From the IMG/VR virus record IMGVR_UViG_3300033146_007470, positions 1 through 53,938 of that record: a stretch of 53,938 nt of DNA. One strand, given 5' to 3'. Source of the stretch: a virus (taxonomy: Duplodnaviria; Caudoviricetes). A program made the translations under genes and the position numbers. Positions 1 to 53,938 of the stretch are shown here, piece after piece; the first letter of the stretch is position 1, and each line of letters begins with the position of its first letter. The notes under the pieces are model-generated. The model saw only the letters and a list, made by a program, of their open reading frames with translations, did no database searches and had not been told where the DNA came from.

Positions 1-258
1 ATGGCAAGAGGAAAAAGAGGCGGTGGTAGAGCTTTAGGCGGTGGAGATGGCTCAGGAACTTGTACTGATGAAGAATTAGCTGCTATGGATAAAGAAGTTG
101 ATGACGTTGCTCGTGATATAATTACTAAAGGACGAAAACCGGTAGGAAGAAAAAGAATAGGTAGTAAAGACGGTTCTGGTGACGGGAGAGGCGATGGTAC
201 TAATTCACGTAACGGAAGTGGAAGACCTGCTGGTGGCAGAGGAAGAAATAGAAAATAA
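1..258 (+). CDS. small Gly/Arg-rich basic hypothetical protein
   Basis: ORF track; low-complexity G/R/D composition. Confidence 0.6.
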   Translation: MARGKRGGGRALGGGDGSGTCTDEELAAMDKEVDDVARDIITKGRKPVGRKRIGSKDGSGDGRGDGTNSRNGSGRPAGGRGRNRK

Positions 259-355
259 GTCTTAAATTAATAAAAAATTGTTAAAATAAAGCATAATTTA
301 TAATATAATCAAAGATTAATTCTGAAAAAATGGAAAAAAGTTTTACATAAAAAAT

Positions 356-427
356 AGGGATATAGTATAATGGTAGTACACATGGTTTTGGTCCATGACG
401 CGCGGGTTCAACTCCTGCTATCCCTGA
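356..427 (+). tRNA. tRNA-Gln(TTG)
   Basis: Cloverleaf: acceptor AGGGATA/TATCCCT, anticodon arm CATGG-TTTTGGT-CCATG, T arm GCGGG-TTCAACT-CCTGC. Confidence 0.93.
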
Positions 428-481
428 TGATACTGGTCGCATCATTTTGAGTTTAAATCTTGATAGGCTTGTAAATTTCGT

Positions 482-553
482 GCACTTATAGTTTAATGGT
501 AAAACGTACGACACACCAGTTGTAAGATGACGGTTCAATTCCGTCAAAGTGCT
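482..553 (+). ncRNA. tRNA-like RNA with 8-nt anticodon loop (copy 1)
   Basis: Acceptor GCACTT/AAGTGC, D arm GTTT-AATGGTA-AAAC, arm TACGA-CACACCAG-TTGTA, T arm GACGG-TTCAATT-CCGTC. Confidence 0.75.
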
Positions 554-562
554 TAATTTCGT

Positions 563-634
563 GCATTTATAGTTTAATGGTAAAACATACGACACACCAG
601 TCGTAAGATGACGGTTCAATTCCGTCAAAATGCT
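563..634 (+). ncRNA. tRNA-like RNA with 8-nt anticodon loop (copy 2)
   Basis: 81-bp tandem duplicate of 482-553; acceptor GCATTT/AAATGC, arm TACGA-CACACCAG-TCGTA. Confidence 0.75.
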
Positions 635-655
635 TAATTTCATTAAGGAGAATCT

Positions 656-1267
656 ATGAAAAAAAATATTATATTATCATATTTAACTTTAAGAAAAGTT
701 ATTGGCATTCTTGCTATAATTTTTCCATTTTTATTAATAATTGGTGGATTTACGGGAGGTCTTACAGGTATTGAACAATCGTTATCTGCTTATTATTGGA
801 CTAATGCAAATATTTTATTTGTTAGTATGCTTGTAACATTTAGTATTTTTCTTTTATCATATAACGGTTATGATAAGAAAGATATGATTTTAACTACTGT
901 TGCAGGTTTAGCAATGCTTTTGGTCGCAATATTTCCTATGACTGGAGGAACAAATTATTTATTTGCTTTCGTTAGTCCAGGAATAACAAGTGCGATTCAT
1001 TATGGGACAGCTACTGTTACATTTGTTTCTTTAGGTATTATGTCTTTCTTTCAGTTTACTAAAAGTGGAAAGCATGAAATTACTATTGCTAAAGGGAAAA
1101 GAAATAAAGTATATAAAATTTGTGGCATTATAATTTTTGCTGCGATTATAGGAATGGTTATAACAATGTTTTTACCTTTTAATTTAACATTTATATTAGA
1201 AAGTATTGTATTAGTGGCTTTCGGTATATCATGGTTAGTTAAAGGTGAGGCTATTTTAAAAGATTAA
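656..1267 (+). CDS. multi-pass membrane protein (DUF998-like)
   Basis: About 6 hydrophobic helices, SLSAYY and IHY motifs; SD AAGGAG. Confidence 0.7.
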   Translation: MKKNIILSYLTLRKVIGILAIIFPFLLIIGGFTGGLTGIEQSLSAYYWTNANILFVSMLVTFSIFLLSYNGYDKKDMILTTVAGLAMLLVAIFPMTGGTNYLFAFVSPGITSAIHYGTATVTFVSLGIMSFFQFTKSGKHEITIAKGKRNKVYKICGIIIFAAIIGMVITMFLPFNLTFILESIVLVAFGISWLVKGEAILKD

Positions 1268-1275
1268 TTTTCATT

Positions 1276-1543
1276 GCCGTCTTAGCTCAGCTGGCCAGAG
1301 CACGTGACTTGTAAATAAAATTGCACACCTTGTTAGTAATAGCATGAGTGAATGCTCTCAAATTCGGGGAAACCTTTAATATGGCAATCCCGAGCGAAAC
1401 CTTAGAAATAAGGGCCGTGTAGAGACTTAACGGGAGCCATCCTTATAGGATGAAGAGAAAGTCCAGACCACAAACCGTAAGGGCAGTGAAAATTGTAGTT
1501 GGTAAGAATCTCGGGGTCCTCGGTTCGAATCCGAGAGACGGCT
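1276..1543 (+). tRNA. tRNA-Thr(TGT), interrupted by a group I intron (exons 1276-1312 and 1507-1543)
   Basis: Acceptor GCCGTCT/AGACGGC; the spliced loop CTTGTAA restores the cloverleaf. Confidence 0.9.
1313..1506 (+). mobile_element. group I intron (194 nt, no ORF) in the anticodon loop
   Basis: P/Q/R/S-like elements AAATTCGGGGAA, AATCCCGAGC, GTAGAGACT, AAGAGAAAGTCC; P1 TGTAA/TTGCA with a U-G pair at the 5' splice site; terminal G. Confidence 0.9.
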
Positions 1544-1630
1544 TATATTATAATAAAGCATAATTAATAATATATTTAAAAAGATGAAAATCTTTTTTAA
1601 ACTAAAATGATCTTTTAAAATTAAATATAA

Positions 1631-2030
1631 GGGCTGTGTATGGTCCTCAAAGATAAAATTGGGTAACCAATTTAAAGGGGTTTAAGGGTGACGCCTCCCG
1701 CTGTAGTAATACAGTCTATGTAATAAGGATATTTTCCTTAATAAGGAGGTCAAATATGACTAGCTTGTTCCAAGCTATTATGATGCTTCCTAACTTTATT
1801 TGGTTATGATTTGATGGTTGTAACTTTTTTGCTATAGCAATAGTATCAACTTTATAAATGAAGTTGGGTAACCACCCACTATGTACTTAATTATCATCAA
1901 ATAATTGAGTTTGAATAAAGGTCTGTTGAGCAAAAAGAATTTGAACTGTTAGAAATACTTGCACTTACGAGTGACGGGATTATATAGTGGGTCAAAGAAA
2001 ATAAAGCAACAGATGATACTTTTTATTATA
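1631..2030 (+). ncRNA. putative structured RNA resembling the 5' domain of the downstream GOLLD-like RNA
   Basis: No long ORF; many hairpins; shares TAAAGGGGT..AAG.GTGACG.CTCCC with 2763-2789; boundaries approximate. Confidence 0.45.
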
Positions 2031-2043
2031 TATAAAGGAGAAT

Positions 2044-2706
2044 ATGTATTATTATTTATATAAGATAGTTGATACTAAATACAATGCAGAATATATTGGT
2101 GCTCATCAAACATTAGATCTAAATGATGGTTATATGGGTTCTGGTTTGATAATTCAAAATATTATTAAAAAACATGGAATCAATAGACTTCAAAAAGAAA
2201 TATTAAGTTTTTTTAATTCTAAAGAAGAATTATATGCTGCGGAAAAAGAAATTGTAAATGAAGAATATATAAATAGAAAAGATACATATAATAAAATGAT
2301 CGGTGGAATATCTGGTCCTAATCAAACTGGTAAGAAACATTATACTAATGGTACAAAAAATCGATTATTGAATGATTATGATGATATACCAGAAGGATAT
2401 TATTTAGGATGTACTACTAATTATTTAGTAGAAAATAAACAAAAAGCTGGTAGAAAAGCTTCTTTGAATACATTATTTATCAATAACGGTATTGATAATA
2501 AAAGAATAAATAAAAATTTACCAATTCCAGAAGGTTGGAATAAGGGTAGAATAATAAATTATACTATGGATTATAGTGTAATATCTGCAAGTAATAGAAA
2601 TAGTTTTTGGGTAACTAATGGTTTAAAGAATAAAAAAATTAAACATGGTGAAAATATACCTAAAGGATTTAAAAGAGGTAAAACGCAAAAAGTTAAAAAT
2701 AATTAA
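2044..2706 (+). CDS. GIY-YIG (Seg-like) homing endonuclease with C-terminal NG-repeat DNA-binding modules
   Basis: YYLYKI...YIGAH...DGYMGSG motif; three (Y/F/W)xNGxxN...P.G repeats. Confidence 0.85.
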   Translation: MYYYLYKIVDTKYNAEYIGAHQTLDLNDGYMGSGLIIQNIIKKHGINRLQKEILSFFNSKEELYAAEKEIVNEEYINRKDTYNKMIGGISGPNQTGKKHYTNGTKNRLLNDYDDIPEGYYLGCTTNYLVENKQKAGRKASLNTLFINNGIDNKRINKNLPIPEGWNKGRIINYTMDYSVISASNRNSFWVTNGLKNKKIKHGENIPKGFKRGKTQKVKNN

Positions 2707-2709
2707 ATA

Positions 2710-3550
2710 AAGGTCGTTTCGGATCTTTCTTTCGGGAAAAGTATAGTACATAGTAATATGTATAAAGGGGTAAAAGAGTGACGTCTCCCACCAATTTTAT
2801 TATTGGCACATCGAAGCAAGCTGACTTTCCAATGATTTCGCTTCCACGCGGAATTTTTAGAGACATTAGAGAAATGATAAGATGAAATTGTGGCCGACGG
2901 TGGCAATGAATTCTTCTCCGCAAGAGATAGTTTCTATGCAAAACTAATTATTTATGAGAAAGAACAGTAGTTATTTGGTGTGAGCTTTTGCGAGTTAGTG
3001 CTAGATAGCAGTTTAATAGTTTATGGTAAAAACATAGACTTGAAAAACTATAAAGTAGGCGGCAGCTGAAATATATGAGAGGTTGCGCATTTGGTAGGAC
3101 AAAATCTTATTAAACGCATGGTCAAGCACCTCTTGGTCAGAGCGAGAGCTCATTTAATTTTGTTCAGATGGTTGAACAATTTGCATCTCAAGCAAACGAT
3201 CATGGGTTCAATTCCCATAATTAAACACAAGCAAAAGCCTTGGCCGGTACTTGATGAAAATAGCTTAATCCTTCACTCCTCGGAGAATGAAGGTCCTGGA
3301 AGTTCGCAAGACGGAAGGAATTGATTGGAAGATGCATCTAGTCACTTAGCGGTGATTAACAATTCGCAAGATTGGGAGTAATTCTGATAGTTGAGTAATT
3401 AAGTATGACGAGAGCACAGCATCTCTCTAAAAAATGCAGCTATGATAGGAGACACTCTAGAGAGTGTGGAAAAGTTCTTAACATGATGGTTAGCACCTGA
3501 TTGATACGGGAACGAAGGTTTTATCGTAGAAAGTATATTCTCAACTTTCT
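2710..3550 (+). ncRNA. GOLLD-like giant structured ncRNA (~840 nt)
   Basis: ORF-poor and GC-elevated; GCAA/GAGA tetraloop hairpins; 3' motifs recalled from GOLLD (AGCAAAAG, GAAA..GCTTAA, CGCAAG, GAGTA, GTGGA, terminal GTAT.TTCTCA hairpin); lies in a tRNA cluster; followed by a terminator. Confidence 0.65.
3153..3226 (+). tRNA. tRNA-like unit (anticodon position CTC, Glu) nested in the GOLLD-like RNA
   Basis: TTTAATT/AATTAAA acceptor, GTTC/GAAC D stem, TTTGC-ATCTCAA-GCAAA, ATGGG-TTCAATT-CCCAT. Confidence 0.65.
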
Positions 3551-3560
3551 TTATTTTAAA

Positions 3561-3595
3561 AAAGATATAATCCGAAAATTATATCTTTTTTTTTT
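3561..3595 (+). terminator. intrinsic terminator
   Basis: AAAGATATAAT/ATTATATCTTT hairpin followed by a T tract. Confidence 0.75.
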
Positions 3596-3634
3596 GTTAA
3601 GATAATATTAATGGGTTATTTGCGGAGGTTGGTA

Positions 3635-5773
3635 ATGAATAAAAATATACTTCTTGTTGAAGACGAATTTATAATAGCTATAGGAAAGCAACAAGAGCTC
3701 GAGAACTATGGATATGTAGTTCAATATGTAAATACTGGAGAAAAAGCTGTTTCTATAGTAAATGAAAATACTGATATTGGTCTTATTCTTATGGATATCG
3801 ACTTAGGTAAAGGGATTGATGGAACTGAAGCAGCTGCACTTATACTAAAGGAGCACAATATACCTATTGTATTTATGTCTTCCCATACTGAATCCGAAAT
3901 TATTGAAAAGACTGAGAAAATAACCTCTTATGGATATGTAGTAAAAAATTCAAGCATAACAGTTTTAGACGCATCAATTAAGATGGCATTAAAACTATAT
4001 AATTCTTACGAAAAAATTAATAAAAGCGAAAACAAATTACGTCAAATTATTGATCTTGTTCCACATTTTATTTTTGTAAAAGATGAAACAGGTAAATTTG
4101 AAATTGTAAATAAAGCGACTGCAAAAGCTTTTGGAACCACTGTGGAAGACCTTACTGGAAGAAGAGATTCTGAATTTGTAGCTACAGAAGAAGAGAAAGA
4201 ACGTTTTAGAGCAGATGATCTTGAAGTGATAAATTCAGGTAAAACAAAAGTTATTTCAGAAGAACTAATGACTGATTCAAACAATAATACAATATACCTT
4301 CAAACTACAAAAGTTCCATTTAAATTTTCTTCTTCCGGGTCCCCGTCCGTTTTAGGAGTGGCTGTTGATGTAACAGAACAAAAAGTAAAAGAGAATACTA
4401 TAAAAACATATCAACAACGATTAGCTTTACATATAAATCAAACGCCTTTAGCTGTTATTGATTGGGATTTGGATTTCAATGTTATTTTCTGGAATAAATC
4501 AGCAGAAAAAATATTTGGTTTTACTTCTGAAGAAACATTGGGGAAACATGCTACTGATCTAATAGTCCCTGAAAATGTAAGGGATGAGGTTGACGAGGTG
4601 TGGGCTTCTCTTATTGGAAAAACTGGTGGGGCTCGAAGTACAAACGAAAATATAACAAAAGATGGAAAAATTATTCAATGTGAATGGTATAACACTGCAA
4701 TTATAAATGAAGCAGGAATTGTAATTGGAGTTTCCTCTCTGGTTATGGACATAACCAACCAGAAACACGCGCAATTATCTTTAACTAAAAATAAAAATTT
4801 TATTGATTCAATACTTAAATCAATACATGATCTAATTTTTGTTATTGACATCGATAAAAAATTTACTGCATACCATAATTCTTCAGATTATAAATTATAT
4901 ACTTCTCCTGAAAACTTTATTGGTAAAAGTATTTTTGATGTTCTTCCTGAAGATATTGCCAAGGACACAAATAATGCCATTGATGAAATATTAAAAACAG
5001 GAAAACTTCAAAAATTTAATTATTCGTTACATGTGGATGATGATGATCTTAGATACTATGAATCCAATATAAGTCCAATGTTTGATAGTGACAAAAATAT
5101 TATTTCGTTTGTATCTATAAACAGAAATATAACAGAACGCAAATTGTCAGAGAAAAAGATAGAAAAACAACTACTAGAAAAAGAAATAATTATTAAAGAA
5201 ATTCACCATAGAATTAAAAATAACTTAGCATCTATTGAAAGTTTTATTTCATTGCAAATTGCTAAATCAACTGATTCCAAAGTAATATCAGCTCTACATG
5301 GTATAGCTGGAAGAGTTAATAGTATGACTATATTATATGAGAAACTGCTATTAACTAATGATTGTAGTAAGATACCAGCAAAACAATATTTAACAAGTTT
5401 AATTGATGAATCGATTAGTTTATTTATAAACAAAAATATAAAAATTGAAAGTAATATAGATGATTTTAAACTTGATTGTAAAAAATTAGTTCCTATAGGT
5501 ATTATTACAAATGAACTTTGTATGAATGCAATTAAATACGCGTTTATTGATAAAGACTCCGGACATATAAATATTATTTTAAAAAAAGAAAATCAAAATA
5601 TCACTCTTACTATAACAGATGATGGTATTGGTATACCAAAAAACTTTGATATGAATAATCAAAGTGGTTTTGGTTTGATATTAATTGATTTATATAGTCA
5701 GCAATTAGATGGTGAATTCGAAATAAAACGTGATAATGGAACGAAATGTATTTTTAAATTTAATATAAATTAA
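3635..5773 (+). CDS. hybrid sensor: receiver domain, three PAS domains and a HisKA_2-type histidine kinase
   Basis: ILLVEDE/LMDIDL receiver; PAS repeats; EIHHRIKNNL H-box; NELCMNAIKYAF, DDGIG and GFGL ATPase boxes; SD GGAGG before ATG 3635. Confidence 0.93.
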   Translation: MNKNILLVEDEFIIAIGKQQELENYGYVVQYVNTGEKAVSIVNENTDIGLILMDIDLGKGIDGTEAAALILKEHNIPIVFMSSHTESEIIEKTEKITSYGYVVKNSSITVLDASIKMALKLYNSYEKINKSENKLRQIIDLVPHFIFVKDETGKFEIVNKATAKAFGTTVEDLTGRRDSEFVATEEEKERFRADDLEVINSGKTKVISEELMTDSNNNTIYLQTTKVPFKFSSSGSPSVLGVAVDVTEQKVKENTIKTYQQRLALHINQTPLAVIDWDLDFNVIFWNKSAEKIFGFTSEETLGKHATDLIVPENVRDEVDEVWASLIGKTGGARSTNENITKDGKIIQCEWYNTAIINEAGIVIGVSSLVMDITNQKHAQLSLTKNKNFIDSILKSIHDLIFVIDIDKKFTAYHNSSDYKLYTSPENFIGKSIFDVLPEDIAKDTNNAIDEILKTGKLQKFNYSLHVDDDDLRYYESNISPMFDSDKNIISFVSINRNITERKLSEKKIEKQLLEKEIIIKEIHHRIKNNLASIESFISLQIAKSTDSKVISALHGIAGRVNSMTILYEKLLLTNDCSKIPAKQYLTSLIDESISLFINKNIKIESNIDDFKLDCKKLVPIGIITNELCMNAIKYAFIDKDSGHINIILKKENQNITLTITDDGIGIPKNFDMNNQSGFGLILIDLYSQQLDGEFEIKRDNGTKCIFKFNIN

Positions 5774-5804
5774 GCATATATTATAATATATAAAGAGGGA
5801 TAAT

Positions 5805-6278
5805 ATGATAGTAGACACAGTAAAAGGTGATTTAGTGCAATTAGCACTTAATGGCAAATATGATGCTATAGTTCATGGTTGTAATTGTTTTTGTAAAATG
5901 GGAGCTGGTATAGCAAAACAGATTAAACTTGTCTTCCCGGAAGCATTTATTGCTGATGACAAAACACAAGCTGGTGATAAAGGGAAATTAGGGACTTATA
6001 CATTCGCGAATATTGAATATGAGTATAAAGGTAGAACAGATACGGTTACCATCATAAACGCTTATACTCAATATACGTATAATGCTAAAGATAAACCCGT
6101 TGACTATAATGCAATCAGGAAAGTTTTTACTCTTATTAATAAGGATTATGCAGATATGAATATCGGTATTCCTAAAATTGGTGCTGGTTTAGCTGGCGGA
6201 GATTGGGACAGGATATCAGCCATCATAGATGAGGTGACACCTGATTTAGATGTACATTTAGTAGAATTTAGTAAATAA
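5805..6278 (+). CDS. macro domain protein (ADP-ribose binding/hydrolase)
   Basis: VKGDL, IVHGCNC, MGAGIA, IPKIGAGLAGGDW motifs. Confidence 0.92.
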   Translation: MIVDTVKGDLVQLALNGKYDAIVHGCNCFCKMGAGIAKQIKLVFPEAFIADDKTQAGDKGKLGTYTFANIEYEYKGRTDTVTIINAYTQYTYNAKDKPVDYNAIRKVFTLINKDYADMNIGIPKIGAGLAGGDWDRISAIIDEVTPDLDVHLVEFSK

Positions 6279-6515
6279 TCATTCTGACCTATCGCAGGTT
6301 TGATATATCAAATTTGAGGAAGCTCAGGACATCCGGACTAACCGAAGGAGATGCAAATCATTGGTACTTCGTAAGATGCAACATAAACAGACTTAGAGTG
6401 AAAGTTCCTCTATAATAGTCGGGTTATGGCAGCTGGAAACAGCCATTCGTAAGAGTGAGACAGATGATAGGTAAGACTTATTAAGTCGAACAGAATCCTG
6501 GCTATAGGAATGATT
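6277..6515 (+). ncRNA. rnpB: minimal RNase P RNA
   Basis: P1 AATCATTC/GAATGATT; P2 ACCTATC/GATAGGT; CR-I GAGGAAGCTCAGGAC pairing with CR-V ACAGAATCCTGGCTA; only ~240 nt. Confidence 0.85.
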
Positions 6516-6521
6516 TTTTTT

Positions 6522-6545
6522 AGTCTCCTACGGGAGACTTTTTTT
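6522..6545 (+). terminator. intrinsic terminator
   Basis: AGTCTCC-TACG-GGAGACT followed by a T tract. Confidence 0.85.
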
Positions 6546-6584
6546 ATTCCTAACACATATTTATATAAGGAAAGGAGTATATAA

Positions 6585-7586
6585 ATGGCAAGGATAATAG
6601 TTCCAAAAGAAATATTTGTTGGTCTTCAAGTAAGACAAACACGTGGGAATCAAACATCAGCAGATGGTGAATCTAATGTGGCGTTAGGCTTCGCAACATA
6701 TTTAAATAATAAAGGTCTTCTTCAACATAAAGATACATTTAATAAATGGAGAGATACATCTATCCCTCGTTTTCCTTATGATAATGACCCTATTGTAGGT
6801 ATGAGTGTTCGTGGGAGTGTAGACAGATATAGATCCCACAACAAACTTGTTAGAATTGAGGACCCAAGAGGTTTTCAGCTAGAGATACCTATTGAGAATT
6901 TCATCGAGGTTATATACGAGTGCACTTTAAAAAACGGTGTTATTAAAGATGAGATGGTTTGGGGTTGGGATAACGGGCAGGTAAGACTTTATAAAGTTGG
7001 AGGAGAAAATTATAATCAGGGTATTGCAAATTTTAAATATGACGGGCAAAAAAATATACCTATGAAAACTATAAACTTGGGCGATACCATCCTTCTGGAT
7101 AATGGTGATACTGGTGTATATTACGGTGGGTGGCATATTGTTACTGATCACTTCGGTTGGAATGATTATGCAGCAAATATTAAAATCAAGAAAGTATCTT
7201 CAAAGAGAGTTTTCTTCGTTAAAGTAGATAAGGAGCATGCAACTTTCTATACGTATTCCTCTCTCAAAGTTAAAAATGTAACACCAATAAATGAACCTCT
7301 TAATAAGGGTGATATATTCAATCAATTCACATCTGAAATTAATAAAACGGTAAATTATAATTACAAACGTAGTCTTGCACATATTGAAGCCAAGAAAGAG
7401 AACTATCAATGGCATGACCCTAGATATAAAACACTTTACAATAAATATGGTTTAAATGATGAAGGTAATAATCTAATAGGTGTGGAAGGGTGTATGAGTT
7501 GGAGGGATGGTTTTTCTGATATATCTGCAATAAGTGATAAACCAATTAAAGACGAAATTATATATAATGAAAAAATTATATTTTAA
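6585..7586 (+). CDS. hypothetical phage protein
   Basis: 333-aa ORF with SD AAGGAG; IEDPRGFQLEI motif typical of large-phage hypotheticals. Confidence 0.8.
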   Translation: MARIIVPKEIFVGLQVRQTRGNQTSADGESNVALGFATYLNNKGLLQHKDTFNKWRDTSIPRFPYDNDPIVGMSVRGSVDRYRSHNKLVRIEDPRGFQLEIPIENFIEVIYECTLKNGVIKDEMVWGWDNGQVRLYKVGGENYNQGIANFKYDGQKNIPMKTINLGDTILLDNGDTGVYYGGWHIVTDHFGWNDYAANIKIKKVSSKRVFFVKVDKEHATFYTYSSLKVKNVTPINEPLNKGDIFNQFTSEINKTVNYNYKRSLAHIEAKKENYQWHDPRYKTLYNKYGLNDEGNNLIGVEGCMSWRDGFSDISAISDKPIKDEIIYNEKIIF

Positions 7587-7660
7587 TAAAGATAAATTGT
7601 TACTAAAAGCATAGTTTATATGATTTAGTAAAAAGAATACCAATTCCATTGGAGGAAAGT

Positions 7661-8239
7661 GTGATTTCAGATTTTAATGCAGATGAAACTAATCACATTT
7701 TATTTAAATTAGTGCCTGTTGACGAAACATGTATTATAATAAATTTAAAGGGTTTGATAGATACATATAATTCTCACTATTTCACAACTCAAGTAGAGAA
7801 AATAATTAAGGCAGGATATATAAAACTCATATTTAACTTTTATGGAGTAAATTATATGTCTTCTACAGGTATAGGGTCTATGATTGCTATATTAAAAATG
7901 TTGAAAGCTATACATGGAGCTGATATGGTCATGTATAACACTCAACCTAAGATATATGAAGTATTTAGTCTCCTTGGTATGACTGGTTTCTTTAATTTCT
8001 TAGAAGAGGAAGAAGAAGCTTTAGCCTTTTTCAAAACTGAAAAGCCAACTATTAAGAAAGAAGTGCCAAAGATAAAGAAGAAGATATATAGTACTATTGT
8101 TAAAAAACAGGTTGAATTCCCTTTAATAATTACATGTCCTTCTTGTAACAAAAGGATGAGAGCTCCTAAGCCTGGACGTTATAGATGTAAATGCAAAACT
8201 ATTTTGACGATAAATACTACGGGTGAAATAAAAATATAA
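7661..8239 (+). CDS. STAS-domain anti-sigma factor antagonist with C-terminal zinc ribbon
   Basis: LKGLIDTYNS and VNYMSSTGIG (phosphorylatable Ser); CPSC...CKC; SD GGAGG before GTG 7661. Confidence 0.88.
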   Translation: MISDFNADETNHILFKLVPVDETCIIINLKGLIDTYNSHYFTTQVEKIIKAGYIKLIFNFYGVNYMSSTGIGSMIAILKMLKAIHGADMVMYNTQPKIYEVFSLLGMTGFFNFLEEEEEALAFFKTEKPTIKKEVPKIKKKIYSTIVKKQVEFPLIITCPSCNKRMRAPKPGRYRCKCKTILTINTTGEIKI

Positions 8240-8436
8240 AAAGGAGTTTTAAATGGCATATAGTATAAAACACAAAGAGCAGATGAAACTTAAATGGACG
8301 GATGAAATTAAAATATCCAGACAAACTTTATATAATATTTTTAAAGTGTGTAACGCAATGAAATTGCTAGAAGAGTGGGCTACATTAGATGAAGAGCAAA
8401 TAGCAAACAAATTCTTTGATCTTATAGTTGAACATA

Positions 8437-8661
8437 ATGGCTAGAGTAAAATATCAGAGTTTTATTGTAGATTCATTAAACTATGATAATGCAGAGAAAT
8501 TAAAAAAGACTTTAGCTACTGTAGATTTTATCAGCACAATAAATATAGATGTTGGAGCTTCAACTATAACAGTAGGAAGTAAGATGAATGTTGAAGATGT
8601 AGTACGTACTGCTTGTGATATTAATTTCTGTCCTTTAAGAACTAAGATTAAAAGAAAGTAA
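8437..8661 (+). CDS. small protein with possible HMA-like fold, lacking CxxC
   Basis: Beta-alpha-beta pattern; gene packing. Confidence 0.45.
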   Translation: MARVKYQSFIVDSLNYDNAEKLKKTLATVDFISTINIDVGASTITVGSKMNVEDVVRTACDINFCPLRTKIKRK

Positions 8662-8663
8662 GC

Positions 8664-9473
8664 ATGGGCAAATTAACATTTAAAATAGTAAAAATATTAA
8701 TAATTCATACGATAATATCTATATTGTTTTCTGTATGGATGCGCTTTTTTCAAAATTACAACAACAATTTAATGTTGTTGCTTATATTTAGAATTAGTTT
8801 CATTATTATTACGACTACAATTATGACTGCAATATTTATGCACGTAATACATAAATACGATACCATAAAAGATTCTCTCTTTAACGAACAAGTTATTCTT
8901 ATAAAGGAAATGAATCATAGAATAAAAAATAATATTAACATCCTTACTAATATTATGGATATAAAAATGATGCTTTATAATGATGAAAATATTAATGTCG
9001 TTTTAACAGATTTAAAAAATAAAGCCTTCCTTATTTCAACAATACACGAAAAGATATATAAATCTTTAGATTTTAAGAGTATAGACTTTGGTTCCTATCT
9101 TAAGGATGTTATTGATTCTTCTAATGAATTAAACAATTCCGAAGTAGATATAACATATAAGATAGATGATATAAAATTGAACACAAAAATCGCGATTAAT
9201 ATTGTTTTAATTATACAAGAATTATTTGTTAATGCTGTAAAACATGGATTTGGGGACAAAAAAGATAAAATATTTGAAATTACATTACAAAAAGATGACT
9301 CTTTATTTCTAACTCTAAAAGATAATGGTACAGGATTTGATATTAGTAAACTGAATAAAGTTGAAATATTTGGTATTGAAATGATAAAATCTATAGTCTC
9401 CCAATATGGCGGAACTATAGATATTGAAAGTTCTATAGATGGAACTACTATAACATTTAACTTAGAGGTATGA
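8664..9473 (+). CDS. membrane HisKA_2-type sensor histidine kinase
   Basis: Two TM helices; EMNHRIKNN, ELFVNAVKHGF, DNGTG, FGIEM. Confidence 0.9.
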   Translation: MGKLTFKIVKILIIHTIISILFSVWMRFFQNYNNNLMLLLIFRISFIIITTTIMTAIFMHVIHKYDTIKDSLFNEQVILIKEMNHRIKNNINILTNIMDIKMMLYNDENINVVLTDLKNKAFLISTIHEKIYKSLDFKSIDFGSYLKDVIDSSNELNNSEVDITYKIDDIKLNTKIAINIVLIIQELFVNAVKHGFGDKKDKIFEITLQKDDSLFLTLKDNGTGFDISKLNKVEIFGIEMIKSIVSQYGGTIDIESSIDGTTITFNLEV

Positions 9474-10003
9474 GGTATATAATGAAAAGAATTTTAATTA
9501 TGATTACAATGTTTGCTATAGTAGCGACATCGGTATTCACACTGAATGATAAAACTATAGGTAGAATAGAAGGCAATGACGGGAAGTATATCAAAGTATA
9601 TATTAATGAGAAGAGTAATATATATTTAGAAACGGATACTAGAAGAACATTCCATTTAAGCGATGGTTCATTAATTAGATTTATTAAATTAGTTAAATTA
9701 AATTTAGAATTAGTTGAAGTAGGAAAATCTAGTGAATTGAAATATAGAAGAGATTCCGGACAGCTATGGGCAGCAGTTCCATCTAACATGTTTGTGCAGT
9801 TTGAATATTATTGTTCCGCAGAAGGATCCAGTACTATAAGCCTTATAATAACTGATTTAATCGGAGAAGAAAGACTCACCTTTAAATCAGATCAAATAGA
9901 AAAATTATTAAGTTTAATAAATGATGGCTTAAATGAAAAAAAAGGTATTATAAGCCAAATAGATAAATTTAATGTCATAGTTGCTAAAGCACAAACATAC
10001 TAA
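9470..10003 (+). CDS. putative secreted hypothetical protein
   Basis: N-terminal signal-like MKRILIMITMFAIVA. Confidence 0.7.
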   Translation: MRYIMKRILIMITMFAIVATSVFTLNDKTIGRIEGNDGKYIKVYINEKSNIYLETDTRRTFHLSDGSLIRFIKLVKLNLELVEVGKSSELKYRRDSGQLWAAVPSNMFVQFEYYCSAEGSSTISLIITDLIGEERLTFKSDQIEKLLSLINDGLNEKKGIISQIDKFNVIVAKAQTY

Positions 10004-10004
10004 T

Positions 10005-10286
10005 ATGATGATATATGAAATATGTGACAGAGAAGGTGATGATGAATATTTTGAATCCCACCATCTTTTCCCTGGTAAAAAGAGGCGTAAGAAGGCGGGG
10101 CATTTGCAAACTATAGCAGTATGTACAACTTGTGGTGATCAAATACATAATATGTTTGACAATACCACTCTCAGAACAGAATTAAATTCTATTGAAAAGT
10201 TGCAAGAGAAAATGCATACTTATATATCATGGATACGGAAGAGAGAATTATCAGATTCTATATCTATGAAAAAATTAAAAAAATAA
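10005..10286 (+). CDS. small HNH-like protein
   Basis: C.R...ESHHLFP...VCTTCGDQIH..F.N pattern. Confidence 0.65.
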   Translation: MMIYEICDREGDDEYFESHHLFPGKKRRKKAGHLQTIAVCTTCGDQIHNMFDNTTLRTELNSIEKLQEKMHTYISWIRKRELSDSISMKKLKK

Positions 10287-10369
10287 CACTTTTATATAAA
10301 AAAGTACAAGATAATTACAAATTAATAGCATAATTAATTACATAAGAAATTAAAAAGGATAAAAAAGAA

Positions 10370-10462
10370 ATGAACGTTGCTACAGTTAAATGTATAAAAT
10401 ATTATGAATACTCATTCAAAGGCTTTATGGGAGAAAAGGGCCAAAGGAAGAGAACTGTGTAG
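10370..10462 (+). CDS. putative leader peptide, 30 aa (MNVATVKCIKYYEYSFKGFMGEKGQRKRTV)
   Basis: SD AAGGA upstream; 3' end overlaps the antiterminator arm. Confidence 0.65.
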   Translation: MNVATVKCIKYYEYSFKGFMGEKGQRKRTV

Positions 10463-10516
10463 CAAGATTAAGCTTGTATATATACAGACTCTTCCTATAT
10501 GGAAGAGTCTTTTTTT
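10445..10516 (+). promoter_or_regulatory. transcription attenuator (mutually exclusive antiterminator and terminator)
   Basis: Terminator AGACTCTTCC-TATAT-GGAAGAGTCT-T6 (10486-10516); alternative helix AGGAAGAG/CTCTTCCT, CTGTGTA/TATACAG and GCAAG/CTTGT. Confidence 0.75.
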
Positions 10517-10563
10517 ATGCCTGGAGAGCATAATATTTTACATTGCTATGCATAGTTTGTAAT

Positions 10564-11016
10564 ATGAATAAAATGGATAGAGTTTTAGAAAAAATGGCTA
10601 ATGAACCAAATTATCATGTATTTGCTCATAATGGCTTAATATGTGAAATTGTTAGACATCCAAAACATGGACATTATTGTGGTTATGTTTTGGTACCTAA
10701 AGATCATCCATCGTATGGAAAAGGATATAATTATATAACTGATATTGATGTTCACGGAGGTTTAACATATGCTGATAATCGGGGCGATTATTGGGCTTTA
10801 GGCTTTGATTGTAGTCATGGAGGAGATTTTAATATCCCGCCAGATAAAACTCTTAGAGAAGTATATAATAAAGTATATGGTACTTTAAGAGACGGAGAAT
10901 ATAGAGATTTTGAATATGTTAAAGGGGAGTGTAAAATTCTTGCTGACGGTTTAACAGGAGGGAAAATAGATGATGTTGAAGCTGTTATTGCTAAGATGAT
11001 TTTAGCAAGGGAATGA
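10564..11016 (+). CDS. conserved phage hypothetical protein
   Basis: HYCGYV, VHGGLTY and GFDCSH.GD motifs. Confidence 0.75.
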   Translation: MNKMDRVLEKMANEPNYHVFAHNGLICEIVRHPKHGHYCGYVLVPKDHPSYGKGYNYITDIDVHGGLTYADNRGDYWALGFDCSHGGDFNIPPDKTLREVYNKVYGTLRDGEYRDFEYVKGECKILADGLTGGKIDDVEAVIAKMILARE

Positions 11017-11045
11017 TTTGGACAATGTATTAAATATGTTATAAT
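11017..11045 (+). promoter_or_regulatory. sigma70-like promoter TTGGACA-N15-TATAAT with extended -10 (representative copy)
   Basis: Recurs at about 16549, 18370, 23652, 36001 and 53011, with variants at 19968, 48601 and 50729. Confidence 0.75.
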
Positions 11046-11071
11046 TACATATAAACTTAAGGAAGGTAATT

Positions 11072-11523
11072 ATGAATATATTAGATGTTGCTGTGAATGA
11101 ACTTGCACCGGAAGTAAAACATGTAGTTGAAGCCTTAATACAGAGAGGCAAAACTATAACTATGGTTTTAGAAGGTGATATAGATTATGATCCTTGTATT
11201 GATATTGAAGGTGGTTTATCTATTGTAATTTCAGAAGATGGTGTTTACTCTCTTACAAGAGGAGAAAATGATACTTTAGAATATATTGATGAAAATGTGA
11301 GTTTGGAGAATATATTGGCTCAGGTGTAGCCATGGTTAATATTGTTAAAACTGGTAATAGCTTTACCTTTTATGAAGGTGGACATAATACCATTATGGAT
11401 AACGCTGAAACAATTGCTGCTATTATAAGAGCATTTGATAATGCAGGAATAGATTATTATATTATTGAAGATACTGATAGTAAAATGACTGAGTATGGAA
11501 CAATAAAGAAATTATTTCGATAG
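11072..11523 (+). CDS. two small hypothetical ORFs (11072-11329, 11332-11523)
   Basis: ORF track; downstream of a promoter; tightly packed. Confidence 0.6.
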
Positions 11524-11590
11524 TTCTTTGACAAAGAAAATCGAAGGTGTTGGATATGAGACACTGTTAGATATAAGAGAAGGAGAAAAT

Positions 11591-11623
11591 GTCCTCGTAG
11601 GCAAATGGCTAAGTCGTTCCTCT
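11591..11623 (+). pseudogene. orphan tRNA 5' half
   Basis: GTCCTCG-TA-GGC-AAATGGCTAA-GTC followed by the endonuclease cassette; no 3' half seen. Confidence 0.6.
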
Positions 11624-11691
11624 GGTTTAAAAAGTCACAGTTCAACACTTATTGAGAGCTTATTACAAGATAATATAAAGGAGATTATCTT

Positions 11692-12479
11692 ATGTATAAG
11701 TGTGAACAATGTGGAAAAGAATTTGATAATGGTAGAGCTTATGGAGGACATAAAGCAGGTGCTCATAATAAATATGGGCACTTAAAACGTTCCAAAATTA
11801 TAACACTAGAAAGAGTTATTGTAACTAAGCAATGCGAAAATTGTGATAACGATTTTGAAGTTGAACGTTTGGTAAATAAGGATGGAACACAACGTATTGG
11901 TAAAAGAGAAAAAAGATTTTGTAGTAGGAGTTGTGCTAATATCAGAACCTTTACAGAAGAACAAAATAAGAGTAAAGGTAGAAAAGGTAAGCAAGGTTTT
12001 ATTGGAAAATTAAACCCTAATTGGAAGGGTGGAATTAAATACAATTGTAGTAATTGTGGCACGGAGATTGGCACTACAAAAAGCGGATTATGTAGATTGT
12101 GTTTAAACGGTGATATAAGTGAAAAAAATAAATATCACAATAAGTGTCAATTTAAATTTAATCTGGCTACTTATCCAAACGAATTTAACTTCACTTTAAT
12201 TGAAGAACATGGTTGGTATAAAGCTAAAAATCATGGTGATAATCCTAACGGAGTTAGTAGAGACCATATTGTGTCTGTTAAATATGGATTTGATAATAAT
12301 ATAGATTTGATAATAATATAGATACAGAAATAATAAGTCATCCTGCTAATTGTCAGTTAATGCAACAGAAATATAATAGAAGAAAAAATACAAAATGTGA
12401 TATAACTTATGAAGAACTTTTAGAGAGAATAGAAGTTTGGAATAAAAAATACAATTGTTCCGGTACCCAAGAGGCTTAA
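11692..12479 (+). pseudogene. zinc-finger HNH homing endonuclease frameshifted by a 17-nt tandem duplication
   Basis: SRDH before the shift, HPANCQL..N..K after it; TTGATAATAATATAGAT duplicated at 12290-12323; the restored frame ends inside tRNA-Cys. Confidence 0.8.
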
Positions 12480-12542
12480 GGGCGCGGTTTGCAAAACCGA
12501 ATGACTTGAAAAAGTACGAGGGTTCGAATCCCTCCTGGAACT
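12457..12542 (+). tRNA. tRNA-Cys(GCA) with long variable arm
   Basis: GTTCCGG/CTGGAAC acceptor; CGGT-TTGCAAA-ACCG; GAGGG-TTCGAAT-CCCTC. Confidence 0.88.
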
Positions 12543-12613
12543 CTCTCTCGAGTAAGAGTATAGTAATTACAGTATAGTATTGATGTTGAGCTTCGGCCTA
12601 ATGGCGGTTGATG

Positions 12614-12653
12614 TTATACGTTATTATACGTTATTATACGTTATTATACCTTA
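12614..12653. repeat. 10-bp tandem repeat (TTATACGTTA x3 + TTATACCTTA)
   Basis: Read directly from the sequence. Confidence 0.85.
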
Positions 12654-12662
12654 TCCGTAAAT

Positions 12663-12737
12663 GCGGTGTTAGTGTTTAATGGATTAGCACGGTTGGCTTC
12701 CACCCAACAAGTACGAGTTCGACCCCCGTACACCGCA
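12663..12737 (+). tRNA. tRNA-Gly(TCC)
   Basis: GCGGTGT/ACACCGC; GTTGG-CTTCCAC-CCAAC. Confidence 0.9.
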
Positions 12738-12833
12738 ATATTCTTAGGTATTAGTCTCCCTAAGATGAAAAGGTAATAATGGTTCCTGTGGAGTTGGTTT
12801 ACCGCCAACTATGATAGCCTACAGGAGCTACAT

Positions 12834-12906
12834 GTTGTAGTAGCTCAATTGGTAGAGTCCTTGCTTGCCAAGCAAGATGTTGGGGATTCAAGTTCCCCCT
12901 ACAACT
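12834..12906 (+). tRNA. tRNA-Gly(GCC)
   Basis: GTTGTAG/CTACAAC; CTTGC-TTGCCAA-GCAAG. Confidence 0.92.
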
Positions 12907-12932
12907 TTAACAAATAAAAAAGGAGGTAAACA

Positions 12933-13049
12933 ATGGAAAGTAAACAGAATGTTGACGTTCATAAACATGGCAGCGTTTGTCATAAACAAATACGGACGGT
13001 TAACACATCGGCATGTAACAAACTTTTAATTTGTATGGAGAAATCCTAA
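12933..13049 (+). CDS. mini-ORF (38 aa) reading into tRNA-Lys
   Basis: AAGGAGGT 5 nt before ATG; AAA codons at positions 4, 11 and 18. Confidence 0.55.
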   Translation: MESKQNVDVHKHGSVCHKQIRTVNTSACNKLLICMEKS

Positions 13050-13070
13050 TGCGGGTTCGAATCCCGTCCA
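12994..13070 (+). pseudogene. tRNA-Lys(TTT) with collapsed T-stem/acceptor 3' end
   Basis: ACAAA-CTTTTAA-TTTGT arm; CCCGTCC has to serve both T stem and acceptor (apparent 5-nt deletion). Confidence 0.65.
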
Positions 13071-13128
13071 ACTTAAATAATTTTTAAGTAAAATGGCACG
13101 TTACACTTTACTTATGTAAGATAATAAT

Positions 13129-13899
13129 ATGAAATATAAACAATGTAATAAGTGTGGGAAAACAATAAGTTTATCTAATTTTAAAAAGCACTATAGTGTT
13201 TGTGACGGAATTATAAAAGAAAAAAATCATATTAAAGAAGAATGGAAACTTCCAAACGGAAAGTATAGATGTCCTTATTGTGATAAAGAATTATCAAAAC
13301 TTGGTTTGGGAGGCCATATATATAGGGTTCATACTGAAAAAGGAAAACAACAAAAAACATGCCCAGAAAATTTAATAAATTATTATAAAACACATGGTTC
13401 TTGGAACAAAGGTTTAACAAAAGAAACAGATGAAAGAATTAAAAAAAATGGTGAATCTCTAAAAATAAGTTTAGCTTCCGGAAAGACAAAAATTTGGTGT
13501 GAAGGTAAAAATTTATCCAAAGAGCACAGAGAAAAAATATCCAAGGCAAGGATTAAATATCTGCAAGAGAATCCAGATAAAGTTCCGTATCTAATTAATC
13601 ATTCTTCTAACGAAAGTTTTCCAGAAAAAGTATTCAAGCAAGCTTTAATAGATAATGGCATTACTGGTTGGACAGATAGATGGCAAAATGGAATATATCA
13701 ATATGATTTTGCGTTCATTAATAAAAGGATTGATGTAGAAATTGATGGTGCTCAGCACTTGCAAGAGAAAGTCGTAAAAATTGATAAACGAAGAGACGAG
13801 TGGTCTAAAAGTTTAGGATGGATTGTGATTAGATTTACAGCGAAAGAAGTTCTCAAAAATGTTGATTTGTGTATTATTAAATTAAAGGAAATTTTGTAG
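13129..13899 (+). CDS. zinc-finger + DUF559/Vsr-like putative homing endonuclease
   Basis: CxxC/C2H2 fingers, WNKGLTKETDER, YDFA...VEIDGAQH...D..RD. Confidence 0.85.
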   Translation: MKYKQCNKCGKTISLSNFKKHYSVCDGIIKEKNHIKEEWKLPNGKYRCPYCDKELSKLGLGGHIYRVHTEKGKQQKTCPENLINYYKTHGSWNKGLTKETDERIKKNGESLKISLASGKTKIWCEGKNLSKEHREKISKARIKYLQENPDKVPYLINHSSNESFPEKVFKQALIDNGITGWTDRWQNGIYQYDFAFINKRIDVEIDGAQHLQEKVVKIDKRRDEWSKSLGWIVIRFTAKEVLKNVDLCIIKLKEIL

Positions 13900-13933
13900 T
13901 TTAGAGAGCTGGGTTCGATTCCCAGATCGTTCA
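13900..13933 (+). pseudogene. orphan tRNA 3' half
   Basis: CTGGG-TTCGATT-CCCAG-ATCGTTC-A immediately after the endonuclease stop. Confidence 0.7.
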
Positions 13934-13936
13934 AAT

Positions 13937-14009
13937 GGACTAGTAACTCAATCGGCAGAGTCCCAAACTTTTAATTTGGTTGTTCCCAGTTCAATTCTGG
14001 GCTAGTTCA
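13937..14009 (+). tRNA. tRNA-Lys(TTT)
   Basis: GGACTAG/CTAGTTC; CCAAA-CTTTTAA-TTTGG. Confidence 0.92.
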
Positions 14010-14030
14010 ATATTACAAAGGAGTTATAAA

Positions 14031-14898
14031 ATGGTGTATAAAATTGCTATATTGCATTGTGATCAGTGCAGTAGAGAATACGGTGATACTGATGAAGAAA
14101 TAAAAGCATTACGTTTTTATGCTAAGAGAGACGGATGGATTTATAAGAAAATGGAAAATGGTTCGTATTGGGATCTTTGTCCTAAATGTGCTAAAGAAGA
14201 GAAATAATATGTTATTTATAGTGGTTGGAAATTATGCAAGTGAGCCCGATTCATGGGTATCATTCTATGGTATATATGATGATCCATTAAAAGCTGAAGA
14301 TAGAATAAAAGAAGTAATTAAAGAACAGGGTAATTCTTGTGAGAAAACAGACTATAATGGATGGCCAGCATATCAATCTGATACGACATTATATTATATG
14401 CAAGAAGTTGAAATAAATAAAGGGATGGGTATATACTAATGAGTATTGAATTTCGTGGTATTAAGTGTGATAATCCTAAATGTGATTTTATAGATATGAC
14501 TGTAGAATATAAAGATTATAAGGGGAAATGGTTGAATAAACCATGTCCAAAATGTGGTGATAATTTATTAACAAAAGCTGATATGCAAACTTGTAAAGAT
14601 TTAACTGAAACAGTTAACAAGTTAAAAATATTTGATAAATTGGAGGGTGAAAAGTTTTCCATCCCTATTAAAATGGATGGTAGCGGTAAAATAGAATTTT
14701 AGTAAGGATGAAGAAATGAAACAAAACACATTTAATACGTTAATTAGTTTAATGGAGAATATTATTGACGCAATTGATGAAGTTAATGAAAAAGTTGATA
14801 ATAATGTAGAGGATTGGAATCAATCAGCAATTGAAAGTCCTTTATCATTGCAATGCGCAAAAGATGATTTATCAATATTACAGAGTTTATATCATTAG
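14031..14898 (+). CDS. run of four small hypothetical ORFs, two with CxxC zinc ribbons
   Basis: ORF track; overlapping stop/start codons; SD before 14031. Confidence 0.6.
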
Positions 14899-14936
14899 AA
14901 GATTATATTGGTAAAGATTGGAAAGAATATTATTAT

Positions 14937-15015
14937 GGGTAGGTTGGGCAATGGTTGCCCCGGAAACTGTAAATTTCTCGCTTCGGCATTGGGGGTTCGA
15001 ATCCCTCCTTACCCA
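14937..15015 (+). tRNA. tRNA-Tyr(GTA)
   Basis: GGGTAGG/CTTACCC; GGAAA-CTGTAAA-TTTCT; long variable arm. Confidence 0.92.
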
Positions 15016-15026
15016 ATATTCTTTAA

Positions 15027-15114
15027 GTGGAGCAAAATAGAAATCTGGCTTATCAAACTTGGTAACCAGACTATGTTGGCAAGTAGTACAAGGGTTCGAG
15101 TCCCTCATTCTGCA
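15027..15114 (+). ncRNA. degenerate tRNA-like element
   Basis: T arm AGGG-TTCGAGT-CCCT and a weak acceptor; interior is a long TCTGG/CCAGA hairpin without a normal anticodon arm. Confidence 0.4.
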
Positions 15115-15187
15115 ATGAAGCTTATTGAATATATAAGATGAGAGTGATAATAATTACGTAATAAAACACTCGAGTCTTATATTATAT

Positions 15188-15258
15188 GGACCATTTGAGT
15201 AGTGGTAGCTCGCTTCCCTTTCACGGAAGAAGCCCCGGATCGTGCCCGGGATGGTCTA
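15188..15258 (+). tRNA. tRNA-Glu(TTC)
   Basis: GGACCAT/ATGGTCT; CTTCC-CTTTCAC-GGAAG; atypical T loop ATCGTGC. Confidence 0.85.
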
Positions 15259-15264
15259 TAACAT

Positions 15265-15337
15265 GGATCGTTAGTATATCGGTTTAGTACACCGGATTTT
15301 CATTCCGGCAAGACGGGTTCGACTCCCGTACGATCTA
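15265..15337 (+). tRNA. tRNA-Glu(TTC)
   Basis: GGATCGT/ACGATCT; CCGGA-TTTTCAT-TCCGG. Confidence 0.92.
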
Positions 15338-15352
15338 TATAAGGAGTATTAA

Positions 15353-16241
15353 GTGATAAAAGAATTTGATAAAGAAGGCATACAATTATTTATGAATGAG
15401 TGGATAGCTGCAACTATGGAAGTGGTAAATAGACATAATTTGATTATGCAAGAACCATCTATCAAAGCGAGCCTAGATCAATTAGATGTTAATTTGAGTG
15501 TTACTTCTATTGGCGGTCAAGATTTATCTAAATTAGGTCTTCAGGAGAGGGAGACAATAACATCGGAGTCGGGTCATATTTGTGAAATTATACCTTTCCC
15601 AACCTCATGATATTTGAGGGCCTTCCAAACCTCTGGTTGTATATTTTAATTGGGACTTTTACCATCTCATCTATACTTTTATTCTTCTTATCCAAATATG
15701 TTATTAGACAGGGGAGAGTGAAGAACAATTATGAGGTGGAGAGGAATACATGTAAATTCTGTTTCCTAACAGAAAGGGATCAATTGATATTCCTTATGGT
15801 TGTAAATACATTGAGAGATAAAGATAACGTATTTAAGGTGTATAGGAATGAAAGGAAATTAATGTTTGTAGATAAAGAAACAGCATATGGCGCAAAAAGT
15901 GTGTTAGATTCCTACATTAAATGGAATAAAATGTATAAAGTAGATGTTAGTGTTAAAGAAGAATTTTTATATATTAAATATGGAGAATGATTATGGATGC
16001 GGCTGCTTTATTAGCTAAGGCTTCTCTTCTTGATTTAAACCAAGGCGAGATTAAATTTTTAGAATATAAGTTGGGTATGTCTGGTGCATTCTATAGAGGA
16101 TTATTTGAACTCTATTTTAAGGCGGATAGATTTAATAAGAGGATACTATTAAATGCATGGCCACAAGAGATGGAAGCTGTTGATAGATTCTCAAATGAGA
16201 GTGGATATTGGGATGAATTGCAGAAGAAGGTAGGATTATAA
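15353..16241 (+). CDS. three hypothetical ORFs (15353-15610, 15607-15990 with TM helix, 15987-16241)
   Basis: ORF track; ATGA overlaps. Confidence 0.65.
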
Positions 16242-16252
16242 GGAGGTGAGTT

Positions 16253-16291
16253 TTGTTTAGTGATTTTAGACATGTGGCTTTGCTGAAATAG
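16253..16291 (+). CDS. mini-ORF MFSDFRHVALLK reading into tRNA-Phe
   Basis: AGGAGGT 5 nt before TTG; TTT at codons 2 and 5. Confidence 0.55.
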   Translation: MFSDFRHVALLK

Positions 16292-16345
16292 GTATCAGAA
16301 ATGACTGAAAATCATTGTTTCCGAGTTCAATTCTCGGGGGCCACA
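16274..16345 (+). tRNA. tRNA-Phe(GAA)
   Basis: GTGGCTT/GGGCCAC; AATGA-CTGAAAA-TCATT. Confidence 0.88.
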
Positions 16346-16373
16346 ATATATTAAATTAAGAAGGAGGTAAATT

Positions 16374-16403
16374 TTGTTTAGTGGTTTTATTACGCGGATA
16401 TGA
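16374..16403 (+). CDS. mini-ORF MFSGFITRI reading into the second tRNA-Phe
   Basis: AAGGAGGT 5 nt before TTG; TTT at codons 2 and 5. Confidence 0.55.
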   Translation: MFSGFITRI

Positions 16404-16466
16404 TGGTAACTGGTAACCTTTTTCACTGAAGATGAAATATTTTCCGTTCAAGTCGGAATATCCGCA
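16394..16466 (+). tRNA. tRNA-Phe(GAA)
   Basis: GCGGATA/TATCCGC; TTTCA-CTGAAGA-TGAAA. Confidence 0.88.
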
Positions 16467-16471
16467 TACAT

Positions 16472-16546
16472 GGCTGCGTAGCATAGTTGGTTTAATGCAG
16501 TGCCCTCATAAGGCGAAGACCGGAGATTCGAATTCTCCCGTAGCTA
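16472..16546 (+). tRNA. tRNA(CAT), probably elongator Met
   Basis: GGCTGCG/CGTAGCT; loop CTCATAA. Confidence 0.88.
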
Positions 16547-16617
16547 TTTTGGACATTTAATAAAATATGTTATAATTACTATAGTAATTGAAAATATAAT
16601 TATTGTAAGAGGTAAAT

Positions 16618-16952
16618 ATGGCAATTAAAAGAATATTTAAGCATTGGGTTGCTTATCAAAAACAGCATTTGAATTGAAGTGTTGGAATCCACGTTTCCTA
16701 TTACATGATGTTGATAAAATGATAATATTTCTTTTCTTATTTAGGGCAAAAGTATCATTTATTCATAGAATATATTCGACTCATCATATAAGAAATAGTA
16801 AAGTAATAGACAAAATGGCTGCAGTAGTGGATTGGGAAAGTTCTAGACGTACTAAGTCAGAAAAGTCTTTAACAGCTAGAGAATTTTTAGATAAATTCCA
16901 TCCTGAATTGAATATAACATTTAATCCAATTTTTATTGAATTGGGAATATAG
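16618..16952 (+). CDS. HD-like hypothetical protein, apparently frameshifted near its 5' end
   Basis: LLHDVDK, HR..S.HH, VVDWES; the SD-led ATG at 16618 is out of frame with the body at an A5 run. Confidence 0.5.
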
Positions 16953-17196
16953 GGAGTATTAAATGGCAAAATTTAAATTTGATATAGAGGCTGGTGCGGA
17001 AAGGCGTCCGTGAGCAGATGAATAGATGGAAAGCTGATATTCAGTATAAAGAACCAGAGGCTATTATTAATATAACAGAGAATAAAGGTTTCATTGATTC
17101 CTACTTCACCTTCCGTGCCTCCAATATAAGTGACAATGTAGCAATAGCCTTACAAGATGCTCGTAGAAGACTTATGATATCCTATGAGGAGTAGAT

Positions 17197-17502
17197 ATGT
17201 ACGATGATATTAAATTTTTAGAAATTGATTGTCCCACCTGTAAATGGGGACCTGATGATGGTACTATATGCCCCGTCTGTGGAACAGAAAGTAGCTGGGG
17301 AAGAATTAACATTCTTGACTATATTAAATCATCTGAGTTTGATGAGAGTGAAATAGAGGATTTAACCATAGCTTGTCCTGATTGTGTAAATATGACTTCT
17401 GATCCCCAGTATTGTTGCACGACTTGTTGGCAGGAAGGTGGAGACGGTAGAATAAACGTTCTCTCCTCCTTGAGAGAAGATTACCCGGAGGCGTTTGTAT
17501 AA
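17197..17502 (+). CDS. Cys-rich hypothetical protein with a duplicated CPxC module
   Basis: Two CPxC...CxxC...GRIN repeats. Confidence 0.7.
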   Translation: MYDDIKFLEIDCPTCKWGPDDGTICPVCGTESSWGRINILDYIKSSEFDESEIEDLTIACPDCVNMTSDPQYCCTTCWQEGGDGRINVLSSLREDYPEAFV

Positions 17503-18007
17503 TAGATAAAAAAGCATTTAAAACATTCAGGGAAATTATCTTAGATGTAGTTTCTGCAATTGATGAAGTTAACGAAAGGGTTGATGCATTAAGCGGTAAT
17601 AATTTTATAGTTATTCCACGTTCTGCAAAATTAGATAAAATAGAAAACAGATTATCCTGGTTGGAAGACGCCTTCCTATAAGCATAATTTAAGGTATGGA
17701 TGATATAACAGCTAAAAATCTCTTAGCAGGGAAGACGTGTGATGTATGTGATTATTATTTAGTTTGTCTAACCAATGAAAATAAGGAAATACAAACTAAA
17801 TTTAAGGATGAGACTTGTGAGAAGTGGGTACAACATGGGTGAAACGGATGAAGAGATGACTAAACGTTTCCTCCTGATGGGTGGAGATTATTATACTCCC
17901 CAGGATTTTGGATTTAATACTTTAACAGATATAATGATGGAAAAAGAATTTTATAATGGATTATTTGGGGATTATATCTATAAAGGATGTAAAATAAAGG
18001 AGTTGAA

Positions 18008-18367
18008 ATGATACAAGTGAATGGTAAAACTTATAATGTTGGTAATGCTAATAATATTAGTATTACTAATGGAGTAGTAATTGTTGATGGTAAGGAATTA
18101 AATGATGGAGATGAATCAGTAACGGAATTGATTATTAAAGTTGATCAACCTATACAAATACTTGATTGTAGTCAGGATGTTACTATCCATGGTACAGTTA
18201 GGAAAGTAAATGCTTTTGGTAGTGTTAGCTGCGGTAGTGTTGAGGGTGATGTATCTGCTGGTGGGAGCGTAAGATGTGACGATATTGGAGGTAATGTTTC
18301 AGCTGATGGAAGTGTAAGATGTGATGATATAAATGGGAACGTTACAGCTGGTGGTTCTATCAAGTAG
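18008..18367 (+). CDS. hypothetical protein with beta-solenoid-like repeats
   Basis: Repeated GxVSAxGSVRCDD units. Confidence 0.75.
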   Translation: MIQVNGKTYNVGNANNISITNGVVIVDGKELNDGDESVTELIIKVDQPIQILDCSQDVTIHGTVRKVNAFGSVSCGSVEGDVSAGGSVRCDDIGGNVSADGSVRCDDINGNVTAGGSIK

Positions 18368-18413
18368 TTTTGGACAATACAGAAAATATGGTATAATTAT
18401 ATATAAACAAATC

Positions 18414-18445
18414 GGGTCTATAGCCAAATGGTGAAGGCACTTTAT
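18414..18445 (+). pseudogene. orphan tRNA 5' half
   Basis: GGGTCTA-TA-GCC-AAATGGTGAA-GGC-A directly after a promoter and before the endonuclease cassette. Confidence 0.65.
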
Positions 18446-18510
18446 TTAATGTACTAGAAAATAGTACAAATCCATTTAACGCCATAAGATAATATAAAGG
18501 AGATTATCTT

Positions 18511-19305
18511 ATGTACAATTGTGATATTTGCGGAGAGCAATTTGAAATTCGACAAGCTAAAGCTTCACACATGTGGCATGCTCATGGATCAGAAAAAAAG
18601 AAAAAGGAAGTTAGAATTAATCAATCTATACTTTCGTCTTTAGAACATGTTGACATAACTAAACAATGTGAAAAATGTGGTAATGATTTTGAAGTTAAAC
18701 GTACTTTAAATAAAGATGGAACACAACGAATTAGTAAAAAGGAAAGGAGATTTTGTTCATATAAATGTAGTAATAGTCATGTTCAAACAGAGGAAACAAA
18801 TAAAAAAAGATCAATGTCTATGACAAAAGAAAAACCTGTATGTAAAGTATGTGGTAAAAAATTAAGGAAAAAGAATAAACATGGATATTGTCAAAAATGT
18901 TGGTTTAAATCACCTGAATTTTTAATAGCAAACAAAAAAATGTCAGAAAAACTAAAAGGAAAATCTAAATCAGGAAATACAAAACGTTCTAAAAATGAAA
19001 TTCTTTTTCATGATTTATGTAAAGACCATTTTAATAATGTTAAACATAATGAGCCAGTTTTTAATGGTTGGGATGCTGATGTTATTATAGAAGATATTAA
19101 AACAGCTGTTCTTTGGAATGGCAAGTGGCATTATGAGAAAATAATGGAAGGTCATTCGCTAAAACAGGTTCAAAATAGAGATAGATTAAAATTGATAGAA
19201 ATAAAAAAGTTAGGGTGGGAAGCATATATAATAAAAGATATGGGTAAATACAATCCTGTATTTGTAAAAGAAAAATTTGATGAGTTCATTAGCACGCTCC
19301 AGTAG
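18511..19305 (+). CDS. zinc-finger + PD-(D/E)XK/Vsr-like putative homing endonuclease
   Basis: CxxC fingers; RSKNE...WDADVII...VLWNGKWHY...RD; stop codon lies inside tRNA-Ile. Confidence 0.85.
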   Translation: MYNCDICGEQFEIRQAKASHMWHAHGSEKKKKEVRINQSILSSLEHVDITKQCEKCGNDFEVKRTLNKDGTQRISKKERRFCSYKCSNSHVQTEETNKKRSMSMTKEKPVCKVCGKKLRKKNKHGYCQKCWFKSPEFLIANKKMSEKLKGKSKSGNTKRSKNEILFHDLCKDHFNNVKHNEPVFNGWDADVIIEDIKTAVLWNGKWHYEKIMEGHSLKQVQNRDRLKLIEIKKLGWEAYIIKDMGKYNPVFVKEKFDEFISTLQ

Positions 19306-19369
19306 CTCAGTTGGTCAGAGCAGCATCCTTATAAGGTGAAGGCCGAAAGTTCAATTCTTTCCTGGAGTA
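19296..19369 (+). tRNA. tRNA-Ile(TAT)
   Basis: GCTCCAG/CTGGAGT; CATC-CTTATAA-GGTG; GAAAG-TTCAATT-CTTTC. Confidence 0.9.
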
Positions 19370-19430
19370 TATTTGGTCCTTGTGGACCCAAACAGGATTT
19401 TATCCTGAATAAATTTTTAAAGGTGTGTGT

Positions 19431-19811
19431 ATGAAAAAAATTTTATTTATGTTACTTTTAGTGTTAGTAATATTTGCTATGGTGAGTTGTAGTTCTGACG
19501 CTTATGTCGTATCAAGTAATCTCTCAAAAGCTGCTGATTCATTTGAGATTTATCGAAGAGTTGTATTCTACAATGGTATTACAGATACTTATATCCTCTC
19601 AATTGAAGGTTATAGTTCTGTAGGATTTTTTGACGATAAATTTGTTGTAACAGTGAAAACAGATGATGGTACTTTCCTTAAACATTATCTTGGAAGAGCT
19701 GATAATGTTTTCCCTTTTGTAGAACAGCTTGATAGTGTTGCTGTGAGTGATAGACATTATAGAGTTATATTTAAACCTTCTACAATTGTACCGAATATAG
19801 ACCTTCAGTAA
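19431..19811 (+). CDS. phage lipoprotein
   Basis: Lipobox AMVSC; NLSKAADSFEIYRRVVFYNGITD motif seen in many phages. Confidence 0.8.
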   Translation: MKKILFMLLLVLVIFAMVSCSSDAYVVSSNLSKAADSFEIYRRVVFYNGITDTYILSIEGYSSVGFFDDKFVVTVKTDDGTFLKHYLGRADNVFPFVEQLDSVAVSDRHYRVIFKPSTIVPNIDLQ

Positions 19812-19840
19812 TTTCATGAGCCCTTCGGGGCTCAAAACAC

Positions 19841-19966
19841 GGCGGAGTATCCCAATGGCTGAAGAGAATACCGGTTAGTACTTCAGTTGCTAATTCACTT
19901 ACAGAAAGTGAATAAATTATGCGGGACGGAAGCAAACAAGTTGATTCGAATTCAACACTCGCGCCA
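19841..19966 (+). ncRNA. tRNA-like RNA with a ~50-nt structured insert in the anticodon arm
   Basis: GGCG-GAGT/ACTC-G-CGCC acceptor ending in CCA; Leu-like D arm; T arm GTTGA-TTCGAAT-TCAAC. Confidence 0.65.
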
Positions 19967-20045
19967 TTTTGAACGATTAAGAAAATATGGTATAATTATT
20001 ATAGTAATTGAAAATATAATTATTATTATTATAAGAGGTGAGTGA

Positions 20046-21390
20046 ATGGATATAGATGATTTAACTTTGAAAGCATTAACAATAAGAACAGATCTTTTAA
20101 AAGGTGATGAGAAAGAAGCTGGCTTTAAAGCTGCAGAGTTACAAACTGCTCTTGAGAAGTTAGATGATGAAGGTTACATTCTAGTTAAAAAAGATGAACT
20201 TTTAATTCTAGCAAAAAGTGATTGGGGTAATTGGGAAGATTCATCCTACCCTATACTTGAACAACTTGGTGTTGATACTTCGGAGAGATTATGATACCTA
20301 ATAGAGTAATTGTTGATTATCATGGACAAGCAGTACCTTGCGAAATTGCTGAGAAGAGATATTACATTACATATGATATCGCGTTTAAAAGAAAGGACGG
20401 CTGGATATTAGGTGCATCAGAAGAGCATGAAGATATAGCATATGAAATGTGGAAAGATGAATGGGTTGCTTATTATAGAAGAATTGATGGTGAATGGATG
20501 GAGATTAAATATTATGAGTAAATGGCCAGATTTTAAAACATGGAAGATTCATATGGAGAAGAGAGAAGATTTCAACACTGTTATGGATTGGAAGGAAGAA
20601 AGAGAGAAGTTTAAAGTTATTGATGTAGGACATTCTGATATGTGTTTCGTATTTGATAATGAAGAGAATATGGAAGATTTTCTTGGAATGATTATAATGA
20701 ATCATATGCATGTAAAGATGGAGGAAGTATGATTATTAGTGAGATAATGAAACAAATTCAAGTTACATTAGATGCTTTACAGAATATAACATTTCAAGTA
20801 AAAGGTATGGTTGCTATTATGCATAGAATAGCAGAAAATGATTATCAGAAAGAAGTAGTTGATACTGGTATGATTGAGCTAGAAGATAAAAGTAAAGAAG
20901 ATTGGATTAAAAATAGATTTGATTATTACCTATCTGAGGAGTTTATGAATGATTAAACCAATGCCTCCAATAGGAAGAATAATGATAGAAGGACCATTTC
21001 AGAAAAAAAAGAACAAAGAGTTAATGACGCTTTTTTCTTGAGACATTTAGCTTCACACTTTGAGAATAATTGCATACTTTATAATGAAGCAGTAAAGTTG
21101 AAAGAAATTGCGGATAGATTAGAAAATAAAAATAAAACACATAGAGGAGATACATTATGTTAGTGAAGTATGTTAGGGATAGTAAAAGACGACCTGTAGG
21201 AATTGTTGTGGCAACTGGTAAGTATAAGGTTGGTTGGTCCTTATGTAACGGCAAGGACAAATGGAATAAAGAAGTTGGTCTTTCATTAGCGGCTGGTAGA
21301 GCTGCATTACCTAAGAGTTTGGTTCCTGCCCAGACTGTTTCTAAGGCTGTTGCTAAAATGAAACAGAAAGCTTCTGAATTTTACAAATAA
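20046..21390 (+). CDS. run of small hypothetical ORFs
   Basis: ORF track; overlapping stop/start codons downstream of the promoter at ~19968. Confidence 0.6.
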
Positions 21391-21419
21391 AATCATGCCA
21401 GAGATTATTCTGGCAATAT

Positions 21420-21491
21420 GGACGATTGACAGACTGGCTTATGTGCCGGGCTCTTAACCCGGATAAGTGGGTTCGATTCCCGCATCGTTCA
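21420..21491 (+). tRNA. tRNA-Lys(CTT)
   Basis: GGACGAT/ATCGTTC; CCGGG-CTCTTAA-CCCGG. Confidence 0.92.
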
Positions 21492-21607
21492 CTAAATTGA
21501 AGAGGATCCACTCACTATTAATAAAGTTTTTAATAGTATGATTGGGAAGTATAGTTTTGAAAAGGAAGTTTTTTCCAATTATAATAAATCTTGGTAGAGG
21601 AGAATAT

Positions 21608-22024
21608 GTGTTAGACTATACAGATGAAATGTTTAAGAAAAGTGAATATGAAGATATTCATAAACCTAAATTAGTAAAAACTATTGAGCAACTTATAACT
21701 TTGGCTCAGAAATCTCGAAGAGAAGGTCTTCTTTCACTTGAAGAAATCTTTGATGAAGAAAAAGATGAATTTAGAAAAATGATTGGTATGTTTGTGGTAG
21801 ACGGAATTGATTATGATGTTAGATTTATTTTTGGTATGAATATAATTCGTACCACAAAAATTATAGGTTTTGAATTACGAGATATGATGCTTTGGAATAA
21901 AGGTATGGCAATGATTGCAGAAGGTCATCACCCATGGATTATAACACATATATTGTATAGTATGATTGGGGAACTTAAATATGATGGTGGATTTTTTGAA
22001 GCGACAAGGGAAAAATTAATATAA
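21608..22024 (+). CDS. soluble MotA cytoplasmic-domain-like protein
   Basis: LAQKSRREGLLSLEE...DEF....G..VVDG.D and GMAMIAEGHHP match MotA cytoplasmic segments; TM helices absent. Confidence 0.65.
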   Translation: MLDYTDEMFKKSEYEDIHKPKLVKTIEQLITLAQKSRREGLLSLEEIFDEEKDEFRKMIGMFVVDGIDYDVRFIFGMNIIRTTKIIGFELRDMMLWNKGMAMIAEGHHPWIITHILYSMIGELKYDGGFFEATREKLI

Positions 22025-22042
22025 TTAATTAAAGGAGAAAAT

Positions 22043-22354
22043 ATGAAAAAGGAAGTATTTGTTGCTATAGTAAATGCTATTAAGGCTCAAAGAGAACACG
22101 ATAATAAAATGAATGAAAAATTGGGTGATGTGTTTGAAGAATTTGATGGCTGGTATAATACTGATATTGCTATAACACCTATTGAAGATGCTTTAGAGGT
22201 TGAATTTGGAGATGAGAAGGAAGGCTTGATTTCTTATTTTATGTATGATCTTAATTATGGTGAAGATATTCCCGAAGATGGTACAAAGTTGAGAGATGGT
22301 ACCGTCGTAGACATATCAACAGTTGAAAAATTGTATGACTATTTAGTAAAATGA
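22043..22354 (+). CDS. hypothetical phage protein
   Basis: ISYFMYDLNYG...ISTVEKLYDYL motif common in phages; SD AAGGAG. Confidence 0.75.
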   Translation: MKKEVFVAIVNAIKAQREHDNKMNEKLGDVFEEFDGWYNTDIAITPIEDALEVEFGDEKEGLISYFMYDLNYGEDIPEDGTKLRDGTVVDISTVEKLYDYLVK

Positions 22355-22553
22355 GCTGGCCGATTTCAAATATAACCTGGGAAACAAATAGTTTGATATC
22401 AAGTTCTGGGGTATCTTTATTATTATATTATCATGATAAATATACCCTGAAAGAAGTTAAAGACTGGAATGGTAATATTTATGATGAGAATACTCCAGAA
22501 TGGAAAGAAGCAAAACTTTATGTTGGAAAGAAAACTGTTAAGGATGCACAAAA

Positions 22554-23216
22554 ATGGTTAAGTTCGCATTAAAGAGAGGTACATACTCAGATGTAGAAAC
22601 AAAAGCATTGGCTATACATGCTGCATTAACACGTGAAATAGAATTACATTATTTTAATAGAGCGATTGACGTTCCTGAGGATTATATTCCCCAGGGCGAT
22701 ATTGGGTGGGTAACTTCTGTTTTGGGATTCGTCCCACGGCCGGATCATTATCCACCCTTTTTATTACACCTCTTATATAGAAAGATATGGAAAGCAGAAA
22801 AATGGCCTATGGAAAAAGGAATATTTATTAAACCTTATGATAAGCCTAAACGTTTTTCTGCAAGAATAACTACTGGTACTTATAAGGGTAAGAAAAAGGG
22901 ACCATATTGGTGTTCTGAAAAAGTAACTTTTATAAATGAATGGAGATATTATTTTGTAGAAGGGAAACAAGTATATGCTGGATGGTATATTGGGAATGAT
23001 GAAGATCAAGAGCCTCCAGAATTAAATATAGATATTCCTAAAGATTGGTGTGGGTGTATAGATATGGGTTTCCTTTCTACTGGTGAATTTGCTCTTGTAG
23101 AATGCAACTCTCCTTACGCAGTGGGATGGTACGGGAGCCTAAACAATGCTTCTATATACGTCGACTTCCTTATTAAAGGATGGGCATATTTAAAACGAGG
23201 GAAACAAAATGATTGA
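22554..23216 (+). CDS. ATP-grasp domain protein (DUF4343-like)
   Basis: FIKP...KRF, SE.V.F..EWR, IDMG....ALVECN. Confidence 0.75.
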   Translation: MVKFALKRGTYSDVETKALAIHAALTREIELHYFNRAIDVPEDYIPQGDIGWVTSVLGFVPRPDHYPPFLLHLLYRKIWKAEKWPMEKGIFIKPYDKPKRFSARITTGTYKGKKKGPYWCSEKVTFINEWRYYFVEGKQVYAGWYIGNDEDQEPPELNIDIPKDWCGCIDMGFLSTGEFALVECNSPYAVGWYGSLNNASIYVDFLIKGWAYLKRGKQND

Positions 23217-23694
23217 TTCAGTATTATTAGATGATAGTGGAATAGCTAAGGCTCTTTTAATAAATAAATTTACTTTCGAGTATAGCGGTAAAATAAGTGT
23301 TGCCAACCTGTTTAACTATTGGGATACGATAGTTTTAGAGCAGAAGAATGGATATAAATTAAATTTCTTCACACGTTTAGATGAGATTGCCAGTAATTAC
23401 AATAATAAATTATCTATAAGCTATTGGATTACAAAGGTGAGAAAGACTGCGGAGGAATTGATAGAACATAATATGCTTGCTGCAGATGGGTACCTTAGCT
23501 TAAATATTAGCGAGAGGGAAATACGTTATTCTGAATATACATCCGATACTGATTATACTACAAATTTTAAAATTGGTGGCCATAACCTGCTTGAAGAATT
23601 AAAAAATCATACAGGAGAATACCTTTATATTCTTATAGATGTTAAATGATTTTGGACATTCCCCATATATGATATAATATAAGCATCGGGGGAA

Positions 23695-24401
23695 ATGATG
23701 TTTAATATAAAAACTAAAACTGCAGACTACATGTCAATCGTTGTTACACATGAGTGTAATAAGAAATGCGCTTTCTGTGTTGATCAATATCGTGGTAGGA
23801 ATGAATATATAACATTGAAAAGTGTATATAATGCATTAGATATCGCTAAACTTGATAATATAAAAGACATTCTTCTTGTCGGTGGAGAACCTACACTTCA
23901 TCCTAAAATTGTAGAGATTGCAAGAATTGTTAAGTCTTATGGATTTAATACCATACTAACCACAAACTATAAAAAGCCTGAAGTTATGAAAGCTTTGGAT
24001 ATGTATGTTGATTCGTTTAATATTTCATATTATAATCAGAAGGAATTACCTAAACAGAAAAACTTCAAAGCTGATCTTACTTTAAGTGCTCTTATAACAA
24101 AACAGCAATTATCGACTCAAAACGAATTGGATTCGTTTATTGATACGTATAAGAATGATTTAAACCTTAAGTTTTCAACTCTTACAATATGTAATGATTA
24201 TACTGCTAAGAATCAACAAGTTGATTATCTTGATGACATTGCAGAAAAAAAGTCATCCTCTTTGATGAAATTGAAGGTAATTTTTATCGAGGATACATTA
24301 TTAAAAGATATGATAGAGTAATAAATAAATACGCAAATCAATCTTATAAATGTCATGTTGATGGTGAAATATCTACATCATGGACAAGGAGTAATATATG
24401 A
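23695..24401 (+). CDS. radical SAM protein, frameshifted at an A7 run (24245-24251)
   Basis: CNKKCAFC and GGEPTLHP; the -1 frame continues to TGA at 24401. Confidence 0.8.
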
Positions 24402-24854
24402 GTTTTATGACAGTGAAAATTCTTTCAGTATTAGCAATTATACTCGTCGTAGAAGCATATTTACTTATAATTATAGTGAGGAAACGTAATGTTCAGGCCA
24501 AGACTGTATCAAATAGAAACTGAAGAAGAGTTATTTGAATATTTCTCTTCCCATGCTAAATTTATGCAAGAGGGAGATAGCCGGTGATACAGCAGAGTTG
24601 TATAAGAAGTTAAAGGATGAGTGAACTAAAGATATATTATTTAAAGTTCAAGAATTATTAGAGGAGGATTAAAAATGACAAAAAAGAGAATTAATTTATT
24701 AGGCTTCATCATTTCATTCATAATAATATTATGCGGTTTTGTCTATATTATAGGCGACTTTTGGATAGCTTTAGCTTTTACATTAACAGCATTATGTTTA
24801 GTAACAGGGTCTGTTTTTGCAGCACAAAGTATTACAGATAATTTATCAAAATAA

Positions 24855-25157
24855 ATGATAAAGAAATTATTTAAATATCATATTCGTGTTTATAACATTT
24901 ATCAAACATTTGGAGGAAGACCATTTGCAGCTAAAGAGTTATATGCCTTAGATATTCCTGGTTTAAATATTTCTGATATTGAATATAAAGGATATTTAGA
25001 AACAATATCTAGAAAAGAAGCAGAATATATGAGACCAGAAATAAAGGGGTGGATATCAGCTCCTTGGGTATTTAGACAGCTTACAGAGGAAGGCTTGCAA
25101 TTAGCTGAATATTTAGATTCTCATCCAGATATTATAGCTAAAAAATTATTGTTATAG
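24855..25157 (+). CDS. hypothetical protein
   Basis: ORF track; has a frameshifted paralogue at about 25937-26213. Confidence 0.6.
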   Translation: MIKKLFKYHIRVYNIYQTFGGRPFAAKELYALDIPGLNISDIEYKGYLETISRKEAEYMRPEIKGWISAPWVFRQLTEEGLQLAEYLDSHPDIIAKKLLL

Positions 25158-25412
25158 GAGAATTAAATTGGGAAAATTTATAGCAGGTATGGTTACTATT
25201 GTAGCTGTTACTTTTTTAGCAGGTTGGTTTCCAACTTTGGCTGTAAGCTTAACAGCAATCTTAATAGTTGGACTCTTTACAGTATTCAAATGAAAAGTAT
25301 AGTTACCATATTAACGATGATGGCTATATTAATAATTGCTATTAATTCGCCACCGGTTTTTGTAGGATTAATATTTATAGGTATTGCAGCCTATATTGTA
25401 TATAATAAATAA

Positions 25413-25492
25413 GGGTTATTAGTGTAATGGTTAGCATTGTGGGCAAAGGGTAAAGCTCCCCACAGGTTTGGGTTCGAGTCCCAATTAATCCA
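25413..25492 (+). ncRNA. tRNA-like RNA with a 15-nt anticodon loop
   Basis: GGGTTA/TAATCC acceptor, GTGT/GCAT D stem, GTGGG-N15-CCCAC, TTGGG-TTCGAGT-CCCAA. Confidence 0.75.
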
Positions 25493-25505
25493 TTAAGGAG
25501 TATTT

Positions 25506-25940
25506 ATGAACATTAACGAATTGAAAAAAAAGAAATTAACATTGCGTAAAACTGAACCTTTCCGTTCTGGAGTTTATAGTAATATACTTGATGGAGCAGG
25601 AAAAATTGCTAAGTTAGAAAATAGAAATATGGATGAAAAAGATATAATTTCTGCATGTAAAAAAAGTATTAAGAATCTTTCTTCAACTATTGAGTTAGTT
25701 AAGGAAGGCGATGTTGTAGATGCTTATAAAAAAGAAGTGGAAATTCTTAAAGAGTTCCTTCCTAATATGCTTTCTAATGAAAAAATGGAAACTATTATAG
25801 ATACTATTATTTATGAAATGTTGGAAGAAGAAAGAACTATGAAGAATATGGGTCGAGTAATTGGTCAAGTTAAAGCTAAATGTGGTGATACTGCTGATAT
25901 GTCTATGGTATCTAAGATGATCAAAGAGAAATTAAAATGA
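25506..25940 (+). CDS. GatB/YqeY domain protein
   Basis: EVEILKEFLP.ML...MKNMGRVIG.VKAK....ADMS.VS..IKEKL. Confidence 0.88.
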   Translation: MNINELKKKKLTLRKTEPFRSGVYSNILDGAGKIAKLENRNMDEKDIISACKKSIKNLSSTIELVKEGDVVDAYKKEVEILKEFLPNMLSNEKMETIIDTIIYEMLEEERTMKNMGRVIGQVKAKCGDTADMSMVSKMIKEKLK

Positions 25941-26209
25941 TTTATAAATACCATCTCAGACTATTTCATATCTATGAAAAGTTTAGTGATGGTGTTTTTT
26001 TTATGTAGATGAAGCTTTACGCTTCCTTAACAAAGTTGGAATAGGTGGTTCGACATCTGCCTTAAAACATTTGAGAAAAAATTTATTATGACTGTATATA
26101 ATGAAAATGATAATAGAAGACATTACCAAAAAATATCTAAAGCAGGTAAAGTAATTCTAGAAAGTATAACAGATGATATGATTGCAAAATATTATTTAAT
26201 GGAGGAAAA

Positions 26210-26600
26210 ATGAGTGATGCAGTAAAGTGTGGTAAATGTAATTATGTTTATTGGGTTCGAACATATGAAAATTGGGGTACTTGTACTAACTGTGGAGAAA
26301 ATATGGATCGATGGAAAGGAAAACCTCCAGAATTATGGGCTTCAGATGAAGCCTTAGGCTTTGCTAAAGACTCACTCTTAAAGAAAGCAGAAGAGGCAAT
26401 TAATGAGAGGAGTTGAATGTGGTAGATGTACATGGGTTTATGAAGCCCCAATAAATAGCTGGGGGAAGTGTCCCAAGTGTGGTGCAAATATGAATGTCTG
26501 GGGGGAAACTGATGAATTACCAGATTTTAATGATGATGTTCCTATAGGGATGTATGTTAAAGATCCACTTTTAAAAAAGGCAGAAGAAGCAATTGAATAA
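26210..26600 (+). CDS. two tandem paralogous zinc-ribbon mini-proteins
   Basis: Both carry CGxC...WGxCxxCGxNM...KDxLLKKAEEAI. Confidence 0.7.
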
Positions 26601-27099
26601 ATTTATTTTTCTATTTTTACTCACCTCTTTTACTCTCTACTCTCAGATTATAAATATAACTACAGAAGATACAACCTCATGGTATAAAACACAATTAGGG
26701 ACGAAATATAATAATAGTGGTGCAACATGTATTGCTATGATCATAGATAGATGGGGACCCAATATATCTCCAGAGACAGTACAGACTCAAATATCATCAC
26801 GTGGAAAGAATGCAAACTTTGACGAGCTTTTAAGGATTTTATCTCTTTATGGTATAAAACATTATTACCTTCAAAGATTAGGAACTTGGGACGGCAGAGG
26901 TATTGTACTTATTCTTGTTGATACTATGGATATATCTAATACAGGATATGAGAGGGAGAAAGAACAATATATGATTGTTATCGGGCAGACTGAGAACAGT
27001 TTTATAGTTAATGACCCCATGGCTGGTAGTGCTATCAGATATTATAATAGGGAGGAAATTTTAGTATCAAGATTTAGATATGCCATCTGGATTCCTTGA
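26593..27099 (+). CDS. secreted peptidase C39-like protein
   Basis: Signal peptide; Q...GATCIAM; YMIVIG....FIVNDP (catalytic His position reads Gln). Confidence 0.6.
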   Translation: MNKFIFLFLLTSFTLYSQIINITTEDTTSWYKTQLGTKYNNSGATCIAMIIDRWGPNISPETVQTQISSRGKNANFDELLRILSLYGIKHYYLQRLGTWDGRGIVLILVDTMDISNTGYEREKEQYMIVIGQTENSFIVNDPMAGSAIRYYNREEILVSRFRYAIWIP

Positions 27100-27575
27100 T
27101 AAAAAGCATATTTAATATTATGAAAGAGCGTAGGAAATATTATTGCGCGTATTGTAAAGAACCTCTAGACACACAAACTGATATAATTAGATTTCATAAG
27201 AATGAGATTTATCATTTAGATTGTTATACTGCACATATCAATAAAGATAACGATTTTGAAAGTTATCCATGTCCTAAATGTTATACTACAGGTAAATCAT
27301 GGATTAAGAGTAAAGATGTATGGATTAAATGTAGATTGTGTAAGGGAAAAGGATACTTAATAATTGAAGATTGTGTAAGGGAAAAGGATACTTAATAATT
27401 GAAGATGCCAGAACATAAAAAAGTAAAATATCTTCTCTTAGATATTGAACCTGAATGCGGAGAATGTATTTATTATCATAGAATAATGCAAAAACATTAT
27501 GATACATGTGAATGTACAAAAAGGAATATAGAAGTTACGTATTTTGATGAAGCATGTAATAAATTTAAAAGCAAG

Positions 27576-27611
27576 AGAGGAATAAGAGGAATAAGAGGAA
27601 TAAGAGGAATA
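27576..27611. repeat. 9-bp tandem repeat AGAGGAATA x4
   Basis: Encodes RGI x4 at the end of ORF 27399-27620. Confidence 0.9.
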
Positions 27612-28203
27612 TGGGAATAGCAGTAAGTCATGGTGAAGCAAGTTGATCTTATAGTGAGTTTATGACTTTCAGAACAAAGATTGCAAACACATGTGGTCTT
27701 CCAGGTGATTTAAAGGATGCGTATCGTGATGGCTCATATAAATTTCTCATTAACGACCCAATTTACGCATTGATAGATCATTCAGATTGCGACGGCAGCT
27801 TCTCAGTGGAAGAAATGAAAACAATCGTTCCACGTTTAAAGGAAATTATTCATCAATGGAGTAACGAAGTTTATTCGGGTTGCGATATACTGAATGGGAC
27901 AGTATTAGTTAAAGGTATGGAAGAAGCAATATCTTTAAACGAAGAATTAGAGTTTCACTAATGAATAAAAATGAAATAGTAAAAAATATTCTTCTTGAAA
28001 AGATTTGCGATACATGTAAGCGCAAATTTTCTTCAGCATGTAAACAGGCCTAAAGAATATACATGTCAATTTTGGGAAGAGTTTAAGAAAATAAAAGTTG
28101 TGAGATTAGGATATCCAAATGTAATGAGAGATAATATTAAACCTATTAATTATGATCCTATAGAAATAAAAATAAATATGGAATTTAATAAAGTGGAGAA
28201 TAA

Positions 28204-28701
28204 ATGAAGGAATTTATATCAGAAGAGAAAATTAAAGAGGAAGTTAAAACCCTCGCAAGTAGGATAAGTCAAAATTATGAATCAATTCATATAATTGGTT
28301 TGTTAAAAGGTTCGTTTGTATTTATGGCAGATTTAATAAGGGAGTTGACTATTCCCTGTACTATGGATTTTATGTCCGTTACATCATATGAAGGTACAGA
28401 ATCAACCGGAGAAATTAAAATTCTTAAAGAATTAAATGATTCTATTTATAATAAAGATGTATTAATAGTTGAGGATATTGTTGACACTGGCCAGACGTTA
28501 AGATCTATCATCGACCTCTTAAATACCAAGAATCCAAAATCATTAGAAGTATGTACTCTCCTCGATAAACCATCAAAACGAACTGTACCTGTTGAAGTGA
28601 AATATATTGGTATAGAAATTGAAGACAAATTTGTTGTGGGGTACGGGATAGATTTTAACCAAGATTATCGTTTTCTCCCTTATATAGGAGTTGTTGAATG
28701 A
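28204..28701 (+). CDS. hpt: hypoxanthine phosphoribosyltransferase
   Basis: LLKGSFVFMADL, VLIVEDIVDTG, LLDKPS.R, FVVGYGID..YR.LPYI. Confidence 0.96.
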   Translation: MKEFISEEKIKEEVKTLASRISQNYESIHIIGLLKGSFVFMADLIRELTIPCTMDFMSVTSYEGTESTGEIKILKELNDSIYNKDVLIVEDIVDTGQTLRSIIDLLNTKNPKSLEVCTLLDKPSKRTVPVEVKYIGIEIEDKFVVGYGIDFNQDYRFLPYIGVVE

Positions 28702-29020
28702 GTTTTGAAGTAGAAAATTTACACGATTTAACAGCATTTCATGATATAATAGATTTAAGTATTGCTCATGCTAGACATATAATATCTAATTTCAATGACG
28801 TTGCTTCTTATGTTGGTGAAGGACTTACTGATATAAAACATTATATGGATACATGCGATAACAGTTCTACTCTTCTGACTACATTTAAATTAGAAGGAAA
28901 AACTATGTTTGATGTAGTTGAAGTAATAAAAGAGAAGAGAAACTGTTTGTTAATACGAGAAGAATATGTTAAAAATGGAAGACATGGTTTTTACTTTGAT
29001 TACGAATATAAGGATAATGA

Positions 29021-30175
29021 ATGAAACAAGTAGTAGTTGGAGCTCAATGGGGAGATGAGGGTAAAGGCAAGATTGTAGATTATTTATCTGCAGATGCAGA
29101 TTTGGTAGTACGTTTTTCAGGTGGTGCTAACGCAGGCCATACTATAGTAACCGAAAAAGATACTTTTAAACTCCATCTTATTCCATCAGGTATAGTTTAC
29201 CCTCACACAAAAGTTGTGCTAGGAACAGGAATGGTGATTGATTTTGATGCGTTAAAAATAGAGTTAGATATCCTTACTGAACAAGGAATTGATTGGAGGG
29301 GAAGAATATTTATTTCTGATAGAGCACATGTAGTATTACCTTCATATAAAGAAGAAGATGTGAAAAGAGATAAAGAAAGAGAAAACCCTATTGGTACAAC
29401 TGGTAGAGGGATTGGAATTGCGTATGAGCATAAAGCTGCTAGAATTGGACTTAGAGTTTGTAATATGAAAAAAGAATATCTTTCAGATATACAAATAGTA
29501 AATCTCCCTTATTTTATGCAGGACTATAAAAACAAAAATGTTGTGTTCGAGGGAGCTCAAGGTACTTTATTAGATATTGATGCGGGAACCTACCCTTATG
29601 TATCTTCTGGAAGTGCTATTGGAGCTGGTGCTGCTTCTGGTGGAGGCGTAGGAATTACAGATATTGATAGAGTAATAGGCGTGTTTAAGGCCTATCAATC
29701 AAGAGTTGGTAATGGTCCTTTCCCTACAAAATTTAATGATGATGAATTTGCACAATACATAAGAGATACAGGACGCGAATATGGAGTAACAACTGGAAGG
29801 CCTAGAGACGTAGGTTATCTTGATTTGGTTGCATTGAAATACTCTTGTTTAATTAATGGATTAGATAGTTTAGTTTTAACGCATCTTGATGTATATGATA
29901 ATATGGATGAAATTAAAGTTTGTACTGGATATGAATATATAGAAAAACAAAAAGAGTTTCCCTCCTCTATTGAAATATTAGAAAAAGTACGACCTATATA
30001 TCAAGTGTTTAAAGGATGGAAACAAGATATATCTGGTGTGAAGAAAATAGAAGATCTCCCACTAGAAGCACGGCAATATATAGATTTCATTGAAGAATAT
30101 ACTAGTGTTGAAGTCGGTATAATATCTGTTGGATGTAAGAGAGAACAAACTATAAACAATATCAATCTTTGGTGA
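29021..30175 (+). CDS. purA: adenylosuccinate synthetase
   Basis: GAQWGDEGKGK, GGANAGHT, FEGAQG..LDID.GTYPYV, EYGVTTGRPR. Confidence 0.97.
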   Translation: MKQVVVGAQWGDEGKGKIVDYLSADADLVVRFSGGANAGHTIVTEKDTFKLHLIPSGIVYPHTKVVLGTGMVIDFDALKIELDILTEQGIDWRGRIFISDRAHVVLPSYKEEDVKRDKERENPIGTTGRGIGIAYEHKAARIGLRVCNMKKEYLSDIQIVNLPYFMQDYKNKNVVFEGAQGTLLDIDAGTYPYVSSGSAIGAGAASGGGVGITDIDRVIGVFKAYQSRVGNGPFPTKFNDDEFAQYIRDTGREYGVTTGRPRDVGYLDLVALKYSCLINGLDSLVLTHLDVYDNMDEIKVCTGYEYIEKQKEFPSSIEILEKVRPIYQVFKGWKQDISGVKKIEDLPLEARQYIDFIEEYTSVEVGIISVGCKREQTINNINLW

Positions 30176-30300
30176 AACTATATCCAAAAAATCATATATA
30201 ATAAGCATACTTATATATAAAAGAGTAAAACAATTAAATAATAGTTTATAAGATAAATAATACTTGACAGTATAAGTAATCTATTATTTGGAGGTAGAGA

Positions 30301-30516
30301 GTGGAACTCAAAGAATTTATAAATGGGGAAGTTAATGCTCAACTGAGTTATGATGGGGGAGGATGTGAATTTGTATCATATGAAGACGGTATCGTTAATT
30401 TAAAGTTGGTAGGTGCTTGTGGTGGCTGTCCAATGTCTCTAATGACCTTAAAGCAAGGAATTGAAGTAGCAGTAAAAGAACAATATCCAGATGTATTAAG
30501 CGTGGAAAGTATATAG
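30301..30516 (+). CDS. NifU/NfuA-like Fe-S carrier domain
   Basis: DGGG.E...L.GACGGCPMS..TLK.GIE. Confidence 0.92.
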   Translation: MELKEFINGEVNAQLSYDGGGCEFVSYEDGIVNLKLVGACGGCPMSLMTLKQGIEVAVKEQYPDVLSVESI

Positions 30517-30581
30517 GATAAATTATTACATGATTTAATGCAAAATAATTGACTTTGTGCAAACCGGTGAAAGGTAATTAC

Positions 30582-31415
30582 GTGAATGAATTTTATAATT
30601 ACATCTACTTAGATCCAAGAAAGCCAGGCCATTATACGTATGATAATACGTCATTTTTATATCAACCATTTTACGTAGGGAAGGGAAAGAATAATCGATA
30701 TTTAGACCACGTACATAATGATCATAGAAATAAGTTAAAAACAAATGTAATAAACAAAATACTTAATGAAGGTTTTGATTTAAAAAAATATATTGTAATA
30801 ATATATAAAGAATTATCTGAGCAAGAAGCTTTTGAAAATGAGATTTTTTTGATTAAAGAAATTGGTAGAAGAATAAATAAAACAGGTTCTTTATGTAATA
30901 TGGACGAAGGAGGAAAAGGTTCCGATAGTATGTCTCATCACCCCGATAAAGATGAAATATACAAAAAAATTAGATTGACACAAATTAAAAATAAAAACAC
31001 ACATAAAGGTAAAACATATGAAGAATTATATGGAGATAGAGCTAAAGAAGAAAAAGAAAAAAGACGTCAAGCTTTATTAGGTAAAAAACATTCTAAAGAA
31101 AGACGTATAAAGAGTGGCAAAAGCCACAAAGGACAAATTGCCTGGAACAAAGGTTTAGATAAAAATGATCCAAGAGTATTAAAATATATTGAAAACAGGA
31201 AACCTAAAAAGTTTTTTAAAATATATAATATTAAAAACATAAAAACTAATGAAGTATTTTCGTTTAATGGTAAAGAAAAATTAGAAAAATTTGTAAAAAT
31301 ATTTAACAAAGAATTAAAACTAAAATCTAGAATAAATATAGATGTTTTAATTAAAGAAGAAAAAGATAAAAATTTTATAGTAATAAATAAGGAGTTAGAT
31401 AATGGCAACAATTGA
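30582..31415 (+). CDS. GIY-YIG homing endonuclease with NUMOD3-like repeats
   Basis: YNYIYLDP...PFYVGKG..NR, GKTYEELYG, KKHSKE, WNKGL. Confidence 0.82.
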   Translation: MNEFYNYIYLDPRKPGHYTYDNTSFLYQPFYVGKGKNNRYLDHVHNDHRNKLKTNVINKILNEGFDLKKYIVIIYKELSEQEAFENEIFLIKEIGRRINKTGSLCNMDEGGKGSDSMSHHPDKDEIYKKIRLTQIKNKNTHKGKTYEELYGDRAKEEKEKRRQALLGKKHSKERRIKSGKSHKGQIAWNKGLDKNDPRVLKYIENRKPKKFFKIYNIKNIKTNEVFSFNGKEKLEKFVKIFNKELKLKSRINIDVLIKEEKDKNFIVINKELDNGNN

Positions 31416-31752
31416 ATTAACGAAGGAATTATTTGAAGAAAAGATAGCAGATCTTTCAGCGAAGGAATGGAAGTTCTTAGGAGATAAACCAGCAATTATA
31501 GATTTTTTTGCAAATTGGTGCAATCCGTGTAAGATGGTCGCTCCAATCCTTGAGGAATTATCTGAGGAATATGAAGGAGTAGATATATATAAGTTAAACA
31601 CTGAAGAGCAAGGAGAATTAGCTTCTACATTTGGTGTTCAGTCTATACCATCTATTCTCTTCATTCCAATGGAAGGGAAACCGCAAATGTCTGTAGGCGC
31701 ATTACCAAAAGAAAGTTTTGTAACTGCTTTTAAAGATGTTTTAGGAGTTTAA
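31402..31752 (+). CDS. trxA: thioredoxin
   Basis: IIDFFANWCNPCK, QSIPS. Confidence 0.95.
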   Translation: MATIELTKELFEEKIADLSAKEWKFLGDKPAIIDFFANWCNPCKMVAPILEELSEEYEGVDIYKLNTEEQGELASTFGVQSIPSILFIPMEGKPQMSVGALPKESFVTAFKDVLGV

Positions 31753-31784
31753 AAAAAGGGAAGCTTAATTGCTTCCTTTTTTTT
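31753..31784. terminator. bidirectional intrinsic terminator
   Basis: A tract-GGAAGC-TTAATT-GCTTCC-T tract. Confidence 0.85.
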
Positions 31785-31819
31785 ATAATTTAGGTAACAT
31801 TTCATTTTGTAATTTAATT

Positions 31820-31930
31820 CCAACTTTGTTTTAAGCCTGTGGAAACTAAGACGTTTGAAGCAACCAGTATAAAAAGCAGCTTGACTTATGAAGCAGGAAG
31901 ATCACTATCTTTAAATAGTGATTTGCTAAA
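31820..31930 (+). mobile_element. possible IS200/IS605- or IS607-type right-end (omega-RNA-like) remnant without tnpB
   Basis: GCCTGTGGA...GAAGCAGGAAG followed by hairpin ATCACTAT/ATAGTGAT. Confidence 0.5.
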
Positions 31931-32026
31931 ATTTGTTCTGTTATATTTATTTCTCATTATTTTATATTTATCTTGTTCATTATATATATTATAAAGCATA
32001 GTTATAATAAAAATAGGAGGTTTTAT

Positions 32027-32752
32027 ATGAGCGATATATTTGACATGACACCAGGAAAATGGGATTGGTTAAGATATGCACCATACCGTATTTGGCAAAA
32101 AATTAAAGACTTCTATTACGAAAGGAAATATACTGTACAACGTATTTTTAAAGGTTATGCAGATGTTGATATATTTGAACTTTATTCTACAACAGCTAGA
32201 ACTATACTTCCTAGACTTGTAGAATTTAAAAAAAATCATCATGGTTATCCATCTATATTTTCAGATTATGAAGACGGAAGCGCTTGGGAAAGCAAAGAGA
32301 AATATGATGCAATGGTAAAAGATGGCACCATACTTGGTGGTGGAGACGACGCATGGGTTGCTATATTAGATAAAATGATTTTTTCTTTCTCTTATATTAT
32401 AGTTGAAGATATGTCTCCTAAAGGTAGATTTGAGAAGAAGATTGTAAAAGATTTTAAAGAAAAATATGGTGATGTTTGGGCAGAAACAGAAGAAAATATT
32501 AAAGGTAATAGTTATCATCTTTTTGTTAATGAGAATAAAGATTTAAAAGATGATGATATTGCTGCAGCTCATATACCAGAAGATAATTTTGATGATAATA
32601 CTATTGCTGAAGAAGAAGCAAAGGGTATGACTTATAAAGGTTTTAAAACTAGAAACTTCCACCATAATGATAAATTAGCTGATGAATTAAATAAAAAATG
32701 TGATGAAGGTTTAGCTCTTTTCGGTAAATATTTTAGAAATCTCTGGGATTAA
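32027..32752 (+). CDS. conserved phage hypothetical protein
   Basis: ILPRL..FK....GYP, W..ILDKMIFSF, EGL.LFGKYFRNLWD. Confidence 0.8.
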   Translation: MSDIFDMTPGKWDWLRYAPYRIWQKIKDFYYERKYTVQRIFKGYADVDIFELYSTTARTILPRLVEFKKNHHGYPSIFSDYEDGSAWESKEKYDAMVKDGTILGGGDDAWVAILDKMIFSFSYIIVEDMSPKGRFEKKIVKDFKEKYGDVWAETEENIKGNSYHLFVNENKDLKDDDIAAAHIPEDNFDDNTIAEEEAKGMTYKGFKTRNFHHNDKLADELNKKCDEGLALFGKYFRNLWD

Positions 32753-33133
32753 AAACTATTTTCGCAAACTTTAAAGCTTCTGAGATAAGATAATCTCAGA
32801 AGCTTTTTTTTTGGAGGAAAAATGTTATTTAAAAAATTATTAGCTGAATTAAAACTTCCAAATAGTTATGCTGCAACTAATTTTGATAACATGATAGAAA
32901 CCCTGAGTGATCCACGCATAAAGAAAATTGAAACTAAGGAGAGAAATGCTCTTCAATATATTCGAGCTTTTTTTCTCGTATTGGTTCTGGTAGTATGCAT
33001 ATAGATGGAAATAATATGACAAAACTTCAAGCTATTATAGGTTTATATTTGTGGGGCGATATAGAATATGAAGAAGCAAAGAAAAAATATAATAATATAA
33101 TAGATATAATAATGCAACGAGCGAGGAATTAAC

Positions 33134-34293
33134 ATGTTGAAAAAGTATATGGCATTAATAACGAATCAGGGTATGGATGCTGCTATTCCACTGGCGAATA
33201 AATCGCCAGTGGAATTAAGAAAAAAAATGTATGCTAAAGCTAAACAAGATGTAGAAAAATTATATAGTAATTATGCTAAGACTATATTTTATGCTTTATG
33301 GGAAACAGGAAAAACTATATCAATCGATGAAAAGGGATATGTTCGTATAGATGGATATATGATTAAAGACTTAAGTAATGAAATTGACACCATTTATAAA
33401 GAGGTTGATAATGCTTTTGTTAAAGCAACTATGGATGACGGCGCTGCAAATCCTCATGCATATTCTATGTTTCATTTGAGAGCACAAGTCGCAGGTGATG
33501 TTAAATTAAAGGCTATATTTGCAATTGATGAAAACGATTTCAAAATTTTAAGAAATATAGATAGCGAAATGGCAGCATTCTATATATTAGATGGTATGAT
33601 AAGAGAAACTACCGATTTTGGTAGATTTGGTGAACAGAAGAAAAAAAGAGTATTTATGCTTAATAAAATGATTGAAGATAATAAATCGAAATTAAAATCG
33701 TTACGGCGTGAATTCTTCAACCGCATAACTAGTGTTGGAGAAGAAGACGACGACGATATAATTTAACGTGAAATTAGAATTAGAAGTTTTCGATAAAGCG
33801 TATATTTCTTTAGCAGAAGATTTAATAGTTAAATTAAAAAATAAAAGACCGTGGGATAAGATAGAAATTATAAAAGATGAATGTAAATTTCAGGGAAATA
33901 TTGTTTTACTAATAAATGGGAAAAAATTTTCATTTGATTTATTAGAATACCTTGATGATAAAAAAGGACTTGGTAGATTAAATAGCATAATTAATAATAA
34001 CGAGGTTAATAATGGATAAAAGTGCAGCAGAACAAGCATCATTTGATTTAATCATTGCATCAATAATTGACGGTATTTATCAAGATGAAATTATGGATTT
34101 AGATGATGAAGATAGAATAGATTTATTAGACGGTACGTTGAACGCCTTAGAAGATCATTTAGACGAAGAAGGGCAAGATATGTTGGATGACGCTTTCGAA
34201 CGTTTCTCTAGAGAGTATAATATTGTTATTGAAACAGAAGATATAATTAGTAGTTTTGAATGGAACAAGAAGAGAAGAGCCAAAGATGAATGA
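33134..34293 (+). CDS. three hypothetical ORFs (33134-33766, 33768-34019, 34012-34293)
   Basis: ORF track; tight packing. Confidence 0.65.
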
Positions 34294-34534
34294 CCTTCTT
34301 GATGTTAATATAGAGTTAAGAATAGAATTAGGTGGGAAGAAAATGTTAGTTGAAGATATTCTTAAATTAGGTAATGGTTCTATAGTTGAATTAGATAAAA
34401 ATTATGGTGATCCAGTAGATGTATATACAAATAACATTCTTTTTGCTCGTGGCGAGGTTGTCTCAGCTGGAGATAACTACGGAGTGAGAATACAAAAGTT
34501 GGTTAAAAATGAAATTCAAAAAAGTAATAAATGA
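34286..34534 (+). CDS. fliN: FliN/SpoA-domain flagellar switch-like protein
   Basis: LLDV..EL.IELG......DIL.LG.GSIVELDK..GDPVDVY.N..LFARGEVV....NYGVRI. Confidence 0.9.
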   Translation: MNDLLDVNIELRIELGGKKMLVEDILKLGNGSIVELDKNYGDPVDVYTNNILFARGEVVSAGDNYGVRIQKLVKNEIQKSNK

Positions 34535-34925
34535 GAAGTCAGTTCCCATAGTAAGTAACTCTCCTCTAGCTAAAAGATTAAGAGACTACAGAGGCGTTAA
34601 CGTTCTTGTTTTAGGAGAGGCCGAGCCGCCAGATGTACATGGTCTACCGCCTGACATGGAAGCTTATGGCCGTGGCTGGTTTGATCAAGATTACAAACCT
34701 TACATAGATGGAGGACCTGCTGGCTCATCGCAAGGACATCCGAATTATGCTAAAGACGGTTTTTATTGGGGAGCTGATTATGATGCTATCTGGACTGGTT
34801 CTGATAAAGTGAAAAGGAAGGGTATAATTTATATACGCGGAAGAGCCGGAACAAATGAAGATGTAATAGAAGATTATGTTGAAGAGATACTAACATTAAT
34901 TTTTAAACGTTTACCTCGTAATTAA
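34509..34925 (+). CDS. hypothetical protein
   Basis: ORF track. Confidence 0.65.
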   Translation: MKFKKVINEKSVPIVSNSPLAKRLRDYRGVNVLVLGEAEPPDVHGLPPDMEAYGRGWFDQDYKPYIDGGPAGSSQGHPNYAKDGFYWGADYDAIWTGSDKVKRKGIIYIRGRAGTNEDVIEDYVEEILTLIFKRLPRN

Positions 34926-34938
34926 GCATATTTATTAT

Positions 34939-36027
34939 ATGCCTAAAAAATTAACTCAAAAAGAATTTATAAATAAAGCTAAACAAATACATGGCAATAA
35001 ATATGATTATTCTTTGGTTGATTATAAAAATAATAAAACCAAAGTTAAAATAATATGTCCAGAACATGGTATATTTGAGCAAAGTCCGAAAAGTCATATA
35101 AATAAAATGTGTGGGTGTAGTATATGTAGCGGGATAAAAAAGTTAACTCAAAAAGAATTTATAGAGAAAGCTAAACAAATACATGGTAATAAATATAACT
35201 ATAATTTGGTAAAGTATAAAAATAATAAAACTAAAGTTAAAATAATATGTCCAAAACATGGAATGTTTGAACAAACGCCCAATAAACATTTGAGCTGGCA
35301 AGGGTGTATAATTTGTAGTGGAAGTATAAAGTTAACTTTTAAAGAATTTATAAATAAAGCTAAACAGATACATGGTAATAAATATGACTATTCTTTGGTT
35401 GATTATAAAAATAATAAAACTAAAATTAAAATAATATGTCCTAAACATGGAATATTTGAACAAATTCCAAATGCTCATCTAAACGGGCAGGGATGCATAA
35501 TTTGTAGTGGAAGATTTAATTATACTACTAAAGAATTTATAGAAAAAGCTAAAGTTGTACATGGTGATAAATATGATTATTCTTTGGTTGATTATAAAAA
35601 TAATTATACCAAAGTTAAAATAATATGTCCAAAACATGGAATATTTGAGCAGTCGTTTAAACAGCATATATCATTAAAACATGGTTGCCCTATATGCAAT
35701 GAATCTAAAGGCGAGAGAGTCGTAGCTAAATATTTAAATAGTAAAAATATACAATATATAAGAGAGCATAGATTTAATGATTGTGTAAATAAGCAACCAT
35801 TACCATTTGATTTTTATTTGCCTAATAAAAATATATTAATTGAATTTGATGGGAAACAACATTATGAACCTGTTAAATTTTTTGGTGGCGAAAAAGGCTT
35901 AAAATATAGACAGCAGAATGATACTATAAAAACTGAATATTGTATGTCTAACAATATAAAATTAATAAGAATTAATTATATTAAAGACGTAATAAATATT
36001 TTGGACAATGAGTTAAACGGAGTATAA
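34939..36027 (+). CDS. putative homing endonuclease: four DUF723-like zinc repeats + PD-(D/E)XK nuclease
   Basis: 4x HGNKYDYSLV.Y......IICP.HG.FEQ....H....GC..C; SKGE, PFDFYLP, IEFDG.QH. Confidence 0.88.
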   Translation: MPKKLTQKEFINKAKQIHGNKYDYSLVDYKNNKTKVKIICPEHGIFEQSPKSHINKMCGCSICSGIKKLTQKEFIEKAKQIHGNKYNYNLVKYKNNKTKVKIICPKHGMFEQTPNKHLSWQGCIICSGSIKLTFKEFINKAKQIHGNKYDYSLVDYKNNKTKIKIICPKHGIFEQIPNAHLNGQGCIICSGRFNYTTKEFIEKAKVVHGDKYDYSLVDYKNNYTKVKIICPKHGIFEQSFKQHISLKHGCPICNESKGERVVAKYLNSKNIQYIREHRFNDCVNKQPLPFDFYLPNKNILIEFDGKQHYEPVKFFGGEKGLKYRQQNDTIKTEYCMSNNIKLIRINYIKDVINILDNELNGV

Positions 36028-36033
36028 TTAAGC

Positions 36034-36342
36034 ATGGAATATTTATATGGAAGTACATATATAAGAGATGGACAGCTAGACTCCTCATGCGGTAGGATGG
36101 TTATATACGATGGTCACATAGAAATAGCAAACGGCCAATCTGCTGATCATAACTATCTGCTTAGGTCCTTGGCTGCACGTTTAGTCGCTAAAAAAGATGA
36201 TGTTATTAGTCGAGCTACAAGACTCTATTTTAAAAGAGAAGAAGACAGAATTGTAATATCTTCAGTACGTAAGATTGATGATGATGATTTTGAGAGGAAT
36301 TGGGTTTTTTATGCTAAATTAATTAAACAGAATCTTAAGTAG
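36034..36342 (+). CDS. hypothetical protein
   Basis: ORF directly after a TTGGACA/TATAAT promoter. Confidence 0.7.
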   Translation: MEYLYGSTYIRDGQLDSSCGRMVIYDGHIEIANGQSADHNYLLRSLAARLVAKKDDVISRATRLYFKREEDRIVISSVRKIDDDDFERNWVFYAKLIKQNLK

Positions 36343-37588
36343 ACCTTTTTAGCGTAACAAAAACATTATTAATTAAATCTCTAGGTATATCTTCAATGCT
36401 TTTACCTTTACTAAAGAAGGCTTTTTTAAGATGTCCTCTAAATTTTAATCCGCCTACAACTTTATTAAGTAAAGCATCATTGCTTATAACATCATTTTTA
36501 AATTTATCGTTATAAGTGAAATGGATTGATGCGTCTTGCTTGCTTCTACCTGAACCATACCCGCTAGAACTTCTATCTGGAAGATAACCCATTTTAGCAA
36601 ATTTCTTTACCACAAATTCCAACTTCTTAAATACTGCTAAATGATCGTCTGTATAGATTTTATCACCAATGACATCTCTTACAGAATTAAATCTGCCATA
36701 ACTTCTGCCAGACATTTCTTTATCTGCTTCGTTATATATAACAGCCCACTCTTTTATATCTGGATATCGTTCTAAAATATCGGGACTAATTGCAGAAGAT
36801 TTAGTATAAATAGACGACTTTGCTGTACTACTTTTCAATTTTCTGGTCTCAATAGTTAAAGTGAAACCATCACTTCTACTATTACCAGTTCTACCTGTAG
36901 AACTTTTATCCATAGTTGTACGAAAATAAGCTGGCATTTTTTCGTAATCATCTATCAAAACTTTTTTACCATTTTTATATGTTTTATAATATACATTTAA
37001 TATTTTACTTACTGTTCTTTGTATATCAGATTTAGCATATCTTCGCCGAGTTGTATTTGCTTTTGGTTTTTCAGTTGAAGAATATTCTTTTATAGATTTT
37101 TCAACATAGTCCCAAATGATATTTAATACTTTTGGAATAGACTGCATAAGATTTATTTTATAATTAAATTCTCTTCCGCTTCCATATTGTTTCTCACCTG
37201 TTTTTTTTACTTCAACTTGAAAATCATGTCCAGTATCGAAGAAACTTTCATTTGATTTTATAGACATTTCTATTCTAAAGTTATTATATATAATAGTAGG
37301 TAATGATATTTTTGCACTATAGTCTGTTTTAGCTGCAAAAAATTTATCATTAATTTCTATATCATTCATTATTTTAATAAATTGTTTTTTGCGGTGTTCT
37401 GTTGGCATATTTTTTAGGTCTGTAACATCAAGACTATCAGATCCCCATCTACTACTTATTTTATCAACCCGTCGTTGTAAAAAGGCTATAATTTGCTTTT
37501 TCAACTCTGGTCTAAATTTACGTGCTGAATTGAAGAAGGTTTGTTCTTTGTAGAAATCGTGCATTGCTTCATTTATAAATTTATTCAT
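36335..37588 (-). CDS. hypothetical protein (417 aa)
   Basis: Long minus-strand ORF with a TAAGATAA motif directly upstream. Confidence 0.85.
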   Translation of the reverse strand: MNKFINEAMHDFYKEQTFFNSARKFRPELKKQIIAFLQRRVDKISSRWGSDSLDVTDLKNMPTEHRKKQFIKIMNDIEINDKFFAAKTDYSAKISLPTIIYNNFRIEMSIKSNESFFDTGHDFQVEVKKTGEKQYGSGREFNYKINLMQSIPKVLNIIWDYVEKSIKEYSSTEKPKANTTRRRYAKSDIQRTVSKILNVYYKTYKNGKKVLIDDYEKMPAYFRTTMDKSSTGRTGNSRSDGFTLTIETRKLKSSTAKSSIYTKSSAISPDILERYPDIKEWAVIYNEADKEMSGRSYGRFNSVRDVIGDKIYTDDHLAVFKKLEFVVKKFAKMGYLPDRSSSGYGSGRSKQDASIHFTYNDKFKNDVISNDALLNKVVGGLKFRGHLKKAFFSKGKSIEDIPRDLINNVFVTLKRST

Positions 37589-37626
37589 ATTATTATCTTA
37601 TACCTTTTTATAAAAAAAGCATATTT

Positions 37627-37998
37627 ATGTATATGAAAATTGCAATAGTTGGAACTCGTACTTTTAATGATTACATTTCTCTTAAAGAATTTATTTTTAA
37701 ACATATTAAATTTGAGGACATAACACATATAGTTTCTGGTGGTGCTAAAGGAGCAGATGCTCTTGCTGAGAAATTTGCCAAAGAGTATGGCTTTTATGAC
37801 AATAACTTTATAGTACATAAAGCAAATTGGTCATATTATGGTAATTATGCTGGTAATATAAGAAATGGCCTTATAGCAAGAGACGCAGATATGCTTTTCT
37901 CATTCTGGAACGGTATAAGTCCAGGTAGTAGAGATATGTTAAAAAAGATAAAAATAACAGGAAAACCTTACTTTATCTATTTATATGAACAAAGATAA
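37627..37998 (+). CDS. SLOG/DUF2493 family protein
   Basis: IAIVGTR.F.DY, IVSGGAKGAD.LA, AG.IRN, FWNG.SPG. Confidence 0.88.
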   Translation: MYMKIAIVGTRTFNDYISLKEFIFKHIKFEDITHIVSGGAKGADALAEKFAKEYGFYDNNFIVHKANWSYYGNYAGNIRNGLIARDADMLFSFWNGISPGSRDMLKKIKITGKPYFIYLYEQR

Positions 37999-38016
37999 AG
38001 ATATAAGGAGAATATA

Positions 38017-38484
38017 ATGGACTCAATTGATTATTTTGAAACATTCATCAATTCTACAATCCTAATGGATAAAGATAAAGTAGATGAACAGCTACAGGCA
38101 ATCTCTATTAAATATTTTAAAAATGTAATAAAAATTAAAGCAATGAATTTACCATATGGCGGTTGGGAAATAGTAGCTAAAGGTATACGAAAACAATGGG
38201 TTAAAGCCTATATAATAGATGAAGGTTATACATTTAAAATATATTGGTATAACTCAAATGAATTCCTAAGATGGGTTGCTACGGTAATAATGCATGAACT
38301 TGCAAGAACTTATAATGCCACTGTTTGGAGTGGTCAGGATCTACAAATCACAGCCCCAGAAGAAGAATGGTATACAACATTTAAAGATTATATAGAGGGG
38401 CTTGAAATAAATGGTCCTCCGGATGCAAAAGAAATTATGATTAAAAGATGTATTCCTAGAAAAGTTAGAAGAAAATTCCTTTAA
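38017..38484 (+). CDS. hypothetical protein
   Basis: ORF track; SD AAGGAG. Confidence 0.7.
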   Translation: MDSIDYFETFINSTILMDKDKVDEQLQAISIKYFKNVIKIKAMNLPYGGWEIVAKGIRKQWVKAYIIDEGYTFKIYWYNSNEFLRWVATVIMHELARTYNATVWSGQDLQITAPEEEWYTTFKDYIEGLEINGPPDAKEIMIKRCIPRKVRRKFL

Positions 38485-38499
38485 ATAAGCATATTTAAT

Positions 38500-38726
38500 A
38501 ACTCAAGGGAGTAACAAAGATAAATTCCTTTAAAGTTATAAGGAAAACTTTGAGAGAATACGAGACATCGTAAATATTTTGATTCATGGTAACATGAGTT
38601 CCCCAAATACAATATTAGATGAAATAAGACTTTATAAGACTAATAGGGTCGACGATTACACTATGAGAGACTTGCTGAGATCTCTAAAACTATCAGCAAA
38701 ACCGGCTTAATATATGCCGGTTTTTT
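38500..38726 (+). ncRNA. candidate small structured RNA ending in a pseudoknot and terminator
   Basis: GCATA motif at 38489; AGAGA/TCTCT crossed with TTGCTGA/TCAGCAA; terminator AAAACCGGC/GCCGGTTTTTT. Confidence 0.5.
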
Positions 38727-38807
38727 ATTCTAATAATATATTCATACAATTATCTTATTAAATAAATATAAATATAAATTTTATTAAAAAGCATATATAA
38801 GTATTGT

Positions 38808-39692
38808 ATGTCTAAAAAATTATCGTTAAAAGAATTTATACAAAAAGCTAAACAGATACATGGTAATAAATATGACTATTCTTTGGTTGATTATAAAAAT
38901 AATAAAACTAAAATTAAAATAATATGTCCGGAGCATGGTATATTTGAACAAACTCCAAACAATCATATATCTAAAAAATATAAATGCCCCAAATGTAAAA
39001 CTTTATCTACAAAAGAATTTATAAATAGAGCTAAACAAGTTCATAATAATAAATATGATTATTCTTTAACTGATTATAAAAACAAAAGAACTAAAGTCAA
39101 AATAATATGTCCAGAACATGGAATATTTGAACAACTTGCAGAATATCACTTATCAGGTTCTGGTTGTAAAAAATGTTCATATATATTTGGATATACAACT
39201 AAAAAATTTATAGATAAAGCTGAACAAATTCATAATAATAAATACGATTATTCTTTAACAAATTATATAAATAGTCGTATGAAAATAAAAATTATTTGTC
39301 CAAAACATGGTATATTCGAGCAAGTGGCAAAAGATCATTTAAGCGGTAATGGTTGCCCTATATGTAATGAAAGTAAAGGTGAAAAAGCTGTTGCTAAATA
39401 CCTAGATGAAAATAATATACAATATATTAAACAAAAAAGATTTAATGATTGCAAAAATGTAAAACCATTACCATTTGATTTTTATATTCCCAAACATAAT
39501 ATATTAATAGAATATAACGGAATACAACACTATGAAGCTATCGAATTTTTCGATGATGTAAAAGGTTTAAAATATAGACAGTTAAACGATACCATAAAAA
39601 TAAATTATTGTGTGTCTAACAACATAAAACTAATAATAATAAAATTTAATGAAAATATAAAAAATAAATTAAATTTTATTATTAATTTATAG
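38808..39692 (+). CDS. putative homing endonuclease: three DUF723-like repeats + PD-(D/E)XK nuclease
   Basis: Close paralogue of 34939-36027. Confidence 0.88.
   Translation: MSKKLSLKEFIQKAKQIHGNKYDYSLVDYKNNKTKIKIICPEHGIFEQTPNNHISKKYKCPKCKTLSTKEFINRAKQVHNNKYDYSLTDYKNKRTKVKIICPEHGIFEQLAEYHLSGSGCKKCSYIFGYTTKKFIDKAEQIHNNKYDYSLTNYINSRMKIKIICPKHGIFEQVAKDHLSGNGCPICNESKGEKAVAKYLDENNIQYIKQKRFNDCKNVKPLPFDFYIPKHNILIEYNGIQHYEAIEFFDDVKGLKYRQLNDTIKINYCVSNNIKLIIIKFNENIKNKLNFIINL

Positions 39693-53938: not shown

What the first reader, a model, noticed from the sequence alone, without database searches (positions are those of the whole stretch)
10326..10516. Leader-peptide attenuator whose codons list the phage tRNA array
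Seen: a GCATA promoter-like motif, an SD and a 30-codon ORF whose last codons overlap the 5' arm of a long antiterminator helix. That helix excludes a perfect intrinsic terminator. Codons 7-24 are AAA TGT ATA AAA TAT TAT GAA TAC TCA TTC AAA GGC TTT ATG GGA GAA AAG GGC. Seventeen of these 18 are read by tRNAs encoded downstream, and all ten downstream anticodon types are represented: Lys TTT and CTT, Cys, Ile TAT, Tyr, Glu, Phe, Met, Gly GCC and TCC. ACA and CAA match the upstream Thr and Gln tRNAs. Established: in trp/his-type attenuation, ribosome stalling permits antitermination. Inference: this is a multi-input sensor of tRNA depletion (for example by host anticodon nucleases) that switches on replacement tRNAs. 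Caveat: other promoter-like motifs (10528, 10549, 11017) lie between the attenuator and the first tRNA.
Basis: partly seen in the sequence, partly recalled or inferred. Interest (0 to 1): 0.92.

Follow-up and report, generated by a model that had tools for sequence, protein, structure and literature searches.

The report
Candidate phage leader-peptide transcription attenuator
A short translated leader followed by a switchable terminator in a giant-phage fragment looks like a classic ribosome-sensing attenuator, and its codons mirror the phage's own tRNA genes, but its control over those tRNAs is unproven.

Summary
A 30-codon ORF (10370-10462) with a moderate SD sits behind an enriched promoter-like motif and ends 24 nt before the only strong + strand terminator found in 8000-22500 (10486-10510). 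The ORF's 3' end pairs with the terminator's 5' arm at -19.1 kcal/mol. That strength was reached by 0 of 1000 shuffles and by 6 of 3000 synonymous recodings. An upstream segment can sequester this antiterminator strand, giving the classic 1:2 / 2:3 / 3:4 layout. In a ribosome-blocking model, no ribosome or a ribosome at the stop gives termination. A ribosome stalled at codons 14-19 gives antitermination.

Codons 7-24 are 17 of 18 cognate to the ten downstream tRNA types. This is the top segment of 2957 six-frame frames in the window. The count alone is reached in 29% of window-wide simulations; having all ten types present adds a factor of 0.028.

The link to the tRNAs is weak. A strongly enriched promoter (11019-11045) and a probable leaderless promoter (10550) lie between the terminator and the first tRNA, 1.95 kb away. 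No usable relatives, RNA data or peptide homologues were obtainable.

Verdict: probable ribosome-mediated attenuator (about 0.45). The tRNA-supply sensor reading is about 0.2.

The parts
10325..10336 (+). Class-B promoter-like motif (ATAGCATAATTA), about 35 nt upstream of the leader ATG
   Evidence: WWAGCATARTTW has 9 hits against 0.84 expected, 8 on +. The other copies sit 30-65 nt upstream of gene starts or of tRNA-Gln. A 15-nt identical copy lies at 33981-33995.
10356..10359 (+). Shine-Dalgarno core AGGA, 10 nt before the ATG
   Evidence: Anti-SD duplex -5.4 kcal/mol; the gene median is -6.8; 15% of all ATGs are as good.
10370..10462 (+). 30-codon leader ORF; codons 7-24 (10388-10441) are 17 of 18 cognate to the downstream tRNAs
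10376..10387 (+). Segment 1 (outer anti-antiterminator strand); pairs with 10453-10463
   Evidence: MFE of the full leader.
10411..10417 (+). Segment 1b (codons 14-16, including the one non-cognate codon TCA); pairs with 10447-10452 (GAAGAG, in the GGAAGAG motif)
   Evidence: MFE. Blocking this stretch switches the fold to the antiterminator.
10445..10463 (+). Segment 2 (AGGAAGAGAACUGUGUAG...): codons 26-30 plus the stop; pairs either with segment 1/1b or with segment 3
   Evidence: Its rare codons AGG, AAG, GTG and stop TAG build the pairing; 6 of 3000 synonymous recodings match it.
10481..10496 (+). Segment 3: 3' strand of the antiterminator, containing the terminator's 5' arm
   Evidence: The transcript cut at 10496 folds as the antiterminator (-31.0, against -19.0 at 10480).
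10486..10517 (+). Intrinsic terminator: 10-bp stem, 5-nt loop, T7 tract
   Evidence: P(terminator) is 0.89 in the ribosome-free ensemble.
10550..10566 (+). GCATAGT-N7-ATG: probable promoter giving a leaderless mRNA for the next gene
   Evidence: The same spacing occurs at 17682 (3 hits against 0.37 expected, one of them inside a tRNA). ATG 10564 has no SD (+1.0 kcal/mol). The flanks match the class-B consensus poorly.
10564..11016 (+). First gene after the terminator: 150 aa, phrog_2164, function unknown
11019..11045 (+). Class-A promoter (TGGACA-N15-TGTTATAAT) between the terminator and the tRNA block
   Evidence: 7 hits against 0.49 expected, 6 on +. By my reading of the coordinates against the ORF lists, 5 of these 6 lie just upstream of ORFs.
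12457..21492 (+). tRNA-rich block, interspersed with ORFs and HNH genes: Cys, Gly-UCC, Gly-GCC, Lys-UUU, Tyr, Glu x2, Phe x2, Met, Ile-UAU, Lys-CUU

Best explanation
This is a ribosome-mediated (leader-peptide type) transcription attenuator.

How it would work:
1. Transcripts start at the class-B promoter-like motif at 10325, or read in from the 7.6-10.3 kb operon. They carry a 30-codon ORF.
2. If nobody translates it, segment 1/1b pairs with segment 2, the terminator 3:4 forms and transcription stops at about 10517.
3. If a ribosome runs to the stop codon it covers segment 2, and the terminator forms again.
4. If a ribosome stalls in mid-ORF (best at codons 14-19, partly at earlier codons) it breaks 1:2 but leaves segment 2 free. 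Segment 2 then captures the terminator's 5' arm, and RNA polymerase reads on into the tRNA-rich block.

The stall codons are of many kinds, nearly all read by tRNAs that the phage encodes downstream. The signal is therefore probably elongation speed on those codons, that is, the supply of those tRNAs. Read-through adds to transcription of the block and does not replace its own promoters.

Shown here: the sequence elements, the competing helices and their non-randomness, and the codon outlier. Inferred: translation of the ORF, stalling, regulated read-through and the biological signal.
For: - ORF, SD and terminator are present.
- The antiterminator duplex is -19.1 kcal/mol. It is reached by 0 of 1000 dinucleotide shuffles, by 4 of 2680 native stretches (one locus) and by 6 of 3000 synonymous recodings of the same peptide. 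The nucleotides, not the peptide, are therefore chosen for the pairing.
- Folding shows 1:2 plus 3:4 at full length, and 2:3 when the transcript ends at 10496-10500.
- Ribosome-block model: P(terminator) is 0.89 with no ribosome. P(antiterminator) is 0.91-0.99 with the A site at codons 14-19. P(terminator) is 0.91-0.98 from codon 22 to the stop.
- Codon content: 17 of 18 cognate against a background of 0.412 (binomial 3e-6). The maximum is 15 in 13,486 genic windows, and the next-best of 522 short ORFs scores 14. The segment ranks 1 of 2957 six-frame frames. P(all ten types | 17 cognate codons) = 0.028.
- No other strong + strand terminator lies between 10510 and 22500, so read-through transcripts could cover the array.
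- An enriched promoter-like motif sits directly upstream.
Against: - Two promoter candidates lie between the terminator and the tRNAs: 10550 and the strongly enriched class-A site at 11019. Further class-A sites lie inside the array at 16550 and 18371, with a TG-extended promoter-like site at 19969.
- The first tRNA is 1.95 kb and at least 5 ORFs away.
- The next gene has no SD. It probably needs its own leaderless transcript, so read-through RNA would not express it.
- The 17-of-18 count alone is reached in 29% of 300 six-frame simulations. The window and the tRNA set were chosen after seeing the data.
- Almost all the discrimination is at amino-acid level; only Ile ATA is codon-specific.
- Codons 22-24 of the run cannot antiterminate in the model, and codons 1-13 give only P(antiterminator) 0.12-0.39 at equilibrium.
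- The SD is weaker than or equal to that of 71% of genes.
- There is no conservation evidence. The peptide is absent from the 15-billion-protein collection and has 0 hits among 1.84 billion representatives.
- Only 6 of 78 loci with distant homologues of the downstream gene have any terminator-like site within 450 nt upstream.
- The window is about 19% of the phage, so the full tRNA set is unknown.
Confidence: 0.45

Rival explanations
1. This is an ordinary operon boundary. The terminator ends the 7.6-10.3 kb operon (STAS, histidine kinase and others). The 30-codon ORF is either a small stand-alone gene with its own promoter or is not translated. The next unit restarts at 10550 and 11019. The competing helix has no regulatory role, and the codon match is chance plus post-hoc selection.
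For: - No terminator lies between the upstream operon and 10486.
- Promoter candidates follow immediately after the terminator.
- The next gene is SD-less and fits a leaderless transcript.
- The other strong + terminator (32773-32806) also marks a gene end.
- The 17-of-18 count alone has a window-wide p of about 0.29.
- The leader has no homologue or paralogue.
Against: - The antiterminator pairing is far from random (0 of 1000; 6 of 3000 synonymous recodings). It is built from rare codons at the ORF end.
- The three-state behaviour emerges without tuning.
- Adding the all-ten-types criterion brings the window-wide expectation to about 0.01.
- The terminator lies 200 nt beyond the last long gene, not directly after it.
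Confidence: 0.3
2. The roughly 170-nt terminated transcript (about 10341 to 10517) is itself the product. It would be a small RNA or dual-function small mRNA released by termination, as reported for attenuator-derived sRNAs. The alternative folds would then serve its own stability, processing or target pairing.
For: - Promoter-like motif plus terminator define a compact unit.
- The fold z-score is -3.19, and 0 of 200 shuffles fold as well.
- In the listing and abstract starts, PMC6614838 reports an attenuator-derived trans-acting sRNA.
Against: - No Rfam family matches the region at E <= 1.
- No target is known.
- The ORF has an SD and an unstructured initiation region.
- The alternative fold 2:3 is absent from the terminated product's MFE.
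Confidence: 0.1
3. This is a two-frame switch. The +1 frame is open from 10398 (ATG at 10404), runs through the terminator and stops at TAA 10560-10562, one base before ATG 10564. Ribosomes that enter this frame, by +1 slippage at a slow codon or by initiation at 10404, would melt the terminator and couple translation to the SD-less next gene.
For: - ORF 10404-10562 (52 aa) is listed.
- Sequence read: TAA, then t, then ATG.
- ATG 10564 and ATG 10573 have no SD.
- In the listing and abstract starts only, PMC3082878 reports frequent frameshifting in pheL and PMC4824070 reports terminators disabled by nearby translation.
Against: - ATG 10404 has no SD (+0.9 kcal/mol).
- No shifty motif was tested.
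- Open non-coding frames of about 50 codons are common in the ORF list.
- A leaderless promoter at 10550 explains the SD-less gene more simply.
Confidence: 0.05

Closest known systems
Enterobacterial amino-acid operon leader-peptide attenuators (trpL, hisL, thrL, ilvL, pheL); recalled from established knowledge, and pheL seen in the listing (PMC3082878, abstract start only)
   Same: Short SD-led ORF; 1:2, 2:3 and 3:4 competing helices; strong intrinsic terminator; termination both without translation and with full translation; read-through on mid-ORF stalling. Multi-amino-acid leaders (ilv, thr) are a precedent for mixed codons.
   Different: There is no run of one codon: ten tRNA types each appear 1-3 times. 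The element is in a phage. The downstream unit is not a biosynthetic operon and has promoters of its own. No homology.
pheST (pheM leader) attenuation of an aminoacyl-tRNA synthetase operon (recalled)
   Same: A leader-peptide attenuator in front of translation-apparatus genes, sensing the charged-tRNA supply.
   Different: It senses one amino acid and directly precedes the regulated genes. Here the tRNA genes start 1.95 kb away, behind other promoters.
T-box riboswitches (Rfam RF00230)
   Same: tRNA status controls a terminator/antiterminator choice upstream of translation-related genes.
   Different: T-boxes bind uncharged tRNA directly and need no ORF. No Rfam family, T-box included, matched this region at E <= 1.
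Ribosome-stalling attenuators that respond to translation inhibitors (leader ORFs of resistance genes found by Term-seq; recalled)
   Same: A short leader ORF whose slow translation flips a terminator; codon identity is not amino-acid specific.
   Different: Those respond to drugs and precede resistance genes. Here the codon set is a statistical outlier that matches the phage's tRNAs.
Phage tRNA arrays as compensation for host tRNA loss or codon mismatch (recalled; no paper read here)
   Same: The window carries a large tRNA block with homing-endonuclease genes and a GOLLD RNA.
   Different: No regulated expression of such arrays by a leader peptide turned up in two full-text searches.

Membership tests
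Leader-peptide (ribosome-mediated) transcription attenuator | Short ORF with a ribosome-binding site in the transcribed leader | tested here: met
   ORF 10370-10462. SD -5.4 kcal/mol, better than 85% of all ATGs but weaker than or equal to 71% of genes. The initiation region is unpaired in the MFE. Translation itself is not shown.
Leader-peptide (ribosome-mediated) transcription attenuator | Intrinsic terminator shortly after the ORF | tested here: met
   10486-10510 plus T7, 24 nt after the stop codon.
Leader-peptide (ribosome-mediated) transcription attenuator | Antiterminator helix mutually exclusive with the terminator, stronger than chance | tested here: met
   -19.1 kcal/mol; reached by 0 of 1000 shuffles, 4 of 2680 native stretches and 6 of 3000 synonymous recodings.
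Leader-peptide (ribosome-mediated) transcription attenuator | Anti-antiterminator (1:2) that a translating ribosome can disrupt, with regulatory codons placed so that a stalled ribosome frees segment 2 | tested here: met
   The 1:2 helices are 10376-10387/10453-10463 and 10411-10417/10447-10452. Stalls at codons 14-19 give P(antiterminator) >= 0.91. This is an equilibrium model only, and codons 22-24 of the run fall outside the effective zone.
Leader-peptide (ribosome-mediated) transcription attenuator | Regulated genes depend on read-through (no promoter of their own) and relate to the sensed signal | tested here: inconclusive
   Promoter motifs at 10550 and 11019 lie downstream of the terminator. 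The next gene is of unknown function. The tRNA genes begin at 12457.
Leader-peptide (ribosome-mediated) transcription attenuator | Conservation of the ORF and compensatory changes in the helices among relatives | not testable with these tools
   Relatives exist in public runs: one contig covers 10204-10774 with 7 mismatches, another covers 10068-10823 with 53. Only two leader differences were printed.
Leader-peptide (ribosome-mediated) transcription attenuator | Read-through that responds to translation or tRNA supply in vivo or in vitro | not testable with these tools
   No RNA run holds the stretch. An experiment is needed.
T-box riboswitch | Match to the T-box covariance model (specifier loop, T-box motif) | tested here: not met
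   cmscan of the whole window at E <= 1 lists no match in 10287-10563.

The most novel reading that the evidence does not exclude
A phage-encoded multi-input leader-peptide attenuator whose stall codons are a census of the phage's own downstream tRNA genes. When any of about ten tRNA species runs short (host codon mismatch, starvation or host tRNA-cleaving defence), ribosomes stall in the leader, the terminator is bypassed and class-B-driven transcription floods the tRNA block. When the phage tRNAs have accumulated, the leader is read quickly and termination resumes. This would be a supply-and-demand feedback loop for viral tRNAs.
Probability: 0.2. Interest if true: 0.85.

Novelty: new variant of a known kind. 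Interest (0 to 1): 0.6.

Why it matters
Phage tRNA arrays are usually treated as constitutively expressed cargo. A leader that measures decoding speed on exactly the codons those tRNAs read would be regulated viral tRNA expression, for which two full-text searches here found no report. It would be a compact natural sensor of multi-tRNA availability, and a directly testable link between tRNA depletion and phage counter-measures.

Without the tRNA link it would still be a ribosome-mediated attenuator in a giant phage from vent or sediment metagenomes. Its two promoter classes are clear enough to map that phage's transcription units.

Tried and rejected
Searches for relatives
- blastn of 9900-11400 against phages: no match.
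- The search for related loci in viral contigs with the downstream protein and the upstream histidine kinase: none.
- Metagenome contigs with alignment A2: none.
- The degenerate GHYCGYVLVPK DNA pattern in viral contigs, metagenome contigs and genome contigs: none.
- A structural pattern (GGAAGAG...CTCTTCC...GGAAGAGTC) hit only an unrelated GC-rich repeat, L002.
- The pattern from the odd tRNA-like genes: none.
- The search of earlier findings for relatives: nothing.

Distant homologues of the downstream gene
- 80 loci were fetched.
- 6 of 78 have a terminator-like site within 450 nt upstream. L025 and L055 were dropped because the match starts less than 350 nt from the locus end.
- 9 of the 60 loci scanned (60 of the 80) have any tRNA within about 6 kb.
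- So neither a leader nor tRNA linkage is a trait of this gene family.

Function of the downstream gene
- No Pfam family and no PDB sequence hit below E = 0.39.
- Foldseek found no hit at E <= 0.001. VIA wide gave a best Z of 4.8.

Expression and variation
- No RNA holder was listed.
- Read laying on contigs of four DNA runs printed only two differences in the leader. One is 10380 C>T in X4. The other is an insertion/deletion pair in one X1 contig that turns AAA TGT into AAG ATG and keeps the frame. 183 other differences were not shown.
- Joints with sides of 21 letters (10280>10722, 10520>11394) are too short to trust.

Other
- A general test in other tRNA-rich phages was dropped. Xanthomonas phage XacN1 (L083) carries annotated tRNAs for all 20 amino acids within the 40-kb stretch fetched, which makes a cognate-codon test uninformative.
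- GCATART alone is rejected as a promoter signature. The longer motif is kept.
- Supplementary files of papers were not consulted. Of the papers named, I saw only search listings and abstract starts.

Full report
What the window is. The window is an IMG/VR virus record of 53,938 bases, estimated at 19% complete. It is a fragment of a large phage with about 31% GC. Nearly all genes are on the + strand. It carries 16 ARAGORN tRNA or tRNA-like genes, one further Rfam tRNA hit, and a GOLLD RNA. DNA runs that hold parts of it are labelled hydrothermal vent and marine sediment metagenomes.

The observation.
- ATG 10370 opens a 30-codon frame that ends at TAG 10460-10462.
- AGGA lies 10 nt upstream. 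Its anti-SD duplex (-5.4 kcal/mol) is better than 85% of all 1453 ATGs, but 71% of 56 long ORFs are as strong or stronger.
- A 10-bp, 5-GC hairpin with a 5-nt loop and seven T's occupies 10486-10517. It is the only strong + strand terminator between 8000 and 22500. The next comparable one is at 32773.
- The listed codons are exact, and 17 of 18 are read by the ten downstream anticodon types.
- One sub-claim fails: no tRNA-Thr exists in the window. Only Gln(UUG) is present upstream.

Is the RNA switch more than chance?
- Cut at 10496-10500, the transcript folds with 10445-10452 paired to 10489-10496 and 10455-10461 paired to 10481-10487. That is the antiterminator, at -31.0 kcal/mol against -19.0 at 10480.
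- At full length the MFE is a long-range 1:2 domain (10376-10387 with 10453-10463, and 10411-10417 with 10447-10452) plus the terminator.
- The segment 2:3 duplex is -19.1 kcal/mol. Dinucleotide shuffles of the 106 nt upstream give -8.9 +/- 2.2, and 0 of 1000 reach it. Of 2680 native stretches from elsewhere in the window, 4 reach it, all at one locus near 17.7 kb.
- When the same peptide is recoded with the phage's own codon usage, 6 of 3000 recodings reach it. The real sequence uses the rarer AGG, AAG and GTG and the rare stop TAG to build the pairing.
- In the ribosome-block model, a 30-nt footprint is blocked at each codon in turn. P(terminator) is 0.89 without a ribosome. P(antiterminator) is 0.91-0.99 with the A site at codons 14-19 and 0.12-0.39 at codons 1-13. 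P(terminator) is 0.91-0.98 from codon 22 to the stop.
- This is the trp-type three-state logic, and it was not fitted. The single non-cognate codon of the run, TCA, lies in segment 1b.

Is the codon content more than chance?
- Sixteen codons are cognate to the ten types and make up 41.2% of 15,086 codons in 100 ORFs.
- P(>=17 of 18) is 3.1e-6. No window among 13,486 genic 18-codon windows exceeds 15, and the next-best of 522 short ORFs has 14.
- With a length-free segment score, the leader run ranks first of 2957 six-frame frames (11.5 against 9.5 for the runner-up). However, independent draws over all 107,876 six-frame codons reach that score in 29% of 300 runs.
- Seeing all ten types among 17 cognate codons has probability 0.028. 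The joint event is therefore expected about 0.01 times in a window this size.
- The statistic was defined after the data were seen. All discrimination but Ile-ATA is at the amino-acid level. The phage's full tRNA set is unknown.
- I treat the match as suggestive, not decisive.

Surroundings: two promoter classes.
- Class A is TGGACA-N14/15-(ATA)TGnTATAAT. It occurs 7 times against 0.49 expected. Six are on the + strand. By my reading of those coordinates against the ORF lists, five of the six lie just upstream of ORFs. The + strand sites are 11019, 16550, 18371, 23653, 36002 and 53012.
- Class B is WWAGCATARTTW, consensus ATAAAGCATAATTAATAAT. It occurs 9 times against 0.84 expected, 8 on the + strand. 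The + strand sites are 288 (before tRNA-Gln), 1555, 7606, 10325 (before the leader), 17679, 31993, 33982 and 48645.
- After the terminator, GCATAGT at 10550 is followed by ATG 10564 after exactly 7 nt. The same spacing occurs at 17682.
- ATG 10564 has no SD and opens the 150-aa protein called in public data (P0001).
- The simplest reading is a leaderless mRNA from its own promoter.
- So at least one strong promoter (11019) and one probable promoter (10550) stand between the terminator and tRNA-Cys at 12457. Others lie inside the array.
- Read-through can only add to transcription of the block. It could dominate only in a phase when class-A promoters are off, which is speculation.

What is gated.
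- The 150-aa protein belongs to phrog_2164. Its homologues are annotated inconsistently (hypothetical protein, DNA-binding protein, MazG-like pyrophosphatase) in staphylococcal Kayvirus-like phages, or as gp3/gp4-like in N4-like phages.
- It has invariant His, Cys and Asp positions and a confident model (pLDDT 92). It has no clear solved-structure relative.
- Its distant homologues are not preceded by terminators (6 of 78) and are not tied to tRNAs (9 of 60).

Relatives. The peptide is not in the protein collections. Contigs of four public DNA runs do carry close relatives across the leader, but only two differences there were printed. Both keep the frame. One, 10380 C>T, keeps a G-U pair with 10462. 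The other replaces the Cys codon by Met. Forms that skip 11617-12552 (HNH gene plus tRNA-Cys) occur in all four runs but cannot be linked to leader variants.

Verdict.
- The RNA switch is well supported in silico. The element is most likely a ribosome-mediated attenuator (0.45).
- The specific reading, that it senses the supply of the phage's own tRNAs and regulates them, is attractive and not excluded (0.2). The promoters downstream weaken it, and it rests on one locus.
- An ordinary operon end with a small ORF remains a serious rival (0.3).
- Two full-text searches found no report of a leader-peptide attenuator tied to phage tRNA genes. I saw only listings and abstract starts.

Noticed in passing
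window 3077-3547: Rfam GOLLD RNA match (187.8 bits, gathering score 150, full model) with a tRNA-like element (3153-3226, anticodon CTC) embedded in it.
   Followed up: partly
window 25413-25492: tRNA-shaped gene (Rfam 44.4 bits) with normal acceptor, D and T arms but an anticodon loop of about 15 nt. ARAGORN does not call it.
   Followed up: partly
window 482-553 and 563-634: Two tandem tRNA-like genes that ARAGORN reads with a four-base 'cacc' anticodon. No amino acid can be assigned. No exact copy of their anticodon-arm pattern exists in IMG/VR.
   Followed up: partly
window 11019, 16550, 18371, 23653, 36002, 53012 (+), 35603 (-): Strong promoter class TGGACA-N14/15-TGnTATAAT, 7 hits against 0.49 expected. 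Useful for mapping the transcription units of this phage.
   Followed up: partly
window 288, 1555, 7606, 10325, 17679, 31993, 33982, 48645: Second enriched motif ATAAAGCATAATTAATAAT upstream of genes and of tRNA-Gln, 9 hits against 0.84 expected. Possibly a second promoter class.
   Followed up: partly
window 10550-10566 and 17682-17698: GCATART followed after exactly 7 nt by the ATG of an SD-less ORF. This suggests leaderless mRNAs.
   Followed up: partly
window 10398-10562: The +1 frame is open through the terminator (52-aa ORF from ATG 10404) and stops one base before ATG 10564.
   Followed up: no
window 16235-16272 and 16360-16393: Both tRNA-Phe genes are preceded by AGGAGGT-N5-TTG TTT AGT GRT TTT, an SD-led mini-ORF that runs into the tRNA. 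A similar SD-led ORF runs into the weak tRNA-Lys-like element at 12994.
   Followed up: no
window 11617-12552: Contigs in all four public runs laid join 11616 to 12553/12555. They therefore lack the HNH-like ORF and tRNA-Cys, or replace them with other letters. The window keeps a tRNA-like 5' half just before 11616.
   Followed up: partly
window 7649-9473: A STAS-domain protein and a HisKA_2/HATPase_c histidine kinase are encoded in the operon upstream of the leader. This is unusual cargo for a phage.
   Followed up: no
window 12610-12650: Four tandem copies of a 10-nt unit (GTTATTATAC) just upstream of tRNA-Gly(UCC).
   Followed up: no
window 10564-11016: phrog_2164 protein with invariant H/C/D positions (RHP..GH.CGYV, VHGGLT, LGFDC.H..D). 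The model is confident (pLDDT 92) but has no solved-structure relative (best Z 4.8).
   Followed up: partly
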